NCBI GenBank assembly: GCA_041393815.1 | Contig: JAWKJK010000001.1 | Location: 145,058 to 209,057 of the forward strand | Direction of reading: 5' to 3' | DNA: 64,000 bases | Source: Candidatus Nanopelagicales bacterium | GTDB taxonomy: Bacteria > Actinomycetota > Actinomycetes > S36-B12 > JAWKJK01 | Shown here: piece after piece, positions 1 through 64,000 of the stretch | Layout: every line of letters begins with the position of its first letter | Position numbering within the stretch: position 1 is the stretch's first letter | Program-made: the position numbers and the translations under genes | The notes under the pieces: generated by a model | What the model was told of the DNA's origin: nothing | What the model saw: only the letters and a program-made list of their open reading frames with translations | The model's database searches: none

Positions 1-1735
1 GCTTGTTGAGGAGCAGCTCGATGGCCTGCTGCTGGTCGAGCGCGTGCAGCACCCGGCGCAGCTTCCAGACGATCTTCAGCTCCTCGTGCGACATGAGCAG
101 CTCCTCCTTGCGGGTGCCGGACGCGTCCACGTCCACCGCGGGGAAGATCCTCTTGTCGGCGAGCTTGCGGTCGAGCTTGAGCTCCATGTTCCCGGTGCCC
201 TTGAACTCCTCGAAGATGACCTCGTCCATCCGGGAGCCGGTCTCGACCAGGGCGGTCGCGAGCACGGTCAGCGAGCCCCCGTGCTCGATGTTGCGGGCGG
301 CGCCGAAGAACCGCTTGGGCGGGTACAGCGCGGTGGAGTCCACACCGCCGGACAGGATCCGGCCGGAGGCGGGCGCGGCCAGGTTGTAGGCGCGGCCGAG
401 CCGGGTCATCGAGTCCAGCAGCACGACGACGTCGTGCCCGAGCTCCACCAGCCGCTTGGCCCGCTCGATCGCGAGCTCGGCGACGATCGTGTGGTCCTCG
501 GCCGGGCGGTCGAAGGTCGAGGCGATGACCTCGCCCTTGACCGACCGCTGCATGTCGGTGACCTCCTCGGGCCGCTCGTCGACGAGGACGACCATGAGGT
601 GGCACTCGGGGTTGTTGTGGGTGATGGCGTTGGCGATGGCCTGCAGCACCATCGTCTTGCCGGCCTTCGGCGGGGAGACGATGAGGCCGCGCTGCCCCTT
701 GCCGATGGGAGCGACCAGGTCGATGACCCGGGTCGTGAGGTTGGTGGGGTCGGACTCCAGCCGGAGCCGGGCCTGCGGGTACAGCGGGGTGAGCTTGCCG
801 AACTCGGGCCGGTTGCGGGCCTCGTCGGGCTCGGTGCCGTTGACGGTGTCGACGCGGACCAGCGGGTTGAACTTCTCCCGCCGCTCCCCCTCGCGCGGCT
901 GCCGGATCGCGCCGGTGACGGCGTCGCCCTTGCGCATGCCGAACTTCTTGACCAGGGACAGGGAGACGTACACGTCGTTCGGACCGGGCAGGTAGCCGCT
1001 GGTCCGCACGAACGCGTAGTTCTCCAGCACGTCGAGGATGCCCGCGACCGGGACGAGCACGTCGTCCTCGGAGATCTCCGGCTCGCCCTCGCCCATGCCG
1101 CCGCGCTGGCGGTCGCGCCGGTCGCGGTAGCGGTCCCGGCCGCGGCGGCGCCGGCGCCGGCCGCCGCGCTCGTCGTCGTCGTCGTACCCGCCCTGGTTCT
1201 GGTTGCGGCCGCCGCCCTGGCGGTCGTTCTGCCGGTCGTTGCCGCGGTCGTTCTGCCGGTCGTTCTGCCGGTCGTTCTGCCGGTCGTTCTGCCGGTCGTT
1301 CTGCCGGTCGTTCTGCCGGTCGTTCTGCCGGTCGTTGCCGCGGTCGTTCTGCCGGTCGTTCTGCCGGTCGTTCTGGCCGCCGCGGTCGTTCTGGCGGTCC
1401 TGCCGATCGCCGCGCTGCTCATCGCCGCGGCGCTGCTCGCGCTGCTGGGGGGGACGCTGCTCGCGGTCCCCGCCGTTGGCCCGGGAGTCCCGCCGCTCCG
1501 GCTGGTCCTGGGGCGCGTCGGCGCGCTCGGTCTTGGTCTGACCGGCCGGGCGGGACGACCCGCCGCCGGACTGGCGCTCCGCGATGGCGGCGACGAGGTC
1601 GCTCTTGCGCATACCGCTGGCGCCGGGGATGCCGAGCTGCGAGGCGAGCTGCTTGAGCTCGGGGAGCAGCATCGACGACAGTCCGGTTCCGCGCCGGCGC
1701 TTGGGCGCCTCGTCCGCGGTCTCGACCGTCTGCAT
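1..1735 (-). CDS. rho: Transcription termination factor Rho (N-terminus complete, C-terminus runs off window start)
   Basis: Absent from ORF track because there is no stop in the window. My reverse-complement reading from the ATG (cat at 1733-1735) gives [38 protein letters not shown], then an R/Q/N/D/G-rich insertion, then [18 protein letters not shown] (Walker A), [33 protein letters not shown] and [24 protein letters not shown]. thrB-rho synteny fits other actinobacteria. Confidence 0.95.
1221..1400 (-). repeat. About 15 tandem 12-bp units (sense CAGAACGACCGG / variants) encoding (R-Q-N-D)n with RGND variants inside the rho N-terminal insertion
   Basis: Direct reading: cggtcgttctgc repeated head-to-tail from 1221 with occasional cggtcgttgccg units. 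The off-frame ORFs 406..1422(-) and 1203..1541(+) show the same periodicity (GRTT, RSFC). Confidence 0.9.
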
Positions 1736-2072
1736 GGTGTCGGTCACTCGGTAGTCCTTCGGTGAGATGGACCGGAGCGGTCCCCCTCCGGGACGCGCTC
1801 CGCGTGCGGACCGGTCGTCGACCGGTGCCGCGATCGCTCAGGGCCTTCGGGTGGAGGTACGGGACCAGACCTGAAGTCGGTGCCGGACGTGCCGACGCAC
1901 TGCGCAACCGATCTCGACGTGGGAACGGCGAGCCAGGGAGAGCGACTGCGAGAGGCCGGACGGAACGGGCCGCCGGAGCCCTGGAGCGCCCTCACCATAA
2001 CACCCCCGCGGCGTTCGACCGCGCACCACACCCCGGCGGGGTCCGCCGCGCACCGTGACCCGCGGTGCCTCC

Positions 2073-3038
2073 TCAGCCGTCGGTGGACGACCGAGCACCG
2101 CGACGGTCCGGTGCGAGCGGCAGCACCCGCATGTCCGCGTCGGCCAGACCGGGCACGACGTCAGCGGTGCGCACGTCCGCGAGCGCCAGCACCGTGGGGC
2201 CGGCGCCGGAGATCACCGCGGGGACGCCTTCGGCTCGCAGCGCGCTCATCACGTCGTGGGACCGCGGGAAGGCCGGGCGCCGCGCGTCCTGGTGCAGTCG
2301 GTCCTCCGTTGCCGTCATCAGCAGCGAGGGGTCCTGAGTGATCGCGTGCACCAGCAGCGCGGACCGCCCGGCGTTGAACGCGGCGTCACGGTGCGGCACG
2401 GACTCCGGCAGCAGGGCCCGGGCCGCCTTCGTGGCCACCCCCTGCGACGGGACCAGCGCGATCGGCATCAGGTCCGGGTGCGGCTCCAGCCGGACGGCGC
2501 TGGCCGCCAGGACCGCGCGGCCGTCCTCCTCCACCGCCTCCGTCTCATCCGACCAGGACAGCGTGAACCCGCCCATCAGCGCGGCCGCCACGTTGTCGGG
2601 ATGGCCCTCCAGGGTGGCTACCAGGTCGAGCACGGACGCGTCCGGCAGCCGGTCCGGCCCGTCGACGACCATCGCGCGGGCCAGCAGCACGCCCGCGACG
2701 ATCGCGGCGGCGGACGAGCCCAGGCCCCGGGCGTGCGGAATGCGGTTCACACAGGTCAGCGCGAGCCCGGCAGGGCGACCGCCCATCGCATCGAAAGCAC
2801 GGTGCATGGTGCGAACAATCAGGTGATCCTCGTTGCGCGGCAACGAGTCCGCGCCCTCGCCGACGATCTCGACACGCAGCCCCGGGCCGTCCAGGGCGAC
2901 TGCGGCGAGCTCGTCCACGAGGTCCAGGGCGAGGCCGAAGACGTCGAAGCCGGGGCCGAGGTTGGCGCTCGTGGCAGGGACGACGACCCGCACCGGGCCC
3001 TCGACGAAGGCGGGCGGCGGTCCAGGGCGGTCCGGCAC
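2073..3038 (-). CDS. thrB: Homoserine kinase
   Basis: GHMP kinase motifs VPATSANLGPGFDVFGLAL and PHARGLGSSAAAIVAG. Lies 3 nt downstream of thrC. Confidence 0.9.
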   Translation of the reverse strand: MPDRPGPPPAFVEGPVRVVVPATSANLGPGFDVFGLALDLVDELAAVALDGPGLRVEIVGEGADSLPRNEDHLIVRTMHRAFDAMGGRPAGLALTCVNRIPHARGLGSSAAAIVAGVLLARAMVVDGPDRLPDASVLDLVATLEGHPDNVAAALMGGFTLSWSDETEAVEEDGRAVLAASAVRLEPHPDLMPIALVPSQGVATKAARALLPESVPHRDAAFNAGRSALLVHAITQDPSLLMTATEDRLHQDARRPAFPRSHDVMSALRAEGVPAVISGAGPTVLALADVRTADVVPGLADADMRVLPLAPDRRGARSSTDG

Positions 3039-3041
3039 CGC

Positions 3042-4100
3042 TCAGCCCAGCCCGAGCGCGGCCGCTGCCGCGACGGCGTCGACCGGGACAACCACTGGGT
3101 CCTTGGCCGACTCCAGCGCCCACTGCACGTCCTTGAGCCCGTTCCCGGTCAGCGTGCAGACGATCCGCTGGCCGGGGTCGAGACGCCCCGCCGCGTGCAT
3201 CTGCAGCAGGCCGGCCACGCTGGCCGCGCTCGCAGGCTCGCAGAACAGACCCTCCTCCGCGGCCAGCAGCCGGTAGGCCGCGAGGATCTGCTCGTCGGTG
3301 ACCGAATCGATGACCCCACCGGACTCGTCGCGCGCCTCCTCGGCCTGCCGCCACGACGCCGGGTTACCGATCCGGATCGCCGTGGCGATCGTCTCCGGGG
3401 TCGCCACCGGGTGGCCGAGGACGATCGGTGCCGCGCCGGCGGCCTGGAAGCCCCACATCCGCGGCCGGCGGGTCGCCGGACCGTCGTCGGCGTACTCCCG
3501 GTATCCCTTCCAGTAGGCGGTGATGTTGCCCGCGTTGCCGACCGGCAGGCAGTGGATGTCAGGGGCGTCGCCGAGCAGGTCGACGATCTCGAAGCTCGCG
3601 GTCTTCTGGCCCTCGATCCGCGCCGGGTTCACGCTGTTGACCAGCGCGACCGGGTAGTTGTCGGACAGGTCGCGCGCCAGGTCCAGGCAGTCGTCGAAGT
3701 TGCCGTCGACCTGCAGCAGGGTGGCGCCGTGCACCAGCGCCTGGGCCAGCTTGCCCATGGCGATCTTCCCCTGCGGCACCAGGACGGCGCAGACCATCCC
3801 CGCCTTCACCGCGTACGCCGCGGCGCTGGCGCTGGTGTTGCCGGTCGACGCGCAGATGACCGCCTTCGCGCCCTCCTCCGCGGCCTGCGAGATCGCCATC
3901 GTCATCCCGCGGTCCTTGAACGAGCCGGTCGGGTTGGCACCCTCGTACTTGAGCCACACCTCGCAACCGGTCGCCCGGCTCAGCGACTCCGCAGGGACGA
4001 GCGGAGTGCCGCCCTCGCGCAGCGAGACCACCGGCGTCGTGTCGGACACCGGGAGCCGGTCGCGGTACTCCTCGATCACCCCGCGCCACTGGTGCGCCAT
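3042..4100 (-). CDS. thrC: Threonine synthase
   Basis: PLP-lysine motif GSFKDRGMT and [11 protein letters not shown]. The start shares 1 nt with the hom stop (TGATG). Confidence 0.95.
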
Positions 4101-5410
4101 CAGTTGCCCGCCTCCCCTTCGACGCGCATGACGCCGACGACGTTCTTGACCGCGTCCATCCCACGCAGCTCCTCCACCGTGGCGCTCAGCGCCCGGTCGG
4201 TCGCCCGGTGGGTGCGGACCACGAGCCCGGCGTCGTCCCCGTGGCCGTCCTGGCGGACGTTCTGGATGCTGACGCCGTGCTCGGCGAAGACCTGGGCGAT
4301 CGTGGCGAGCACGCCCGGCCGGTCGGCGACGTCGAGGTTGACGTAGTAGCGGGTGACGGCGTCACCCACGGGCCGGACGTCGAGGTCGGCGTACGTCGAC
4401 TCCCCCGGGCCGCGGCCACCGGAAACCTTGTTGCGGGCGGCCGCGACGATGTCGCCGAGAACGGCTGACGCAGTGGGGGTACCGCCCGCACCGCGCCCGT
4501 AGAACATCATCTGCCCGGCGGCGTCGGCCTCGACGAACACCGCGTTGAACGCCTCGCGCACGCTGGCGAGCGGGTGCGACCTGGGCACCATCGTCGGGTG
4601 CACGCGGACGATGACACCTTGCTCGTCGTCCGCGAGCTCGGCCACGGCGAGCAGCTTGATGACGAAACCCATGTCCTGGGCGGCCTGGACGTCGGACAGC
4701 GTGACGCCCGAGATCCCTTCGCACGACACGTCTTCCAGCGTCACCCGGGTGTGGAACGCGAGCTCGGCCAGGATCGCTGCCTTGGCGGCCGCGTCATGTC
4801 CCTCCACGTCGGCGGTGGGATCCGCCTCGGCGTAGCCGAGCGCCTGCGCCTCGGCCAGCACCTCGGCGTAGTCGGCTCCCTCCTCGTCCATCTTAGTGAG
4901 GATGAAGTTGGTGGTCCCGTTGACGATGCCGAGGACGCGGCGGACCCGGTCGCCGGCCAGCGACTCGCGCAGCGGCCGCAGCAGTGGGATCGCGCCGGCG
5001 ACGCTGGCCTCGAAGTACAGGTCGACGCCCTGCGCCTCCGCCGCGGCGTACAGCGTGGCACCGTCCTCGGCCAGCAGTGCCTTGTTGGCCGTGACGACCG
5101 AGGACCCGGACTTCATCGCGGCCAGGATCAGCGACCGAGCCGGTTCGATGCCGCCCATCAGCTCGACCACGACGTCCGCGCCGGACGCCGCCAGCGACTC
5201 CGCGTCGGTCGTGAGCTGACCCGGGTCGATGCCCTCACGGGGCTTGCCCGCGTCGCGGACCGCGACCCCGACCAGGTCCAGCGGGGCACCTACCCGCGCG
5301 GTCAGGTCGGCGGCGTGCTCGCGCATCAGCCGGGCGACCTGGGTGCCCACCGTGCCGCCGCCCAGCAGCGCGACCGTGAGGGGACGCGGTTCGGCGGCGG
5401 ACGTGCTCAT
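4100..5410 (-). CDS. hom: Homoserine dehydrogenase
   Basis: N-terminal Rossmann fold [13 protein letters not shown], a central catalytic region and a C-terminal ACT-like region ([28 protein letters not shown]). hom-thrC-thrB order. Confidence 0.95.
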
Positions 5411-5512
5411 GCGGGCTCCTTCGACGGGGTCGGCGCACCGGGGGACGGGCGGCCGGCGCGCCCCACAGCCTCTCAGAGTCCGGGGCCCCGACGGGAATCG
5501 GGTTTCCGGCGG

Positions 5513-6931
5513 TCAGGCGCCCGGGTCGAGGGACAGCAGGTCGTCCTCGGTCTCGCGCCGCAGGACGACGGCGGTGGCGCCGTCCCGCACGCTCACCACG
5601 GCCGGGCGCGGCAGGTAGTTGTACGACGACGCCATCGCCCGGCAGTAGGCCCCGGTCGCCGCCACGGCGAGCAGGTCGCCCGGGGCGAGGTCCGCGGGCA
5701 GCCAGGCGTCGCGCACCACCACGTCACCACTCTCGCAGTGCTTCCCCACGATCCGGGTGAGCATCGGCTCCGCGTCCGAGGTCCGGCTGGCCAGCGTGAC
5801 CGTGTAGTCGGCGTCGTACAGCGCGGTCCGGATGTTGTCGCTCATCCCGCCGTCGACCGAGACGTAGGTACGCACCACTCCGTGGCCGAGGTCCACGGGC
5901 TTCACCGTGCCGACCTCGTACAGCGTCACGCCCGAGGGCCCGACGACGGCGCGGCCCGGCTCCACGGCCAGCCGGGGCACCGGGATCCCGGCGTCCGCGC
6001 AGGCCTTCGACACGATCTCCCTCAACTGCGCCGCCATCTCGGCCACGTCCAGCGGGTCGTCGGCATCGACGTAGGCGATGCCCATGCCGCCGCCGAGGTT
6101 CAGCTCCCCGACCTCGATCCCCTGCTCGTCGCGCAGCCGGGCGGCAAGTGACGCCAGGCGTGCGGCGGCCACCTCGAAGCCCGCCGGGTCGAAGATCTGG
6201 GACCCGATGTGCGAGTGCAGCCCGACCAGGCGCAGCGACGGCAGCTTCGCGATCCGGCGGACGGCCTCCTCCGCCTCGCCACCGGCGAGCGACAGCCCGA
6301 ACTTCTGGTCCTCGTGGGCGGTGGCGATGAACTCGTGGGTGTGCGCCTCGACGCCGACCGTCACGCGCACCAGGACAGGGGCGACCGTGCCCCGCTCCTC
6401 CGCCAGGGCGGCCAGCCGGGCGATCTCCAGGTAGGAGTCCACCACGAAGCGACCCACGCCGGCGTCCAGCGCCCGCGCCAGCTCGGGCACGGACTTGTTG
6501 TTGCCGTGGAACAGGATCCGCTCCCCGGGGACTCCCGCTCGGAGGGCCACCGCGAGCTCTCCACCGCTGCACACGTCGAGGTTGAGACCTTCGTCCATGA
6601 TCCAGCGCGCCACCGTCGTGGCCAGGAACGCCTTGCCCGCGTAGTAGACGTCCGCCGGAGTGTCCCCGTCGTCGTACGCGCCGTGGTAGCCCCGGGCGCG
6701 GGCCCGGAAGTCGGCCTCGTCCATCACGAACAGGGGGGTCTGGAACTGCCCCGCGAGGTCGCGCACGTCGGCGCCGGCGATCCGCAGCACCCCGTCGGGG
6801 TCCCGGTCCGCACCCGCGGGCCAGATCCGGGGGTCGATGCGGTGCAGGTCCTCCGCCGAGCCCGGTCGCTGCGGGGCGCCTCCGGGCGTGAGGACGTCAC
6901 CGTGCCGGGGGCCTGCGGGGTGGGCGCGCAT
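5513..6931 (-). CDS. lysA: Diaminopimelate decarboxylase
   Basis: Orn/DAP/Arg decarboxylase motifs YAGKAF, HSHIGSQ, NLGGGMGIAY and CESGD. Position upstream of hom matches other actinobacteria. Confidence 0.95.
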   Translation of the reverse strand: MRAHPAGPRHGDVLTPGGAPQRPGSAEDLHRIDPRIWPAGADRDPDGVLRIAGADVRDLAGQFQTPLFVMDEADFRARARGYHGAYDDGDTPADVYYAGKAFLATTVARWIMDEGLNLDVCSGGELAVALRAGVPGERILFHGNNKSVPELARALDAGVGRFVVDSYLEIARLAALAEERGTVAPVLVRVTVGVEAHTHEFIATAHEDQKFGLSLAGGEAEEAVRRIAKLPSLRLVGLHSHIGSQIFDPAGFEVAAARLASLAARLRDEQGIEVGELNLGGGMGIAYVDADDPLDVAEMAAQLREIVSKACADAGIPVPRLAVEPGRAVVGPSGVTLYEVGTVKPVDLGHGVVRTYVSVDGGMSDNIRTALYDADYTVTLASRTSDAEPMLTRIVGKHCESGDVVVRDAWLPADLAPGDLLAVAATGAYCRAMASSYNYLPRPAVVSVRDGATAVVLRRETEDDLLSLDPGA

Positions 6932-7051
6932 CCGGAAAGGCTAGCGACGGCTCCGGGCCCGACGGCCCTACCCCGTCCCGTGCGAGCGCCCTAGCGTCGA
7001 ATCGCCGGGACGGGTGCCGGCCCGGTCGGTCGACGTCCTCGGGAGGTCGCC

Positions 7052-8179
7052 ATGGCAATCCGTCGCACCCCGCACGACTCCCCCGCCCCGGCCCGCTTGG
7101 ACCGGTCCCTGCCGGACGGCCCGCTGCCGCCGGACCACGCGCTCGAGACGGCGCTGGTGGGCCTGGTCTCCGACGGGACCCTGACCGACGACCAGGCGCG
7201 GGCGGTGCGGGCCGCCCGCGCGGGCGCCGCCGAGGCGGAGGCTCGCTCCCAGGGCGCCCCCGCGGTCCGCCGGTCCCCCGTCCCCGAGATCCTCGGCTAC
7301 GCCGGCGCGGCCCTGCTCGGCAGCGCCAGCCTCAGCCTCGTCCTCAACTCCTGGGACCGGTGGCCGGAGGGGCTGCGACTCGGCCTGCTCGCCGCCGCCG
7401 TCGTGGTCCTCTGGGCCGCCGGTCTGACCGCGATGGCGCTGGGCGGCGGGCGCCGCGCGGTGGCCGGTCAGGACAACCGGCGCCGCCTGGTCGCCACGCT
7501 GCTGGCCCTGTCCGTCCCGCTGGCCGGGCTGGCCACGCTGCAGGCCCTCGACCTGGCGATGGCCCTGCCGGACCGTAGCCCGTGGTACCTGCTCCCCGGC
7601 GTCGTGGCGTTCGCGGTCGCGGTCGGCGCGGCCGTGCTGGTGCGCGGGGCGATGACGACGCTGGCGGTGGCCGCGGGCGCGTTCTGGACCGCGGCGGCCA
7701 CCGCGATGGTCCTCTTCTCCGACGTGACCGAGACCTGGGTGGCCCCGGTGGCCGCGTGGGTCCTGGGCATCGTTTGGCTGTACGCGGCCCCGCGCCTGCT
7801 CGCCGTACCCCGGCTGGGCGAGGCACTCGGCATGGCCTGGCTGCTGATGGGGCTGGTGCCCGCCGCGATGCGCCCGGTGGACGAGTTCGCGCGTGGCGAG
7901 CTCCCGGCCGAGGTGATGACGGCCGCCTGGGTCTCCCGCAGCCTGCTGCTGGTGATGGCGGTGGGCTGCCTGCTGATGTTCGCCCGCGGCGCGCACTGGC
8001 CGTACGCCGCAGGCGGGGTCGCGGCCGGCGTCTTCGCGGCCCTGAGCATCGGCGGCGGCACGCTCGGCTGGATCGCCGGGATGTTCGTGGCCGGCGCGGT
8101 GCTCCTGGCGCTCAGCGCGGTGCTGGTCGTGATCCGGCGGCGGCGGGAGGCGGCGGCTACATCCGCTCCGGGGCCGTGA
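7052..8179 (+). CDS. Hypothetical polytopic membrane protein
   Basis: ATG preceded by GGGAGG. Soluble about 70-aa N-terminus followed by many hydrophobic segments, with GC-rich third codon positions. Competing antisense ORFs are Arg/Ser/Thr-rich junk. No family recognised. Confidence 0.55.
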   Translation: MAIRRTPHDSPAPARLDRSLPDGPLPPDHALETALVGLVSDGTLTDDQARAVRAARAGAAEAEARSQGAPAVRRSPVPEILGYAGAALLGSASLSLVLNSWDRWPEGLRLGLLAAAVVVLWAAGLTAMALGGGRRAVAGQDNRRRLVATLLALSVPLAGLATLQALDLAMALPDRSPWYLLPGVVAFAVAVGAAVLVRGAMTTLAVAAGAFWTAAATAMVLFSDVTETWVAPVAAWVLGIVWLYAAPRLLAVPRLGEALGMAWLLMGLVPAAMRPVDEFARGELPAEVMTAAWVSRSLLLVMAVGCLLMFARGAHWPYAAGGVAAGVFAALSIGGGTLGWIAGMFVAGAVLLALSAVLVVIRRRREAAATSAPGP

Positions 8180-9815
8180 CGCCGCACAGGTGCAGACCGT
8201 TGGCCAGCGTCTGCCGGGCGGCGGCGCACAGCCACAGCCGGGCCACGTGGATCGGCTCGACCTGCTCGTCGCCGCGCGGCAGCACCCGGCAGGAGTCGTA
8301 GAACTTGTGGTAGGCCGTGGCCAGGTCCTCCAGGTAGCGGGCGACCCGGTGCGGCTCGCGCAGCTCGGCGGCGGACGCCACCACGCGGGTGAACTCGCCC
8401 AGCACGCCCAGCAGGTCGCTCTCCCGGTCGTGCGTGAGCAGCGCCGGGTCGAACGGCATGCTCCGCCAGTCGATCCCGAGGTCCGCGGCGTTGCGCAGGA
8501 CCGAGGAGATCCGCGCGTGGGCGTACTGCACGTAGAAGACCGGGTTGTCGTTGGTGCGCTGGGTGAGCAGGTCGATGTCCAGCGTCAGCGGGGAGTCCGC
8601 CGGGTAGCGGATCAGGGTGTAGCGGGCGGCGTCGACGCCGACCTCGTCGACCAGGTCCTCCAGGGTGATGATGTTCCCGGCCCGCTTGGACAGCCGGACC
8701 TCCTCGCCTGCCTTGTACATCTTCACGAGCTGGCCGATGAGGACCTCGATGTTGCGGTCCATGTCGTCGCCCGCGCAGGCGGCGACCGCCCGCAGCCTGT
8801 TGACATAGCCGTGGTGGTCAGCGCCGAGCAGGTAGATGTTGATGTCGAAGCCCCGCGCACGCTTGTCGACGTAGTACGCGGTGTCGGACGCGAAGTAGGT
8901 CAGCTCGCCGTCCGCCTTGACCAGCACCCGGTCCTTGTCGTCGCCGAAGTCGGTGGTGCGCAGCCAGACCGCGCCGTCCTGCTCGAAGACGTGCCCCTGC
9001 TCCCGCAGCTTGGCCAGGCCGCGGTCCACGGCCCCGGACGTGTGCAGCGACCGCTCGGAGTACCAGACGTCGAAGTGGGTGCGGAACAGCTCCAGGACGT
9101 CCTTCTGCTGCTGCAGCTGCAGCGCGTAGCCGGCCTCCCGGAAGGCCTCCATCTGCTCGTCGTCGGGCAGGTCCCGGATGCCCGGGTCCTCCGCCACGAT
9201 CCGGGCTGCCAGGTCCATGATGTAGGCGCCGTGGTAGCCGTCCTCGGGCACCGGCCGGCCGTGCGCGGCCGCCTTGATGGACTCGCCGAACCGGTCCATC
9301 TGCACGCCGCGGTCGTTGATGTAGAACTCCCGCGCCACCGACGCGCCCGCGGCCTCCAGCACCCGCGCGATGGCGTCGCCGACCGCGGCCCAGCGGGTGT
9401 GCCCCAGGTGCAGCGGCCCGGTCGGGTTGGCGGAGATGAACTCGACGTTGACGCTCTCCCCGTCGAGGGAGTCCCCGCGGCCGTAGGCGGGGCCCGCGTC
9501 CACGACCGTGCGGGCCAGCTCGCCCTGGGCCGCGGACTCCAGCACCACGTTGATGAAGCCCGGCCCCGCCACCTCCGTGGACGCGATCCCGTCCACCTCG
9601 GCCAGCGCGTCGGCGACCAGCTGGGCCACCTCGCGGGGCGGGCGGCCGGCGGGCTTGGCCAGCTGCATGGCCACGTTGGTCGCGTAGTCGCCGTGCTCCC
9701 GGTTGCGGGGGCGCTCGACCTTGACCTCGCCGGGGACCTCGACGGCGAGGGCACCCTCGTCGACGAGCCGCTGGAGCACCGCCGCGAGGGCCTCGGAGAG
9801 CTGGTCGGGCGTCAT
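8157..9815 (-). CDS. argS: Arginine--tRNA ligase
   Basis: Class I HIGH motif (SANPTGPLHLGHTR), an anticodon-binding DALR region and the typical C-terminal ...LCGVTAPERM. Confidence 0.97.
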   Translation of the reverse strand: MTPDQLSEALAAVLQRLVDEGALAVEVPGEVKVERPRNREHGDYATNVAMQLAKPAGRPPREVAQLVADALAEVDGIASTEVAGPGFINVVLESAAQGELARTVVDAGPAYGRGDSLDGESVNVEFISANPTGPLHLGHTRWAAVGDAIARVLEAAGASVAREFYINDRGVQMDRFGESIKAAAHGRPVPEDGYHGAYIMDLAARIVAEDPGIRDLPDDEQMEAFREAGYALQLQQQKDVLELFRTHFDVWYSERSLHTSGAVDRGLAKLREQGHVFEQDGAVWLRTTDFGDDKDRVLVKADGELTYFASDTAYYVDKRARGFDINIYLLGADHHGYVNRLRAVAACAGDDMDRNIEVLIGQLVKMYKAGEEVRLSKRAGNIITLEDLVDEVGVDAARYTLIRYPADSPLTLDIDLLTQRTNDNPVFYVQYAHARISSVLRNAADLGIDWRSMPFDPALLTHDRESDLLGVLGEFTRVVASAAELREPHRVARYLEDLATAYHKFYDSCRVLPRGDEQVEPIHVARLWLCAAARQTLANGLHLCGVTAPERM

Positions 9816-10104
9816 GGCGCCGGAGCCTACCCAGGCCGTCGCGGAGGTGCCCCGGGCCGCTCCCGGCGACGCGACCGTGCCGAGTGGTGCCCGGCACCCC
9901 CGCGGACCCGCTACACTCGTGACCGCTGAGCACCACCACCGTTCTACGGCGCCCGTGGACCACGTCTCCGGGCGCTTTGCTACATAGAGATGTCCGCTTC
10001 ACGGCTAGTCCACGAGCGATCTCCACGAGCAGGACGACGGCGAGGCACGGCACCAGGCGGGGAGCAACAAGGCGACTCGCAGTTTTTCGCTCAAGGAGAT
10101 TCGC

Positions 10105-10308
10105 ATGACTCAGGGCACCGTGAAGTGGTTCAACGCCGAGAAGGGCTTCGGGTTCATCGCCCAGGCCGATGGCGGCGCTGACGTCTTCGTCCACTTCTCG
10201 GCCATCCAGATGGACGGCTACCGCACGCTGGAGGAGAACCAGCGCGTCGAGTTCGAGATCGTCCAGGGCCCCAAGGGCCCCCAGGCGGAGAACGTCCGCC
10301 CGGCCTGA
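10105..10308 (+). CDS. cspA: Cold-shock protein (CspA family)
   Basis: 67 aa with RNP1 KGFGFI and RNP2 VFVHFS. AAGGAG RBS precedes the start, downstream of a long upstream untranslated region. Confidence 0.95.
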
Positions 10309-10385
10309 TCGCTGGCTTCACCGGTAGGGGTCCCGTCGCGACGGGGCCCCTTCCGGCGTTCCCGGGCCCGTGATGTGATGGCTGG

Positions 10386-10808
10386 GTGCGCACCCTGCTG
10401 AACCTGCTCTGGCTGGTGTTCGTAGGCATCGGCACGGCGCTGACCTACGTGCTGGCCGGGGTCATCTCCTTCATCCTCATCGTCACCATCCCCTTCGGCA
10501 TCGCCTGCTTCCGGCTGGCCGGCTACGCGCTGTGGCCGTACGGACGGACGGTGGTGCACGACCCGGAGGCGGGTGCGATGAGCACGATCGGCAACGTGCT
10601 GTGGTTCGTGTTCGCCGGCTGGTGGCTGGCGCTGTCCCAGTTCGTCGCCGGGATCGTCTACTGCGTGACGATCATCGGGATCCCATTCGGGATCGGGCTG
10701 TTCAAGCTGGCCCGGCTGTCGCTGAACCCGCTCGGCAAGCAGGTGGTGCCGGTGGAGTTCGCCGACGTGGCGCGCGGCGGGGTGTCCGCATACGTGCCCG
10801 TGCAGTAG
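10386..10808 (+). CDS. YccF domain-containing inner membrane protein
   Basis: Duplicated YccF-type hydrophobic repeat (NLLWLVFVGIGTALTYVLAGV...TIPFGIACFRLA and NVLWFVFAGWWLAL...IIGIPFGIGLFKLA). Confidence 0.85.
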   Translation: MRTLLNLLWLVFVGIGTALTYVLAGVISFILIVTIPFGIACFRLAGYALWPYGRTVVHDPEAGAMSTIGNVLWFVFAGWWLALSQFVAGIVYCVTIIGIPFGIGLFKLARLSLNPLGKQVVPVEFADVARGGVSAYVPVQ

Positions 10809-10811
10809 GGC

Positions 10812-11678
10812 CTAGGACGGCAGCTGCAGGATCTCCACGCTGACGCCCAGTTCCTCGCTGCGCTCGCCGTTGTAGATCCCCTTCAGCGGCGGCACGTCGC
10901 CGTAGTCCCGGCCGCGAGCGACCACCACGTGCCCGACGCCGACATAGCGGTCGTTGGTGGGGTCGTGCGCCTCCCACCCGCCGGTCCAGCACTCCACCCA
11001 GGCGTGGCTCTCCCCGTGGACGCTGCTGCCGACCGCCGGCTCCTCGGTGTGCAGGTAGCCGCTGACGTAGCGGGACGGGACCCCCACGGCGCGCAGCAGC
11101 GACAGGGTCGCGTGCGAGAAGTCCTGGCAGACGCCGTGCCCGGAGTTCCACGCCTCGTGCGCGGTGGTGGACACGGTCGTGACACCAGGGGTGTAGGTCA
11201 TCCGCTCGCGCACCACCGCGACGGCCGCGGCCACCGCGACGCGTGGGGTCGGCAGCGCCCGCAGCATCCGCACGGTCTCGACCCGGTCCGGGTCCGCGGC
11301 CGCGTCGTCGACGTAGCCGGTGGGGTCGAGGTACTCGCACCAGCGGTCCCGCACCGCCGGGTCCGCCAGGTCCTCCCAGGACGCCGACCCGGCGAGCACC
11401 GGTGCCCGGGTCACCTCCACCGTGCTCGTGGACACGACCTCGAGCACCCGGTGCTCCTCGTGCACGTCGAAGGCTTCGACGAAGGCCCCCCAGTAGTCCA
11501 CGTACGACGTCACCCCGGCGCTCGGGGTCACGTCCAGCCGGTGCGACAGCAGCACCTGGCCGTCCCCGTCGTTCGGGGTCATCCGGACCTCGTTGAACGA
11601 CGCGTGCACGGGGCCCGCGTAACGCAGCCCGGTGCGATGGGTGATGCGCAGCCGCCGGCCGTGCTCCTCGGCAGTCAT
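10812..11678 (-). CDS. Transglutaminase-like cysteine peptidase family protein
   Basis: N-terminal Bact_transglu_N-like region plus a core with catalytic-type GVCQDF, SHAWVE and DPTN. Confidence 0.9.
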   Translation of the reverse strand: MTAEEHGRRLRITHRTGLRYAGPVHASFNEVRMTPNDGDGQVLLSHRLDVTPSAGVTSYVDYWGAFVEAFDVHEEHRVLEVVSTSTVEVTRAPVLAGSASWEDLADPAVRDRWCEYLDPTGYVDDAAADPDRVETVRMLRALPTPRVAVAAAVAVVRERMTYTPGVTTVSTTAHEAWNSGHGVCQDFSHATLSLLRAVGVPSRYVSGYLHTEEPAVGSSVHGESHAWVECWTGGWEAHDPTNDRYVGVGHVVVARGRDYGDVPPLKGIYNGERSEELGVSVEILQLPS

Positions 11679-11679
11679 G

Positions 11680-12585
11680 TCAGTGGCTCCAGACGATCGT
11701 GCCGGCCTGCCGGAAGTACGCCTCGACCACCGCGTCGGACGCCCGGGTCGCCCCCGCCTGCGCGTCTCGGGCCAGCCGGTCCACCTCGGCCGGGGTCGGT
11801 GAGACGACGTACTCGACCCGGGATCGCAGCATGCCGACCTCGCGCAGCAGCATCCCGCCGTCGTCGACGCCCATCAGTTGCAGCGCCCGGACCGCGTCCT
11901 CGGCGTGCGCGGCGCAGCTGCGCACCGACCGGGGGTTCACCTCGTCGAGGAGCAGGAACGCGCGCACCTCGTCCCCGCTCATGGACAGCCCCGCGCGCAG
12001 GAACGCGTCGTGCATGCCCGCGGCCCGCAGGGTCGCCACCGGGCCGGTCTCGGGCCACAGCTGGTCGTGCCGGACGTTCATCAGCCGAACCGTCATGTCG
12101 ATGCGCTCCAGGGACCGGCCGAGGTCCATGAACAGGTAGCCCTCGTCGCGCGGCATGGTCCACTGCAGGACCCCGTTGACCACCAGCAGCCGTTCGATCA
12201 CCCGGTGCAGGGCGACCCCCGGGCTGGCCGCCAGCGCCAGTCCCCGCGACAGCGCCAGGTAGGCGCCGTTGAGGGCCTCGTAGACGTCGCTGGAGATGGT
12301 GTCCCGGATGGCCCGGGCGTTCTCCCGCGCGCCCGACACCGAACCGGAGATGGTCGCCGGCAGGTCCGGCGTGCCGACCAGCGCCCGCACCAGGCCGGCC
12401 GTCTCGACGGCATCGACCCGGGGCAGCGACAGCGCGTCCAGCAGGACGACGCAGGCGGTCTCCTCCGACTCCAGCCGCTCCTCGACCAGCAGTTGGTGGT
12501 GCTCGGACAGCATCCGGGCGGTGGCCTCGGCGCGCTCCAGGTAGCGCCCCATCCAGAAGTACGACTCGGCGATGCGGCTCAGCAC
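11680..12585 (-). CDS. Alpha-E domain-containing protein
   Basis: Typical start MLSRIAESYFWMGRYLERAE. 1-nt gap to the transglutaminase gene and 7-nt overlap with the upstream ATP-grasp gene. Confidence 0.85.
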   Translation of the reverse strand: MLSRIAESYFWMGRYLERAEATARMLSEHHQLLVEERLESEETACVVLLDALSLPRVDAVETAGLVRALVGTPDLPATISGSVSGARENARAIRDTISSDVYEALNGAYLALSRGLALAASPGVALHRVIERLLVVNGVLQWTMPRDEGYLFMDLGRSLERIDMTVRLMNVRHDQLWPETGPVATLRAAGMHDAFLRAGLSMSGDEVRAFLLLDEVNPRSVRSCAAHAEDAVRALQLMGVDDGGMLLREVGMLRSRVEYVVSPTPAEVDRLARDAQAGATRASDAVVEAYFRQAGTIVWSH

Positions 12586-14162
12586 GGCGACCCACCGGCC
12601 TGCTGCTGCTGGGCCTCCTGCTGGCGCAGCCGCTCGTCGTGCGTCTTCGGGGCGTCCGCGCGGCTCGGCAGCGGGGTGATCCGGCGGCGAGCGCGCGTGC
12701 GGCGCGGCTCAGGCCGCTGGGTCGGGCCGCTGCCGTCCTCCAGCACCCAGGTGTCCTTGGAGCCGCCGCCCTGGCTGGAGTTGACGACCATGCTGCCCTC
12801 GGGCAGGGCCACCCGGGTCAGGCCTCCGGGCAGCACGTAGACCTGACGGCCGTCGTTGACCGCGAAGGGACGCAGGTCGACGTGCCGCGGGGCCAGCGAA
12901 CCGTCCTCCACCACCGTCGGCGACGTGGACAGGGTCACGATCGGCTGGGCGATCCAGCCGCGCGGGTCGCGGCGGATCACCGACGCGACCTCCGCCAGCT
13001 GGCCGTCGCTGGCCCGGTCCCCCATCACCAGGCCGTAGCCGCCGGACCCGTCGACCGGCTTGATGACCATGCGGTCCAGCCGCTCCACGACCCACTCGAG
13101 CACGTCCGGCTGCTGAAGGTCGTACGTCTCGACGTTGGGCAGCAGCGGCTCCTCGCCGAGGTAGAACCGGATCAGCGCGGGGACGTACGGGTAGATGGCC
13201 TTGTCGTCCGCGACGCCGTTGCCCACGGCGTTGGCGATGGTCACGTTGCCCGCGCGCGCCGCGTTGACCAGGCCCGGCACGCCCAGCACCGAGTCGGGCC
13301 GGAACTGCACCGGGTCGAGGAAGTCGTCGTCGATGCGCCGGTAGAGCACGTGCACCGGTCGGGGACCCTGCGTGGTCCGCATCCAGACCAGGTTGTCCCG
13401 GCAGTACAGGTCGCGGCCCTCGACCAGCTCGATACCCATGCGGCGGGCCAGGAACGCGTGCTCGAAGTGCGCGCTGTTGTGCACGCCCGGGGTGAGGACC
13501 GCGACCACCGGGTCCATGACGTGGGCCGGGGCGGCCGCGCGCAGCGCGTCCAGCAGCCGCTCGGGGTACTCCGCCACCGGCCGGACCCGGTGCCCGGAGA
13601 ACACCTCCGGCAGCACGTGTGCGAGCGCCCGCCGGTTCTCCAGCACGTAGGACACGCCGGACGGGTTGCGCAGGTTGTCCTCCAGGACGCGGAACACCCC
13701 CTCCGCGTCGCGGACCAGGTCGACGCCGGCGACGTGGATCCGGACGCCGTTCGGCGGCTGGAGGCCCCACGCCTGCCGGTGGTAGTGCGTCGAGCTGACC
13801 ACCAGGTGCCGCGGGATGATCCCGTCGGCGAGCACGTCGCCGACGCCGTAGATGTCCTCCAGGAACATCTCCAGCGCCCGGATCCGCTGCGCGACGCCGG
13901 CCTCGAGGTGGCGCCAGTCCTCCGCCCCGATGACCCGGGGGACCAGGTCCATCGGCAGCGGCCGCTCCCGGCCGGACAGCGAGAAGGTGATGCCCTGGCG
14001 GTCCAGGTACGCATCGCGCAGCCGGGCCCGCTCCTCCAGACCCTCGGGTCCGAGCCGGGACAGCACCCGGTGCACCCGCCCGGGCGCCGACCGCGCGTCG
14101 GCTGCGGGCATCTCGTCGTACGGCTCCGCGCCGACCCGCCGCAGCCCGGGGGTCGCCGTCAT
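12579..14162 (-). CDS. Circularly permuted type-2 ATP-grasp protein
   Basis: Track ORF 12579..14990 trimmed to ATG at 14162 (MTATPGLRRVG...). The body matches the family found with alpha-E/transglutaminase partners (LVPRVI...WRHLEAGVAQRIRALEMFLEDIY...VHVLYRRIDDDFLDP...KPVDGSGGYG). Confidence 0.85.
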   Translation of the reverse strand: MTATPGLRRVGAEPYDEMPAADARSAPGRVHRVLSRLGPEGLEERARLRDAYLDRQGITFSLSGRERPLPMDLVPRVIGAEDWRHLEAGVAQRIRALEMFLEDIYGVGDVLADGIIPRHLVVSSTHYHRQAWGLQPPNGVRIHVAGVDLVRDAEGVFRVLEDNLRNPSGVSYVLENRRALAHVLPEVFSGHRVRPVAEYPERLLDALRAAAPAHVMDPVVAVLTPGVHNSAHFEHAFLARRMGIELVEGRDLYCRDNLVWMRTTQGPRPVHVLYRRIDDDFLDPVQFRPDSVLGVPGLVNAARAGNVTIANAVGNGVADDKAIYPYVPALIRFYLGEEPLLPNVETYDLQQPDVLEWVVERLDRMVIKPVDGSGGYGLVMGDRASDGQLAEVASVIRRDPRGWIAQPIVTLSTSPTVVEDGSLAPRHVDLRPFAVNDGRQVYVLPGGLTRVALPEGSMVVNSSQGGGSKDTWVLEDGSGPTQRPEPRRTRARRRITPLPSRADAPKTHDERLRQQEAQQQQAGGSPC

Positions 14163-14201
14163 GCGGACAGGATCTACCAGATCGGCGCGCCTCGGGTGAC
14201 G

Positions 14202-14567
14202 ATGGGGGGCATGAGCACAGGTGGAGACGACATCGAGCGCCTGCTGCGCGAGGTCGACGCGCTGAACGCGGGCGGGGCCCCTGCCGGGGGCTCCGCGGGC
14301 AAGGAGGTCGCGTCCCGCGGGTCGACGCCGCAGCCGAAGGGCCGCAAGGGCAAGGAGGTGGAGGAGTCCGGCGGGAGCGCGGGCGGCCGGGTCGCCTTCG
14401 CACTGCTGGCGGCGGTCGTCGTCGGAGTCATCGGCGCGTTCGTCGGCATGTTCCTCGGGCCGATCCCGCTGCTGGCCACCGGGTTCTGGGCGACCGGCCT
14501 CGGTGCCGCGTTCGGCGCGTTCCTGACGGCCCTGGTGGCGGGCCCGCCGCGCTGGTTCGACTCGTAG
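14202..14567 (+). CDS. Small hypothetical membrane protein
   Basis: This is the 3-prime end of an otherwise antisense 642-aa track ORF. From MGGMSTGGDDIERLLREVDAL it has a charged N-terminus and two hydrophobic helices (VAFALLAAVVVGVIGAFVGMFLGPIPLLATGFWATGLGAAFGAFL). Start could be 14202 or 14211. Confidence 0.5.
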   Translation: MGGMSTGGDDIERLLREVDALNAGGAPAGGSAGKEVASRGSTPQPKGRKGKEVEESGGSAGGRVAFALLAAVVVGVIGAFVGMFLGPIPLLATGFWATGLGAAFGAFLTALVAGPPRWFDS

Positions 14568-14571
14568 CAGT

Positions 14572-14592
14572 TCCCGCCGCCGCGGGGCGGGA
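14572..14592 (+). terminator. Short GC hairpin 4 nt after the stop of the small membrane protein
   Basis: tcccgcc-gccgcgg-ggcggga (7-bp stem, 7-nt loop). No U-tract. Confidence 0.3.
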
Positions 14593-14834
14593 GCGGACGG
14601 GCGGCAGGGGGCGGGCCCGCAGCCGACCAGGGGAGGGAGGTCGGCCGGCCGCGGGCCCGATGGCCGGTCCCCACCCCCGTGGGAGACCGGCACCGTCGAT
14701 GTGCCCGGGTGCTCGACGGCCAAACCGGGACCTGTGGTCCGGGCCATGTCGGTTCCGTCACAGACGCCCGGTCGTCCGCCACCCCGGGATTCGGAGCGCG
14801 ACCGCGCCGGCTGATAACCTCCCGCTCGTCCCTG

Positions 14835-14909
14835 GCCCCCGTAGCTCAGGGGATAGAGCAGTGGCCTCCGGAGCCATGCGCGCAGGTTCGAATCCTGCCG
14901 GGGGCACCA
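14835..14909 (+). tRNA. tRNA-Arg (anticodon CCG), CCA encoded
   Basis: Hand-folded cloverleaf:
- Acceptor: GCCCCCG/CGGGGGC.
- D arm: GCTC-AGGGGATA-GAGC.
- Anticodon arm: GTGGC-CTCCGGA-GCCAT (anticodon CCG).
- T arm: GCAGG-TTCGAAT-CCTGC.
- Discriminator A followed by CCA.
The antisense translation QDSNLRAWLRRPLLYPLSYGG in track ORF 12579..14990 is the usual tRNA artefact. Confidence 0.9.
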
Positions 14910-14925
14910 GATCCGGGAGGGTGCC

Positions 14926-15396
14926 GTGCTCCGCGCGGACATGGTGCAGGCGTATGTCATCGACCTGCTCAAACGGCTCACCGGGAGCACCGTCAGTCCG
15001 GACGCGGACGGCGACCTGCCGGTGCACTACCAGGGCGGCGCGTTCTTCGTCCGCGTCGTCGGCAACGACGGCAACCCGCTGGTCCAGGTCTTCGCCGTCG
15101 CCGTCGCCGGGCTCGCTCCCAGCCCGGGGCTGTATGAGGCGCTCAACGGCATCAACACCCAGCTGCAGTTCGCCCGGGCGTTCCACGTCCAGGAGCAGGT
15201 GCTCATCGAGTCGGAGATGTTCGGTGCGGACGTGAACCCGGCCAACTTCGAGCACGCCTGCCGCTACGTCGCCGGGGCCACCGACGCCTTCGGCAAGCGG
15301 CTGGTCGAGTCGTTCGGCGGGCGGCCGTTCTTCGAGGAGCGCAAGACCGAGGCGTACGACGAGCACTACCCGCGGGGCCTCGGCGGCTACCTCTGA
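14926..15396 (+). CDS. YbjN-domain (T3SS-chaperone-like) protein
   Basis: 156 aa with GGGAGG 5 nt upstream of the GTG. The pattern LLKRL...PDADGDLPV...GGAFFVRVV...PLVQVFAV...LYEALNGINTQLQFARAF is typical of the YbjN / putative sensory transduction regulator family. Confidence 0.7.
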   Translation: MLRADMVQAYVIDLLKRLTGSTVSPDADGDLPVHYQGGAFFVRVVGNDGNPLVQVFAVAVAGLAPSPGLYEALNGINTQLQFARAFHVQEQVLIESEMFGADVNPANFEHACRYVAGATDAFGKRLVESFGGRPFFEERKTEAYDEHYPRGLGGYL

Positions 15397-15399
15397 CAC

Positions 15400-16182
15400 T
15401 CAGCCGGTCGACTCGGCGTCGCCGCCGGCCCCCTCGTGGCCGTCCACGGTGTCGGTCGTGGGCCGGCGCAGCCGGCGCGACGGGTCCGCGGCCAGCTCCT
15501 CGACCTTGGCCCAGACGCGGGAGCGGACCTCGCCCATGTTCATCTCGCCCAGGTGGGTGACCCGGCCGATGATGAGATCGTCGATGGGCAGGTCCGGGTA
15601 GGCGAGCAGGTGCTGGCGGTACTCCTGCTCGTTCGCGATCAGCACGTTGGAGACCCCGGGCACGTCGATGTGCGCCTCGACGTACGGGCTGATGACGATC
15701 TCGTGCGTGGAGTAGATGTTCGTGACGCGGTCGGCGACCGGCGGCAGCTCGTCGTGCAGGCGAGTGAGGAACTCCGACCCGGCCGCCATGTCGGTGAGGG
15801 CCGGAGTGAGGTCGCGCCCGGTCCAGCGCAGCAGCCGGGTCACGCGAGACGCGCTGCGCGAGCCGTGCCAGGGCGCGCCGACCGAGAAGACGTACAGCAC
15901 CTGGTCGGGGTGGTCGATCAGGTAGCGCAGGCAGGCCAGCGCGCCCTGCGAGTGGCCGACCAGCACCAGCGGCGCGTCCGGCCTGCGCCCCTGCGCGAGC
16001 AGGCCCTTGCGGATGTCGCGGGCGAGGTGCTCCTGGGACGAGTGCAGCGGGAGCGTGACGCCGAAGCTGGCCAGGGTCACCAGGAAGGCATTGGGGTGCC
16101 GCTCGAGGACGCCCCGCATCATCGCGTTCGCGGCGACGCCCTTGATGGCGGTGCCCGCGACGATGGGGACGGCGATCGGCAT
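15400..16182 (-). CDS. Esterase/lipase family alpha/beta hydrolase
   Basis: Nucleophile elbow GHSQGAL in a lipase class 2 / PGAP1-like context. Confidence 0.8.
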   Translation of the reverse strand: MPIAVPIVAGTAIKGVAANAMMRGVLERHPNAFLVTLASFGVTLPLHSSQEHLARDIRKGLLAQGRRPDAPLVLVGHSQGALACLRYLIDHPDQVLYVFSVGAPWHGSRSASRVTRLLRWTGRDLTPALTDMAAGSEFLTRLHDELPPVADRVTNIYSTHEIVISPYVEAHIDVPGVSNVLIANEQEYRQHLLAYPDLPIDDLIIGRVTHLGEMNMGEVRSRVWAKVEELAADPSRRLRRPTTDTVDGHEGAGGDAESTG

Positions 16183-16184
16183 GC

Positions 16185-17246
16185 TCAGTCCCGCCCTTCC
16201 GGCCCTGCGGAGCCTCGCTCCACGGCACCGTACGAAGGGCCCGAGCCGTAGAGGCCAACGTCATGGCCCCCGTCAGGCCCCGGCGCGTCCAGCGTGAGGT
16301 GCACCACGCCGCGCCACGACTCCCCCGGCGCGAGCGTCCGCCAGCCCAGGTCCCGTCCCGGCCGCTGCAGGTGCACCGCGTCGGTGGGGCAGGTGTAGGG
16401 CTCCACCGCGACCGACTCCCGGTTCGGTGGCGTGAACACGACGATCTCGCGGAAGGAGGCATCGCCGCGCAGCGCCAGCCGCAGTCCGTCACCGAGCACG
16501 GCGGCGCGCTCCATCAGGCCGTCCGGGCCGGGCGCGAACGCGGGCAGCCCGGTGAGCACCTCGTCGAGGGACCGGTCCCCCAGCGCGGGGGCGGATCTCA
16601 GGTCGGTCCGGTCGTCCACCGGGGCGAGCTCGCCGGTCGGGATGCCGTCCGCGAGCAGCCAGCGCTCGTCGGCACCGCACCAGACCCGGGTCCGCTCCAC
16701 CGCCCCGGCAAGCGGGCGCAGGTACGCGTGGAGGCCGAGGCCGAAGGGCGCCGGCTCGTCCCCTCGGTTGGCCACCTCGGCGACGATCGCCAGCGCCCGG
16801 TCCGAGAGCGCGTACGTCAGCGTGAGCTCCAGGGCACCCGGCCAGACCTGGGCGGGGTCGGCGGTGTCCCGGTCGAGCGCGAACCGGCCGGTGACCGAGC
16901 CCGGGCCGGTGCGCTCGTACCGGCTCCAGGCGGCGCGGCAGGCGTAGCCGTGGATCGCGTTCGGGTCGCCCGGGTGCGTGCGCGGCAGGTCCCATCGGCG
17001 GCCGCCCGCGTCGAAGGACGCTCCGGCGATCCGGTTCGGGAACGGGAACAGCACGGGGATCCCGCTGCGCGTCGGGCTCCCGCCGCGCAGCGCGTCCGGC
17101 TCCGCGTGCACGACGTCCACCGGATCCCTGCCGTCCACCGGCACCAGCGCCAGCCGGACGCAGTTGAACCCGAGGGCCGGGCTGACGTCGGCGAGCGCGC
17201 CGCCGGGGCTGACGAGCCGGACCGGCTCGCCGAGTCCGGCGCTCAC
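16185..17246 (-). CDS. Aldose 1-epimerase family protein
   Basis: Track ORF trimmed to the GTG at 17246, which overlaps the upstream stop as GTGA. Motifs GIPVLFPFPNRI, NAIHGY and FGLGLHAYL. Confidence 0.8.
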   Translation of the reverse strand: MSAGLGEPVRLVSPGGALADVSPALGFNCVRLALVPVDGRDPVDVVHAEPDALRGGSPTRSGIPVLFPFPNRIAGASFDAGGRRWDLPRTHPGDPNAIHGYACRAAWSRYERTGPGSVTGRFALDRDTADPAQVWPGALELTLTYALSDRALAIVAEVANRGDEPAPFGLGLHAYLRPLAGAVERTRVWCGADERWLLADGIPTGELAPVDDRTDLRSAPALGDRSLDEVLTGLPAFAPGPDGLMERAAVLGDGLRLALRGDASFREIVVFTPPNRESVAVEPYTCPTDAVHLQRPGRDLGWRTLAPGESWRGVVHLTLDAPGPDGGHDVGLYGSGPSYGAVERGSAGPEGRD

Positions 17247-17605
17247 CCCTCCCGCAGCCAGTCGGCCGCGGACACCCGCCGGACGCGGTAGCCGTACTGC
17301 TTCAGGCCGGTGACCAGGGTGGCCGCCGCGGACGGGTCGGTGGTGTGCACGACGACGACGCCGATCGGGTACGGGGCGCCCGTGGCGGCGCACTGGGACA
17401 GGTAGTCCAGCACCGGGATGGTCGAGTCGGGGGCCCCGTCGACCCCGGCGCCCAGGTCGTCGTCGAGCCACAGCTCGTCGAGGAACAGGTCCTCGGTGTG
17501 CAGCTCGGCGAGCACGTCCAGCGCCTCCTGGGAGGTGTGGGCGCGACGGTGCGCGTAGCCGTCGTCGGTGAACGTGCGGGTGTCGTCGACCAGCAGCCGC
17601 TGCAT
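17243..17605 (-). CDS. Stand-alone receiver-fold protein resembling the cyclic-phosphate-processing receiver (cREC) family
   Basis: 120 aa. LLVDDTRTF ... EALDVL ... LWLDDDLG ... IPVLDYL ... VVVVHTTDPSAA matches my memory of the cREC pattern (LDD.R ... SLDHDLG ... VHS.NP). There is no output domain. Confidence 0.6.
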   Translation of the reverse strand: MQRLLVDDTRTFTDDGYAHRRAHTSQEALDVLAELHTEDLFLDELWLDDDLGAGVDGAPDSTIPVLDYLSQCAATGAPYPIGVVVVHTTDPSAAATLVTGLKQYGYRVRRVSAADWLREG

Positions 17606-17609
17606 GGGG

Positions 17610-18140
17610 TCAGCCTGCCATCGCTGCCAGGGCCGCCGCGGCGAGTTCGCCGGGGTCGCGGCCCTCGACGTCGAGGACGACGTCGGCGGCCGCGGCCAGG
17701 ACGTCCGCCCGGGCCCGCACCTGCGCCGCGAGGAGCTCCGCCCGGGCCCCCGGATCCAAGGGCAGCAGCGGTCTCCGCGGGCCGGTGGTGGTCCTGCGGG
17801 CCAGGGTCGACGGCGTCGCGCGCAGCCAGACGACCACGCCGGCCCGCCTCAGCCGCTCGGGCAGGTCGCGGTCGTCCGCGGCGCTGGCGGGCAGCGTCGC
17901 CACGCAGGGCTCGGGCGCCGACAGGATCAGGTCGACGACCCGCGCCTCGGCGCGGTGCAGGGCCTCCACGCCCTGCTCGCGCTCCAGTTCCGCCGCGTCG
18001 CCGCCGGCCTCGGCCCGCAGCAGGACGTCGTTGTCGAGCAGCGACCATCCGGTCCGTTCCGCGACCGCGACCCCCACCGACGACTTGCCCGACCCCATCA
18101 GGCCCACGAGGAGCAGCCGGCGGGGGCGGGCGGGCGTCAT
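17610..18140 (-). CDS. Shikimate-kinase-like P-loop kinase (divergent)
   Basis: Trimmed to the ATG at 18140, which overlaps the SulP stop as ATGA. Walker A LLLVGLMGSGKSSVG, DND and a lid RRPLL are present. The GGG shikimate-binding motif position reads LPASA. Confidence 0.7.
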   Translation of the reverse strand: MTPARPRRLLLVGLMGSGKSSVGVAVAERTGWSLLDNDVLLRAEAGGDAAELEREQGVEALHRAEARVVDLILSAPEPCVATLPASAADDRDLPERLRRAGVVVWLRATPSTLARRTTTGPRRPLLPLDPGARAELLAAQVRARADVLAAAADVVLDVEGRDPGELAAAALAAMAG

Positions 18141-19867
18141 GAGGGGACGTCCTCCGCGTCCTCGTCCGGCACGCCAGTCAGGCGGCAGGCCGCGGCCACC
18201 GCCTGGCTGATGCTGTGCCAGATCCGGTCCGGACCGAGCAGCCCCACGAACCCGGCCTTCTCCATCACCAGCTCGGCCCGGCTGAGGACACGGGCGAGCA
18301 CGAGTTCGACCTCCATCCCGCGCAGCTCGACCAGGAGCGTGTGCAGGACGTCCACCGCGGTGGTGTCGAGCTGCCCCGTGGCTTCGAGGTCGAGCACGAC
18401 CGCGCGGGTGCCCGGCGCCCCGTCCAGCTCGGCCAGGATCAGCCCGTGGGCGTCCTCGCAGTTCACCCAGAACAGCGGGGCATCCAGCCGCAGCACCAGG
18501 ATGCCCGGGACCGGACGTCGCTCCGGGTGCCCCCGCAGCGACCCCCACCCGGCCCGCTCGTGCGGGATCCGGCCCAGCGGGTCGACGCGCACCTTGCTGG
18601 ACCGGTACACCAGGCCCAGCAACGAGATCCCGACCGCGGCGAGCAGGCCGTACAGCGGGCCGAGCAGGACCACGCCCAGCAGCCCCGTCCACGCCCCGAC
18701 GTAGTCGTTACGCCGCACCTTCCGATAGCGGGTCATCGTCCGCGGCGCGATCAGGAACCACACGCTCATCACGACCACGGCGGACAGCACGACCCGGGGT
18801 AGGTCGGCGAGCAGGTCGGTGAAGGCGACCAGGACCACCAGCACCGCGACCATGGCCGCGAGGGCCGAGATCTGGCTGCGGGCGCCCGCCGACACGGCGG
18901 ATGCCGTCCTGCTGAGGCTGCCGCACACGGACAGTCCGCCCGAGAAGCCGGCGGCGACGTTGGCCGCGCCCACCCCGACGAACTCCTGGTCGGCGCTGAT
19001 CCGGTATCCGCCGCGCGCCGCGAACAGCCGGGCAGCCGACAGGCCCTCCCCCACGGCGACGAGGGCCAGGGCCACCCCGCCGAGCGCGATCGTCGGCAGG
19101 TCGGAGGGGTCGACCTGGGGCACGCCCAGCGGCGGGAGTCCCTGCGGCACCGGCCCGATGACCTCGACGTCGTGCGACTGCAGGTCGAGCACCGGCGCCA
19201 GCGCGATGCCCGCCACCATCAGCGTGAGCGCCCACGGCCAGCGCGGCGCCAGCCGGTGGCCGGCGATGAGGACGGCCAGACAGAACAGCCCGATCCCGAG
19301 CGTTACCGGGTTCGTCTCGCCGAGCTGCTGCACCGTGGCCCACAGGCGCGGCACGAACTGGTTCGGCTCCTTGGGCAGGCCCAGGATGTGCGGCAGCTCG
19401 CCCACGATCACGGTGAGCGCGAGGCCGAAGGTGAAGCCGGTGATGACCGGCTTGGACATGAAGTCGGTGATCCACCCCAGGCGGACCGTGCCCGCCAGCA
19501 TCAGGATCAGCCCGCACGCCAGCGCCAGCGCCGCGGACAACGCCGCCGCCTCGGCGGGGCTGCCGGACCCGACCAGGCCGAACACCACCGATCCGGACAT
19601 CAGCGCGACGGTCGAGGACGGGCCCACCGACAGCTGCCGGGAGGAGCCGAAGATGGCGTACGCCAGCAGCGCACCGGGCAGGGCATAGAGGCCGACCTGC
19701 ACCGGGGCGTCCGCCACCCCCGCATAGCCCAACGCGATCGGGATGGCCACCGAGGCCACCACGAGGCCGGCCAGCAGGTCCTTGGGAAGCCACGACCACT
19801 GGTAGCGGGGCAGCCAGCGCACGATCGGCACGTAGCGGCCGAGCCCGACCCCCGACAGCACGGTCAT
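18137..19867 (-). CDS. SulP family inorganic anion transporter with C-terminal STAS domain
   Basis: 576 aa. Start of the SulP core WLPKDLLAGLVVASVAIPIALGYA, with a STAS region ILVLRLDAPLFWVN...VVLDLEATGQLDTTAV. Confidence 0.9.
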   Translation of the reverse strand: MTVLSGVGLGRYVPIVRWLPRYQWSWLPKDLLAGLVVASVAIPIALGYAGVADAPVQVGLYALPGALLAYAIFGSSRQLSVGPSSTVALMSGSVVFGLVGSGSPAEAAALSAALALACGLILMLAGTVRLGWITDFMSKPVITGFTFGLALTVIVGELPHILGLPKEPNQFVPRLWATVQQLGETNPVTLGIGLFCLAVLIAGHRLAPRWPWALTLMVAGIALAPVLDLQSHDVEVIGPVPQGLPPLGVPQVDPSDLPTIALGGVALALVAVGEGLSAARLFAARGGYRISADQEFVGVGAANVAAGFSGGLSVCGSLSRTASAVSAGARSQISALAAMVAVLVVLVAFTDLLADLPRVVLSAVVVMSVWFLIAPRTMTRYRKVRRNDYVGAWTGLLGVVLLGPLYGLLAAVGISLLGLVYRSSKVRVDPLGRIPHERAGWGSLRGHPERRPVPGILVLRLDAPLFWVNCEDAHGLILAELDGAPGTRAVVLDLEATGQLDTTAVDVLHTLLVELRGMEVELVLARVLSRAELVMEKAGFVGLLGPDRIWHSISQAVAAACRLTGVPDEDAEDVPS

Positions 19868-19886
19868 CGAGCGTCCCGACCGGCGT

Positions 19887-23255
<3,369 letters not shown>

Positions 23256-23404
23256 GGGCGCTGCTCCCTCTCGTCCCTCGGCGGCATGGTCGTCCCTGGG
23301 CGCGGCGGGCGCCCCGAGGACCGAGGCTATTGCCGTCGGCGGCCGCACGCGGCCGGATCGGCGCAGCGGCCGCGGCGTCCGGCCGGGCACGGTAGGAAGG
23401 GCCC

Positions 23405-24367
23405 ATGCGCCTGGGCCTGACGATCCCGCTCGAGGGAATGCCGCCGGACGAGCTGCGGCGACTGGTGGAGTCCCTGCCCGACCTCGGCTACACCGACGCG
23501 TGGTCGATGGAGGTCGCCGGCACCGACGCGTTCACCCCGCTGGTGCTGGCCAGCCAGTGGGCACCGTCGCTGCGGCTCGGGACCGCGATCGTGCCCGTCC
23601 ACACCCGCGGGCCGGCCCTGATCGCACAGAGCTTCGCGGCGCTCGCGCAGGCCGCGCCGGGACGGGTCGCCGCCGGGATCGGGGCGTCCAGCCCGACGAT
23701 CGTCGAGGCCTGGAACGGGATCGCGTACGAGGAGCCCTACGCGCGGGTGCGCGACACGCTGCGGTTCCTGCGGCTGGCCTTCGCCGGCGGCAAGGTGGAC
23801 CTGGAGTCGCCGACGGTGCACGTGCGCGGGTTCCGTCCCGGGCTGGTGCCCGACCCGGCTCCCCCGATCCTGCTCGCCGCGCTGCGCAGCGGGATGCTCG
23901 CGCTGGCCGGCCGCGAGGCCGACGGCGCGATCCTCAACTGGCTGGCAGCCGACGACGTGCCGAAGGTGGCGGGGATCGTGCACGACGCCGCCGCCGGTGC
24001 CCCTCGCGAGATCGCGGCCCGCATCTTCGTGATCCCGACGGCGGACGCCGAGGTGGCCCGCGGGGTCGCCCGGTTCGCGATCGCCGCGTACCTCACGGTC
24101 GGGGCGTACGCGGCCTTCCACGAGTGGCTGGGCCGGGGCGACCGACTCGGTGAGACCTGGCGGCTGTGGGCCGCCGGCGAGCGTCGCGCCGCGGCCGCCG
24201 CCGTACCCGACTCCGTCGTGGACGAGCTGGTCGTGCACGGACCGCCCGAGGCCTGCCGCGAGCACGTGGCGGCGTACGTCGAGAACGGGGTGACGACCCC
24301 GGTCCTGGCCCTGCTGCCGGGCGGCTACGACGTCGCCGCGGCGGTCCGGGCGCTCGGGGCGCGCTGA
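23405..24367 (+). CDS. LLM-class F420-dependent oxidoreductase
   Basis: Luciferase-like monooxygenase pattern MRLGLTIPLEG...LGYTDAWSMEVAGTDAFTPL. AGGAAGG RBS. Confidence 0.8.
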   Translation: MRLGLTIPLEGMPPDELRRLVESLPDLGYTDAWSMEVAGTDAFTPLVLASQWAPSLRLGTAIVPVHTRGPALIAQSFAALAQAAPGRVAAGIGASSPTIVEAWNGIAYEEPYARVRDTLRFLRLAFAGGKVDLESPTVHVRGFRPGLVPDPAPPILLAALRSGMLALAGREADGAILNWLAADDVPKVAGIVHDAAAGAPREIAARIFVIPTADAEVARGVARFAIAAYLTVGAYAAFHEWLGRGDRLGETWRLWAAGERRAAAAAVPDSVVDELVVHGPPEACREHVAAYVENGVTTPVLALLPGGYDVAAAVRALGAR

Positions 24368-24393
24368 CCGGCGGGGAGCGGCAGGATCGGGGC

Positions 24394-24816
24394 ATGGATC
24401 TCACGACCGCGCTCGACTTCGTCCGCCCCCGGCACCGCGGCGTGCTGGTCACCCTCAAGGCCGACGGCCGCCCGCAGCTGTCCAACGTGATGTACGCCCT
24501 GGCCGACGACGGCGTGGTCCGCGTCTCCGTCACCGAGACCCGGGCGAAGACCGCCAACGCCCGTCGCGACCCGCGCGTCAGCCTGTACGTGACCGCCGAC
24601 GACTTCTGGTCCTACGCGGTGGTCGAGGGGGAGGCGGAGCTGACGCCGGCCGCGCGCGACCCGCAGGACCCGACCGTGCAGGAGCTGGTCTCGCTGTACC
24701 GGGAGATCAGCGGCGAGCATCCCAGCTGGGACCAGTACCGGTCGGCGATGGTGGCCGACCGTCGGCTCGTGCTGCGACTGCGCCCGACCTACGCCTACGG
24801 GATGCTCCAGGGCTGA
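24394..24816 (+). CDS. PPOX-class (pyridoxamine 5'-phosphate oxidase family) probable F420-dependent enzyme
   Basis: Trimmed to the ATG at 24394 (MDLTTALDFVRPRHRGVLVTLKADGRPQLSNVMY...RDPRVSLYV), about 140 aa, typical of this family. Confidence 0.8.
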   Translation: MDLTTALDFVRPRHRGVLVTLKADGRPQLSNVMYALADDGVVRVSVTETRAKTANARRDPRVSLYVTADDFWSYAVVEGEAELTPAARDPQDPTVQELVSLYREISGEHPSWDQYRSAMVADRRLVLRLRPTYAYGMLQG

Positions 24817-25125
24817 CCGCGGGCGCGACACGCGCTACTCCAAGATCGCCGAAAAGTCACGTCCCGCAAGGCCTTGTGGTCGTGTCCGCCCCCCTGTTAG
24901 AACTCGTACACCTCGCCGGAGACGGCGAGGGTCGGGACGGTGACAGAGGTCCTGTCCGCGGGCCGGACCCGCGGGGCTGCGGTGCCACGCAGCCGGACCC
25001 CGATCCGGTCCGAGGTCCGAGAACGGCCTGCGCCTGCGCCGCGGCGACGCGGCGTCGGGGCCCGTCCGGGAGGCACCCCGGCCGGTCCCGCCCGACCCGT
25101 CGGGCGGGCGTGCCGGACGGACCGG

Positions 25126-25162
25126 GTGGGACCCCTCGACCTCATACGTCGAGGGGTCCCAC
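25126..25162 (+). promoter_or_regulatory. Perfect 15-bp stem-loop enclosing the putative Shine-Dalgarno of the downstream ORF
   Basis: gtgggacccctcgac-ctcatac-gtcgaggggtcccac. GAGGGG (25151-25156) lies in the 3-prime arm and the ATG at 25165 follows 2 nt after the stem. Confidence 0.4.
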
Positions 25163-25164
25163 GC

Positions 25165-25629
25165 ATGTCCGGGCAGGATGGTGACGTGACCGCCCCCTCC
25201 GCCCCGAGCCGGCTGTCGACCGAGCTGGCCGCCGCGCTGAAGGCGGCCGGGCTGCGCTGGGTGCCGGCCAGCGGCGACCAGTTCGTGCTCCCGGACCGCG
25301 ACCTCGACCACCTGGTGTTCGTGCTCAGCGACATGACCGTGGACGTGCAGGACGTGCCCAGTGGCCGCGTCATCGGCTTCAACGGCACCGTGGAGTGGGC
25401 GCTGGACAGCGTCGAGATCGACGAGGCGCTGTGGCTGCCCCGCGAGGACGCGCTGCGCGAACTGCTCGGGGAGGCGTTCCGGTCGCTGCGCCGGACGTCC
25501 GACGGGTATGCGGTCACCGCGGAGACCTCGGACGGAGTGGCCCGCGTCGGGGTCGCCGCGTCGGCGGTCGACGCGTACGCCCGGGCCCTGCTCGCGGTGG
25601 GGGTGCCGCCCGCGCGACCGGGGGGCTAG
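25165..25629 (+). CDS. Hypothetical protein
   Basis: Coding-like composition from MSGQDGDVTAPS onward. The upstream part of track ORF 24940..25629 is Arg/Pro junk. An alternative GTG start lies at 25186. No family recognised. Confidence 0.5.
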   Translation: MSGQDGDVTAPSAPSRLSTELAAALKAAGLRWVPASGDQFVLPDRDLDHLVFVLSDMTVDVQDVPSGRVIGFNGTVEWALDSVEIDEALWLPREDALRELLGEAFRSLRRTSDGYAVTAETSDGVARVGVAASAVDAYARALLAVGVPPARPGG

Positions 25630-26837
25630 CGCTGGGGTCGGCCGTCGCCCGGCTGGGCCACGTCCGGGTCCGGCGGCGCGTCCCCGATCCCCGGCGGGAT
25701 GACCGCGCCGTCCTCGATCTGCTTCGACAGGTGCAGCCGGGCCAGGAACGCCTGCTCGCTGAGCACCCCGGAGCCCGCCGCCCTGGCAATGGCGTCCCCA
25801 CCGCGGCCGCGCAGGAGGTAGGCGAAGCCCACCGCGATCAGCGCGCCGGTCAGCGGCCCGACGACGTACACCCAGAAGGCGGTCCAGTTGCCGCTCACCA
25901 GGGCCGGCCCGAACGAGCGGGCGGTGTTCATCGAGGTGCCGCTCACCGGCGCGGACCACAGACCGGCCAGGGCGATGTAGCCACCGACCCCGACCGCGGC
26001 GATCGCGCCCACGTTCTGCGCGGCCGAGGCGGTCCCGAGGATGACGCTCAGCAGCCCCACCGTCGTGACGATCTCCATGAGCAGCGCCTGGCCGGCGTCG
26101 TACCCGGGGCCGGGGACCGTCCCGCCGAGGCCCTCGACGTTGCCGAAGACCGCCAGCAGGAACAGGCACGCCAGCGTGGCCCCGAGCAGCTGGGTCGCGA
26201 TGTAGCCGGGCACCCGTCGCCAGGGGAAGTCGCCGCGCAGTGCGAACGCCAGCGAGACGCCGGGGTTGAGGTGGGCGCCGGAGACCGCACCCATGAACAG
26301 GATGATGGACATCACCATGAGCCCGGGGGCGACCACGGCGGCGGCCAGGCTGATCTGGCCCAGTGCGTGCAGCAGCCCGCCACCGGCGGCCGCCAGCACC
26401 AGCAGGAAGGTGCCGAACAGCTCCGAGAACAGTCGCCGCCACTCCTGCCGCGGGTCGTCGAAGTCGCGCGGGTCGCCGAACTCGAGCATGAGCAGGTGGT
26501 GGGTGCGGGCCAGCCCCGGCAGCACCGGCGTCGCCGGGGCCGTGGGGTCCGGGGCCGTGGGGTCCGGGGCCGTGGGGTCCGGGGCCGTGGGGTCCGGGGC
26601 CGTGGGGTCCGGGGCCGTGGGGTCCGGGGCCGCCGGCCCGTTCGCGGCGGGCCCGCTGCCGGCCGGCCCGGTTGCGCCGAGCCGGCTCGCCGTCGACGCG
26701 GGTGCGCCGGGGATGGTCGCCGCCGGACCGCCATGCAGGATCTGCGCCTCGGTCGGACCGGGCTGTCCCACCGCCGGGTCCTGACCCGGGTCCCGCGGGT
26801 GGGACGAGGCCCGCTCGCCCTGTTGTTCGTCCGCCAT
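25626..26837 (-). CDS. MIP/aquaporin family channel with long disordered N- and C-terminal extensions
   Basis: Trimmed to the ATG at 26837 (MADEQQGER...). Six-TM MIP core with half-helix boxes HLNPGVS and SMNTARS in place of the NPA motifs. Confidence 0.85.
   Translation of the reverse strand: MADEQQGERASSHPRDPGQDPAVGQPGPTEAQILHGGPAATIPGAPASTASRLGATGPAGSGPAANGPAAPDPTAPDPTAPDPTAPDPTAPDPTAPDPTAPATPVLPGLARTHHLLMLEFGDPRDFDDPRQEWRRLFSELFGTFLLVLAAAGGGLLHALGQISLAAAVVAPGLMVMSIILFMGAVSGAHLNPGVSLAFALRGDFPWRRVPGYIATQLLGATLACLFLLAVFGNVEGLGGTVPGPGYDAGQALLMEIVTTVGLLSVILGTASAAQNVGAIAAVGVGGYIALAGLWSAPVSGTSMNTARSFGPALVSGNWTAFWVYVVGPLTGALIAVGFAYLLRGRGGDAIARAAGSGVLSEQAFLARLHLSKQIEDGAVIPPGIGDAPPDPDVAQPGDGRPQR
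26536..26625 (-). repeat. Six perfect 15-bp tandem units encoding (PDPTA)6 in the aquaporin N-terminal tail
   Basis: ggggccgtggggtcc x6 read directly, followed by one degenerate unit. Confidence 0.95.
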
Positions 26838-26973
26838 GGCCGACTCCCCTCGCCCCGGGGCGCGGGCGCCGCAGCACCCTGCCCGGTTGCGGAGGCTACG
26901 ACGCTGCGGTGCCGGTGTCGCTCCGGGCGCGCCGGATCCCCGGATCCACCGCTGGCCCCGTCCCCCTCGCACC

Positions 26974-27026
26974 GGTGGAACCTTGGGCCAGCCTGGCGGC
27001 CCCCGCGGGTGGTCCGAGGTTCCACC
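26974..27026. repeat. GGTGGAAC...GTTCCACC palindromic element, copy A (divergent)
   Basis: ggtggaaccttgggcca ... tggtccgaggttccacc. 17-bp arms with two G-U positions, in the aquaporin/TetR divergent spacer. Confidence 0.6.
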
Positions 27027-27125
27027 AGGGGTGGCTGGTGGGGCGGGCGGAGCGGGTGGAGCGGGCGGAGCGGCGGCTCCGCCCGCGGCGCTCCCGCCCC
27101 TCACCCGGGTCCGACCGACCGGGGC

Positions 27126-27164
27126 TTGACACGGTAGTGATTGACCACTAACTTCCTCGCCATG
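27126..27164 (+). promoter_or_regulatory. Putative promoter of the TetR gene (-35 TTGACA, 17-nt spacer, -10 TAACTT) with an embedded inverted repeat; probably a leaderless transcript
   Basis: TTGACA at 27126-27131 and TAACTT at 27149-27154. The ATG at 27162 lies 7-8 nt after the -10. TAGTG-N6-CACTA (27135-27150) sits in the spacer. Confidence 0.45.
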
Positions 27165-27707
27165 GCCAGGATGACCGCGGACGAGCGACGGGAGTCGGTG
27201 CTGCGCGCCGCGGCACCGGAGTTCGCCCTCGGCGGGCTGGCCGGCACCAGCACCGAGTCCATCGCCCGCCGGGCCGGGGTGAGCCAGCCCTACCTGTTCC
27301 GGCTGTTCCCCACCAAGAAGGCGCTGTTCCTGGCCTCGGCCGAGCGGACCTTCGCCCGGGTGGAGCAGGCCTTCCGCGACGCCGCCGACGGCCGGACCGG
27401 CCGCGAGGCGCTGGATGCGATGGCCCTGGCGTACGCCGGACTGCTGCAGGACCGCGACCTGCTGCTGCACCAGCTGCAGGCGTACGCCGCCTGCGACGAC
27501 CCGGAGGTCCGCGACGTGACCCGGGCCGCGTACGGCCGACTGTGGCTGATGGTGCAGGAGACCACCGGTGTCCCCGAGGACGAGGTCCGGTCGTTCTTCG
27601 CCATGGGGATGCTCATGAACGTCATCGCCGCGATGGACCTCGACCACCTCGACGCGCCGTGGGCCCAGGCCTGCCTGCCCCCGCCCGTCCCGCCGCGCAC
27701 GACCTGA
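27162..27707 (+). CDS. TetR/AcrR family transcriptional regulator
   Basis: N-terminal HTH LAGTSTESIARRAGVSQPYLFRLFPTKKALF. The TTG start at 27141 in the track lies inside the predicted promoter. Confidence 0.85.
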   Translation: MARMTADERRESVLRAAAPEFALGGLAGTSTESIARRAGVSQPYLFRLFPTKKALFLASAERTFARVEQAFRDAADGRTGREALDAMALAYAGLLQDRDLLLHQLQAYAACDDPEVRDVTRAAYGRLWLMVQETTGVPEDEVRSFFAMGMLMNVIAAMDLDHLDAPWAQACLPPPVPPRTT

Positions 27708-27753
27708 CCTGACCCTCGTTCCCGAGCACCCGCGCAGCCCTGCGCAGCCAAGT

Positions 27754-27775
27754 TAGTGATCAGTCAGTACTCACT
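27754..27775 (+). promoter_or_regulatory. Second TAGTGAT-containing imperfect inverted repeat upstream of the MFS gene
   Basis: tagtgatcagtcagtactcact (AGTGA ... TCACT). It shares TAGTGAT with the site at 27135 and is AT-rich relative to its surroundings. Confidence 0.35.
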
Positions 27776-27789
27776 GGGAGGAACCCATC

Positions 27790-29220
27790 ATGACCGACCG
27801 ACGCGGGGTGGTGTGGACGTTCGTGGTGACGTCCCTCGCCGCCTTCATGGTCTCGCTGGACAACCTGGTCGTGACGACGGCGCTGCCGTCGATCCGCACC
27901 GAGCTCGACGCCGGGCTGGAGGGCCTGGAGTGGACCGTCAACGCCTACACGCTCACGTTCGGCGTGCTCCTCATGACCGGCGCGACCCTCGGCGAACGGT
28001 TCGGCCGGCGCCGGGTGCTGGCGATCGGCCTGGCGGTGTTCACCGCCGCGTCGGCGGCGGCCGCGCTCGCCCCGAGCATCGAGTGGCTCGTGCTGGCGCG
28101 GGCCGTCCAGGGGGCCGGCGGGGCGCTGGTGCTCCCGCTCACGCTGACCCTGCTCAGCGCCGCGGTCCCGCCGCAGCGCCGCGGCGCCGCCCTCGGGGTG
28201 TGGGGCGCCGTGAACGGCGTGGCGGTCGCGCTCGGCCCGCTGGTCGGCGGTGCCGTGGTGGAGGGTCTGGCCTGGCAGTGGATCTTCTGGATCAACGTGC
28301 CGATCGGCATCGCCCTGCTCCCCGTGGTGCTGCGCCGCCTGCCGCACTCCCTCGGCGTGCCCCGGTCCCTCGACCTGCCGGGTCTGGCGCTGGTGACCGC
28401 CGGCCTGCTCGGCATCGTGCTGGGCCTGGTCCGCGGCAATGCGCACGGCTGGACCAGCGCCACCGTGCTGCTGCCCATGCTGGCCGGTGGGCTCCTGCTC
28501 GCCGGGTTCGTGGCCTGGGAGCTGCGGGCGAAGGAGCCGATGCTGCCGATGGGGATGTTCCGCAGCCGCGGGTTCGCGGTCTCCAACGTGGTGTCGCTGC
28601 TGTTCAGCTTCGGGATGTTCGGCTCGATCTTCCTGCTCGCGCAGTACCTGCAGACCGTCCAGGGCTCGTCCCCGCTCGAGGCCGGGCTGAAGACGCTGCC
28701 GTGGACGGCGATGCCGCTGCTCGTGGCACCGCTGGCAGGACCGCTGTCCGACCGCATCGGCGGCCGGCCGATCCTGGCCACCGGCCTGGCGCTGCAGGCC
28801 ATCGGACTGGGCCTGCTGGCGACGTCGATGACGCCGACGACCGGCTACTCGGCGATGGTGCCGGCGTTCGTGCTGTCCGGCCTGGGCATGGGCATGGTGT
28901 TCGCCCCGCTGGCCAACGAGGTGCTCGGCAGCGTCGACCGCAGTCTGGAGGGGGTCGCCTCCGGAGCGAACAATGCGATCCGCGAGGTCGGCGGCGTGCT
29001 GGGCGTGGCCATCCTGGCGGCCGTGTTCGCCGGCCAGGGCGGGTACGCCAGCCCGCAGACCTTCGTCGACGGGACCGTGCCGGCGGTCTGGGTCGGGGCA
29101 GCGGTCGTGGCGGTGGGCGCGGTGGCCGCGCTGGCGCTGCCGCGCCGCCGGCGGACCCCGCAAGCCGAGCCGGTCGTCGACCTGCGCACCCAGCCGGCCC
29201 CCGTGCCCGTCCCGGCCTGA
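27790..29220 (+). CDS. MFS transporter, DHA2 (EmrB/QacA-like, 14-TMS) family
   Basis: 476 aa. LDNLVVTTALPSI, GERFGRRRV and WQWIFWINVPIG are typical of DHA2 drug:H+ antiporters. GGGAGGA RBS. Confidence 0.9.
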   Translation: MTDRRGVVWTFVVTSLAAFMVSLDNLVVTTALPSIRTELDAGLEGLEWTVNAYTLTFGVLLMTGATLGERFGRRRVLAIGLAVFTAASAAAALAPSIEWLVLARAVQGAGGALVLPLTLTLLSAAVPPQRRGAALGVWGAVNGVAVALGPLVGGAVVEGLAWQWIFWINVPIGIALLPVVLRRLPHSLGVPRSLDLPGLALVTAGLLGIVLGLVRGNAHGWTSATVLLPMLAGGLLLAGFVAWELRAKEPMLPMGMFRSRGFAVSNVVSLLFSFGMFGSIFLLAQYLQTVQGSSPLEAGLKTLPWTAMPLLVAPLAGPLSDRIGGRPILATGLALQAIGLGLLATSMTPTTGYSAMVPAFVLSGLGMGMVFAPLANEVLGSVDRSLEGVASGANNAIREVGGVLGVAILAAVFAGQGGYASPQTFVDGTVPAVWVGAAVVAVGAVAALALPRRRRTPQAEPVVDLRTQPAPVPVPA

Positions 29221-29233
29221 CGCGCTCCCGCTG

Positions 29234-29285
29234 GTGGAACGTCCGACCCCGCGCTACCCCGGTGGCGCGGGGTCGGACGTTCCAC
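29234..29285. repeat. GTGGAAC...GTTCCAC palindromic element, copy B (perfect 21-bp arms)
   Basis: gtggaacgtccgaccccgcgc-taccccggtg-gcgcggggtcggacgttccac, 14 nt after the MFS stop. Confidence 0.8.
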
Positions 29286-29357
29286 AGGTGGCGGCCCGGG
29301 TGACCCGGGCGCAACATGGGATCTCCAGGCACGCGGACACGGAGGGACCGACGCCGG

Positions 29358-29765
29358 ATGGACCCGCTGAGACCGGTGCGCCGGCTGACCGGCGTCTACC
29401 ACGCCGACGGTGGGCTGCGGGGCGAGCTGGCGTACGTCGTCGGCAAGGCCCTCGGCCGGGCGCACTGCGCGCTGTGCGACGTCACGCACTCACCGGTGCG
29501 CCGCAAGCGGGAGTGGGACGCGTACGTCTCCGCCCTCGGCGTCCCGTTCGACCTGGTCCACCTCAACGAGCGCTCCCCCGCCGTGGCCGCGGCGACCGGG
29601 ATGGCGACACCCGCGGTCCTGGCCCACGTCCCGGGGGCGGGGCCCGCCGAGGACCTGGTGGTCGTCCTCGGCCCGGCGGACCTCGACACCGTGGGCGGGG
29701 ACGTGGCGGGCTTCGGGGCGGCGCTGGGCCGCGCCCTCGGCCGGGCGGGTCTGGCCCTGCCCTGA
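29358..29765 (+). CDS. Hypothetical protein with an HCxxCD motif
   Basis: Start set at the ATG at 29358 with GGAGGGA 10 nt upstream. MDPLRPVRRLTGVYHADGGLRGELAYVVGKALGRAHCALCDVTH... No family recognised. Confidence 0.5.
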   Translation: MDPLRPVRRLTGVYHADGGLRGELAYVVGKALGRAHCALCDVTHSPVRRKREWDAYVSALGVPFDLVHLNERSPAVAAATGMATPAVLAHVPGAGPAEDLVVVLGPADLDTVGGDVAGFGAALGRALGRAGLALP

Positions 29766-29803
29766 CACGCGCAGCCGCGCGCGGGTCCGCGCGACTGCAC
29801 CCG

Positions 29804-29859
29804 TCGCGACTGTGACGTCGCGACTGTGACGTTGCGACTGTGACGTTGCGACTGTGACG
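29804..29859 (+). repeat. Four tandem 14-bp units (T[C/T]GCGACTGTGACG), plus one degenerate unit upstream
   Basis: Direct reading; begins 38 nt after the stop at 29763-29765. Confidence 0.9.
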
Positions 29860-29895
29860 TTGTGCCGAGACACGCCGGCGTGTCTCGGCACAACG
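29858..29895. repeat. Perfect 38-nt palindrome (possible bidirectional terminator)
   Basis: cgttgtgccgagacacgc|cg|gcgtgtctcggcacaacg. The mirrored track ORFs both start MPRHAGVSRHN. Confidence 0.85.
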
Positions 29896-29970
29896 ACACC
29901 CTCGTGGTGACCCGTGGGACTCCTGGGACTGCCGGCCGAAGCAGCGGCGGCGGACGACCCGGCACCGCCG

Positions 29971-30033
29971 CCACTGGTGGAACGTCGGACCCGCCTTCCG
30001 GCGGGTCCGCGTGGTCAGGGGTTCCACCGGTGG
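29971..30033. repeat. GGTGGAAC...GTTCCACC palindromic element, copy C
   Basis: ccactggtggaac ... gttccaccggtgg with an internal perfect hairpin cggacccgcc-ttcc-ggcgggtccg. The left arm GTGGAACGTCGGACCC is close to copy B. Confidence 0.7.
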
Positions 30034-30081
30034 GAACGGAAGGGGTGCGCGGGACCCGCGGGGTTCGCGGGGCAGACCGAC

Positions 30082-30230
30082 CGGGGTACCGGGTCACCGG
30101 CGGGCGCCGCCGGTCAGCACTCGGGGTACTGGGTCACCGGCGGGCGCCGCCGGTCAGCACTCGGGGTACTGGGTCACCGGCGGGCGCCGCCGGTCAGCAC
30201 TCCCCGGTCAGCACTCGGGGTACCCCGTCA
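30082..30230 (-). repeat. Three full 40-bp tandem units plus partial units, ending on the stop codon of the ADP-ribosylglycohydrolase gene
   Basis: cggggtac[c/t]gggtcaccggcgggcgccgccggtcagcact at 30082, 30122 and 30162. Each unit contains an 8-bp stem (accggcgg-gcg-ccgccggt). The last partial unit is homologous to the gene end, ggggtaccccgtca(stop). Confidence 0.9.
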
Positions 30231-31352
30231 CCAGCCTGGGTAGCGCTCCCGCCAGCCGTCGTCCGGCTCCCACTCCCGCCCGGGGTCCGCGTCCGGGTCG
30301 AACTCGGCGGCCAGGTCGTCGGCCAGCGCCTCCAGCGTCTCCCGACCCTCCACGGCCGCCACCCAGTCCGCCGGCAGTCCGGCCTCGCCGTACGCGGTCC
30401 CCAGCAGCTGGCCGGCGATGCTGCCGGTGGAGTCGCTGTCGCCGGAGTGGTTCACCGCGGCGAGCAGCGCGGATCGGACCGGCGCCTCGGCCGCGGCGCA
30501 CGCCACCGCCATGGCGAGGGCCTCCTCCCCCACCCAGCCGCCGCCCAGCGCGTCGAGCTCCGCCGGCGACGCCAACCCGCGCCCCGCCAGGCCCAGTCCC
30601 GCGGACACCGCCGCCACCGTCGCGGCCGCCTCGGGCCGACGGGCCGCCGGCAGGTCCAGCGCCGCCCGCACCGCCTCGCCGACCGAGGCCGCGCCGTGGG
30701 CGAGCAGCCAGACCGCCGCGGCCAGGACGCCCGCCGGCTGCTGGCCGTCGGCATGCCCGTGGGTAAGCGCGGCCAGCTCGACGGCGGTGTCGTACGACTG
30801 CTCCGGACCGGCCATCGCCAGCCCCACCGGAGCGACCCGCATCACCCCGCCGCAGCCCTTGGAGTCGTTGTCCGCCCGGTACGGACCGGCCATCCGGACA
30901 CGGCGCAGCGCGGACAGGCAGGTGGTCCCCGGGGCCCGGCGGTGGTGCAGCCAGGACTCCCCGGACAGCCAGCCGTCGACGGCGGTGTCGTCCGGCGGGG
31001 TCTCGCCCTGGGTGCGCAGCCACCGCTGGTAGGCGTGCAGCACCACGCCGGGCACCGTGGTGATGCCGCGCGACCGGTAGCGCACGTGCGCCCGGATCAG
31101 GCCCTCCGCGGTGAACACCGTCATCTGGGTGTCGTCGGTGACCGCCCCGGCCCGGCCGTACGCGGGCACCAGGTCCGTCACCCCCAACGGACCGAGACGC
31201 GACACGATCTCGGCCCAGGACCAGAACTCCACCGCCGCGCCCAGCGCGTCCCCGACAGCGCCGCCGAGCAGCAGGCCTCGGGCCCGGGACCGACGGTCGG
31301 GAACGGCACCGCCCGAGCCGCCCGAGCCGCCCGCCGGCGAGCTCACGCTCAC
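30228..31352 (-). CDS. ADP-ribosylglycohydrolase family protein
   Basis: Trimmed to the GTG at 31352, which overlaps the upstream stop as GTGA. LLGGAVGDALGAAVEF, VTDDTQMT and the C-terminal metal-site NHSGDSDSTGSIAG. Confidence 0.85.
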   Translation of the reverse strand: MSVSSPAGGSGGSGGAVPDRRSRARGLLLGGAVGDALGAAVEFWSWAEIVSRLGPLGVTDLVPAYGRAGAVTDDTQMTVFTAEGLIRAHVRYRSRGITTVPGVVLHAYQRWLRTQGETPPDDTAVDGWLSGESWLHHRRAPGTTCLSALRRVRMAGPYRADNDSKGCGGVMRVAPVGLAMAGPEQSYDTAVELAALTHGHADGQQPAGVLAAAVWLLAHGAASVGEAVRAALDLPAARRPEAAATVAAVSAGLGLAGRGLASPAELDALGGGWVGEEALAMAVACAAAEAPVRSALLAAVNHSGDSDSTGSIAGQLLGTAYGEAGLPADWVAAVEGRETLEALADDLAAEFDPDADPGREWEPDDGWRERYPGW

Positions 31353-32230
31353 GCCGACCCCCCTCGCATCGGCACGGTCCCGCGCAGCCGGGCGGCGATC
31401 CGCGGGTCCGCCAGAGCCGTCGCCAGCGCCGACCACACGTCCGGGTTGGCCGGCATCCCCCCGTGCGTCCCGGCCACCTCGAGGGTGCGGGCCTGCGGGT
31501 CCAGGCAGGTCTGCCACTGCACGATGCCGTCGGTCCGGCTGTACAGCGACCAGAACGGCAGGTCCTCCGGCAGCCGGCCCACCACGTCGTCGTGGAACGC
31601 CCGGCAGCACTCCCCCGTGGCGCACTCGCGGACGTAGTCGCCGCGGCCGGTCCGGGTCAGGTACGACAGGTACAGCGTGAGCACCCGCACCACGACGTGG
31701 GTGCCGAACGGGTCGGTGAGCGGGCTGCCGTAGGCCACGACGCCCGCGACCAGGTGCGGGTGCCGGCGGGCCGCCGCCTTGGCCAGCTGGCCGCCGCGAC
31801 TGTGCCCGACCAGCGTGACCGGCAGCGCGTGCACGTCGGCCACCTCGAGCAGCAGCGCCTCGACCTCGTCGGCCTCCGCGGACCCGCAGCGACGGCGCCC
31901 CGGCAGTCGGGACTCCACCGGGGCCCAGCCGCCGAGCGCCAGCCAGCCGCGCAGGTCGGCGAACGCGTCGTCGGACGCCCCGAAGCCGGGCACGACCAGC
32001 ACCGGCGCGCCTGCGACGGGGGCCGCGGGCGGCGGTCCGGCCAGGTGCGGGCGACGCTCCGCCTCGGCCCGCCGCTCCCGCCACACCGGGGGGCGCAGGC
32101 TGTGGGGCAGCGACAGGTAGTCCGCCACGGACGTGAACGGCGTCCAGCGCGGCTCGCCGGCCGGGGCGGGACGGCCAACGACCGGGTCCGGCCCTCCCGG
32201 GTCCGGACCGTACGCGCCCGAGCCGCTCAT
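31349..32230 (-). CDS. Alpha/beta hydrolase
   Basis: PVLVVPGFGASD and nucleophile elbow GHSRGG. Translationally coupled to the ARH gene. Confidence 0.75.
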   Translation of the reverse strand: MSGSGAYGPDPGGPDPVVGRPAPAGEPRWTPFTSVADYLSLPHSLRPPVWRERRAEAERRPHLAGPPPAAPVAGAPVLVVPGFGASDDAFADLRGWLALGGWAPVESRLPGRRRCGSAEADEVEALLLEVADVHALPVTLVGHSRGGQLAKAAARRHPHLVAGVVAYGSPLTDPFGTHVVVRVLTLYLSYLTRTGRGDYVRECATGECCRAFHDDVVGRLPEDLPFWSLYSRTDGIVQWQTCLDPQARTLEVAGTHGGMPANPDVWSALATALADPRIAARLRGTVPMRGGSA

Positions 32231-32237
32231 GGCCGTC

Positions 32238-33209
32238 TCACCAGGCGTAGTCCTCCGGCGCGGTCCGATGCCCGGGGAAGATCTGGTCCAGCCGGGCCAC
32301 TGTCGCGTCGTCCAGTTCGACCTCCAGCGCCCGCAGCGTCTGGTCGAGCTGCTCGTCCGTGCGCGGCCCGATGATCGGCGCGGTCACGCCGGGGCGCTGC
32401 AGCAGCCAGGCCAGCGCCACGATCGCCGGCTCCTCGCCGAGCTCGGCGCACAGGTCCTCGTACTGCTCGATCCGGTCCCGGTGCGCCTCCAGTGCCTCCT
32501 GGGCGCGACCCTCCAGCCGCCGGCGACCCTCACGCTGCTTGCGCAGGACGCCGCCGAGCAGCCCGCCGTGCAGCGGGGACCACGGGATCACCCCGAGGCC
32601 GTACGCCTGGGCGGCGGGGATGACCTCCCGCTCGATGTCGCGGGTGAGCAGGTTGTAGATCGACTGCTCGCTCACCAGGCCGAGCAGGTGCCGGACCCGG
32701 GCCGCCTCCTGGCCCTGGGCGATGTGCCAGCCGGCGAAGTTCGAGGTGCCGACGTAGAGGATCTTCCCCTGCGCCCGCAGCACCTCCATGGCCGACCAGA
32801 TCTCGTCCCACGGCGTGGAGCGGTCCACGTGGTGCATCTGGTACAGGTCGATGTGGTCGGTCTGCAGCCGGCGCAGCGAGGCGTCGCACGCGCGGCGGAT
32901 GTTCAGCGCCGACAGGAACGTCTCGTTGGGCCAGTCACCCATCGAGCCGTACAGCTTGGTGGCCAGCACGGTGCGCTCGCGGCGACCGCCGCCCTGGGCG
33001 AACCAGCGGCCGATGATCTGCTCGGTGACGCCCTCGCCCTTGACCCAGCCGTAGACGTTGGCGGTGTCGAAGAAGTTGATCCCGACGTCGTGGGCGTGGT
33101 CCATGATCGCGAAGGCGTCCGCCTCCTCGGTCTGGGGCCCGAAGTTCATGGTGCCCAGGCACAGGCGGCTGACCGACAGGCCGGAGCGGCCGAGGTGGGT
33201 GTAGTCCAT
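32238..33209 (-). CDS. Aldo/keto reductase
   Basis: MDYTHLGRSGLSVSRLCLGTMNFG, FFDTANVYG and IDLYQMHHVD. Confidence 0.9.
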   Translation of the reverse strand: MDYTHLGRSGLSVSRLCLGTMNFGPQTEEADAFAIMDHAHDVGINFFDTANVYGWVKGEGVTEQIIGRWFAQGGGRRERTVLATKLYGSMGDWPNETFLSALNIRRACDASLRRLQTDHIDLYQMHHVDRSTPWDEIWSAMEVLRAQGKILYVGTSNFAGWHIAQGQEAARVRHLLGLVSEQSIYNLLTRDIEREVIPAAQAYGLGVIPWSPLHGGLLGGVLRKQREGRRRLEGRAQEALEAHRDRIEQYEDLCAELGEEPAIVALAWLLQRPGVTAPIIGPRTDEQLDQTLRALEVELDDATVARLDQIFPGHRTAPEDYAW

Positions 33210-33292
33210 GACCCCATCCTGCCGTCCCCGGCCGACACCGGGTCGCCCCCCGGGGTCAGGAGGGTCGCCCCGGAGTCAGGAGGCCGCACGGG

Positions 33293-34270
33293 TCAGGCGT
33301 ACGACGCCGCCAGCCGGGCGAAGCCCTCGTCGAGGGGGACGTGCGGCCGCCACCGCAGGGCGTGCCGGGTCTCGCGCTGGTCGAACCAGTGCGCGGTCGC
33401 GAGCTGCTCGGCCAGGAACGACGTCATCGGCGGGTCGTCCTCGCGACCGAGCGCGGCCCACGCCCGCTCCGCGGCCGCGCCGCCGAGCCAGGCGAGCCGG
33501 AACGGGACGCGCCGCGGCGTCGCCTCCACCCCTGCCGCCGCGCAGATCCGGGTGAACATCTCCCAGACCGTGCGCGGCTCGCCGTTCGACACCACGAACG
33601 CCCGCCCCCGTACGTCGGGCTCCTCGGCGCGGTCGAGTGCCGCGAGCATCGCGGTGACGGCGTTGTCCAGGTACGTCGTGTCCACCAGCGGCGCGCCGGA
33701 GCCGACGACGGCCAGCCGGCCCGCCCGCCCGCGCTCCACGATCCGGCCGACCAGCTGGGTGTCGCCGGGCCCCCACACCAGGTGCGGGCGCACCGCGACC
33801 ACCGCCGGGCCCCGCCCGTCCGGGGCCAGCGCGACCAGCTCGGCCATCGCCTTGCTGCGCGCGTAGTGCCCCCGCGCGCGGTCGGGGTCGGCGGGTCCCG
33901 CGGGAGCGCCGACCAGGGAAGTCCCGGCGTGCGCGACCGACGGGGAGGACACGTGCACGAACCGGCCGACCCCGGCACCGCGCGCGGCGCCCAGCAGGAC
34001 CCGCGTGCCCTCGACGTTCGTGCGGACGAAGTCGGCCCAGTCGCCCACGACCGAGACCTTCGCGGCCAGGTGGACGACCGCATCGGCCCCGTCGACCGCG
34101 GCGGCGGCCGCGGCCGGGTCGGCGACGTCACCCCGCACCTCGTCGTACGGGAGACCGCTGGCCCGTCGCTGCAGCACGACCACGTCGTCCCCGCGGTCGG
34201 CCAGCGCGGACGCGACCGCTCCCCCGAGCAGGCCGCTGGCCCCGGTCACCAGGACCCGCACGGCCGGCAC
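33293..34270 (-). CDS. oleD: NAD(P)-dependent 3-beta-HSD/epimerase family reductase, OleD-type
   Basis: Rossmann motif VLVTGASGLLGG and YARSK. Lies 10 nt downstream of oleBC. Confidence 0.75.
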   Translation of the reverse strand: MPAVRVLVTGASGLLGGAVASALADRGDDVVVLQRRASGLPYDEVRGDVADPAAAAAAVDGADAVVHLAAKVSVVGDWADFVRTNVEGTRVLLGAARGAGVGRFVHVSSPSVAHAGTSLVGAPAGPADPDRARGHYARSKAMAELVALAPDGRGPAVVAVRPHLVWGPGDTQLVGRIVERGRAGRLAVVGSGAPLVDTTYLDNAVTAMLAALDRAEEPDVRGRAFVVSNGEPRTVWEMFTRICAAAGVEATPRRVPFRLAWLGGAAAERAWAALGREDDPPMTSFLAEQLATAHWFDQRETRHALRWRPHVPLDEGFARLAASYA

Positions 34271-34280
34271 CTCCCCCGCG

Positions 34281-36911
34281 TCACGGCGTCCGGGCCCGCT
34301 CGCCGGACAGGTAGCGGGCGGCCCAGTCGGCCAGCCGCCCCCGGTCGATCTTGGAGTTGTGCCGGCGGTCCACCGGCATCCGCGGCAGCACGACGACGGC
34401 GGACACCGGCACGCCCGCGGCCGCCCGCACCCGGTCGGCCAGATTCGCGTCGGCGGGCGCGGGCCGCCGCACCGGCGGTGCCCCGGCGCGCGTCACGAGG
34501 ACGACGACCTGCTGGGTCCCCGGGGGGCCGACACCGACCGCGGCCGCCAGCGCCACGTCGGGGAGGCCCTCGACGCGGTGCTCCACCCCGACCGGGGTGA
34601 GCACGCCGTCCGGGGTACGGAGCACGTGGGCCAGGCGGCCCTCGACCCACAGCCGGCCCTGGTCGTCGACGCGACCGACGTCACCGGTCCGGTGCCAGCC
34701 GGGGTCGCGCCCGGACCGCCGCTCGGTCGCCCACAGCCGGTCGTAGCGGTCCTTGACGTGGGGGGACCGCACGCAGATCTCGCCGGTGACACCGATCGCG
34801 CGCTGCGGCGGGCCGTCCGGCCACCCGTGCTCGTCGAACGGCGCGACCGCGACCTCGACCCCGGGAACCGGGTGCCCCACGCACACCCCTCCACGTGGGT
34901 CACGACCCTCGGGATCCGTTGCGGCGCGGTCGATCTCGTCCAGGGTCACGTCGGAGACGGGCAGCGCCTCGGTCATGCCGTACGGGGTGTGTGCCGAGGC
35001 GTTGGGCACCAGGGCCGCGGCGTCGCGCAGCAGGTCCGGCCGCACCGGGGCACCCGCGGACATCAGCAGCCGGACCGTGCCCAGCGCATCCCGGTCCTCA
35101 TCAGTGAGGTCGCCGGCAGTGGCGACCAGGTTGACGAGCGCTGCCGGGGAAGCCCAGACCAGCGTGCCGCCCACGGCCCGCACCGCGTCCGCCAGCGAAC
35201 ACGCGGTGAGCGTGGACGGGGCGGTGATGTCCATGTCGGGGACGACGGAGGAGATCCCGAGCGAGGGCCCGAGCACCGCCCACGGCGCGAACGCCGCCAC
35301 CAGCGCGTCGTCCGCCGTGATCCGGTACGCGCCCCGCAGCGCGTCGCGCTGCGCCTCCAGCTGGCCGTGCCGGTAGACCACGCCCTTGGACGGCCCGGTC
35401 GCACCGGAGGTGAACACGACCAGGGCGTCGTCACCGGGCCGCGGCGCGGCGGGCTCGGGTCGGTCGGCTCCCAGTGCCGCGAGCTCGGGCAGCGTCGTGT
35501 CGACCCGCAGCGCCCGGCGCGCGGCCGGGGACGCGCCGCCGACGAGCACGGTGAGCCCGCGCACCCCCACGGACCGGGCCAGGGCCAGCCCGGGCGCGAT
35601 GCCGATCGCGTGCCGGGGGCCGGCGCCCCGCAGCGCCCGGCGCATCCCGACCGGACCGAGTCCGCGGTCCACGACCACCGGGACGGCACCGGCCCGCCAG
35701 CAGGCGTAGACGACCGCGGTGAGGTCCGCGCCGGGGGGCACCAGCACGGCGACCCGGTCGCCGGCCTCGACCCCCTCCGCGCGCAGCCCGGCCGCCAGGT
35801 CGCGCACCACCGAGCCCAGCAGGCGCCACGGGACCCGGCGGGCCACTGCTCCGGCGCCGCCCATCTCCACCACCGCGGTGGCCTCGTCCCCAGCCCTACG
35901 GTCGAGCGCGTCCCACAGCGGTCGCCGGCCGGGGTCCGCGGGGACGTCGGCAGCACCACCCGCCGCGACACCCGCACGACGGTCCAGCAGGTCGGTGACC
36001 CAGGTCACGATGTCGGTCACCGCGAGCGGCGCGTCCTCGGTCACCAGGTGGCTGGCGCCCTCGTAGCGGTGCACGTCGGCGTGCGGCAGCCGCACCACCA
36101 GGTCGCGCAGGTAGCGGTCGGAGAAGACCGGGTCCTCCGGCCCCCAGAGCAGCAGCGCGGGCAGGTCGCGCAGGTCCGCCAGCCCGGCCGCGACCTGCTG
36201 CAGCGCAGGCATGGACGGGTGGTCGGGCTCCAGCGGGATGTCGGCCACGAAGGCCTGCACCGCCCGGCGCCGCTCGGGGGCGTCGTACGGCGCGGCGAAC
36301 GCGTCGCGGACCTCGCGGGGAGGTCGCGGGCGGGAGAGCGCGGTGGTGCCGCGGACGAATGTCGGGGTCCGGCAGGTGACCGCGGGCAGCAGGGCGGAGG
36401 CGCGCGCGGCCCGGATCAGGGTCGGTGCCGGCGCGCCCGCGGGCTGGTGCACCGCGGTGTTGGCCAGGACGACCCCGAGCAGCTGGTCGCGGTGCCGCTC
36501 GGCCCACCCCAGCGAGATGGGACCGCCCCAGTCGTGGGCGACGGTCACGACGGGGCCGGACAGGCCCAGGGCGTCCGTGAGGCCGCCGAGGTCGGCGATC
36601 CGGTCGGCCAGCCGCCGGGTGGTGCCGGTCCGCTCGGACCAGCCCATCTCGAGCTGGTCGACGGCGACCACCCGCCAGTCCGGGGGTGCCTCGGCCAGCA
36701 GCCGGCGCCACAGGTACGACCAGGTCGGGTTGCCGTGCACGCACAGCAGGGTCACCCGGGGCGGGGCCCCGTCGGCGGGTGCGCCGGTGTCGAGCAGGTG
36801 CCAGGTACGGACGACGCCGTGCGCGTCGGGGGCCTGGACCAGGCGCGACCAGCGCGGGTCCAGTCCGGGCAGGCCCGGCGGCGGCAGGGTGGCCGGCGCG
36901 GGCGCCGTCAC
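34281..36911 (-). CDS. oleBC: Fused OleB (alpha/beta hydrolase) - OleC (AMP-dependent synthetase / beta-lactone synthetase)
   Basis: Start set at the GTG at 36911, which overlaps the oleA stop as GTGA. The N-terminus has CVHGNPTWSYLWRRL (haloalkane-dehalogenase-like). The C-terminal half has adenylation motifs VVFTSGATGPSKGV, TPYGMTE and WHRTGDVG. Confidence 0.8.
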   Translation of the reverse strand: MTAPAPATLPPPGLPGLDPRWSRLVQAPDAHGVVRTWHLLDTGAPADGAPPRVTLLCVHGNPTWSYLWRRLLAEAPPDWRVVAVDQLEMGWSERTGTTRRLADRIADLGGLTDALGLSGPVVTVAHDWGGPISLGWAERHRDQLLGVVLANTAVHQPAGAPAPTLIRAARASALLPAVTCRTPTFVRGTTALSRPRPPREVRDAFAAPYDAPERRRAVQAFVADIPLEPDHPSMPALQQVAAGLADLRDLPALLLWGPEDPVFSDRYLRDLVVRLPHADVHRYEGASHLVTEDAPLAVTDIVTWVTDLLDRRAGVAAGGAADVPADPGRRPLWDALDRRAGDEATAVVEMGGAGAVARRVPWRLLGSVVRDLAAGLRAEGVEAGDRVAVLVPPGADLTAVVYACWRAGAVPVVVDRGLGPVGMRRALRGAGPRHAIGIAPGLALARSVGVRGLTVLVGGASPAARRALRVDTTLPELAALGADRPEPAAPRPGDDALVVFTSGATGPSKGVVYRHGQLEAQRDALRGAYRITADDALVAAFAPWAVLGPSLGISSVVPDMDITAPSTLTACSLADAVRAVGGTLVWASPAALVNLVATAGDLTDEDRDALGTVRLLMSAGAPVRPDLLRDAAALVPNASAHTPYGMTEALPVSDVTLDEIDRAATDPEGRDPRGGVCVGHPVPGVEVAVAPFDEHGWPDGPPQRAIGVTGEICVRSPHVKDRYDRLWATERRSGRDPGWHRTGDVGRVDDQGRLWVEGRLAHVLRTPDGVLTPVGVEHRVEGLPDVALAAAVGVGPPGTQQVVVLVTRAGAPPVRRPAPADANLADRVRAAAGVPVSAVVVLPRMPVDRRHNSKIDRGRLADWAARYLSGERARTP

Positions 36912-37945
36912 CAGGCGATCTCGATGACCGCGGCGTTGAGGCCGGAGCCGATGCCGAGGCAGCCGACGCGCTGGCCCTGCACCAGCTCGGGGGCCTGCAG
37001 CGCCAGCGTGAACGGCACCGAGGCCGGGCCGATGTTGCCGTAGCGGGGGAAGGTCAGCGGGGCGCGCGAGGGCTCGATCCCGAGGGTCGCGGTGATCGCC
37101 GCGGTGTGCACGTTGGAGATCTGGTGGATGACGTAGCAGTCGAGGTCCTGCCAGTCGAAGTGCTCGGCCGCGGCATCCCAGGTCACCTTGGACAGCTCCA
37201 GGCCGGCCTCGAGCAGGCCCTTGGTGTCGGTGCGCATGCCGTTGATGTCGCCCACGCACAGGTTGTTGTGCTGGGTCGCCGAGCGCGCCGTGCCGCCGAC
37301 GAACCGGTGACCGTCGGTGTGCTCGTCCGCCCGGCCGAGCACCATGGCGGCCCCTCCTGACCCGAGAGTCAGGGTGGCGAAGTTGTCGTAGACGTCCTGG
37401 GCGGTGGCGTCGTCGCGCTGCAGCCGCTCGATCGTCGTCTCCTGCGTGCGCCGGCTGCCCTCGCCGTCGACGACGAGCGCGTAGTCGATCTGGCCGGCGT
37501 CGATCATCATGCCGGCCAGCTGCATGCCGTTGACAAAGCCCAGGCAGGCGTTGGACAGGTCGAAGTTGAAGGCGTGCGACCCCAGGCCCAGCTGCTGGTG
37601 CACGTCGACGGCCGCCGACGGCTCGAGGTGGTCGCGGCAGACAGAGGTGTCGATGAGCAGCCCGACGGCCTCGGGGTCGACCCCGGCCTCGGCCAGCGCC
37701 TTCGCCCCCGCCATCGCGGCGGCGTCGGCGAAGGTCACGTCCTCGGGCCACCAGCGCCGCTCGACGATCCCGGCGACGTTCTCCAGCATCCCGGGCCGCA
37801 GGCCCAGCCGGTCGTACGTCGGGGCGAGCCACTCGTCGATCTGGGCGGAGGTCACGACCACCGGGGCGTCGACGGCGGCGACGGACAGCACCGCGGTGTT
37901 GGCGAACCGGTAGTGGGCGTTGCCGGACCTGGCGTTGCCGGACAT
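36908..37945 (-). CDS. oleA: OleA, FabH-like thiolase for head-to-head fatty-acyl condensation
   Basis: YRFANTAVLSV..., LAPTYDRLGLRPGMLENVAGIVERRWW, SVCRDHLEPSAA, DLSNACLGFVNGM and IDYALVVDGE closely resemble characterised OleA sequences as I recall them. Confidence 0.85.
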   Translation of the reverse strand: MSGNARSGNAHYRFANTAVLSVAAVDAPVVVTSAQIDEWLAPTYDRLGLRPGMLENVAGIVERRWWPEDVTFADAAAMAGAKALAEAGVDPEAVGLLIDTSVCRDHLEPSAAVDVHQQLGLGSHAFNFDLSNACLGFVNGMQLAGMMIDAGQIDYALVVDGEGSRRTQETTIERLQRDDATAQDVYDNFATLTLGSGGAAMVLGRADEHTDGHRFVGGTARSATQHNNLCVGDINGMRTDTKGLLEAGLELSKVTWDAAAEHFDWQDLDCYVIHQISNVHTAAITATLGIEPSRAPLTFPRYGNIGPASVPFTLALQAPELVQGQRVGCLGIGSGLNAAVIEIAW

Positions 37946-38043
37946 GACTTCCTCTCCCCGGGTTGCCAGCCTGCACCCGGGCGGACGGGGGGCGGTCCAG
38001 TGTCACACGTCGGTCGCCCGCGGCGCGCACCGGCGACCGGGGG

Positions 38044-38072
38044 TTGACGGGATTGGCTAATGATATTAGCTT
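38044..38072 (+). promoter_or_regulatory. Putative promoter (-35 TTGACG, 17 nt, -10 TAGCTT) overlapping a perfect palindrome GCTAAT-GAT-ATTAGC; candidate TetR operator
   Basis: AT-rich island in GC-rich DNA. The palindrome is at 38056-38070. The ATG at 38080 is 7-8 nt after the -10, which suggests a leaderless mRNA. Confidence 0.5.
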
Positions 38073-38079
38073 TGGGGCT

Positions 38080-38907
38080 ATGACGACGACCTACACCGCA
38101 CCGACCCGCTTCCTGGCCCGCCCCGAGGGCCGCATCGGCTACGACGTCCGCGGCACCGGGCCGCTCGTGGTCTGCCTGCCCGGGATGGGCGACCTGCGCG
38201 CCACGTACCGCCTGCTGGCGCCCGCCCTGGCCGACGCCGGCTACCGGGTGGCGACGCTGGACCTGCGCGGCCACGGCGACAGCGACGCCACGTTCACCGC
38301 GTACGACGACGAGGCCGCGGGCAGCGACGCGTTGGCGCTGGTCGAGGAGCTCGGCGGCGGCCCGGCCGTCCTGGTCGGCTCCTCGATGGGCGCCGGTGCC
38401 GCGGTCTGGGCGGCTGCGGAGCGGCCCGACCTGGTGGCCGGGCTGGTCCTGTCCGGCCCGTTCGTGCGCGAGGTCCCGATCTCCGCCGTCCAGCGGGTCG
38501 CGCTCGCGCTGGCGCTGCGCCGGCCCTGGGGCCCCGCGGCGTGGGCGGCCTACTGGGGCCGGCTGTTCCCGGGCCGCCCGCCGGTGGACCTGGCCGAACG
38601 CCGCCGCGAGGTGCGCGCGTCGGTCGGACGGCACTGGCAGGCGTTCCGGGCCACCACGCGCACGTCGCACGCGGCAGCCGAGGCGCGGCTGGGTGACCTG
38701 CGGATGCCCGTCCTGGTGGTCATGGGCGACCGCGACCCCGACTTCCCCGACCCCCGGGCCGAGGCGGAGACCGTGGCCACGCTGACGGGTGGGCGGCTGC
38801 TCGTGGTGCCCAACGCCGGGCACTACCCGCACGTGGAGTACCCCGAGACCGTCACGCCCGAGGTCCTGGCCCTGCTGAAGGCCGCGTTCGACGGGGACGG
38901 CCGGTGA
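38080..38907 (+). CDS. Alpha/beta hydrolase
   Basis: Trimmed to the ATG at 38080 (MTTTYTAPTRF...). LDLRGHGDSD and nucleophile elbow GSSMGAG. Confidence 0.8.
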   Translation: MTTTYTAPTRFLARPEGRIGYDVRGTGPLVVCLPGMGDLRATYRLLAPALADAGYRVATLDLRGHGDSDATFTAYDDEAAGSDALALVEELGGGPAVLVGSSMGAGAAVWAAAERPDLVAGLVLSGPFVREVPISAVQRVALALALRRPWGPAAWAAYWGRLFPGRPPVDLAERRREVRASVGRHWQAFRATTRTSHAAAEARLGDLRMPVLVVMGDRDPDFPDPRAEAETVATLTGGRLLVVPNAGHYPHVEYPETVTPEVLALLKAAFDGDGR

Positions 38908-39515
38908 GCGCGCCGCCGCGTACCCCCGTGCGCAAGGGCATCACCCCGGACCGCGTGGTCGCTGAGGCCGCGGCGGTGGCCGACGAGAGCGGCTGGGACC
39001 GGCTCACCCTCGCCGCGGTCGCCGAGCGCCTCGGGGTCGCGCTGCCCAGCCTCTACAAGCACGTCGGCGGACTGGACGACCTGCGCTCGCGGGTGTCCGT
39101 GCTCGCGCTGGATCAGCTGGCCGACGCACTGGCCGCCGCCGCCGTCGGCCGGTCCGGGCTGGACGCGCTGCGGGCCACGGCGACGGCGTACCGCGACTTC
39201 GCGCGCACCCACCCGGGCACGTACCCCGCGACGCTGCGCGCGCCCGAACCCGGCGACGCCTCGCACGAGGCCGCCGGCGCCCGGGTCCTCGAGGTCGTGT
39301 CCGGGGTGCTGCGCGAGTACGACCTGCAGGGCGACGACCTCGTCGACGCCATCCGCGCGTTGCGCAGCACGCTGCACGGCCTGGTGTCGCTGGAGCTGGC
39401 CGGCGGCTTCGGCCTCCCGCGGGACGTTGCCCGCAGCCTGGACCGCCTGGTGGCCGCGCTGGACCTGGCCTTCCGGGGCAGCACCTACCACGACGATGCG
39501 GGTGACCCCCGGTGA
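38904..39515 (+). CDS. TetR/AcrR family transcriptional regulator (WHG-type C-terminal domain)
   Basis: HTH LTLAAVAERLGVALPSLYKHV, with the C-terminal LRSTLHGLVSLELAGGFG. 4-nt overlap with the upstream hydrolase gene. Confidence 0.85.
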   Translation: MSAPPRTPVRKGITPDRVVAEAAAVADESGWDRLTLAAVAERLGVALPSLYKHVGGLDDLRSRVSVLALDQLADALAAAAVGRSGLDALRATATAYRDFARTHPGTYPATLRAPEPGDASHEAAGARVLEVVSGVLREYDLQGDDLVDAIRALRSTLHGLVSLELAGGFGLPRDVARSLDRLVAALDLAFRGSTYHDDAGDPR

Positions 39516-39844
39516 CCGCCGTCGCGCTGGGAGTGCGCTTCCTGCTCGAGCTCGCGACCCTGGCCGCGCTGGCCGTGGCGGGGTTCACCGGGCCGGGGTC
39601 ACCCGTGCTGAAGGTGGTGCTCGGCGTGGGCCTGCCGGTGCTGGCGGCGCTGGCATGGGGCCGCTGGGTCGCCCCGAAGGCGACGCACCGGCTGCCCGAC
39701 CCCGCCCGCCTGGTCGTGGAGCTGGTCGTCCTCGGCTCCGGTGTCGCCGCCCTGCTGCTGGCCGGCCACGTCGGCTGGGCCTCGGCACTGGCTGTCGCGC
39801 TCGTCGTGGACGAGGCCGCCGTCATCGCACTGCGCGCCCGCTGA
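39512..39844 (+). CDS. YrdB/DUF2568 family small membrane protein
   Basis: 110 aa with four hydrophobic helices. The start LRFLLELATLAALAVAG and RWVAPKA are typical of this family. 4-nt overlap with the TetR gene. Confidence 0.7.
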   Translation: MTAVALGVRFLLELATLAALAVAGFTGPGSPVLKVVLGVGLPVLAALAWGRWVAPKATHRLPDPARLVVELVVLGSGVAALLLAGHVGWASALAVALVVDEAAVIALRAR

Positions 39845-39903
39845 CGCACGCGTCGTGCGCGGACAGCGCCCACGGACGGCGGTCGGTCGGGGACGATGGC
39901 CGC

Positions 39904-40467
39904 ATGAGCGCCGAGCTGACCGTGCTGACGACGGGGTACGTGGGTGACCGGGTGGCCAGCACGGTGGTGCTGGTGCGCGACGGCGACGCCGTGGTCGTGG
40001 TCGACCCGGGGATGGTCGCCGACCGACGGATGATCCTCGACCCGTTGCGGGAGAACGGGTTACGCCCGGAGGACGTCACCGACGTGGTATTCAGCCACCA
40101 CCATCCCGACCACACGCTGAACGCGGCGCTGTTCCCCGACGCACGGTTCCACGACGTGATGGCGATCTACCGCGACGACGTGTGGGAGGACGCGGAGGCC
40201 GAGGGCCGGACGCTCGGGCCGCACGTCCGTCTCGCCGCGACCCCCGGGCACACCCCGCAGGACGTGTCGACCCTGGTCGAGACCGACACCGGTCTGGTCG
40301 TGTGCACGCACCTGTGGTGGACGGCCGACGGTCCCGCGGACGACCCGTTCGCGGACGACCGTGACCTGCTGGCGGCGTCCCGCCGACGGGTCCTGGACCT
40401 CGACCCGGCCTGGGTGGTGCCGGGCCACGGCCCGGCCTTCCGGCCGGGTCCGGCGACCCCCGTCTGA
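39904..40467 (+). CDS. MBL-fold metallo-hydrolase
   Basis: Trimmed to the ATG at 39904. HxHxDH motif FSHHHPDHTLN, and a later TPGHTP. Confidence 0.8.
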   Translation: MSAELTVLTTGYVGDRVASTVVLVRDGDAVVVVDPGMVADRRMILDPLRENGLRPEDVTDVVFSHHHPDHTLNAALFPDARFHDVMAIYRDDVWEDAEAEGRTLGPHVRLAATPGHTPQDVSTLVETDTGLVVCTHLWWTADGPADDPFADDRDLLAASRRRVLDLDPAWVVPGHGPAFRPGPATPV

Positions 40468-40524
40468 CCGGTCCGAGCGCCGAGTGACCGGACCGGACGC
40501 CGCCCGGTCGCGACGAACCGGAGG

Positions 40525-42867
40525 TCAGACCGGGGCGACCTGCACCGTGATCCCATTGAGGACCGCGGTCGCCGCCAGCGGGTCCACCGGAGCGGAGTCG
40601 GTCAGCCGGTTGCTCGCCACCCCCGGCCGGGCCCGGGCCACCTCGCCCCAGGTGGCGGGGTCGTCGTGCCCCCAGCCGTGCGGCAGGCAGACCACTCCCG
40701 GTGCCACGGCGTCGGTGACGTCGACCGGCACCACCACCGACCCCACCGCGCTGGTCACCGTCACGTCGGCCCCGGCGACCAGCCCGAGCCGGTCCGCGTC
40801 GGCCGGGTGCACCTGCAGCGTGCACGCGTTGGAGCCGCCCGCCAGCAGCGGCAGGTTGTGCATCCAGGAGTTGCAGCTGCGGGTCTGCCGGCGGCCGACG
40901 AGCAGCAGCCCGTCGGCCGGACCCGCACCGGCGGCCAGCCGGGCCGCCATCCGCTCGGCCTCCGCGACCAGCTGGGGGGCGGCCAGTTCGATCCGGCCGC
41001 TGGGGGTGCGCAGCACCTCGGGCAGCCGCGGCTGCAGCGGCCCGAGGTCCACCCCGTGCGGTGCCTGCTCGAGCGCCTCGAGGCTCAGCCCGCCGGGATG
41101 ACTGCCGAACCCGTCGCCGTACGGACCCGCCCGCAGCGACAGGTCGAGGATCCGCTCCGCCCGGCGCCGGCCGCCGACCGCCCCGAGCAGCTCCCCGGGG
41201 TCCCGCCCGTGGGCCCGGCTCGCCGGCGAGGTTCCCGCGCGCCGGGCGACGTCGTACGCCACCAGGTCGTCGACCTGGTCCGGAGTGGGCTCATCGCCGC
41301 CGCTGGCGGCGCCGGCGGCGATCGCGGCCAGCGTCAGCAGGGTGTCTCCCTCGTCCCGCTCGTCCTCGCCCAGCGGCACCGACGGCGGGGAGTAGCGCGC
41401 CACGTTGCGCACCGCGAAGTGCGCGAACCCCAGGTCGAAGTGCGGGCGCGCCAGCGGTGATGGGGCGGGCAGCAGCACGTGCGCGTGCCGCGAGGTCTCG
41501 GTGACGTACGCGTCCACGCACACGACCAGGTCGAGGGTGTCCAGCGCGGCGTCCAGCCGGGCCGACTCGGGGGTGGACACCACCGGGTTGCCGCCGACGA
41601 CCACGAGCGCACGCAGCCGCTCGCCCGTCTCCGGGTCGGGGGTGTCGATCTCCTCGGCCAGCGCGGAGGCGGGGAACTCGCCGAGAGCGCTGGGCAGCCC
41701 GCGCACCCGGGTCCGCTGGCTGCCGGGGATGCGGATGCCGCGGCCGCGACCCGGCTCGCCGCCGGTGTTCGGGCCCCCGGCCGCCGGCAGTGGCCACAGG
41801 GCGCCGCCGGGCCGGTCGAGGTTGCCGGTGAGGACGTGCAGCACGTCGACCAGCCAGGACGCCGCGGTGCCGTACGACTCCACGGCGCCGTCCGGGTCGG
41901 CCAGGCCGGAGGTGGTGGTGCCCATCCGGCCGTAGACCGCGGCGGACTCGGCGGGGGCGAGGTCGCGGGCGAGCCGGCGCACGGTGTCCGGGTCGATACC
42001 GGTGAGCGGTGCGGTGGCCTCGGGGGTGAAGGGGGCGACCGCGGCCGCGACGGCCGACAGCGCACCGTCGGCCAGCCACTCCCCCGCCGCCCCCGGGGCG
42101 ACCAGGTCCTCAGCCACGAGCACCTGGGCCAGGGAAGCGAGCAGGAACGCGTCCGACCCGGGCCGGATCGGCAGGTGCTCGTCGGCTGCGGCGGCGGTCC
42201 GGGTCCGCACCGGGTCGACGACGACGAGCCGCCCGCCGCGGCGGCGCAGCGCGCGCAGGCGTCCGGCCACGTCCGGCGCGGTGAGCAGGGAGCCCTGGGA
42301 GACCAGCGGGTTGGCGCCCAGCACGAGCAGGAAGGAGGTGCGGTCCAGGTCGGGGACCGGCACCGACAGCTCGGTGCCGAACAGCAGGCCGCACGCCACC
42401 TGCTTGGGCATCTGGTCCACCGTGCTGGCGCTGAAGCGGTAGCGGGTCCCCAGCGCACGGACCAGCGCGGGCACGTAGAACGTGTTGGCCAGGTTGTGCA
42501 CGTTCGGGTTGCCGAGGTAGACCGCGACCGCGTGCGGGCCGTGCTCGGCCACGACCGCACGCAGCCGCTCGCGCACCACGGCGTACGCCTGCTCCCAGGT
42601 GACCGGTCGCAGCACGCCGTCCTCATCGCGCACCAGCGGCTGCCGCACCCGGGCGGGGTCGTGGTGGAGCTCCCCCAGCGCGACGCCCTTGGGGCAGATG
42701 TGCCCGCGGCTGAAGACGTCGGCGTCGTCGCCGCGCACCGACGTGACGACCCCGTCCTCGATCGTCAGGTCGACGCCGCACGTCGCCTCGCACAGCGGGC
42801 AGGTCCGGCTGGCGGTACGGGTCTCGAGGGGCGCCGCGGAGACGTCGGCGGTGGTGGCGGGGGGCAT
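40525..42867 (-). CDS. Molybdopterin-dependent oxidoreductase (MopB superfamily, formate-dehydrogenase-like)
   Basis: N-terminal 4Fe-4S motif CPLCEATCGV...ICPKG, a large MopB body and a C-terminal molybdopterin dinucleotide-binding barrel (VHPADADRLGL...). Confidence 0.9.
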   Translation of the reverse strand: MPPATTADVSAAPLETRTASRTCPLCEATCGVDLTIEDGVVTSVRGDDADVFSRGHICPKGVALGELHHDPARVRQPLVRDEDGVLRPVTWEQAYAVVRERLRAVVAEHGPHAVAVYLGNPNVHNLANTFYVPALVRALGTRYRFSASTVDQMPKQVACGLLFGTELSVPVPDLDRTSFLLVLGANPLVSQGSLLTAPDVAGRLRALRRRGGRLVVVDPVRTRTAAAADEHLPIRPGSDAFLLASLAQVLVAEDLVAPGAAGEWLADGALSAVAAAVAPFTPEATAPLTGIDPDTVRRLARDLAPAESAAVYGRMGTTTSGLADPDGAVESYGTAASWLVDVLHVLTGNLDRPGGALWPLPAAGGPNTGGEPGRGRGIRIPGSQRTRVRGLPSALGEFPASALAEEIDTPDPETGERLRALVVVGGNPVVSTPESARLDAALDTLDLVVCVDAYVTETSRHAHVLLPAPSPLARPHFDLGFAHFAVRNVARYSPPSVPLGEDERDEGDTLLTLAAIAAGAASGGDEPTPDQVDDLVAYDVARRAGTSPASRAHGRDPGELLGAVGGRRRAERILDLSLRAGPYGDGFGSHPGGLSLEALEQAPHGVDLGPLQPRLPEVLRTPSGRIELAAPQLVAEAERMAARLAAGAGPADGLLLVGRRQTRSCNSWMHNLPLLAGGSNACTLQVHPADADRLGLVAGADVTVTSAVGSVVVPVDVTDAVAPGVVCLPHGWGHDDPATWGEVARARPGVASNRLTDSAPVDPLAATAVLNGITVQVAPV

Positions 42868-42885
42868 GCCCCCGGTCTACCGCAC

Positions 42886-44136
42886 TCAGGCCCGCACGAC
42901 CACCGCGATCTCCGGACGCCGCTCCCGGATCCGGGCCACCGCCAGCGCGCCCAGCCCGGCAGCGGCCAGCGCCGCCACGGAGCCCAGGCCCAGCGCCCAC
43001 CGCGGCCCGAGGTGCTCGGCGACCAGTCCGACAAGCGGCCCGCCGATCGGCGTGGTGCCGAACACCGCCATCCCCCACAGCGCCATCACCCGGCCGCGCA
43101 TGTGCGGAGCCGCGGTGAGCTGCAGGGTGCTGTTGCCGGTGGACGCGAAGGCGACGCTGGCCGCGCCCACGGCGACCATGCCGACGGCGGCGAGCGGGAC
43201 GGTGGGGGCGACCGCCACGCCCAGGACAGCCAGGCCGAAGGCCACCGCGGCCGCCGCGAACTGGTGCAGGCCGGTCGTCCGCCGCGCCGCCGACCACAGG
43301 CCGGCCACGACGGCCCCGGCGCCCATGGCCGCGCTGAGCCAGCCGAGGGTGGCCGGACCGGACGCGAACGTCGTGCGGACCAGCGCGGGCAGGGTCACCG
43401 CGAACTCGTAGGTGAGCATCCCCACCAGCGCCATCATCACCAGGACCGACAGCACGACCGGGGTCCGCCGGACGTAGGCGAAGCCCTCCCGCAGCTGCCC
43501 GGGGGCACGGACCTGGACCGGGCTGGGCGACATCGCCGAGCGGTCCATCCGCAGCAGCGCGACGAGCACGACCACGTACGACACCGCGTTGAGCAGGAAG
43601 CAGATCCCGACCCCGACGACCGCGATCAGCACACCGCCGACGGCCGGGCCCACGGCGCGGGACGCGTTCATCACGACCGAGTTCAGCCCGACTGCGTTGC
43701 GCACGGCGTCCGGCGGGACCAGCTCGCGCACCAGCGCCTGCCGCGCCGGCTGCTCCACCACCTGCAGCAGGCCCTGCACGAGGGCCAGCGCCAGCACCAT
43801 CCAGAGCACGACCTGCCCGGTGAGGACGAGCAGGCCCAGTGCCACCGCCTGGGCGGCGAGGGCCAGCTGGGTGACGGCGAGCACCCGCCGGGTGTCGTGC
43901 CGGTCCACCAGCAGGCCGCCGTACGGTCCCAGCAGCAGGGTGGGGACGAACTGCAGCGCCACGACGACGCCGAGCCAGGTCGCGGAGCCGGTGAGGGTGA
44001 GCACCAGCCAGCCCTGCGCGAGGGCCTGCATCCAGGTGCCGGACTGGGACACGGTCTGGCCGACGAACCAGCGCCGGTAGTTGGGGATCGCCAGGGACGA
44101 GAACGTCACGCCCGCCCGGCGGCGCAGCCCGGTCAC
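42886..44136 (-). CDS. MFS transporter (EntS/MFS_3-like)
   Basis: Trimmed to the GTG at 44136, which overlaps the MarR stop as GTGA. FRRW-type start NYRRWFVGQTVSQSGTWMQ followed by 12 predicted TMS. Confidence 0.85.
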   Translation of the reverse strand: MTGLRRRAGVTFSSLAIPNYRRWFVGQTVSQSGTWMQALAQGWLVLTLTGSATWLGVVVALQFVPTLLLGPYGGLLVDRHDTRRVLAVTQLALAAQAVALGLLVLTGQVVLWMVLALALVQGLLQVVEQPARQALVRELVPPDAVRNAVGLNSVVMNASRAVGPAVGGVLIAVVGVGICFLLNAVSYVVVLVALLRMDRSAMSPSPVQVRAPGQLREGFAYVRRTPVVLSVLVMMALVGMLTYEFAVTLPALVRTTFASGPATLGWLSAAMGAGAVVAGLWSAARRTTGLHQFAAAAVAFGLAVLGVAVAPTVPLAAVGMVAVGAASVAFASTGNSTLQLTAAPHMRGRVMALWGMAVFGTTPIGGPLVGLVAEHLGPRWALGLGSVAALAAAGLGALAVARIRERRPEIAVVVRA

Positions 44137-44597
44137 GACCCGCCCCCGTCGTCGGCGTCGACCGGGTCCGGGACGCCGGCCAGCCGCTCCAGCGCGTCCA
44201 GCGCGGTGAGCACGGACTCGACGTCCCGCTCGGTCAGGTCGGTGAGCCGGTCGCGCAGGTACGCCGAGCGACGGGCCCGCAGGCGCCCCAGGGCGCGGCG
44301 GCCGTCGGCCGTCACCGCCACCAGCGCGGCCCGGCCGTCGTCGGGGTCCGGGGTCCGGCGCAGCAGGCCGTCCTCCTCCAGCCGGGCCACCAGGCGGGAC
44401 AGCATCGTGGGGTTCACGGCCTCGATCTCGGCGAGCGCGGACAGCCGCAGCGGGCCGTGCCGGTCCACCGTGGCCAGCGCGGACAGCTGGGTCGGGGTGA
44501 TGCCGCCGCCGGCCGTCGTGCGCAGCCCGCGGGCCAGCCGGCCCACCACCACGCGCAGCCGGTCGGCCGCGACCTCGAGGTCGTCCCGCTCGTCCAT
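44133..44597 (-). CDS. MarR family transcriptional regulator
   Basis: Winged-helix region LSALATVDRHGPLRLSALAEIEAVNPTMLSRLVARLEEDGLLRR. Confidence 0.9.
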   Translation of the reverse strand: MDERDDLEVAADRLRVVVGRLARGLRTTAGGGITPTQLSALATVDRHGPLRLSALAEIEAVNPTMLSRLVARLEEDGLLRRTPDPDDGRAALVAVTADGRRALGRLRARRSAYLRDRLTDLTERDVESVLTALDALERLAGVPDPVDADDGGGS

Positions 44598-44650
44598 CGT
44601 CCATCCGGTGGTCCGTCCGCCGGTCGGTGCGGCCGGTCAGCGGATTTAGT

Positions 44651-44666
44651 TGCTTATCGGCAAGCA
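44651..44666. promoter_or_regulatory. Short inverted repeat TGCTT-N6-AAGCA in an AT-rich divergent spacer; candidate MarR operator
   Basis: tgcttatcggcaagca within atttagttgcttatcggcaagcatcatactc. The arms are only 5 bp. Confidence 0.3.
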
Positions 44667-44766
44667 TCATACTCGGTGTCGGCGGCGCGCGCCAGGGCAT
44701 GCCGGTCGCCGGGATAGCGTGACCACCCCCGGCCGCCCGCAGGCGGCCCGCGTCGCCGGAGGTCCC

Positions 44767-46353
44767 GTGGCCCGCGCCCCCCTCGGCCGCCGGCGACGTC
44801 GCGCGGCGCTGGCCGGACTGCTCGCCGCGGGGCTGCTGGCCGCCACCCCGCTGACCACGCCGGCGAACGCGAATCCGGCCGGCGTCGGCCCCGCAGCCGT
44901 GGCGCCGGCTGGCCCCCGCGTGGCCGCCACCATCTCCGCCGCGGCACCCGCGGACAGCACCCTGCCGGTGGACACCCCGGTGCTCACCTGGTCCGACTGC
45001 GGGTTCGGGCTGCAGTGCGCGTCGTTCCTGGTGCCGCGGTCCTACCAGGACCCCGACGCCGGGACGATCCGGCTGGCGGTCCTGCGCCGCCCGGCGGACC
45101 GCCCGGCCCAGCGGATCGGGTCGCTGGTCGTCAACCCGGGCGGCCCCGGCGGGTCTGGCGTGGACCTGGCCGCTGCGGCCGAGGCGTACCTGTCCCCCTC
45201 CGTCCTGGACCGCTACGACGTCGTCGGCTTCGACCCCCGCGGGGTCGGTCGGTCGGACCCGATCGCCTGCCTCACCGACGCGCAGACCGACCGCTTCCTC
45301 GCCCAGGACCCCACCCCGGACACCGCCACCGAGCGCCGGTCGGTGGCCGCCCTCAGCCGGCTGTTCGGCCGGGCCTGCCAGCAGCGGTCGCCCCGCCTGG
45401 TCGCCCACGTGGGCACGCGCGACGTGGCGCGGGACATGGACCTGCTGCGCGCGGCGCTGGGCGACGAGCGGCTGCACTACCTGGGCTTCTCGTACGGCAC
45501 CTCGATCGGCTCCACGTACGCCGAGCTGTTCCCCGCGCGGGTCGGCCGGTTCGTGCTGGACGGCGCCATCGACCCGTCACTGGACCTGGTCGGGCTGTCC
45601 CTGGCCCAGGCGCGCGGGTTCGAACGGGCGCTGACCCGCTTCGCCGCCGACTGCCCCCGCCACGCCGGCTGCCCGCTCCCCCGCGGAACCGCCGCGGCCG
45701 TGCGGACCGTGCGCTCCCTGCTGCGCGGGCTCGACGCCCGACCGCTGCCGGGCCGGCCGGGCCGGCCGCTGACGGAGGGCCTGGGCACCACCGCGGTCCT
45801 GGGCACGATGTACGACGACACGTCCGGCTGGCCGGCGCTGCGGGACGCCCTGCGGGCGGCGCTGCGCGGCAACGGACGGCCGCTGCTGGACCTGGCGGAC
45901 CTGTTCACCGGCCGGCTGCCGGGCGGGGGCTACGAGTCCAACGGCACCGACGCGCTGTACGCCGTGAGCTGCTGGGACTACCCGGCCACGCCGGGGGTCG
46001 CGGGCACCCGGCGGGATGCGGCACGGTTCGCGCGGGTGGCGCCGACGTTCGGGGCGCCGCTGGCCTGGAGCAACCTGCCGTGCGCGACCTGGCCGGGGCA
46101 CTCCACGGTCCGCCCGCACCGGGTCCGCGCCCCCGGCACCCCGCCGATCCTGGTCGTCGGGACCCGCTACGACCCCGCCACCCCGGTCGGGATGGCCAAG
46201 GCACTGGCCCGGCAACTGTCGCGCGGCGTGTTCCTGGAGTGGGTGGGCGACGGCCACACGGCGTACGGGCGCGGCTCGCGCTGCGTGACCCGGGCGGTCG
46301 ACACCTTCCTGCTGCGCGGCGTCCCGCCGGCCGACGGCACCGTCTGCCGCTGA
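44767..46353 (+). CDS. Secreted alpha/beta hydrolase (tripeptidyl-aminopeptidase-like)
   Basis: Start uncertain: GTG at 44767 has GGAGG 4 nt upstream, and 44719 is also in frame. Tat-like signal GRRRRRAALAGLLAAGLL...PANA and nucleophile elbow GFSYGT. The TTG start at 44650 in the track lies in the promoter region. Confidence 0.8.
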   Translation: MARAPLGRRRRRAALAGLLAAGLLAATPLTTPANANPAGVGPAAVAPAGPRVAATISAAAPADSTLPVDTPVLTWSDCGFGLQCASFLVPRSYQDPDAGTIRLAVLRRPADRPAQRIGSLVVNPGGPGGSGVDLAAAAEAYLSPSVLDRYDVVGFDPRGVGRSDPIACLTDAQTDRFLAQDPTPDTATERRSVAALSRLFGRACQQRSPRLVAHVGTRDVARDMDLLRAALGDERLHYLGFSYGTSIGSTYAELFPARVGRFVLDGAIDPSLDLVGLSLAQARGFERALTRFAADCPRHAGCPLPRGTAAAVRTVRSLLRGLDARPLPGRPGRPLTEGLGTTAVLGTMYDDTSGWPALRDALRAALRGNGRPLLDLADLFTGRLPGGGYESNGTDALYAVSCWDYPATPGVAGTRRDAARFARVAPTFGAPLAWSNLPCATWPGHSTVRPHRVRAPGTPPILVVGTRYDPATPVGMAKALARQLSRGVFLEWVGDGHTAYGRGSRCVTRAVDTFLLRGVPPADGTVCR

Positions 46354-46361
46354 CGGGCCGT

Positions 46362-47231
46362 CTACTCGGGGATGAAGCCCTGGTCGAGGTCCCACGGGCG
46401 GATCGGGCTGTACTGCACCAGCCAGGTCTCGATGTCCTTCATCCACCCGGTGAGGACGAGCACCCCGACGACGACGAAGACCGCGCCGAGGCCGCGCCGG
46501 AACCAGCCGTGCGGGTCCGCCGCCCAGCGGGCGCCGCGGACCGCGCGCTGGCCCAGCAGCGAGACGGCCAGCAGCGTGCCGCACAGCCCCGCGACGTAGA
46601 CCAGGAGCAGCAGCATCCCGTAGGCCGCGTCCGCCGGCAGCACCGTCACGATGACGTAGCCGTACAGCGGGCTGCAGCTGGTGAAGACCGGGCCGAGCGC
46701 GGCGCCGGTGAGGACCTGGCCGAGCACGCCGTCGCGTCGGCGGGCGGCGCCGAGCCGCTGGTTGCTGCGCGCCTGCAGGCCCAGCAGCATCGAGGCCCGC
46801 TCCCACAGGCCGGGGAACAGCGACACCAGGCCGAGCAGGACGAGGAGGCCACCGGCGACCCACTGCCACACCTCGGTCGGGATGTCGATCAGCGCGGTGG
46901 AGGCCTTGAGCAGCAGGGTGAACACCACGATCGACGCGCCGAGGGACGCGGCGATCACGTACGCGCCCCGGCGCGACGCGCGGGCCGCTGTCGTGGGGAC
47001 GGCCCGGGTGTCGGTCCGGGTGCCGCCCGGACCGGTGTCCGGTCCGCCGGTCGTGCTGCCCGATCCGCTTGTCCCCGTGCCCGGTCGGCCCGACCCGGGT
47101 CCGGTCGCCGGCGCGGCACCGGCACCGGCGACCGAGCCGCCGACGATCACCGGCAGCAGCGGCAGCACGCACGGGGCCAGGGTCGTCAGGACCCCGGCGA
47201 CGAACGCACCGACGAGGGCGAGCACGACCAC
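46362..47231 (-). CDS. ccdA: Cytochrome c biogenesis / thiol-disulfide transfer protein CcdA (DsbD family)
   Basis: TM1 LAPCVLPLLP and a later FTSCSPLYG. Start is one of 47225, 47231 or 47267. A Gly/Thr/Ser/Pro-rich insertion follows TM1. Confidence 0.8.
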   Translation of the reverse strand: MVVLALVGAFVAGVLTTLAPCVLPLLPVIVGGSVAGAGAAPATGPGSGRPGTGTSGSGSTTGGPDTGPGGTRTDTRAVPTTAARASRRGAYVIAASLGASIVVFTLLLKASTALIDIPTEVWQWVAGGLLVLLGLVSLFPGLWERASMLLGLQARSNQRLGAARRRDGVLGQVLTGAALGPVFTSCSPLYGYVIVTVLPADAAYGMLLLLVYVAGLCGTLLAVSLLGQRAVRGARWAADPHGWFRRGLGAVFVVVGVLVLTGWMKDIETWLVQYSPIRPWDLDQGFIPE

Positions 47232-47438
47232 CTCCGCTCCCGGCGCGACCCACTGCCGGCCGCGCACCGGTGACCATGACACCGTGGATCGGCGCCGGGG
47301 GCGACCCCTGCGGCCCCGTCGTACGCGGTCCGTAAGGGGTCGGTAACCGCCGCGGACGTGCGCCTGGTGCCCGTCCCGGGTTGTGATGGAGACCCGCGGG
47401 TCGACCGGCCCGGCGGACCGACGCCCCTCGGAGGAACC

Positions 47439-47999
47439 ATGCGTGCGCGACGTGCGACCGCCCTCGCCGCCACCACCGTCCTGTCCCTCGGCCTGGCCGC
47501 GTGCGCCTCCGGCGGCACGTCCGACGCCGGCTCCGCCTCGCCGTCCACGCCCGCCACCTCGGCTCCGGCCTCGTCGGCCGCCGCCACGTCGGAGCCCCCG
47601 GCGCCCTCGCCCTCGCCGCCCGGGTCCTCGTCCGCCGCGGCCACCTCGAAGCCCCCGGCCGAGACGTCGCAGCCGGCTCCCGCGGCGGGGGCGTACATCG
47701 ACCTGGCCGCGTACGAGGCGGGCAAGCAGATGTACGACGCGGGGACCGTCGTGCTGTTCTTCAACGCGACGTGGTGCCCCACCTGCCAGGAGGCGACGGG
47801 CAACTTCGAGGCCGACCCCGGCGGGTTCGGGCCCGGCGTCACCGTCGTGAGCGTCGACTACGACAGCAACACCGACCTGCGCAAGAAGTACGGGATCACC
47901 TACCAGCACACGTTCGTGCAGGTGGACGCCGACGGCAACGAGCTGGCCACCTGGTCCGGCTCGTCCACCCCGGCCGAGGTCGCCGAGCAGCTGGCCTGA
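47439..47999 (+). CDS. Thioredoxin-fold lipoprotein
   Basis: ATG at 47439 with GGAGGA upstream. Lipobox LGLAAC, a Pro/Ser/Ala linker and the redox motif WCPTC. Confidence 0.8.
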   Translation: MRARRATALAATTVLSLGLAACASGGTSDAGSASPSTPATSAPASSAAATSEPPAPSPSPPGSSSAAATSKPPAETSQPAPAAGAYIDLAAYEAGKQMYDAGTVVLFFNATWCPTCQEATGNFEADPGGFGPGVTVVSVDYDSNTDLRKKYGITYQHTFVQVDADGNELATWSGSSTPAEVAEQLA

Positions 48000-48008
48000 G
48001 GCCGGCGC

Positions 48009-48040
48009 GCTGCCGGCCCGGCAGGCCCCGGGCCGGCAGC
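48009..48040 (+). terminator. 12-bp perfect stem-loop 9 nt after the thioredoxin stop
   Basis: gctgccggcccg-gcaggccc-cgggccggcagc. Confidence 0.5.
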
Positions 48041-48043
48041 GTC

Positions 48044-48100
48044 GAGTGCTCGCGGGTGGGGGTTCCGGGACGGTCCTGGAACCCCCACCCGCGAGCACTC
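48044..48100. repeat. 57-nt palindrome with 23-bp perfect arms between convergent genes
   Basis: gagtgctcgcgggtgggggttcc-gggacggtcct-ggaacccccacccgcgagcactc. The mirrored track ORFs both start MLAGGGS. Confidence 0.85.
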
Positions 48101-48158
48101 GTTGGGGGGTGTGGGTGGTTGGGGGTGCGCGGGCGGCTGTCGGTGCGGTGCTGCGGCC

Positions 48159-49169
48159 TCAGACCGAGGCGGGCAGCCGTACCTCGAAGCAGCAGCCCGG
48201 GCCCTCGTTGCGCACGTCGACGCGCCCGCCGTGCGCCTCCACCACTCCGCGCACGATCGCCAGGCCGAGCCCGGCCCCCTCGCCCGCGCCCGGCGTGCGC
48301 GCGTCCGTGCCGCGCCACCCCGCCTCGAACAGCCGCTCGAGGTCCGCCGCCGAGATCCCGCCGCAGGCGTCCCGCACCGACACCACCGCGGCGTCGTCCT
48401 CCGTACGGGCCGACACCACGACGCTGCCGTCGGCAGGGGTGTGGCGTACGGCGTTGACGACCAGGTTGGCGAGGGCGCGCGACAGCTCGCGGGAGTCGGC
48501 GGTCACGGCGACCGGGCCGTCCGCGGACCCGGTCAGCACCACGCCGCGCGACTGGGCCAGCGGCTGGGTGGACGCCAGCGTGTCCGAGACCAGGTCGGCC
48601 AGGGACACCGTGTCCAGCGCCAGCCGGAGGGTGCCGGCCTGCAGCCGGGACAGCGCCAGCAGGTCGTCGACCATGCCGGACATCCGGTCCACCTCGGCGC
48701 GCATCTGGGCGTGGTAGCGGGCCGGGTCGTCCGCGACCCCGTCCTCCAGCGCCTCCGCCATGGCACGCAGGCCGGCCAGCGGGGTGCGCAGGTCGTGCGA
48801 CGCCCAGGCGACCATCTCGCGTCGGGACTCCTCGACCTCGCGGTCCCGTTCGCGGGCCGCCTGCTCCTCGGCCACGGTGCGGGTCAACGCGGCGACCCGG
48901 CGGGCCACCAGGACGCCGAACAGCAGGGCGACGGGGACGGCCGCGCCGAGGACGAGCAGGACCAGCGTGGTGTCGGTCGGCGACAAGAACATGGCCCGCG
49001 AGCTGGCGAGCACGCCGGCGGCGACCGACGCCACGACGACGACGGGCGAGGCGATCGCGGCCGCCGCCACGGACCGACGGGCGAGCACCGCGACGCCGAG
49101 CGCGCCGAGCGCGCCGACGGCGGCCGCGGTGCCGGCCGACAGCAGGACGGCGGGCAGTTCCGGTCCCAT
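48159..49169 (-). CDS. Sensor histidine kinase (intramembrane-sensing type)
   Basis: Short hydrophobic N-terminus without a periplasmic domain. H-box [11 protein letters not shown]-box [10 protein letters not shown] and G-box GAGLGLAIV. Confidence 0.9.
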
Positions 49170-49196
49170 GGTGGTCCCGCTAGCTCCGCCGGCCGG

Positions 49197-49256
49197 CCGT
49201 CATGAGGTCCGCCGTCATGACATCCGCCGTCACGAGGTCCGCCGTCACGACGCGGA
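49197..49256 (-). repeat. Four tandem 15-bp units spanning the response-regulator stop codon and the RR-HK spacer
   Basis: Sense strand: TGACGGCGGACCTCG TGACGGCGGATGTCA TGACGGCGGACCTCA TGACGGCCGG... The TGAs are at 49245, 49230, 49215 and 49200, all in the RR frame. Confidence 0.9.
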
Positions 49257-50000
49257 CCGGTCCGGCTCGGTCGGGTCCCACCGGTAGCCGACCCCCCACA
49301 CCGTCACCAGCCGGGTCGGGGCGGACGGGTCCCGCTCGACCTTCTCCCGCAGCCGGCGTACGTGCACCGTGACGGTGGACTGGTCGCCGTACTCCCAGCC
49401 CCAGACCTCCCGCATCAGGTCCGCGCGGGAGAACGCCCGGCCGGGGCGGGCCAGCAGGTGGGCCAGCAGGTCGAACTCGCGGGAGGTCAGCAGCAGTTCC
49501 GTGCCGCCCCGAGTGGCCCGGTGGGCGACGGTGTCGACGACGAGGTCGCCGTCGCGCAGGGGTCCGGCGGCCGCGGGCGCCGCTCCCGCCCCGCCGTCGC
49601 CCTCGCCGTCGCCGTCGTCGGTGCCGGGGGCGGACGGCGCCGAGCGGCGCAGCACCGACTGGACCCGCAGCACCAGCTCGCGCGGGCTGAACGGCTTGGT
49701 CACGTAGTCGTCGGCACCCACCTCGAGGCCGAGCACCCGGTCCTCCTCCTCGCCGCGGGCGGTGAGCATGACCACGGGCAGGTCGCCGCGGTCCGCGCGC
49801 AGCCGCCGGCAGACCTCCAGGCCGTCGATCCCGGGGAGCATGAGGTCGAGCACCACCAGGTCCGGCCGGTGCTCGGCGGCCGCGGCCAGCGCGGAGGGAC
49901 CATCGGCGGCACGCACGGTCCGCAGGCCGGCCCGGGACAGGTAGCCCGCCACCACCTCGGACACGGTGGCGTCGTCGTCGACGACCAGGACGCAGGACAT
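49245..50000 (-). CDS. OmpR/PhoB-type response regulator
   Basis: Trimmed to the ATG at 50000 (MSCVLVVDDD...). DLVVLDLMLPGIDG, KPF, and a winged helix TVHVRRLREK...VWGVGYRW. A Gly/Asp-rich linker is inserted between the domains. Confidence 0.9.
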   Translation of the reverse strand: MSCVLVVDDDATVSEVVAGYLSRAGLRTVRAADGPSALAAAAEHRPDLVVLDLMLPGIDGLEVCRRLRADRGDLPVVMLTARGEEEDRVLGLEVGADDYVTKPFSPRELVLRVQSVLRRSAPSAPGTDDGDGEGDGGAGAAPAAAGPLRDGDLVVDTVAHRATRGGTELLLTSREFDLLAHLLARPGRAFSRADLMREVWGWEYGDQSTVTVHVRRLREKVERDPSAPTRLVTVWGVGYRWDPTEPDRSAS

Positions 50001-50105
50001 GCCGCCCAGGGTAGGCGGAGGCGACGGGTGCCGCCGGGCCGCGCGGCCCACGTTCCGCGGACCGTAAGGAGCCCCCGGGACCCGGTCCGCGTCCCCCATC
50101 CGCAC

Positions 50106-50162
50106 CCGGTGGAACGTACGACCACCCAGGAGCGCGCGCGGGCTGGTCCTGCGTTCCACCGG
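50106..50162. repeat. GGTGGAAC...GTTCCACC palindromic element, copy D
   Basis: ccggtggaacgtacgaccac ... ctggtcctgcgttccaccgg, between the hydrolase stop and the RR start. Confidence 0.65.
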
Positions 50163-50251
50163 CGGGGACGGACGGGGAGCGCGGGACGGGTGGGCGCCCT
50201 GGGGCGCGTGCGCACGGGGTCGGCGGTGCGCCCGGGCGGCCGCACGTCCGG

Positions 50252-51091
50252 TCAGGTCGTGGACAGCGGGCGGGGGGCCAGCGTCGCCAGCCGGTGCGGC
50301 TCGGTGAGCAGCCACCCGTGGTTGCCCTCGACCACCCGGACCCGCACCCCGTCACGCTTGTGCAGGGACTGCAACCGGGCCGGCGGCACGATGCCGTCCC
50401 GGTCGGCCAGCAGCAGCGTGATCCGCGCCCCCGTGGCCGCCAGCGCGGCGATCTCGTCGACGAGGTCGGAGTGCTTGGCGGCGACGCCCGCGGAGGCCAC
50501 CGCCCGGGGGTGCCGGACCAGGTTCGGCAGCGCGTCCACGACCCGGGTCAGGTTGGAGCGCCCGACCTCGTGCCGCAGCCCCGCCACCAGGCCGGCCCAC
50601 GACGTCACTGCGGAGCCGGCCCCGCCGATCGGGCAGACCAGCGTGATCTCGGAGAACAGGTCCGGTCGGCGCGCGGCGGCCTCCACGACCACCCCGCTGC
50701 CGTACGAGTGCGCGACCACCGGCACCGGCCCCTCCAGCGCGAGGCACTCGACCGCCTCGGCGATCCGCTCGGCCGTGCGGCCCAGCGTCCCGCGGCCCCC
50801 GCGGACGGGGGTGGAGTCGCCGAACCCGGGCAGGCTCGGCGCGAGCACGTGCCAGCCGACCGTGGCCAGCGCCTCGATGGCGGGTGCGTACCCGCGCGGG
50901 CTGAGCCCCCAGCCGTGCACGAACACCAGCGGCGGACGGTCGGGCTGCCCGACCCCGAACACCTCGACCCGGGTGCCGGACCGGTTGGTGCCGTCGAACC
51001 AGACCGCGAACTGCTCCCAGGCGACCGGGACGGCGCGGCGGGACAGGTGACCCGAGGCCGGCTCCCCGACGGGAAGCGGCGACCGCGGCAT
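50252..51091 (-). CDS. Alpha/beta hydrolase
   Basis: Trimmed to the ATG at 51091 (MPRSPLPV...). LVFVHGWG and nucleophile elbow AHSYGSG. Confidence 0.75.
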   Translation of the reverse strand: MPRSPLPVGEPASGHLSRRAVPVAWEQFAVWFDGTNRSGTRVEVFGVGQPDRPPLVFVHGWGLSPRGYAPAIEALATVGWHVLAPSLPGFGDSTPVRGGRGTLGRTAERIAEAVECLALEGPVPVVAHSYGSGVVVEAAARRPDLFSEITLVCPIGGAGSAVTSWAGLVAGLRHEVGRSNLTRVVDALPNLVRHPRAVASAGVAAKHSDLVDEIAALAATGARITLLLADRDGIVPPARLQSLHKRDGVRVRVVEGNHGWLLTEPHRLATLAPRPLSTT

Positions 51092-51236
51092 CGGCACGCT
51101 CACGAGGCCACCGCCGTCCCTCCGTCGACTCGTCCGGGCGTCTCCCGACACTACGGCGTACGGTCGCCCGAACACGCCGCAGGGCCCCCGCGCGTCGCGG
51201 CCGGAGCAGCCCCCGAGGCACCGGACGAGGCTCCGG

Positions 51237-52130
51237 TCAGTCCTCCTCGGCGCCCCGCTCGTCCATCCGGGCCAGGAACTGCTCCACCTGAGCACCGATC
51301 TCGTCGGCGGTGGGCACCTCGGCCAGCGAGGCCTGGGTGTCGTCGTACTGCCGCTCCAACGTGGCCAGCACGACCTGGAACTCCTCGTTCCCGGCCAGCT
51401 GGGACGCGATCTCGGCGTCGGCGCGGGCGGCGGCGGGCTCCAGCTCGGTGGCCGGCAGCGCAAGCCCGGTGGCCTCCGACAGCGCGTCCAGCAGGGTCAT
51501 GACGGCCCGTGGGTAGTCGAACTGCACCAGGTAGTGCGGCACGTGCGCCGCCAGCCCCACCACGGGGACGCCGCGCCCACCGAGCACGAGCTCCAGCATC
51601 CCGCCGACGTGGCCGGGCACCTCGAGGTCCCCCAGTGCGCTGGGGTGCGCGGCCAGGACGTCGGCCTCGGTGCCGTGCCAGGTGATCCCCATCGGTCGGG
51701 TGTGCGGCGCCGGCCACGGCACGGCCGCAAGCCCGGCGACCAGCCGTACGTCGAACCGCTCGACCAGGTCCGCGACGGCCGCGACGAAGGCCCGCCAGCG
51801 GTAGTCGGGCTCGGGCCCCTCCAGCAGCAGGAACGGGCGGCCGTCCGCGTCGGTCACCTCGTGCAGCCGGATCTCGGGGATGTCGATGGTCGCGAAGTGG
51901 TCGGAGCGGAACTCCATCCGGGGCCGGCGCGCCCGGTAGTCCAGCAGCGCGTCCGCGTCGAAGCGGGCCAGCTCGCGGTGCGGCCGCGTCCTGAGCAGGT
52001 GGTCGACGGCCAGCCGGCCGGCCGACCCCGCGTCGAGGAACCCGGTGAACGCGTGCACGAGGACCCGCCGGTCCGTCTCGACCGGCTCCCCCAGCAGCTC
52101 GTACAGCTCGTGCGACGCCACCGTCGGCAC
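51237..52130 (-). CDS. PAC2 (proteasome assembly chaperone 2-like) family protein
   Basis: Start is the GTG at 52130 or 52121, with AGGAGAGGAAGG upstream. LVHAFTGFLDAGSAG, LLLEGPEPDYRW and VPHYL, with an acidic C-terminus. Confidence 0.8.
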   Translation of the reverse strand: MPTVASHELYELLGEPVETDRRVLVHAFTGFLDAGSAGRLAVDHLLRTRPHRELARFDADALLDYRARRPRMEFRSDHFATIDIPEIRLHEVTDADGRPFLLLEGPEPDYRWRAFVAAVADLVERFDVRLVAGLAAVPWPAPHTRPMGITWHGTEADVLAAHPSALGDLEVPGHVGGMLELVLGGRGVPVVGLAAHVPHYLVQFDYPRAVMTLLDALSEATGLALPATELEPAAARADAEIASQLAGNEEFQVVLATLERQYDDTQASLAEVPTADEIGAQVEQFLARMDERGAEED

Positions 52131-52293
52131 CCTTCCTCTCCTGCGGTTCGCCCCGTCGGGGCTGCCCTGACCGACACCGATGCGCCGTACGGACCCGCCC
52201 AGCATCCGTCGCGCGCCGGCCCGGCGCCAGCCATGACACGTCAACACGCGCAGCACCCGCCGGTCTTCCCGTCCTCGGTGGGATGCTGGCCGC

Positions 52294-53307
52294 GTGGCAG
52301 ACGTCCTCGGCGGAGCGGAGGGTGCGCATCGGCATGCGAGTGCACCCCGGCCGAGGCTGACCGGGTTCGCCTGGCTGTCCATCGCCGCCGCCGTCGTCAC
52401 GATCGCGCTGAAGTCCGGCGCCTACCTGATCACCGGGTCGGTCGGCCTGCTCTCCGACGCGATGGAGTCGCTGGTCAACCTGGCCGCCGCGATCCTGGCG
52501 CTGGTGGTGCTGCGGGTCGCCGCGAAGCCGGCCGACGACTCTCACCACTTCGGGCACGGCAAGGCCGAGTACTTCTCCGCGTTCGCCGAGGGCGTGCTCA
52601 TCGCGATCGCCGCGGCGCTCATCGGCTGGACCGCGATCCAGCGGCTGATCAATCCCCAGCCCCTGGAGGAGATCGGGATCGGTCTGGCCATCACGCTGGT
52701 GGCCACCGCCATCAACGGGGTGGTCGGCCTGGTCCTGGTCCGCGCGGGCAACCGGCACCGCTCGCTGACGCTGGTCGCCGACGGCAAGCATCTGCTCACC
52801 GACGTCTGGACCTCCGTCGGCGTCGTGGTGGCCGTGCTGCTCGTCGGCCTCACCGGGTGGCTGGTGCTGGACCCGCTGGTCGCGCTCGCCGTCGGCGCGA
52901 ACATCCTGGTCACGGGCGCCTTGCTGGTCCGGCGCGCCACCCGGGGCCTGATGGACCACTCCCTCCCGCCCGCCGACGTCGAGGCGGTGCTGCGGGTGCT
53001 GCGCTCGGTCGTGGCCGCCGAGCCCGAGGTGGGATTCCACGCCATCCAGACCCGCGAGTCCGGCCACGAGCGGTTCGTGTCCATGCACGTGCTGGTCCCG
53101 GGCGGGTGGACCGTGACCCGCGGGCACGACCTGCTCGAGCAGGTCGAGGAGCGGATCGTGCTGGCGCTGCCGCACGCGCACGTGCACACCCACCTCGAGC
53201 CGCGCGAGGACCCGAGGTCGTACGCCGACGCGGTGGCCGGGCTCGCGGTGCTGTCCGCGGACGGGACCGAGCCGGGCGAGGACGCCGGTCCGGAGCGGCG
53301 GAGCTGA
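52294..53307 (+). CDS. Cation diffusion facilitator family transporter
   Basis: SVGLLSDAMESLVN, HHFGHGKAEYF, HLLTDVWTS and a C-terminal cytoplasmic domain. GTG start, possibly later. Confidence 0.9.
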   Translation: MADVLGGAEGAHRHASAPRPRLTGFAWLSIAAAVVTIALKSGAYLITGSVGLLSDAMESLVNLAAAILALVVLRVAAKPADDSHHFGHGKAEYFSAFAEGVLIAIAAALIGWTAIQRLINPQPLEEIGIGLAITLVATAINGVVGLVLVRAGNRHRSLTLVADGKHLLTDVWTSVGVVVAVLLVGLTGWLVLDPLVALAVGANILVTGALLVRRATRGLMDHSLPPADVEAVLRVLRSVVAAEPEVGFHAIQTRESGHERFVSMHVLVPGGWTVTRGHDLLEQVEERIVLALPHAHVHTHLEPREDPRSYADAVAGLAVLSADGTEPGEDAGPERRS

Positions 53308-53353
53308 CGCCACGGCGGACCTGGCACCGGGTTCCCGCCCGGTCGGTGCCGTG

Positions 53354-53395
53354 CCGACCGTCAGGGGGCGTCAACCGACCGTCAGGGGGCGTCGC
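53354..53395 (-). repeat. Two tandem 21-bp units duplicating the stop-codon region of the metalloprotease gene
   Basis: ccgaccgtcagggggcgtcaa / ccgaccgtcagggggcgtcgc (19/21 identical). The real stop is tca at 53382-53384 and the copy is at 53361-53363. Confidence 0.85.
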
Positions 53396-54404
53396 CGCCG
53401 AGGCAGGGCCCCCGGCCGAGCCACCACAGCCCGGCCAGGTCGCCGTCCTGCAGGTCGCGGACGTCGGTGGTCTGCGGGTACATCAGCTGGCCGCGGTCCG
53501 GCACGTGCCCGAGCCCGACCACGTGCGCGAGCTCGTGCAGCACCACCGCCCGGGCCAGCGCCACGCCGCCGGGCATCGTGGTCAGCTGCCGCAGCTGCGG
53601 GGCGTCGAGGGCGATCTGGCCGGACACCGCGACCCGGACACCGCCGATGAGGACCGACTGCGGCCCCGCGACCGCCGCGTTCGGCCCCTCGAGGTCGGCC
53701 ATCTCCGGCGCCCACGACCAGGCCACCAGGATCGGCACCCAGCGCTGGCCGTACCGATCCGGCTGGTAGGCCGACCGCTCCTCGCGCGGGGCCTCGTCGG
53801 TCGGGCCCTCGTACACGAACCGCAGCCCGGTGGCCTCCGAGATCCGCGCGATCGCCCAGTCCAGCGCCTCCGCCCCGAACCGGGGCTGCCCGTCGGGCCT
53901 GATCACGTACCGCAGCTCCCGGCACGGGCTGAACGTGACCGGCTCCGCGGAGTCCTCCTGGGTCTGCAGGTACGCGAACGACGTGGCCGTCGGGGCGGGG
54001 TCCGGGGCCTGCAGCAGCGGCTCCAGCGACGTGGTGCCCGACGCGGAGGGCGAACCGCCGTGCCCGAACGGGTCCCCGCTGGTGGCGGCGGCCGCGGAGG
54101 AGAGGGTCGCGCTCGGGGTGGGGGATCCCTGGCCGGCCGCCGACCCGGAGGCGGCGGGTGCGGACGGGGAGCCCACGGCGCTTCCGGCCACGGCCGAGGG
54201 TCTCTGGGATCCGTTCGCGGCCGCATCGGGCAGGCCGGGATCGGCGGACCGGGCTCCCAGGGCGACCCCGGCGAGGACGGCGGCCCCGGCCGCGGCGGCG
54301 AGCACCGCGACCACACCGGCCCGCCCGCGGCCCCGCCGACGGCCGGGCGGCGGGAGGACGTCGTACCGGTCCACCACCGAACCACGGTAACCGCCGTACG
54401 GCAC
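53382..54404 (-). CDS. Membrane-anchored matrixin-like zinc metalloprotease
   Basis: N-terminal TM helix (VVAVLAAAAGAAVLAGVAL), a Ser/Ala/Pro linker and a zinc motif HELAHVVGLGH followed by a Met-turn-like LMYP. Confidence 0.75.
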   Translation of the reverse strand: MPYGGYRGSVVDRYDVLPPPGRRRGRGRAGVVAVLAAAAGAAVLAGVALGARSADPGLPDAAANGSQRPSAVAGSAVGSPSAPAASGSAAGQGSPTPSATLSSAAAATSGDPFGHGGSPSASGTTSLEPLLQAPDPAPTATSFAYLQTQEDSAEPVTFSPCRELRYVIRPDGQPRFGAEALDWAIARISEATGLRFVYEGPTDEAPREERSAYQPDRYGQRWVPILVAWSWAPEMADLEGPNAAVAGPQSVLIGGVRVAVSGQIALDAPQLRQLTTMPGGVALARAVVLHELAHVVGLGHVPDRGQLMYPQTTDVRDLQDGDLAGLWWLGRGPCLGGDAP

Positions 54405-54470
54405 CCCCGGTGGGGGCTAGGGTGCGCCGGTGCCCGCATGAACGCCGCGTGAACGGCACCGGACCGGCAG

Positions 54471-56405
54471 GTGGCCATGACGCAGACGACTCCTGAGGAC
54501 GAGGTCCGCACCCTCGGCGACCGCGTCCGCGACCGGGTCCCCGCCCTGACCTGGCTGCCCGCGTACCGCTGGTCCCGCATCAGCCGCGACCTGGTCGCGG
54601 GTCTGGTCGTCGCCGCGTTGGCGGTGCCGCAGGCGCTGGGCTACGCCGGCATCGCGGGCGTGCCGGTCCAGGTCGGCCTGTACGCCATCCCCGGGGCGCT
54701 GGTGATGTACGCCCTGCTCGGGACCTCGCGGACCCTGTTCCTCGGTCCGGTCTCGACCGTCTCGGTGCTCTCCGGAACGCTGGTCGCTGGGATGCTCGGG
54801 TCTGCGGCCCAGGACCCGGCGCGGGCGATGGCCCTCACGTCGGCGCTGGCGTTGTCGACCGGGCTCGTGCTGCTCGTCGCCGGCCTGCTCCGGCTGGGCT
54901 GGGCCGCGGAGTTCCTGTCCCGCCCGATCATCACCGGCTTCGTGTTCGGGCTGGTCATCCTCATCATCCTCGGCGAACTGCCGTCCCTGCTGGGGCTGCC
55001 CGCGGAGTCCGGCGGGGTGCTCGACCGGATCGGGTCCCTGGTCAGCCACATCACCGACCTGAACCCGCTCACGGCCGCCATCGGCGTCGGCTCGCTGGCC
55101 GTGCTGTTCCTCGGCGCCAGGTTCGCCCCTCGGTTCCCCTGGGGCCTGCTGCTCGTCGTGGCGGGCATCGTCGCGTCCAACGCCCTGGACCTGGCCGGTC
55201 GGGGCGTCGCCGTCATCGGGTACGTGCCCGACGGGCTGCCGCCGATCGGACTGCCCGGGGTCGGGGTCGGCGACTTCCCCGCGATCCTGGCCGGCGGGGC
55301 CGCACTGGCGCTGGTCGGGCTGGGCGAGGGCCTCAGCGCGGCCCGGCTGTTCGCGTCCCGCTCGGGAGCGCCGGTGTCCGCGGACCAGGAGTTCCTGGCC
55401 ACCGGGGCGGCCAACCTCGCGTCGGGGTTCACCGGCGGGCTCGGCGTCGCGGGCAGCCTGTCGAAGACCGCGGCCGCGGATCGGTCCGGGGCCCGCAGCC
55501 AGATGTACAGCCTCGTGGCCGCCGCGGTGGTCGTCGTCGTCCTGCTGGCCGCCGCGGGGCTGCTGTCCGGGCTGCCTCGTACGGTGCTGTCCGCGATCGT
55601 GATCCAGGCGGTGTGGGGGCTGATGGACGTCCCGGCGATGCTGCGCTATCGCCGGATCCGCCGCAACGACTTCGTCTCCGCGCTGGCTGCGCTGCTCGGC
55701 GTGCTGGTGCTCGGGCCGTTGTACGGCCTGCTCGCGGCGGTCGCGCAGTCGGTGCTCGGGCTGGTCTACCGCTCCAGCCGGGTCGACATCGACGTCATGG
55801 GCAAGGTCCCGGGTGAGAAGGCCGCCTGGGGCAGCGTGGCCCGACATCCGGACCGGGTGACCGTGCCCGGCATCCTCGTCCTGCGGCTGGACTCGCCACT
55901 GTTCTGGGTCGACGCCGCCCAGGTGCGCGACGCGGTCCTCGCGGAGGTGGCCCGCAACCCCGGCACCGTCGCGCTGCTCCTCGACCTCGAAGCCACCAAC
56001 CAGCTCGACACCACCAGCGTGGACATGATGTTCGAGCTGCTGAAGGACCTGCGCGAGCAGGGGGTACGGCTGTACCTGGTCCGGGTGTTCCACCGCGCCC
56101 GGGGGGTGTTGCGGAAGTCCGGCTTCGAGGAGGCGCTCGGCCGCGACCGGATGTGGCACAGCATCTCCCAGGGGGTGAAGGCCGCCCGCAAGGACCTCGG
56201 GCTCAAGGGTCAGGCAACGCCGACGGAGGGCGCGCCGGAACTGGCAAGGGTCGGGGCCGAGCACGCGGCGGACGGGACGGACTCCGACGGCGACGAGGGC
56301 CCCGACTACGACCCGCACGAGGAGCGGATCGCGGTGGACCACCACCACGACGGGGACGACGACGAGGACGAGAACGAGCGCCCCGCCGCCCGACGGACGC
56401 GGTAG
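54471..56405 (+). CDS. SulP family inorganic anion transporter with STAS domain and acidic/His-rich tail
   Basis: RDLVAGLVVAALAVPQALGYA, STAS ILVLRLDSPLFWV...LLLDLEATNQLDTTSV, and a tail ...DSDGDEGPDYDPHEERIAVDHHHDGDDDEDENE. Start at 54471 (GTG) or 54477 (ATG). Confidence 0.9.
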   Translation: MAMTQTTPEDEVRTLGDRVRDRVPALTWLPAYRWSRISRDLVAGLVVAALAVPQALGYAGIAGVPVQVGLYAIPGALVMYALLGTSRTLFLGPVSTVSVLSGTLVAGMLGSAAQDPARAMALTSALALSTGLVLLVAGLLRLGWAAEFLSRPIITGFVFGLVILIILGELPSLLGLPAESGGVLDRIGSLVSHITDLNPLTAAIGVGSLAVLFLGARFAPRFPWGLLLVVAGIVASNALDLAGRGVAVIGYVPDGLPPIGLPGVGVGDFPAILAGGAALALVGLGEGLSAARLFASRSGAPVSADQEFLATGAANLASGFTGGLGVAGSLSKTAAADRSGARSQMYSLVAAAVVVVVLLAAAGLLSGLPRTVLSAIVIQAVWGLMDVPAMLRYRRIRRNDFVSALAALLGVLVLGPLYGLLAAVAQSVLGLVYRSSRVDIDVMGKVPGEKAAWGSVARHPDRVTVPGILVLRLDSPLFWVDAAQVRDAVLAEVARNPGTVALLLDLEATNQLDTTSVDMMFELLKDLREQGVRLYLVRVFHRARGVLRKSGFEEALGRDRMWHSISQGVKAARKDLGLKGQATPTEGAPELARVGAEHAADGTDSDGDEGPDYDPHEERIAVDHHHDGDDDEDENERPAARRTR

Positions 56406-56524
56406 CGGGCGCGCCGAGCGGGACACGCCGCGCCGGATCGGTCCGAGGCCGTGCGCGACGCCGGGCTGGTTTGGGAGGCTGGGCCCGACGCCGCAGCGAG
56501 CGGCGACAACCAGGGGAGAGCCAG

Positions 56525-57628
56525 ATGAGCATGGGCACGGGCGGGACGCCGGGACCCGGGTGGTACGCCGCACCGGAGGGTGACGGACGACTGCGCTGGT
56601 GGGACGGCGCCCGCTGGACCGAGCACTACGCCGAGCGGCCGACACCCGCAGCCCAGCAGCCTCCGGCCGCGGCTCCCCCGGCCGCGGCTCCCCCGGCAGC
56701 GGCACCGCCGGCACAGGCTCCCCCGGCCGCCGCACCCCCGGCCGCCGCTCCCCCGGCCGCCGCACCGCCGGCACAGGCTCCCCCGGCCGCCGCTCCCCCG
56801 GCACAGGCCCCCCCGGCCGCATCTCCGCCGCCCGCATCGACGCCTCCTGCCGGCGCGGCCCCCGCAGCAGCGGCCGCGGCGGCACCCGCAGCCGGCACCT
56901 CAGCGCCGCCGGCAGCAACTCCGCCGGCACAGCCTCCGGCCAGCCCGCCCGCGCAGCCACCCGCCTCATCCCCGGGGTCGCAGTCCTCGGGTGGTTCGGC
57001 CGCCCCCGCCGCCGCTGCCGCGGCCGGCGCGGCTGCAGGGGCGGCTGCCGGCGCGGCGGCATCACCGCCGCCCGCGGCCGGGCCCCCGGCGAGCGCACCT
57101 CCCGCCGCCACACCGCCGGCGGCGCAGGCCCCCTCCGGTCCGCCGCCCAGCGCGCCCGCGCTGCAGCCCGCGGCCCAGCCCGCATCGGCGGTTCCTCCTG
57201 CGGCGGGCCCTCCGGCCGCCGGCGCCCCCGGGCCAGGTGGGTACCCCCAGGCCGGCTACCCCCAGGCCGGCTACGCCCAGCAGGTGCCCGCCGGCGCCCC
57301 GCCGAAGAAGAAGCGCACCGGCCTCATCGTCACCCTGGTCGTGCTGGTGGTCGTCCTGCTGGCCCTCGCGGGCGCGGGCATCTGGCTGGTGCTGAAGAAC
57401 GCCAAGGTGCTCGACACCACCAAGCTGGAGACCCAGATCGCGGCGGAGCTCACCACCCGGATCGGCGACACCATCACCGTCGACTGCCCGGCCGACCAGC
57501 CGGTGGAGACGGGCTACACGTTCGAGTGCGTCGCCAGCGACAGCTCGGGCACCAAGCGCGTCGTCGTCATCACCGAGGACGATGACCAGGGCAACGTGAC
57601 CTGGGAGCTGACGGACCGCGAGCCCTAG
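56525..57628 (+). CDS. DUF2510 N-terminal / Pro-Ala-rich linker / TM / DUF4333 C-terminal protein
   Basis: Trimmed to the ATG at 56525 with AGGGGAGAG upstream. GWYAAPEGDGRLRWWDGARWTEH, about 230 aa of P/A low complexity, a TM helix LIVTLVVLVVVLLALAGAGIWLV, and the C-terminal ...TITVDCPADQPVETGYTFECVA... Confidence 0.75.
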   Translation: MSMGTGGTPGPGWYAAPEGDGRLRWWDGARWTEHYAERPTPAAQQPPAAAPPAAAPPAAAPPAQAPPAAAPPAAAPPAAAPPAQAPPAAAPPAQAPPAASPPPASTPPAGAAPAAAAAAAPAAGTSAPPAATPPAQPPASPPAQPPASSPGSQSSGGSAAPAAAAAAGAAAGAAAGAAASPPPAAGPPASAPPAATPPAAQAPSGPPPSAPALQPAAQPASAVPPAAGPPAAGAPGPGGYPQAGYPQAGYAQQVPAGAPPKKKRTGLIVTLVVLVVVLLALAGAGIWLVLKNAKVLDTTKLETQIAAELTTRIGDTITVDCPADQPVETGYTFECVASDSSGTKRVVVITEDDDQGNVTWELTDREP

Positions 57629-57652
57629 GACCGACCGACCCCGACCTCCCGA

Positions 57653-57690
57653 GGGGGGAGTGGATCTTCCGCGGAAGATCCACTCCCCCC
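57653..57690. terminator. Perfect 38-nt palindrome (17-bp stem) 25 nt after the stop; probable bidirectional terminator
   Basis: ggggggagtggatcttc-cgcg-gaagatccactcccccc. Confidence 0.6.
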
Positions 57691-57760
57691 TTCCCTCACG
57701 CGTCACCCCCACGTCACCCCCGCCGCTCGCGACTCCACGCACCGGGTCCACTCACCCCAC

Positions 57761-57831
57761 GACGGAATGAGTCTGGGCGTCGTTTGGACGCCCGATTCCG
57801 GCCGGTAAGCAACGCCCAGACTCATTCCGTC
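57761..57831. repeat. 20-bp perfect inverted repeat with a 31-nt spacer; function unknown
   Basis: gacggaatgagtctgggcgt ... acgcccagactcattccgtc. The spacer holds a competing hairpin gggcgtc-gtttg-gacgccc that re-uses part of the left arm. Confidence 0.7.
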
Positions 57832-57900
57832 CGAGGATCGGGGGGCACGGTCGTCAGCGGGGCCGGCGGGGCCGGGAATAGGCGGAGCGCGTTTCGACCG

Positions 57901-57998
57901 GGGTGGGCCGGTCGGGGTGGGCCGGTCAGGGTGGGCCGGTCAGGGTGGGCCGGTCAGGGTGGGCCGGTCAGGGTGGGCCGGTCCGGGTGGGCCGGTCA
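57901..57998 (-). repeat. Seven tandem 14-bp units; the last unit contains the stop codon of the M14 peptidase gene
   Basis: gggtgggccggtc[a/g/c] x7. Sense strand CCCACCCTGACCGG. The stop is tca at 57996-57998. Confidence 0.95.
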
Positions 57999-58928
57999 GG
58001 GGTGGTCGACGATGCGGGTCGAGACCCGCAGGATCGCGGCCACGTTGCGGTCGACGAGGTCCTGGGACACGTACGACGGCAGCTCCACGGTGATGGCCCA
58101 GCCGGGGAAGGTCGCGTTGTACCAGCCGGTCAGGGTCCCGCCGCAGGGCCCGCTGCACGACGCGACCGAGGGGCGCAGCCCGATCCAGCGGGCCAGCTTG
58201 CGCGCCCACGCCCTGGTCTTGTCGCCGGTGACGTCGATCAGCCCGAACGGCTGGTGGTAGCTGAGGATCGCGTCCGGCCGCAGCACCCGCAGGAACCGCA
58301 CCGCGGCCTTCGACTCCGGCTCGCTCAGCGGGCGCGGACCCGGCCAGGTGACGCGGGACCCGGTGGAGCCCAGCCAGTTGTACGGGAAGTTCCGGTTGAG
58401 GTCCACGCCGCGGGCGTTGCGGCGACCGCCGACCCGGGCGCCGTCGGGGTTGAGCGTGGAGATGGTCCAGATCTGGACGCCGCGCGGCGCCGTCTCCCGC
58501 CGCAGCGCCGACACCACCCGGCGCCCGGCCGGCTCGCTGCCGTGGATCTGCCCGAGGACCAGGACCACTCGGGTGGCGTTGCGGTTGCCCAACCGGCGGG
58601 CGACGATCTCGCGACCCTGGACCGAGGTGCCCACCCGCACCACCCGGGGCAGCGCGGCCACCGGGTCGGCCGGCTCCGCCGCAACCGACGCGGACGCGGA
58701 CGGGTCCGCAGACGCGTTCGGATCACCCGAGGGCGAGCCCGCCGTTCCCGAGGCCGGCCCGGACACCGTGGGGTCACTCGGCTCCGCGGGTGCCGCCGCC
58801 ACCGCCGGCAGCACGAGCAACCCGGCCGCCAGGCCCGCGGCAACCCCGCCCGCCAGCACGCCGCGCAGCACTCCCCGGAGGGGACCGGGCAGGCCGAGGG
58901 CCCGGCCGGTGACCGGCCGGGCTCTCAC
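57996..58928 (-). CDS. M14 family zinc carboxypeptidase (secreted)
   Basis: Trimmed to the GTG at 58928. Signal-like N-terminus, QIHGSEPAG (HxxE), DLNRNFP and the later ILSYHQP. Confidence 0.8.
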   Translation of the reverse strand: MRARPVTGRALGLPGPLRGVLRGVLAGGVAAGLAAGLLVLPAVAAAPAEPSDPTVSGPASGTAGSPSGDPNASADPSASASVAAEPADPVAALPRVVRVGTSVQGREIVARRLGNRNATRVVLVLGQIHGSEPAGRRVVSALRRETAPRGVQIWTISTLNPDGARVGGRRNARGVDLNRNFPYNWLGSTGSRVTWPGPRPLSEPESKAAVRFLRVLRPDAILSYHQPFGLIDVTGDKTRAWARKLARWIGLRPSVASCSGPCGGTLTGWYNATFPGWAITVELPSYVSQDLVDRNVAAILRVSTRIVDHP

Positions 58929-58942
58929 CTCGCGCGAGCGGG

Positions 58943-59425
58943 TCAGCCGTCCGCCTTCGGGGCCGCGTCCTCGGCGGCCTTCTGCGACTCCTCCGCCGCG
59001 GTCTTCGCGGCGTCGGCGGCGGTGTCGGCCACCTCCTGCGCGGTCTCCGCGGTCTTCTTGGCCGCCTTCGACGCCGCGCTGGACGTCTTCTCCGCCGCCT
59101 TGGTCGCCGCGGAGCCGGCCTCGGCCGCGGCACCGCTGACGGCGTCGGCGGCCTGCGCCACCCGCTCGCCGGCGGCCTCGCCCGCCGTCGAGGCGGCGTC
59201 CGACACCTTCTGGGCGGCCTTGTCGGCCGCCTTCGCCGCGGACGTGGCCGCACCGGACGCGGCGTCGGCGGCCTTGGTCGCAGCGCCGGACACCGAGTCG
59301 GAGACCGAGCCGGCCCAGGCCCCGACGCTGTCGCCCACGGCCTCGGCCTCGCCGCGACGCTTGAGCATGATCACGCCCACCGCGGCCCCGGCGACCGCCG
59401 CGGCAACCAGGAGCATCTTCTTCAT
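58943..59425 (-). CDS. Membrane-anchored Ala/Lys/Glu-rich repeat protein (LEA/apolipoprotein-like)
   Basis: ATG MKKMLLVAAAVAGAAVGVIML followed by about 130 aa of amphipathic repeats (AATKAADAASGAATSAAKAADKAAQK...). The codon third positions are GC-rich despite low complexity. Confidence 0.6.
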   Translation of the reverse strand: MKKMLLVAAAVAGAAVGVIMLKRRGEAEAVGDSVGAWAGSVSDSVSGAATKAADAASGAATSAAKAADKAAQKVSDAASTAGEAAGERVAQAADAVSGAAAEAGSAATKAAEKTSSAASKAAKKTAETAQEVADTAADAAKTAAEESQKAAEDAAPKADG

Positions 59426-59494
59426 GGTCGGACCACCTTCTTCGACTCGTACGTCCCGACCCGGGAGGTACGGACCCGGGTGTCTGGCTCGACG

Positions 59495-60694
59495 CTAGCG
59501 CGTGCCGTCCGGCTTGCGCAGGTAGGCCAGGAACAGGTCCCGCACCCCCGGTCCCGACAGGAACTTCTCCCGCTCCCCGGCGTCGAGCACCAGTGCGTGC
59601 TCGCACACCCGGGACCAGGCCACGCCCACCGCCTTCGTCAGGGACCCGGCGACCCCCGCCGAGATCGCCGACCCGGCCACGACGCCACCCGGCACGACCT
59701 TGAGCAGGCTGGTGACCGCGTACCGACCCGCCATCGTCGCGCCCCCCGTCAGGACCACCGCGCCCGCCGCGGCCAGGGCGCGCGAGCGCTGCGGCGGCAG
59801 CCCGTACGCCGCCGTCAGCCGCGCGATCATCGTGACCTGGTTGGGCACGAGCAGGGCGGCGTCCGCGAACGGGATGGGGGTGGCCCCGATCCCGGCGGCT
59901 ACCGCGACCGCCTGCGCCACAATCGACCGAGCCGCCTGTCTTTTGCGCTCCAAGTCGAGGACCTGCGCCGCGGTCAGGGCGCGCGAGGCCGCCTCCGGCA
60001 CGACGGCGTACGTCGCGTCCAGCAGCTCGCGCAGCCCGAACACCGGGGCGCCGGTGAACGCGTCCGGCAGGGCGTTGGTGAGCACCACCCGGCCCTGCGG
60101 GCGCAGCGGCAGCCGTAGGTCCTCGATGTAGCGGGCCAGCTCCACCGCCTCCGGGTGCGGCACCCCGTCCCGGCTCGGCACCTGGGTGAGCACGACCACG
60201 ACCGGCAGCCCCAGCGCGTCCAGGGCCCGGACGAACTCCGCCTGCCGGTCCTCGAACCGCCGGTCCGACCAGCGCACGAGGTACCAGGCCGCATGGATCC
60301 GCTCGTCCACCGGCCGGGTGCGGTGCTCGTCCACCAGCCGCCGCAGCCCGCCGAGGATCGCGTCTCCGGAGGTGCCGGTCTCGAAGCCCTCGGAGTCGTA
60401 CAGGCCCAGGAAGCCGTCCGGGTGCCGGTAGTAGACGAGCCCGCGGGTCACCGGGCGACCCAGCCCGGTCTGCGCCACCTCGCGTCCGAAGATCGCGTTG
60501 ACCAGGGTCGACTTGCCGACCCCGGTCTTGCCGAACACGGCCAGGTTGAAGCAGCCCAGCGCCCGGAAGGCCTCGTGCAGCTGCTGCGCGAACATCGCCT
60601 CCAGGTCGGACCGGGCGTAGTCGCGGCCCGGTCCGGATCCGGACCCGGGGTCCGGGACGGCGGGCACTCCGGAACCGGGTGGCGGCGTGGTCAC
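59495..60694 (-). CDS. GTPase fused to a DUF697 (YcjF-like) membrane domain
   Basis: G1 FGKTGVGKSTLVNAIFG and G3 DSEGFE. The C-terminal half has GIGATPIPFADAALLVPNQVTMIARLTAAYG, typical of DUF697. Confidence 0.8.
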   Translation of the reverse strand: MTTPPPGSGVPAVPDPGSGSGPGRDYARSDLEAMFAQQLHEAFRALGCFNLAVFGKTGVGKSTLVNAIFGREVAQTGLGRPVTRGLVYYRHPDGFLGLYDSEGFETGTSGDAILGGLRRLVDEHRTRPVDERIHAAWYLVRWSDRRFEDRQAEFVRALDALGLPVVVVLTQVPSRDGVPHPEAVELARYIEDLRLPLRPQGRVVLTNALPDAFTGAPVFGLRELLDATYAVVPEAASRALTAAQVLDLERKRQAARSIVAQAVAVAAGIGATPIPFADAALLVPNQVTMIARLTAAYGLPPQRSRALAAAGAVVLTGGATMAGRYAVTSLLKVVPGGVVAGSAISAGVAGSLTKAVGVAWSRVCEHALVLDAGEREKFLSGPGVRDLFLAYLRKPDGTR

Positions 60695-60830
60695 GGGCTC
60701 ACCGTACGTCCCTCGGGTCGTCCCGCCCGGCGATCACCGGGTTCGCGGGCATACCGGTACGGCGGCGACTAGCGTGCGCAGCGACGGCCGCGGGAGGTGG
60801 CCACGGCGCTCGGCGTGGGAGGTGGCGACG

Positions 60831-62402
60831 GTGGCGCAGGTCGACGAGGACCGGATGGGCGCGTTCGACGCGGTGATGTGGGGCGTCGAGGACGACCCGC
60901 TGCTGCGCTCGGTGATCGTGGTCCTGGTCGTGCTGGAGAGCCCGCCGGACGTGCCCACCGGCACCGCCCGGGTCGAGCGGCTGACCCGCGAGGTGCCGGC
61001 CCTGCGCCAGCGGGTCATCGGCAACCCGATGTCGCTGGTGCCGCCGCGCTGGGAGACCGACCCCAACTTCGACCTGTCGTACCACCTGCGCTGGGTCCGC
61101 GCCCCTCGCACCGACGGCACGCTGCGCCCGGTCCTGGACATGGCCGCGCAGATGGCCGAGCAGGACTTCGACCGGGACCGGCCGCTGTGGGAGATGACGC
61201 TGGTCACCGGCCTGGACGGCGACCGGGCCGCGCTGCTGTTCAAGATCCACCACTCGGTGACCGACGGCGTCGGCGGCATGCGCATCGCGGCGTCACTGTT
61301 CGACTTCACCCCCGCGCCGCGCGACGACCTCGGGCCCGAGCCCGACGTCCCGGCGCTGAACGTGCTCGACCCGATCCGCCGCGTGCTCAACGGGGTGGAG
61401 TACGAGACCCGCACGGCGGTGGACCAGGTGCGCGGCGCCGTGGACGGCGGCCTGGACCTGGTGCGCAAGGCGGTCAGCGACCCGGTCGGGACCGCGGGTG
61501 CGGCGACCGCGTTCGCGGCGTCCGCGGGACGCCTGCTGGCACCGGCGGGGACCCCGCTGAGCCCGGTGATGACCGGACGCTCGCTGTCCGTGCGGCTGGA
61601 CCTGCTCGAGTACTCCCTTGACGACCTCAAGCGGGCCGGCAAGGCGGTCGGCGGCACGCTCAACGACGCGTTCATCGCGGCCGTCGCGGGCGGCCTGCGC
61701 TCGTACCACGACTACCACGGGCAGACCCCGCAGGCGCTGCGCATCAACATGCCGGTCAACCTGCGCAGCAAGGACGACAGCCGCGCGGGAGGCAACGCCT
61801 GGGTGCCCGCCCGCTTCCCGCTGCCGATCGACCAGGAGGACGCCGGCGCCCGGATCAAGGCGCTGCACCCGCTGCTGAAGCAGGCCCGCAGCGAGCCGGC
61901 GCTGCCCATCTCCGGTCAGGTGTTCCGGGTGCTGGCGACGCTGCCGCAGCCGGTGACCACGGCCGTCGCCGGCGGCCTGATGAAGGGCACCGACGTCGCC
62001 GCGACCAACGTGCCCGGACCGCCGTTCCCGGTCTACCTGGCCGGCGCCAAGGTGCTCCAGCTGGTGCCGTTCGCGCCGAAGGCGGGCGCCGCCGTGAACA
62101 TCGGCCTGATGTCGTACGACGGCCGGGCCGAGATCGGCATCAACATCGACACCCAGGCGGTGCCGGACGCGGAGCGGCTGGTGCGCTACCTCGACCAGGC
62201 CTTCGGCGACGTGCTGGCGGTGGGCACCCCGCCGTCAGGGGAGAGCGCAGCCGAGGCGAAGCTGGCCGCCGCCGAACCGGCCGAGGCGGCTGCCCCGAAG
62301 CCGGCCAAGAAGCGGGCCGCGAAGGCGGGATCGGGCAAGTCCGGCGGCGCGACGGGGAAGAAGGCCACCCGCCCCCGGGCGGCGAAGCCCGCCGCCGACT
62401 GA
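60831..62402 (+). CDS. Wax ester synthase / diacylglycerol acyltransferase (WS/DGAT) family protein
   Basis: Catalytic HHSVTDGVGG and the C-terminal NVPGP motif. Start is the GTG at 60831 with GGGAGG 8 nt upstream; the ATG at 60855 is an alternative. Lys/Ala-rich basic tail. Confidence 0.85.
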   Translation: MAQVDEDRMGAFDAVMWGVEDDPLLRSVIVVLVVLESPPDVPTGTARVERLTREVPALRQRVIGNPMSLVPPRWETDPNFDLSYHLRWVRAPRTDGTLRPVLDMAAQMAEQDFDRDRPLWEMTLVTGLDGDRAALLFKIHHSVTDGVGGMRIAASLFDFTPAPRDDLGPEPDVPALNVLDPIRRVLNGVEYETRTAVDQVRGAVDGGLDLVRKAVSDPVGTAGAATAFAASAGRLLAPAGTPLSPVMTGRSLSVRLDLLEYSLDDLKRAGKAVGGTLNDAFIAAVAGGLRSYHDYHGQTPQALRINMPVNLRSKDDSRAGGNAWVPARFPLPIDQEDAGARIKALHPLLKQARSEPALPISGQVFRVLATLPQPVTTAVAGGLMKGTDVAATNVPGPPFPVYLAGAKVLQLVPFAPKAGAAVNIGLMSYDGRAEIGINIDTQAVPDAERLVRYLDQAFGDVLAVGTPPSGESAAEAKLAAAEPAEAAAPKPAKKRAAKAGSGKSGGATGKKATRPRAAKPAAD

Positions 62403-62480
62403 CACCGCCGCGCTCCGGTTCGGCGCGCGGCGTCATCCGGGTTACCGTGGAGGACCGCCTCACCCCTCCTGGAGCCCCGC

Positions 62481-63044
62481 ATGCCCCGTCGTCGGCGTCG
62501 CGCGACCGCCGTGGTCGCCGGCGTGGCCGCCGTCGCGATGCTCGCGGGGGGCGCCCTGGCCGGGGCCGCGCTGGCCGGCGGTGCACGCAGCGGCGCGCCG
62601 CTGTTCGGCCCCGACGAGGTACCGCAGGAGTACCGCGCGCTGGTGAAGCAGGCCGCCAAGCGCTGCCCCGCCGTACCGGTGAAGGTGTTCGCCGCGCAGC
62701 TGGCCCAGGAGAGCGGCTGGGACTCGACCGCGGTCAGCAGGGCGGGCGCGCAGGGCATCGCGCAGTTCATGCCGCAGACCTGGAACCAGTACGGCATCGA
62801 CGGGGACGGCGACGGCGACACCGACGTCTGGAGCCCGGCGGACGCCATCCACTCCGCGGCCGAGCTCAACTGCATCAACCGCGACCTGGTGCGCTCGGTC
62901 CCCGGTGACCGGGTGACCAACATCCTGGCGGCCTACAACGCCGGGCACTCCGCGGTGCAGCGCTACGGCGGGGTGCCGCCGTTCCCCGAGACCGAGGCGT
63001 ACGTCGAGCGCATCCTGCAGCGTGCCCAGGACATCCGGCTCTGA
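62481..63044 (+). CDS. Lytic transglycosylase (SLT) domain protein, secreted
   Basis: RRRRR signal-like N-terminus. Catalytic region AQESGWDSTAVSRAGAQGIAQFMPQTW and AYNAG. Confidence 0.85.
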   Translation: MPRRRRRATAVVAGVAAVAMLAGGALAGAALAGGARSGAPLFGPDEVPQEYRALVKQAAKRCPAVPVKVFAAQLAQESGWDSTAVSRAGAQGIAQFMPQTWNQYGIDGDGDGDTDVWSPADAIHSAAELNCINRDLVRSVPGDRVTNILAAYNAGHSAVQRYGGVPPFPETEAYVERILQRAQDIRL

Positions 63045-63085
63045 CCCCGACGGGTGCCCTGGTGGCACCCCCGAGCTCCCCCTAG

Positions 63086-63103
63086 ACTGACCCGCCAGTC
63101 AGT
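63086..63103. promoter_or_regulatory. Inverted repeat ACTGAC-N6-GTCAGT upstream of the acyl-CoA dehydrogenase gene
   Basis: actgacccgccagtcagt, about 20 nt upstream of the GTG. No cognate regulator is visible in the window. Confidence 0.25.
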
Positions 63104-63124
63104 AAGCCGAGGAGGGGGTGGACG

Positions 63125-64000
63125 GTGTCGGAACGGCTCGCGCAGCCCCCCACCGAGCTCGTCCCGCTGAGCGACGAGCAGCGCGACGTCATCGACCTGT
63201 GCCGACGGTTCGCCGCTGACGTGCTGCGCCCCCACGCCCGGGCGGTGGACGAGGAGGACAACGCCCACCCCGGCGCCGACACCTCCTGGCAGGTGTGGCG
63301 TGCGGCGACCGAGTCGGGGATCGCCGCGTTCATGCTCCCCCGCGAGTACGGGGGCGGGGGCGTGACCGACGTCTTCACCCAGTGCCTGGCGGTGGAGGAA
63401 CTGGCCGTCGGCGACCTGGGACTGGCCAACCTGGTGACCAGCAACGGCTTCTTCGCCGACCCGGTGCTGGAGCTGGGCACTCCCGAGCAGTGCCGGCGCT
63501 GGCTGGAGCCGCTGGGCGCCCCGGACGCCCCGCAGACCGCGGTGGCGGTCACCGAGCCGGGCGTCGGCAGCGACGCGGCCTCGCTCACCACCCGGGCCGA
63601 TCGGATCCCCGGCGGCTACCGGCTCACCGGCCAGAAGGCCTGGATCTCCAACGGTGGCGTGGCCCGGACCTACGTCGTCTTCGCGACGGTCGAGCCGGGG
63701 ACGCGCTCGCGCGGGATCACGGCGTTCGTGCTGGACCGCGACGCTCCCGGCCTGTCCTTCGGCCCGCCGATGAAGAAGATGGGCCAGCGGGCGATCGTCA
63801 ACACCGAGGTGTTCCTGGACGGGGTCGAGGTCGCGGAGGACGACCGGCTCGGCGGCGAGGGCCAGGGGTTCCGCGGGCTGATGAGGACCTTCGACATCTC
63901 GCGCACCGTCCTCGGTGCCGCGGCCGTGGGCTGCGCGCGGGCCGCGTACGAGACTGCGGCGGAGTACGCCCGGCAGCGTACCCAGTTCGGCGCTCCGATC
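63125..64000 (+). CDS. Acyl-CoA dehydrogenase (N-terminus complete, runs off window end)
   Basis: Not in the track because there is no stop. My reading from the GTG at 63125, after GAGGAGGGGG, gives VSERLAQPPTELVPLSDEQRDVIDLCRRFA..., TEPGVGSDAAS, GQKAWISNG and RTQFGAPI. Confidence 0.9.
   Translation, partial: MSERLAQPPTELVPLSDEQRDVIDLCRRFAADVLRPHARAVDEEDNAHPGADTSWQVWRAATESGIAAFMLPREYGGGGVTDVFTQCLAVEELAVGDLGLANLVTSNGFFADPVLELGTPEQCRRWLEPLGAPDAPQTAVAVTEPGVGSDAASLTTRADRIPGGYRLTGQKAWISNGGVARTYVVFATVEPGTRSRGITAFVLDRDAPGLSFGPPMKKMGQRAIVNTEVFLDGVEVAEDDRLGGEGQGFRGLMRTFDISRTVLGAAAVGCARAAYETAAEYARQRTQFGAPI

Follow-up and report, generated by a model that had tools for sequence, protein, structure and literature searches.

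Organization and coding status of the gene run

In the 64,000-nucleotide stretch of the Candidatus Nanopelagicales bacterium genome that was analysed (the window), a gene coding for a small P-loop kinase is followed, four nucleotides downstream, by a gene coding for a stand-alone receiver-like protein, and the question raised by this locus is whether the two genes form a functional pair. A preliminary description of the sequence had proposed that together they constitute an RNA end-healing module. Our findings favour, with moderate confidence, a different answer: the two genes are real but do not form a dedicated pair, being instead independent genes juxtaposed in the compact gene run of a single lineage.

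Examination of the locus revealed a compact run of minus-strand genes in the order treS-mak, sulP, kinase, cREC, epimerase and hydrolase. The first gene of this tight run codes for a TreS-maltokinase fusion (19887..23390, minus strand; TIGR02456 926 bits and TIGR02457 463 bits, both above their cut-offs, with Pfam matches too). Its end is separated by 19 nt from the gene of a SulP-family anion transporter with a STAS domain (18137..19867, minus strand; Sulfate_transp 5e-90, STAS 2.3e-10). The run continues with the 176-aa shikimate-kinase-fold P-loop kinase (17610..18140, minus strand; PF01202; GenBank MEZ5114768.1, annotated 'shikimate kinase') and the 120-aa stand-alone cREC (cyclic-phosphate-processing receiver-like) protein (17243..17605, minus strand; PF20274; GenBank MEZ5114767.1). 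Downstream of these are a 353-aa aldose-1-epimerase-family protein (16185..17246, minus strand; Aldose_epim 4e-29), for which the gene call is the same as on sister contig L006, and a 260-aa alpha/beta-hydrolase with a GHSQG motif (15400..16182, minus strand; Abhydrolase_1 and Hydrolase_4 at or near their cut-offs). A YbjN/TY-Chap1 family gene on the opposite strand (14926..15396, plus strand; TY-Chap1 8.9e-26) marks the end of the run, which is bordered by a tRNA-Arg(CCG) gene (14835..14909, plus strand; ARAGORN; Rfam 65.8 bits). The sister contig is 99.9% identical to the window down to position 14880 and then diverges, with a phage-type integrase; this tRNA gene is a strain-variable integration site.

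Read directly, the sequence shows two overlaps: ATGA is shared by the SulP stop and the kinase start, and GTGA by the cREC stop and the epimerase gene's GTG start. A 4-nt gap (CCCC) lies between the kinase stop (TGA) and the cREC ATG, and a 2-nt gap between epimerase and hydrolase. The reading frames, motifs, gap and overlaps reported in the preliminary description were all confirmed by this reading. In every frame of the cluster, GC3 is 0.94-0.99 against a GC2 of 0.41-0.58, as real genes in this high-GC genome (72-77% GC) would be expected to show, and a dN/dS of 0.32-0.44 among cREC orthologues is further evidence of coding. A foreign origin of the cluster was ruled out on composition, GC and GC3 both matching those of neighbouring genes.

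Riboswitch, leader and terminator signals were searched for in and around the gene run, and none was found. Co-transcription of the run is likely because terminators are absent and the junctions are tight. Operon partners often share function, and coupling within the population is maximal (a 4-nt gap and 4-nt overlaps, with no terminator found); both points count against a juxtaposition of independent genes. In this genome, co-transcription is a poor guide to shared function. Tight junctions carry no information here because they are also common elsewhere in the window: 9 of the 28 same-strand gene pairs outside the cluster are at most 4 nt apart.

The 120-aa protein is a divergent member of the cREC family

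The cREC family, defined by Iyer et al. in 2021 (PMC7824862) and 2022 (PMC9503650), is predicted to process cyclic phosphates (PMC7824862, PMC9503650) and is experimentally uncharacterised (PMC9503650). The 120-aa protein, in which the motifs LLVDDTR (residues 4-10), LWLDDDLG (45-52) and VVVHTTDPSA (84-93) can be recognised, matches the cREC_REC profile (PF20274) at E = 9.5e-9 and 36.3 bits, against a gathering cut-off of 27, over profile positions 2-87 of 88. A family HMM built in this analysis scores it at 140 bits, phrog_1479 matches it at 7e-9, and 401 cluster representatives match it at E <= 1e-3. No match to Response_reg (PF00072) was obtained at E <= 1, and matches to NCBIfam receiver models were limited to fragments with E >= 0.013.

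The AF2 model of the protein is very confident (pLDDT 96, pTM 0.89) and displays a trimmed receiver-like alpha/beta fold. Among viral proteins, its best matches carry a cREC annotation (TM 0.6-0.76, E down to 1e-6), the phage cREC models being the closest in fold. Among solved structures, receiver domains are the best matches, but weak ones (TM 0.50-0.55), and a sequence search for a solved structure of a cREC relative found none. The protein is a true cREC-family member with a divergent receiver-like alpha/beta fold and not an ordinary CheY-like receiver, as had been suspected from its motifs. This identity was already known, GenBank naming MEZ5114767.1 in this way. Like most members of the family, it is a stand-alone protein of about 120 aa. 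Profile searches detected no output domain, and no histidine kinase (HisKA / HATPase_c) is encoded among the genes at 8157-26837, that is, within about 8 kb; the earlier statement that the protein has neither an output domain nor a partner kinase holds.

In a family alignment of 105 sequences, residues D7, D48, L51, H87 and Y106 are invariant; all are kept in the window protein, and so are D8 and R10. As in the rest of the family, acidic residues occupy the positions of the receiver active site, with D7/D8 after strand 1 and D48 after strand 3, and the invariant H87 is located after strand 4. A lysine after strand 5 (residues 108-110) is not conserved in the family alignment. The window protein differs from the family by the changes R23H, H49D and N90D, in columns at least 89% conserved and called near-invariant (about 90%) here according to our own alignment rather than a published one. 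Within the five-member clade to which it belongs, positions 23, 49 and 50 vary, with DD, SD, HH, DH and HD at positions 49-50 of the LDHDL motif, and D90 is fixed in 5/5 members. These three changes mark a divergent subgroup, and the family membership stands.

Such changes could mean that the cREC of this clade is catalytically altered or inactive, acting as a binding or regulatory pseudo-enzyme or persisting as a decaying gene, and is no end-processing enzyme. The three altered columns, the free variation of positions 49 and 50 and a fairly high dN/dS among cREC orthologues (0.32-0.44) are consistent with this reading. It is nevertheless unlikely: all the invariant residues are retained together with D8 and R10, the fixation of N90D suggests a new constraint rather than decay, the gene has a GC3 of 0.99 with a reading frame intact in every copy, and the structural model is of very high confidence.

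Going by the published prediction for the family, the window cREC would be a small phosphoesterase opening a cyclic phosphate, with a 2',3'-cyclic nucleotide or RNA end, or ADP-ribose 1'',2''-cyclic phosphate, as candidate substrates. That prediction was made at the family level because of the association of cREC genes with RNA-ligase, Nudix, sirtuin, KptA, Macro and WYL contexts. In contrast, the window gene is located in a housekeeping chromosomal region, has none of these as neighbours, and has no RNA-repair or NAD/ADP-ribose-processing gene within about 8 kb. The PADLOC anti-phage defence models matched neither the cREC protein nor the kinase.

The kinase has lost four shikimate contacts of its fold

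The kinase carries the motifs GLMGSGKSS, DND and RRPLL; the LGGGA of shikimate kinases is replaced in it by LPASA. It is matched by SKI (PF01202) at E = 1e-19 and 71.6 bits (cut-off 22.1), and less strongly by AAA_33 (33 bits). Like the cREC_REC match of the neighbouring protein, the SKI match far exceeds what chance would give. Its scores against the NCBIfam shikimate-kinase models, 40-69 bits, are below every cut-off (142-217 bits), the best being 69 bits against 186 for NF010552. Weak matches were also found to NF040667, a Desulfovibrio-type homoserine kinase (58 bits), and to gluconokinases.

With AroK/AroL proteins (M. tuberculosis SK, 1L4U; E. coli AroK, 1KAG) the window kinase shares the fold and a full-length alignment. 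Compared with the M. tuberculosis enzyme, it keeps Walker A (GxxGxGKS), D32/D34 of the DxD motif (D36-N-D38 in the window kinase), R117 of the lid RP motif (R123-P124) and the distal R136 (R144). It differs in that R58 is replaced by H62, G79-81 by P84-A85-S86, I45 by A49 and F49 by E53. Arg58, Gly79-81, Ile45 and Phe49 are listed as shikimate contacts (PMC2593004). These changes are common to a subclade of 13 members (12 homologues and the window kinase), whose signature is His62 followed by (P/A)-A-(S/A) and in which H62 and A85 are invariant. The kinase belongs to a distinct subclade of the shikimate-kinase fold, with the ATP/Mg site, lid Arg and distal Arg kept and four shikimate contacts lost. 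The preliminary description had recognised both the scaffold and the replaced GGG loop; the change proved to be larger, extending to Arg58 and to the equivalents of Ile45 and Phe49.

Judged from these residues, the kinase is probably not a shikimate kinase, because twelve homologues share the Arg58 to His and the GGG to Pro-Ala-Ser-type changes. Plant SKL1, which is without the proximal Arg, has no shikimate-kinase activity, and SKL2 has none either (PMC2593004). The window kinase resembles SKL1/SKL2, the homoserine kinase of NF040667 and GntK in having a conserved ATP site and diverged shikimate-binding residues. It differs from them in reaching no cut-off and in belonging to a separate actinobacterial subclade with invariant His62 and A85.

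GenBank annotates the gene as 'shikimate kinase', and it could accordingly be the genome's own AroK. Its best Pfam and solved-structure matches are indeed shikimate kinases, and no second gene of the shikimate-kinase family (SKI) is present in the 64-kb window. This identification is highly improbable given the lost contacts, the lack of shikimate-kinase activity in SKL1, and the scores far under the NCBIfam cut-offs. In addition, the gene lies outside any aro operon: no aroB or aroC was found in the window region examined, and neither the window kinase nor any subclade member examined adjoins one of these genes. The public-record name, routine for the His62/(P/A)-A-(S/A) subclade, is probably wrong, and this misnaming affects pathway reconstruction in actinobacterial MAGs.

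A search of all PDB sequences with the subclade profile retrieved only small-molecule kinases, namely shikimate kinases (E = 1e-36) and gluconokinase (7e-11); polynucleotide kinases were absent from the best 60 matches (to E = 0.05). Profile searches have upheld the assignment of the two proteins to the cREC and SKI families, and not the proposed link to polynucleotide-kinase families. The kinase would be expected to phosphorylate a hydroxylated small molecule other than shikimate, and not RNA 5'-OH ends.

The adjacency of the two genes is restricted to one population

All contigs on which the kinase-cREC adjacency was seen are 99.6-100% identical to the window. Next to the four closest cREC homologues (69-74% identity) the kinase is not adjacent and other genes are found upstream: a Sacchrp_dh-like gene in L001, small hypothetical genes within an integrase/resolvase/PemK region in L002, a DUF805 gene in L003 and a gene for a 409-aa protein in the P0003 contig. 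The cREC loci sampled comprise these 4 close homologues, 80 metagenome loci, 12 viral loci and 1 genome locus, and were chosen by the peptide pattern W[LF]DHDLG together with similarity to the query; they represent part of a family of about 1,650 homologues. In the 95 other cREC loci, which amount to 709 kb (76 of them with at least 600 bp upstream), no shikimate-kinase-family ORF was found, and a Walker-A scan identified no small kinase with an N-terminal P-loop among the 449 genes within four positions of cREC.

The same result was obtained from the kinase side, where no cREC gene was detected in 10 loci holding six distinct kinase homologues. These six homologues adjoin oxidoreductases, a HAD phosphatase, a nucleoside hydrolase, transporters or PhoD. 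Among cREC neighbours, no Pfam family occurred more than 4 times in the 141 immediate or more than 2 times in the 115 second neighbours, and RtcB, ADP-ribosylglycohydrolase and Ro60 vWA were each found once among the 141 immediate neighbours. In L001, a 72%-identical cREC is directly followed by a 73%-identical orthologue of the alpha/beta-hydrolase, and the downstream ArgRS is also shared with the window; this locus is without the kinase and without the epimerase. The hydrolase is the only neighbour also found beside a close cREC homologue, and the closest cREC relatives are orphan genes in changing contexts.

These observations bear directly on the RNA end-healing module, in which the kinase would phosphorylate RNA 5'-OH ends and cREC would open or remove 2',3'-cyclic phosphates. 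Several features of the locus are in its favour: the confirmed membership in a family predicted to process cyclic phosphates (PMC7824862, PMC9503650), the clear loss of canonical shikimate contacts from the kinase, the tight junction between the two genes, and phage neighbourhoods that combine cREC, a 'nucleotide kinase' and a tRNA ligase (PMC9503650). Formally, the locus also resembles T4 Pnkp with Rnl, Pnkp-Hen1, RtcA/RtcB and the phage sirtuin-ligase-cREC-nucleotide-kinase sets (PMC9503650), in that a kinase gene adjoins a gene for a predicted cyclic-phosphate phosphoesterase. In contrast to such healing and sealing systems, this locus lacks a ligase as well as a 3'-phosphatase or HAD module. 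No ligase, RtcA/RtcB, Hen1, KptA, Nudix or Macro gene was found within about 8 kb. The kinase has no detectable polynucleotide-kinase relationship, retains the DxD, lid Arg and distal Arg typical of small-molecule binding, and has homologues in small-molecule metabolic contexts. Finally, the adjacency, whose absence from relatives the preliminary description itself had named as evidence against the module, is found in no relative beyond the same population. The module is unsupported, and we give it very little credence. A pair that healed RNA ends would represent a new and minimal repair module, a reading against which the evidence presented here argues.

In the explanation that we prefer, a local rearrangement would have set an independently evolving kinase and an independently evolving cREC side by side in one high-GC actinobacterial MAG lineage. 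In addition to the coupling described above, two points weigh against it: the phage neighbourhoods linking cREC, 'nucleotide kinase' and tRNA ligase are a precedent in principle for such a pair (PMC9503650), and our locus sample, selected by the W[LF]DHDLG pattern and query similarity, covers part of the cREC family.

Possible metabolic role of the gene run

Another possibility is a lineage-specific pathway in which SulP imports an anion, and the kinase, cREC, mutarotase-like epimerase and hydrolase act in turn on one cyclic-phosphate sugar or nucleotide metabolite such as ribose 1,2-cyclic phosphate, ADP-ribose 1'',2''-cyclic phosphate or a 2',3'-cyclic nucleotide. The five genes overlap or lie at most 4 nt apart and no terminator separates them, the kinase belongs to the small-molecule type, and an aldose-1-epimerase would act at the anomeric carbon, adjacent to a putative 1,2-cyclic phosphate. 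Moreover, the gene directly downstream of one kinase homologue codes for a nucleoside hydrolase, another homologue has a HAD sugar phosphatase as a neighbour, and the cREC-hydrolase link exists in two genomes. However, none of the other links in the proposed pathway was seen again at the remaining loci examined, closely spaced genes are common in this genome, and the cREC-hydrolase link may be inherited synteny because ArgRS is also shared downstream. We consider such a pathway doubtful. It is likewise rather improbable that cREC, whose usual contexts are orphan or conflict-type, was taken up in this lineage by a metabolic operon (SulP, shikimate-kinase-like kinase, cREC, epimerase and hydrolase) salvaging a small cyclic-phosphate compound. 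Were this the case, it would be the first non-RNA metabolic role for cREC, and a sugar or nucleoside would be the substrate of the His62/PAS shikimate-kinase-like subclade.

Implications for the cREC family

Taken as independent genes, the kinase and cREC make this locus a modest result: a protein from an uncharacterised enzyme family, correctly recognised but annotated before, beside a mis-annotated 'shikimate kinase'. The kinase subclade and the sampled cREC loci may be of wider use. In the approximately 80 cellular metagenome loci closest to the window cREC, the cREC genes are orphans with no recurrent neighbour, and genes for RNA repair or NAD processing are nearly lacking. This is at odds with the published statement confining cREC to RNA-repair and NAD-processing contexts, and the predicted function of the family is therefore founded on only part of its members. 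YbjN-like genes, like the one that marks the end of the gene run in the window, are also found near the cREC genes of loci L066, L076 and L077.

Gene organization of the run and its borders

Examination of the window, an actinobacterial chromosome fragment of 72-77% GC, revealed six closely packed genes on the minus strand. A TreS-maltokinase fusion (19887-23390) is followed after a 19-nt gap by a SulP/STAS transporter (18137-19867), whose gene shares an ATGA overlap with that of the 176-aa kinase (17610-18140). Four nucleotides further lies the 120-aa ORF (17243-17605), a member of the cyclic-phosphate-processing receiver (cREC) family, which shares a GTGA overlap with an aldose-1-epimerase-family gene (16185-17246); an alpha/beta-hydrolase (15400-16182), 2 nt beyond, closes the run. 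GC3 is 0.94-0.99 in all of these genes, so the genes are real and their composition native. The end of the run is bounded by a YbjN/TY-Chap1 gene on the opposite strand (14926-15396) and, beside it, a tRNA-Arg(CCG) gene (14835-14909). Tight junctions are nothing special in the window, as gaps of 4 nt or less occur in 9 of the 28 same-strand gene pairs outside the cluster.

The first gene of the run encodes a 1167-aa enzyme of the alpha-glucan (GlgE) pathway, its N-terminal trehalose synthase and C-terminal putative maltokinase both scoring above NCBIfam cut-offs. A sister contig from the same population (L006), 99.9% identical across window positions 22044-14880, departs at 14880, within the tRNA-Arg gene. 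Past that point it carries genes for a phage-type integrase and a 410-aa protein (L006:7165-10038), which indicates a strain-variable integrated element at tRNA-Arg(CCG), 2.3 kb from the cREC gene. Directly beyond this tRNA, the window carries a conserved three-gene set (10812-14162) made up of circularly permuted ATP-grasp (12579-14162), Alpha-E domain (11680-12585) and transglutaminase-like (10812-11678) genes. A tRNA-Ala(AGC) called by ARAGORN at 55304-55376 scores below the Rfam tRNA gathering score, lies within a high-GC3 ORF (54471-56405, plus strand) and is probably a false positive.

Conservation of the kinase-cREC adjacency

The preliminary description had proposed that the kinase and the cREC protein form an RNA end-healing pair, a proposal that was to fall if their adjacency was not conserved in relatives. 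The adjacency was seen only on contigs 99.6-100% identical to the window, and by this criterion the pairing proposal fails. The four cREC homologues nearest to the window protein (69-74% identity) have other genes upstream. At one of these loci (L001), a 72%-identical cREC gene directly precedes an orthologue (73% identity) of the window alpha/beta-hydrolase, with arginyl-tRNA synthetase downstream as in the window, and both kinase and epimerase are missing; the cREC-hydrolase order thus appears inherited and the kinase junction a later rearrangement.

The cREC-homologue loci covered were 80 from metagenomes, 12 viral and 1 from a genome. No shikimate-kinase-family ORF occurred in 95 cREC loci from outside the window's own population (709 kb in all, 76 with at least 600 bp upstream), and small kinases with the P-loop at the N-terminus were likewise absent among the 449 genes lying up to four positions away from cREC. 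Beside cREC, the recurrence of any one Pfam family stays at or below 4 in 141 immediate and 2 in 115 second neighbours. Around the pair itself, genes for RNA ligase, RtcA/B, Nudix, Macro, KptA or sirtuin proteins are absent within about 8 kb. RNA end-healing by the pair is rated very improbable. An operon-wide small-molecule pathway, acting on a cyclic-phosphate sugar or nucleotide and spanning the transporter and epimerase genes as well, is rated unlikely. The most likely reading, which we favour with some reserve, is that two unrelated genes would be co-transcribed in a lineage-specific compact run, the cREC protein presumably being a stand-alone, putative cyclic-phosphate phosphoesterase and the kinase a candidate non-shikimate small-molecule kinase.

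A shikimate-kinase fold with altered contacts

GenBank MEZ5114768.1, encoded on a 1.2-Mb contig of a MAG named 'Candidatus Nanopelagicales bacterium', matches the kinase at 100% identity. All motifs quoted in the preliminary description were found in place, which confirms the observation, and its view of a shikimate-kinase scaffold with a replaced GGG loop was borne out: the protein scores 71.6 bits against Pfam SKI, and falls far under the cut-off of every NCBIfam shikimate-kinase model (best 69 bits against 186). Alignment to the M. tuberculosis and E. coli enzymes (M. tuberculosis numbering) revealed that the P-loop, Asp32/Asp34 (D36-N-D38), lid Arg117 (R123-P124) and Arg136 (R144) are retained, whereas Arg58 is replaced by His62, Gly79-81 by Pro84-Ala85-Ser86, and the equivalents of Ile45 and Phe49 by Ala and Glu. 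The replaced residues are listed shikimate contacts, and plant SKL1, in which the proximal Arg is missing, is inactive as a shikimate kinase (PMC2593004). His62 and Ala85 are invariant across 12 homologues (33-45% identity), so these changes are not private decay. We hold a genuine AroK to be a remote prospect.

A profile of the subclade to which the kinase belongs, searched against all PDB sequences, matched shikimate kinases (E = 1e-36 to 1e-20) and gluconokinases (7e-11); its best 60 matches include no polynucleotide kinase, which speaks against the suggested 5'-OH end kinase. We conclude that the protein would phosphorylate a small molecule other than shikimate.

The subclade (P0010, P0011, P0014, P0017, P0019, P0023, P0031, P0045, P0077, P0084, P0085 and P0114; loci L011-L016 and L110-L113) is coherent, with an invariant His for Arg58 and (P/A)-A-(S/A) for GGG. 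Other homologues, forming a second group, carry PGG, AAG or AGG at this site and retain Arg58. Public sources label the homologues 'shikimate kinase'; none of those examined has an aro operon setting, and in the loci examined neither aroB, aroC nor cREC ever adjoins a subclade member. Neighbours are varied: SDR and PhoD; a sugar ABC transporter and two dehydrogenases; a Na/H exchanger; oxidoreductases and a HAD sugar phosphatase; or TerC and a nucleoside hydrolase. Both protein families were known already, and part of the residual interest lies in this shikimate-kinase-like subclade, which is probably mis-annotated.

The stand-alone cREC protein

The 120-aa protein matches Pfam cREC_REC (PF20274) with 36.3 bits (gathering score 27) and has no classical Response_reg match at E <= 1, in agreement with the cREC resemblance noted in the preliminary description and with its existing GenBank name, 'cyclic-phosphate processing receiver domain-containing protein'. 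It also matches the phage family phrog_1479. The cREC family was delineated by comparative genomic work on jumbo phages and on NAD/ADP-ribose systems and is experimentally uncharacterised according to its authors (PMC7824862, PMC9503650). Among 1.84 billion cluster representatives, searched exhaustively with a profile, 401 relatives reached E <= 1e-3. The best score, 1.2e-66, belongs to the cluster of the window protein itself, against 1.2e-25 for the second-best, so the window protein stands apart.

An AlphaFold2 model built from a 105-sequence alignment is very confident (pLDDT 96, pTM 0.89). The nearest solved structures are receiver domains at TM 0.50-0.55 only, and those closest among predicted structures of viral proteins carry a cREC annotation (TM 0.6-0.76); sequence and fold searches found no solved structure of any family member. 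The window protein retains D7, D48, L51, H87 and Y106, invariant in the alignment, as well as D8 and R10, and the retained residues map to the ends of strands 1, 3 and 4 in a receiver-like placement. It departs at three positions conserved at about 90% in the family (R23H, H49D, N90D), and positions 49 and 50 are variable inside its own five-member clade. An altered or inactive cREC is rated unlikely.

cREC genes in other contexts

Cellular cREC genes of the window clade are mostly orphans without a recurrent neighbour (metagenome loci L018-L097), RtcB, ADP-ribosylglycohydrolase and Ro60-vWA each occurring once beside them. This does not fit the statement that cREC occurs only in RNA-repair or cyclic-ADP-ribose contexts (PMC9503650). 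The remaining interest lies in such cellular genes outside the RNA-repair and NAD contexts from which cREC function was inferred. Several of these loci look mobile, with integrases, DDE transposases, pSAM2-type RepSA, PemK toxin and SUKH immunity proteins. P0005, a 69%-identical homologue (MAG GCA_038208295.1), lies downstream of integrase, resolvase and PemK-type toxin genes (L002:2558-8366), hence its setting looks mobile, which that of the window copy does not.

YbjN/TY-Chap1-family genes lie one to three genes from cREC in the window and in three other independent loci, namely L066 (3-446), L076 (on both sides, 4909-5400 and 6352-6909) and L077 (3597-4085, 53% identical to the window copy), a weak recurrence of about 4 in 81 loci as a raw count. 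Arginyl-tRNA synthetase is one 552-aa gene in the window (8157-9815) and two overlapping gene calls of 271 and 286 aa in L001 (14332-16004), which suggests a frameshift or assembly error in the latter.

Follow-up and report, generated by a model that had tools for sequence, protein, structure and literature searches.

Tandem arrays at the stop codons of a GC-rich actinobacterium: probable short duplications tolerated at the 3′ ends of genes

Why should a gene end inside a tandem repeat? The question is raised by the gene of an M14 zinc carboxypeptidase, whose last codons, GAC CAC CCC TGA (TGA at 57996-57998), are themselves the first, slightly diverged unit of an array of 14-bp repeats, and by other genes nearby that end in a similar manner. 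Do such arrays constitute a signal designed around the stop codon, or are they the traces of a mutational process that is tolerated at this point of the gene? We regard it as probable that they are ordinary short tandem duplications, partly expanded to small VNTR-like repeats, and that they are tolerated at the 3′ ends of genes. The DNA analyzed, here called the window, is a stretch of 64,000 nucleotides (positions 145058-209057 of the largest contig) from a genome of 4.04 Mb in 10 contigs, with ∼72-74% G+C; feature coordinates are those of the window.

Arrays of the window

A preliminary description of this DNA listed five arrays and proposed that the units of each repeat the stop of the upstream gene. 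The arrays were recovered with Tandem Repeats Finder together with a layout of the sense strand (Table 1), and all five are present where that description had placed them. The proposal about their units stands for four of the five, in which a copy of the stop belongs to the repeat, and fails for the fifth, which begins 37 nt past the stop. The gene names that had been given are upheld by Pfam, with the families Peptidase_M14, Response_reg plus Trans_reg_C, Peptidase_M10, and ADP_ribosyl_GH. Two further arrays, at an epimerase gene and at a beta-lactamase-fold gene, were absent from the description.

Table 1. Tandem arrays and associated features, in window coordinates
Feature	Position	Unit and copies	Strand	Remarks
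M14 array	57901-58001	14 bp x 7.2, 96% match	-	Tandem Repeats Finder; sense unit CCGGCCCACCCTGA
M14 zinc carboxypeptidase gene (MpaA-like murein peptide amidase)	57996-58928		-	310 aa; Pfam PF00246
Response-regulator array	49196-49247; to 49259 with diverged first unit	15 bp x 3.5; ~4 units with diverged first unit	-	Tandem Repeats Finder, layout
M10 array	53354-53393; perfect repeat over 53354-53395	21 bp x 1.9, 100% match; perfect 21 bp x 2	-	Tandem Repeats Finder, layout
ARH array	30082-30202; internal repeat at 30190-30216	40 bp x 3.0; internal 14 bp x 1.9	-	Tandem Repeats Finder, layout
Fifth array	29802-29862	14 bp x 4.4	+	Stop not included; Tandem Repeats Finder, layout
Epimerase array	33253-33297	20 bp x 2.4	-	Over TGA 33293-33295 of NAD-dependent epimerase gene
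Beta-lactamase-fold array	40465-40502	20 bp x 1.9	+	Begins exactly on TGA of metallo-beta-lactamase-fold gene
17-bp segment	53296-53312, with flank to 53319		+	Single-copy in window, tandemly duplicated in run X11

In the response-regulator array, the diverged first unit lies in the last codons of the gene (TGA at 49245-49247), and the repeats occupy most of the 75-nt spacer ahead of the ATG of the histidine-kinase gene (49169). The M10 array spans the TGA (53382-53384) of an M10 (matrixin-like) metalloprotease gene, while at the ARH gene (Pfam PF03747) the stop (30228-30230) is reached by a diverged partial unit that carries the GGTGAC stop region of the gene. The fifth array follows the stop (29763-29765) of a 135-aa ORF without a Pfam family, and it sits in a convergent spacer of 462 nt (29766-30227).

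Are these repeats real? Because the response-regulator, beta-lactamase-fold, and M10 arrays, as well as the first three units of the M14 array, recur in contigs from independent public short-read runs, the window arrays are not assembly artefacts; the M10 array is crossed gap-free by contigs of runs X1, X6, and X14. Taken as a repeat, each window array lies far beyond chance. As for the position, five stop-covering arrays are observed in the window when the geometry of the spacers predicts 2.3, and the co-occurrence of arrays and stops is only slightly above the expectation from short spacers.

The window also contains repeats within genes. One is a perfect in-frame coding array of 15 bp x 6.6 (26534-26632) in the minus-strand gene 25626-26837, and another is an in-frame coding array of 12 bp x 13.2 (1217-1375) in a gene ending at 1747; both likely result in length-variable proteins. 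In addition, a long plus-strand ORF (56153-57628) holds nested 15/30/60-bp repeats of C-rich units (CCGGCCGCGGCTCCC) at 56663-56835. The codon-usage caller accepted only the last 114 codons of this ORF, which may encode a protein of low complexity or may be spacer DNA called in error.

Distribution of arrays around genes

How are arrays of this kind distributed over the whole genome? Genes were called by codon usage, with the long ORFs of this genome as the training set, giving 3541 genes and a coding density of 91%, and 1184 non-overlapping arrays were collected at a repeat-finder score of at least 50. About 88 arrays cover a stop codon. Within coding sequence the period is a multiple of three in 775 of 862 arrays, and arrays with other periods are found mainly outside genes. 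Intergenic arrays also have periods that are multiples of three more often than the expected one third (128 of 241), an excess that may stem from small ORFs that lack annotation, from coding sequence in decay, or from bias in detection.

With regard to the two sides of a gene, arrays whose period is not a multiple of three reach a coverage of 24-46 per kb within 100 nt downstream of stops, and of 7-18 per kb upstream of starts. Spacers between convergent genes are the richest, with 1.39 arrays per kb, followed by co-directional (0.79) and divergent (0.61) ones. Two null models were used to judge these figures. Under the genome-wide null, in which each array may enter genes by at most one unit, 59 stops are covered against 32.7 +/- 5.7 expected, and 14 starts against 40.7 +/- 6.1. 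Under the within-spacer null, in which each array is shuffled solely inside its own spacer, 60 stops are covered against 50.4 expected (sd 5.1, one-sided p = 0.023), and array-covered starts number 9 where 19.9 are expected between co-directional genes, and 5 where 9.4 are expected between divergent ones. Coverage of start codons falls short of expectation by a factor of 2-3, a depletion that may be somewhat overstated because called starts are uncertain, while stops are robust, being fixed by the reading frame. A looser first null, which allowed arrays to lie up to 90% inside genes and set 75 stop-covering arrays against 72.7 expected, had been judged too loose and was replaced by these two.

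A positional bias toward the 3′ side of genes, on whose existence the preliminary description had made its case depend, is thus present genome-wide; both this bias and the avoidance of starts are real, and the asymmetry between stops and starts offers a simple readout of constrained intergenic DNA. The anchoring of arrays to the stop itself is another matter, and is mostly a product of short-spacer geometry. Spacers bordered by a stop have a median length of 56-66 nt, and since they are so short, and the arrays 40-100 nt long, an array will often overlap the neighboring stop; once it does, every unit carries the stop tetranucleotide. In this manner slippage, tolerance, and short spacers together give the appearance of a signal designed around stops. 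The same caution applies to compact GC-rich genomes in general, where short arrays will often overlap stops and each of their units will carry the stop context.

What, then, of the stop-covering excess, small (19%) but persistent after the geometric control? One answer would be that stop codons are a mutational hot spot, with duplications arising preferentially at the ends of genes; the sites at which translation and transcription terminate might, for example, provoke them by collisions or pausing. The proximal edges of arrays are indeed densest between -15 and +20 nt of stops, at 11-17 per 10,000 positions compared with 4-9 farther downstream. However, array coverage is maximal 20-50 nt past the stop and not on it, and a small excess is to be expected anyway if the rest of the spacer, with its terminators and the promoter and ribosome-binding site of the next gene, is constrained. 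To our knowledge, no mechanism ties DNA slippage to stop codons, and we consider a hot spot of this type very unlikely.

Origin of the arrays and relation to known repeats

If the arrays are tolerated duplications, how would they arise and why would they last? They could form by replication slippage between short GC-rich direct repeats, i.e., by microhomology-mediated tandem duplication, and events of this kind probably occur throughout this high-GC genome. Inside genes, only units of a multiple of 3 nt would persist, and duplications over start codons, ribosome-binding sites, and promoters would be purged. From a few codons before the stop up to the next functional element, instead, a duplication would be free of cost. 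One that spans the stop would keep the first copy, and hence the protein, intact and would leave the second copy untranslated; arrays may survive just past genes because the duplicated stop leaves the protein unchanged. We infer slippage as the origin of each array, and neutrality as the condition under which it is kept.

An event of this type can be seen by comparing strains. Near-identical DNA occurs in metagenomes of bioreactor sludge, wastewater, sediment, and soil (eight studies, none of the listed runs being classed as RNA), and contigs of four runs were compared over 40400-58400. In run X11, a sediment metagenome from another study, a perfect 17-bp insertion behind 53295 copies the 17-bp segment of Table 1. 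The TGA of the plus-strand gene 52294-53307 (53305-53307, a TGAC stop) lies within this segment, whose first 7 nt, CGGCGGA, recur behind it in the window. The X11 insertion is a natural polymorphic tandem duplication that spans a stop and bears the classic microhomology signature. Partial units point the same way: among 89 perfect arrays, 67% have a partial terminal unit of at least 3 nt, compared with ∼9% by chance, in a test that the score threshold of the repeat finder biases. The preliminary description had considered slippage nucleated at a common sequence; slippage at short repeats is supported by the X11 duplication and by the partial units, whereas the role of TGAC as the nucleating sequence is not.

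The arrays display other hallmarks of tandem duplication as well. They are head-to-tail copies of a local, single-locus sequence, with units confined to their own arrays; a microhomology arm flanks the segment duplicated in X11, and partial units occur in perfect arrays. They are also depleted where they would be disruptive, with multiples of three prevailing in coding sequence, starts depleted, and convergent spacers richest.

Beside the presence/absence polymorphism of X11, copy numbers were compared at two arrays. The response-regulator array is identical in three independent short-read contigs, and the beta-lactamase-fold array has the same copy number in 11 such contigs, with one SNP (L032). 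Neither array varies in copy number among the strains compared, a constancy that is silent on long-term stability because these strains are nearly clonal. As VNTRs, the arrays may be of use in typing strains of this wastewater actinobacterium.

Is the phenomenon new? The preliminary description named no precedent for the repeated duplication of gene ends, yet the enrichment past stops (PMC12418385) and the neutral duplication (PMC13167724) have both been published. Microhomology is the main route of tandem duplication in bacteria, and most of its products are neutral, with coding regions cleared of them (PMC13167724); where the arms are long and GC-rich, duplication is ∼1000-fold more likely (bioRxiv 10.64898/2026.02.28.708716). 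The arrays described here resemble microhomology-mediated duplications and VNTRs in their units of <50 bp, in the partial terminal unit, and in the 7-nt direct repeat beside the polymorphic duplication. Likewise, they are depleted in coding sequence unless their period is a multiple of three, and they occur in a GC-rich context that favors the process. What neither of these two studies singles out are the stop-spanning events and the asymmetry between stops and starts, which are quantified here for one genome. The metagene profile of a survey of 5374 prokaryotic genomes shows tandem repeats to be commoner past stops and ahead of starts than inside coding sequence (PMC12418385, Fig. 5). The present repeats agree with it in being rare in coding sequence and more frequent past stops; they differ in that the survey reports enrichment on both sides of genes, whereas downstream coverage here is ∼3 times the upstream coverage. 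The window arrays are further instances of already known tandem duplications.

A different parentage might be sought in a mobile or factor-bound family of repeats at gene boundaries, like the mycobacterial MIRUs or the REP elements. As with MIRU-VNTR loci, tandem units of an actinobacterium are found here at gene boundaries within operons: the response-regulator array separates the two members of a two-component operon and has ATGA, a stop/start overlap motif, in its units. The first MIRU locus to be described (senX3-regX3), by Supply and co-workers in 1997, is reportedly the spacer of a two-component operon as well, and the genome under study does hold true dispersed palindromic families. However, the units of 14-40 bp are shorter than those of MIRUs, which measure ∼40-100 bp, and in each case the first unit is the terminal sequence of the gene itself, which points to local duplication and not to insertion.

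MIRUs are apparently mobile repeats, dispersed as one family, and link small ORFs with start codons (PMC12548453). In contrast to such dispersed and related units, the arrays here are mutually unrelated, and each derives from the end of its own gene. Exact-unit searches and 10-mer sharing among the 178 stop-proximal arrays did not reveal related units at many loci, with 10-mers shared in just 134 of 15,753 pairs. Nor do the arrays provide a small ORF that overlaps the flanking start or stop: successive units of 14, 20, or 40 nt fall in different frames, ATGA occurs only in the 15-nt response-regulator unit, and the last unit of that array does not abut the kinase ATG. The arrays belong to no dispersed family, and the M14 array matched no Rfam family and yielded no RNA structure. 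The further suggestion of the preliminary description, recognition sites for an unknown factor, finds no footing in units that are locus-specific and share no motif. We see hardly any chance that the arrays belong to a family of this sort.

A dispersed repeat of another nature lies at 57748-57836. It is an intergenic palindromic element of 75-90 nt, present at 52 loci genome-wide, nearly all of them non-coding. Its arms, like CGACGGAATGAGTC...GACTCATTCCGTCG, flank an inner hairpin, and inner arm segments are found in either of two versions, often complementary, TCTGGGCGT/ACGCCCAGA or TCCCCACGT/ACGTGGGGA. The element has no match in Rfam, and it looks like a REP/MITE-like family.

Stop context, termination, and the M14 locus

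Does the TGAC shared by the arrays carry information? TGA ends 78% of the genes, TGAC is found at 1614 of the 3541 stops (45.6%), and the commonest 7-mer at stops is TGACCGG. At the 88 genes with a stop-covering array, the proportion of TGAC is 53%, which does not depart from the background (p = 0.16), and the special context claimed at first dissolves. The same holds for the claimed bias toward the sense orientation, since arrays that begin 1-60 nt downstream, and therefore exclude the stop, show 16 sense and 24 antisense occurrences of TGA. What the arrays share in TGAC is the commonest stop signal of the genome, its modal context, which is duplicated together with the stop; it is neither a nucleating nor a recognized sequence. 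Over the 3541 stops, C is the following base in 57% of genes and the one after that in 55%, while farther downstream the value is ∼40%; genome-wide, the 3′ flanks have C over G on the sense strand, with a skew of 0.07.

Repeated stops could also have been selected as backup terminators, UGA-C being a leaky context, as the preliminary description suggested. The 15-bp and 21-bp arrays do add in-frame TGAs after the response-regulator and M10 stops, but an in-frame stop is added by only 28 of the 88 stop-covering arrays, the frame-rotating periods of 14, 20, and 40 nt being unsuited to it. TGAC is evidently not avoided, because it is the commonest context (46% of genes), and arrays are not enriched after it. 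An in-frame stop within the next 10 codons follows 8.6% of TGAC genes, compared with 12.7% of other TGA genes and with 12.5% in the +2 frame, so that genes with the supposedly weak context have fewer backups and not more. Selection for backup stops is therefore scarcely credible.

Another resemblance to a functional element concerns the M14 array. Do C-rich, G-poor arrays, and this one above all, act as putative Rho-loading (rut) tracts that have been kept for termination? Like rut sites, the M14 array is C-rich, G-poor, and unstructured, and it extends for ∼95 nt directly after the stop. Its RNA has 60% C and 22% G, close to the ∼57% and 21% that had been estimated beforehand, and shows no significant fold (z = -0.94). 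The array has no match in Rfam, a promoter/terminator scan gave no hit in it, and there is no intrinsic terminator nearby. Furthermore, stop-proximal arrays have a C skew of 0.12 compared with 0.07 in ordinary 3′ flanks (p = 0.02), the sense-strand 3′ flanks of this genome are C-rich in general, and rut tracts would be useful to a high-GC actinobacterium with few U-tailed terminators.

On the other hand, the additional C skew is small and the other window arrays are not notably C-rich. In the response-regulator unit (CGGCGGACCTCATGA) G exceeds C, and the unit at 29802 is mixed, so that neither has the C-rich, G-poor composition of rut sites. The response-regulator array is internal to an operon, and termination at this point would prevent transcription of the kinase gene. 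A duplicated piece of C-rich flank would look alike without any selection, and the periodicity is explained by duplication. Rho loading as the reason for the arrays appears quite improbable to us. Somewhat broader is the reading in which slippage prefers the ends of genes, or else the M14 array and others rich in C are retained to load Rho or to act as spacers in place of the missing intrinsic terminators; it would account for both the small stop-covering excess and the slight C skew, and we hold it to be unlikely. Should the residual excess or the C-rich M14 tract turn out to be functional, this would bear on transcription termination in high-GC bacteria; the present data do not require a function.

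For the M14 array, tolerated duplication remains the preferred explanation, and the protein tells in which order things probably happened. Its exact 310-aa sequence is on record, and the homologues with a name come from actinobacterial MAGs. In an alignment with the homologues, the protein ends together with the conserved domain, which implies that the array was added behind a pre-existing stop. The M14 unit is found nowhere else in the genome. In 30 species genomes, the nearest available and all placed in different families of this order, the alignment is confined to the interior of the M14 coding region and does not include its end. Six Logan contigs encode the identical M14 protein, and all of them end 42 nt into the array; as k=31 contigs they stop in a k-mer cycle and for this reason give no copy count, an example of how such arrays break short-read assemblies. 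An exact scan of JGI metagenome contigs with a 25-nt pattern from the end of the M14 gene gave no match.

Two minor observations concern the surroundings of this gene. In the alignment, several M14 homologues have long Pro/Thr-rich C-terminal tails that are absent from the protein of this genome, and the array behind the stop contains CCCACCC, which would encode Pro-Thr; the array might be the decayed remnant of such a tail. Finally, a 160-aa ORF without a Pfam family (58943-59425, minus strand) is located 14 nt upstream of the M14 gene. It lies in a different frame of a 536-aa ORF, and in independent contigs it appears as a separate gene.
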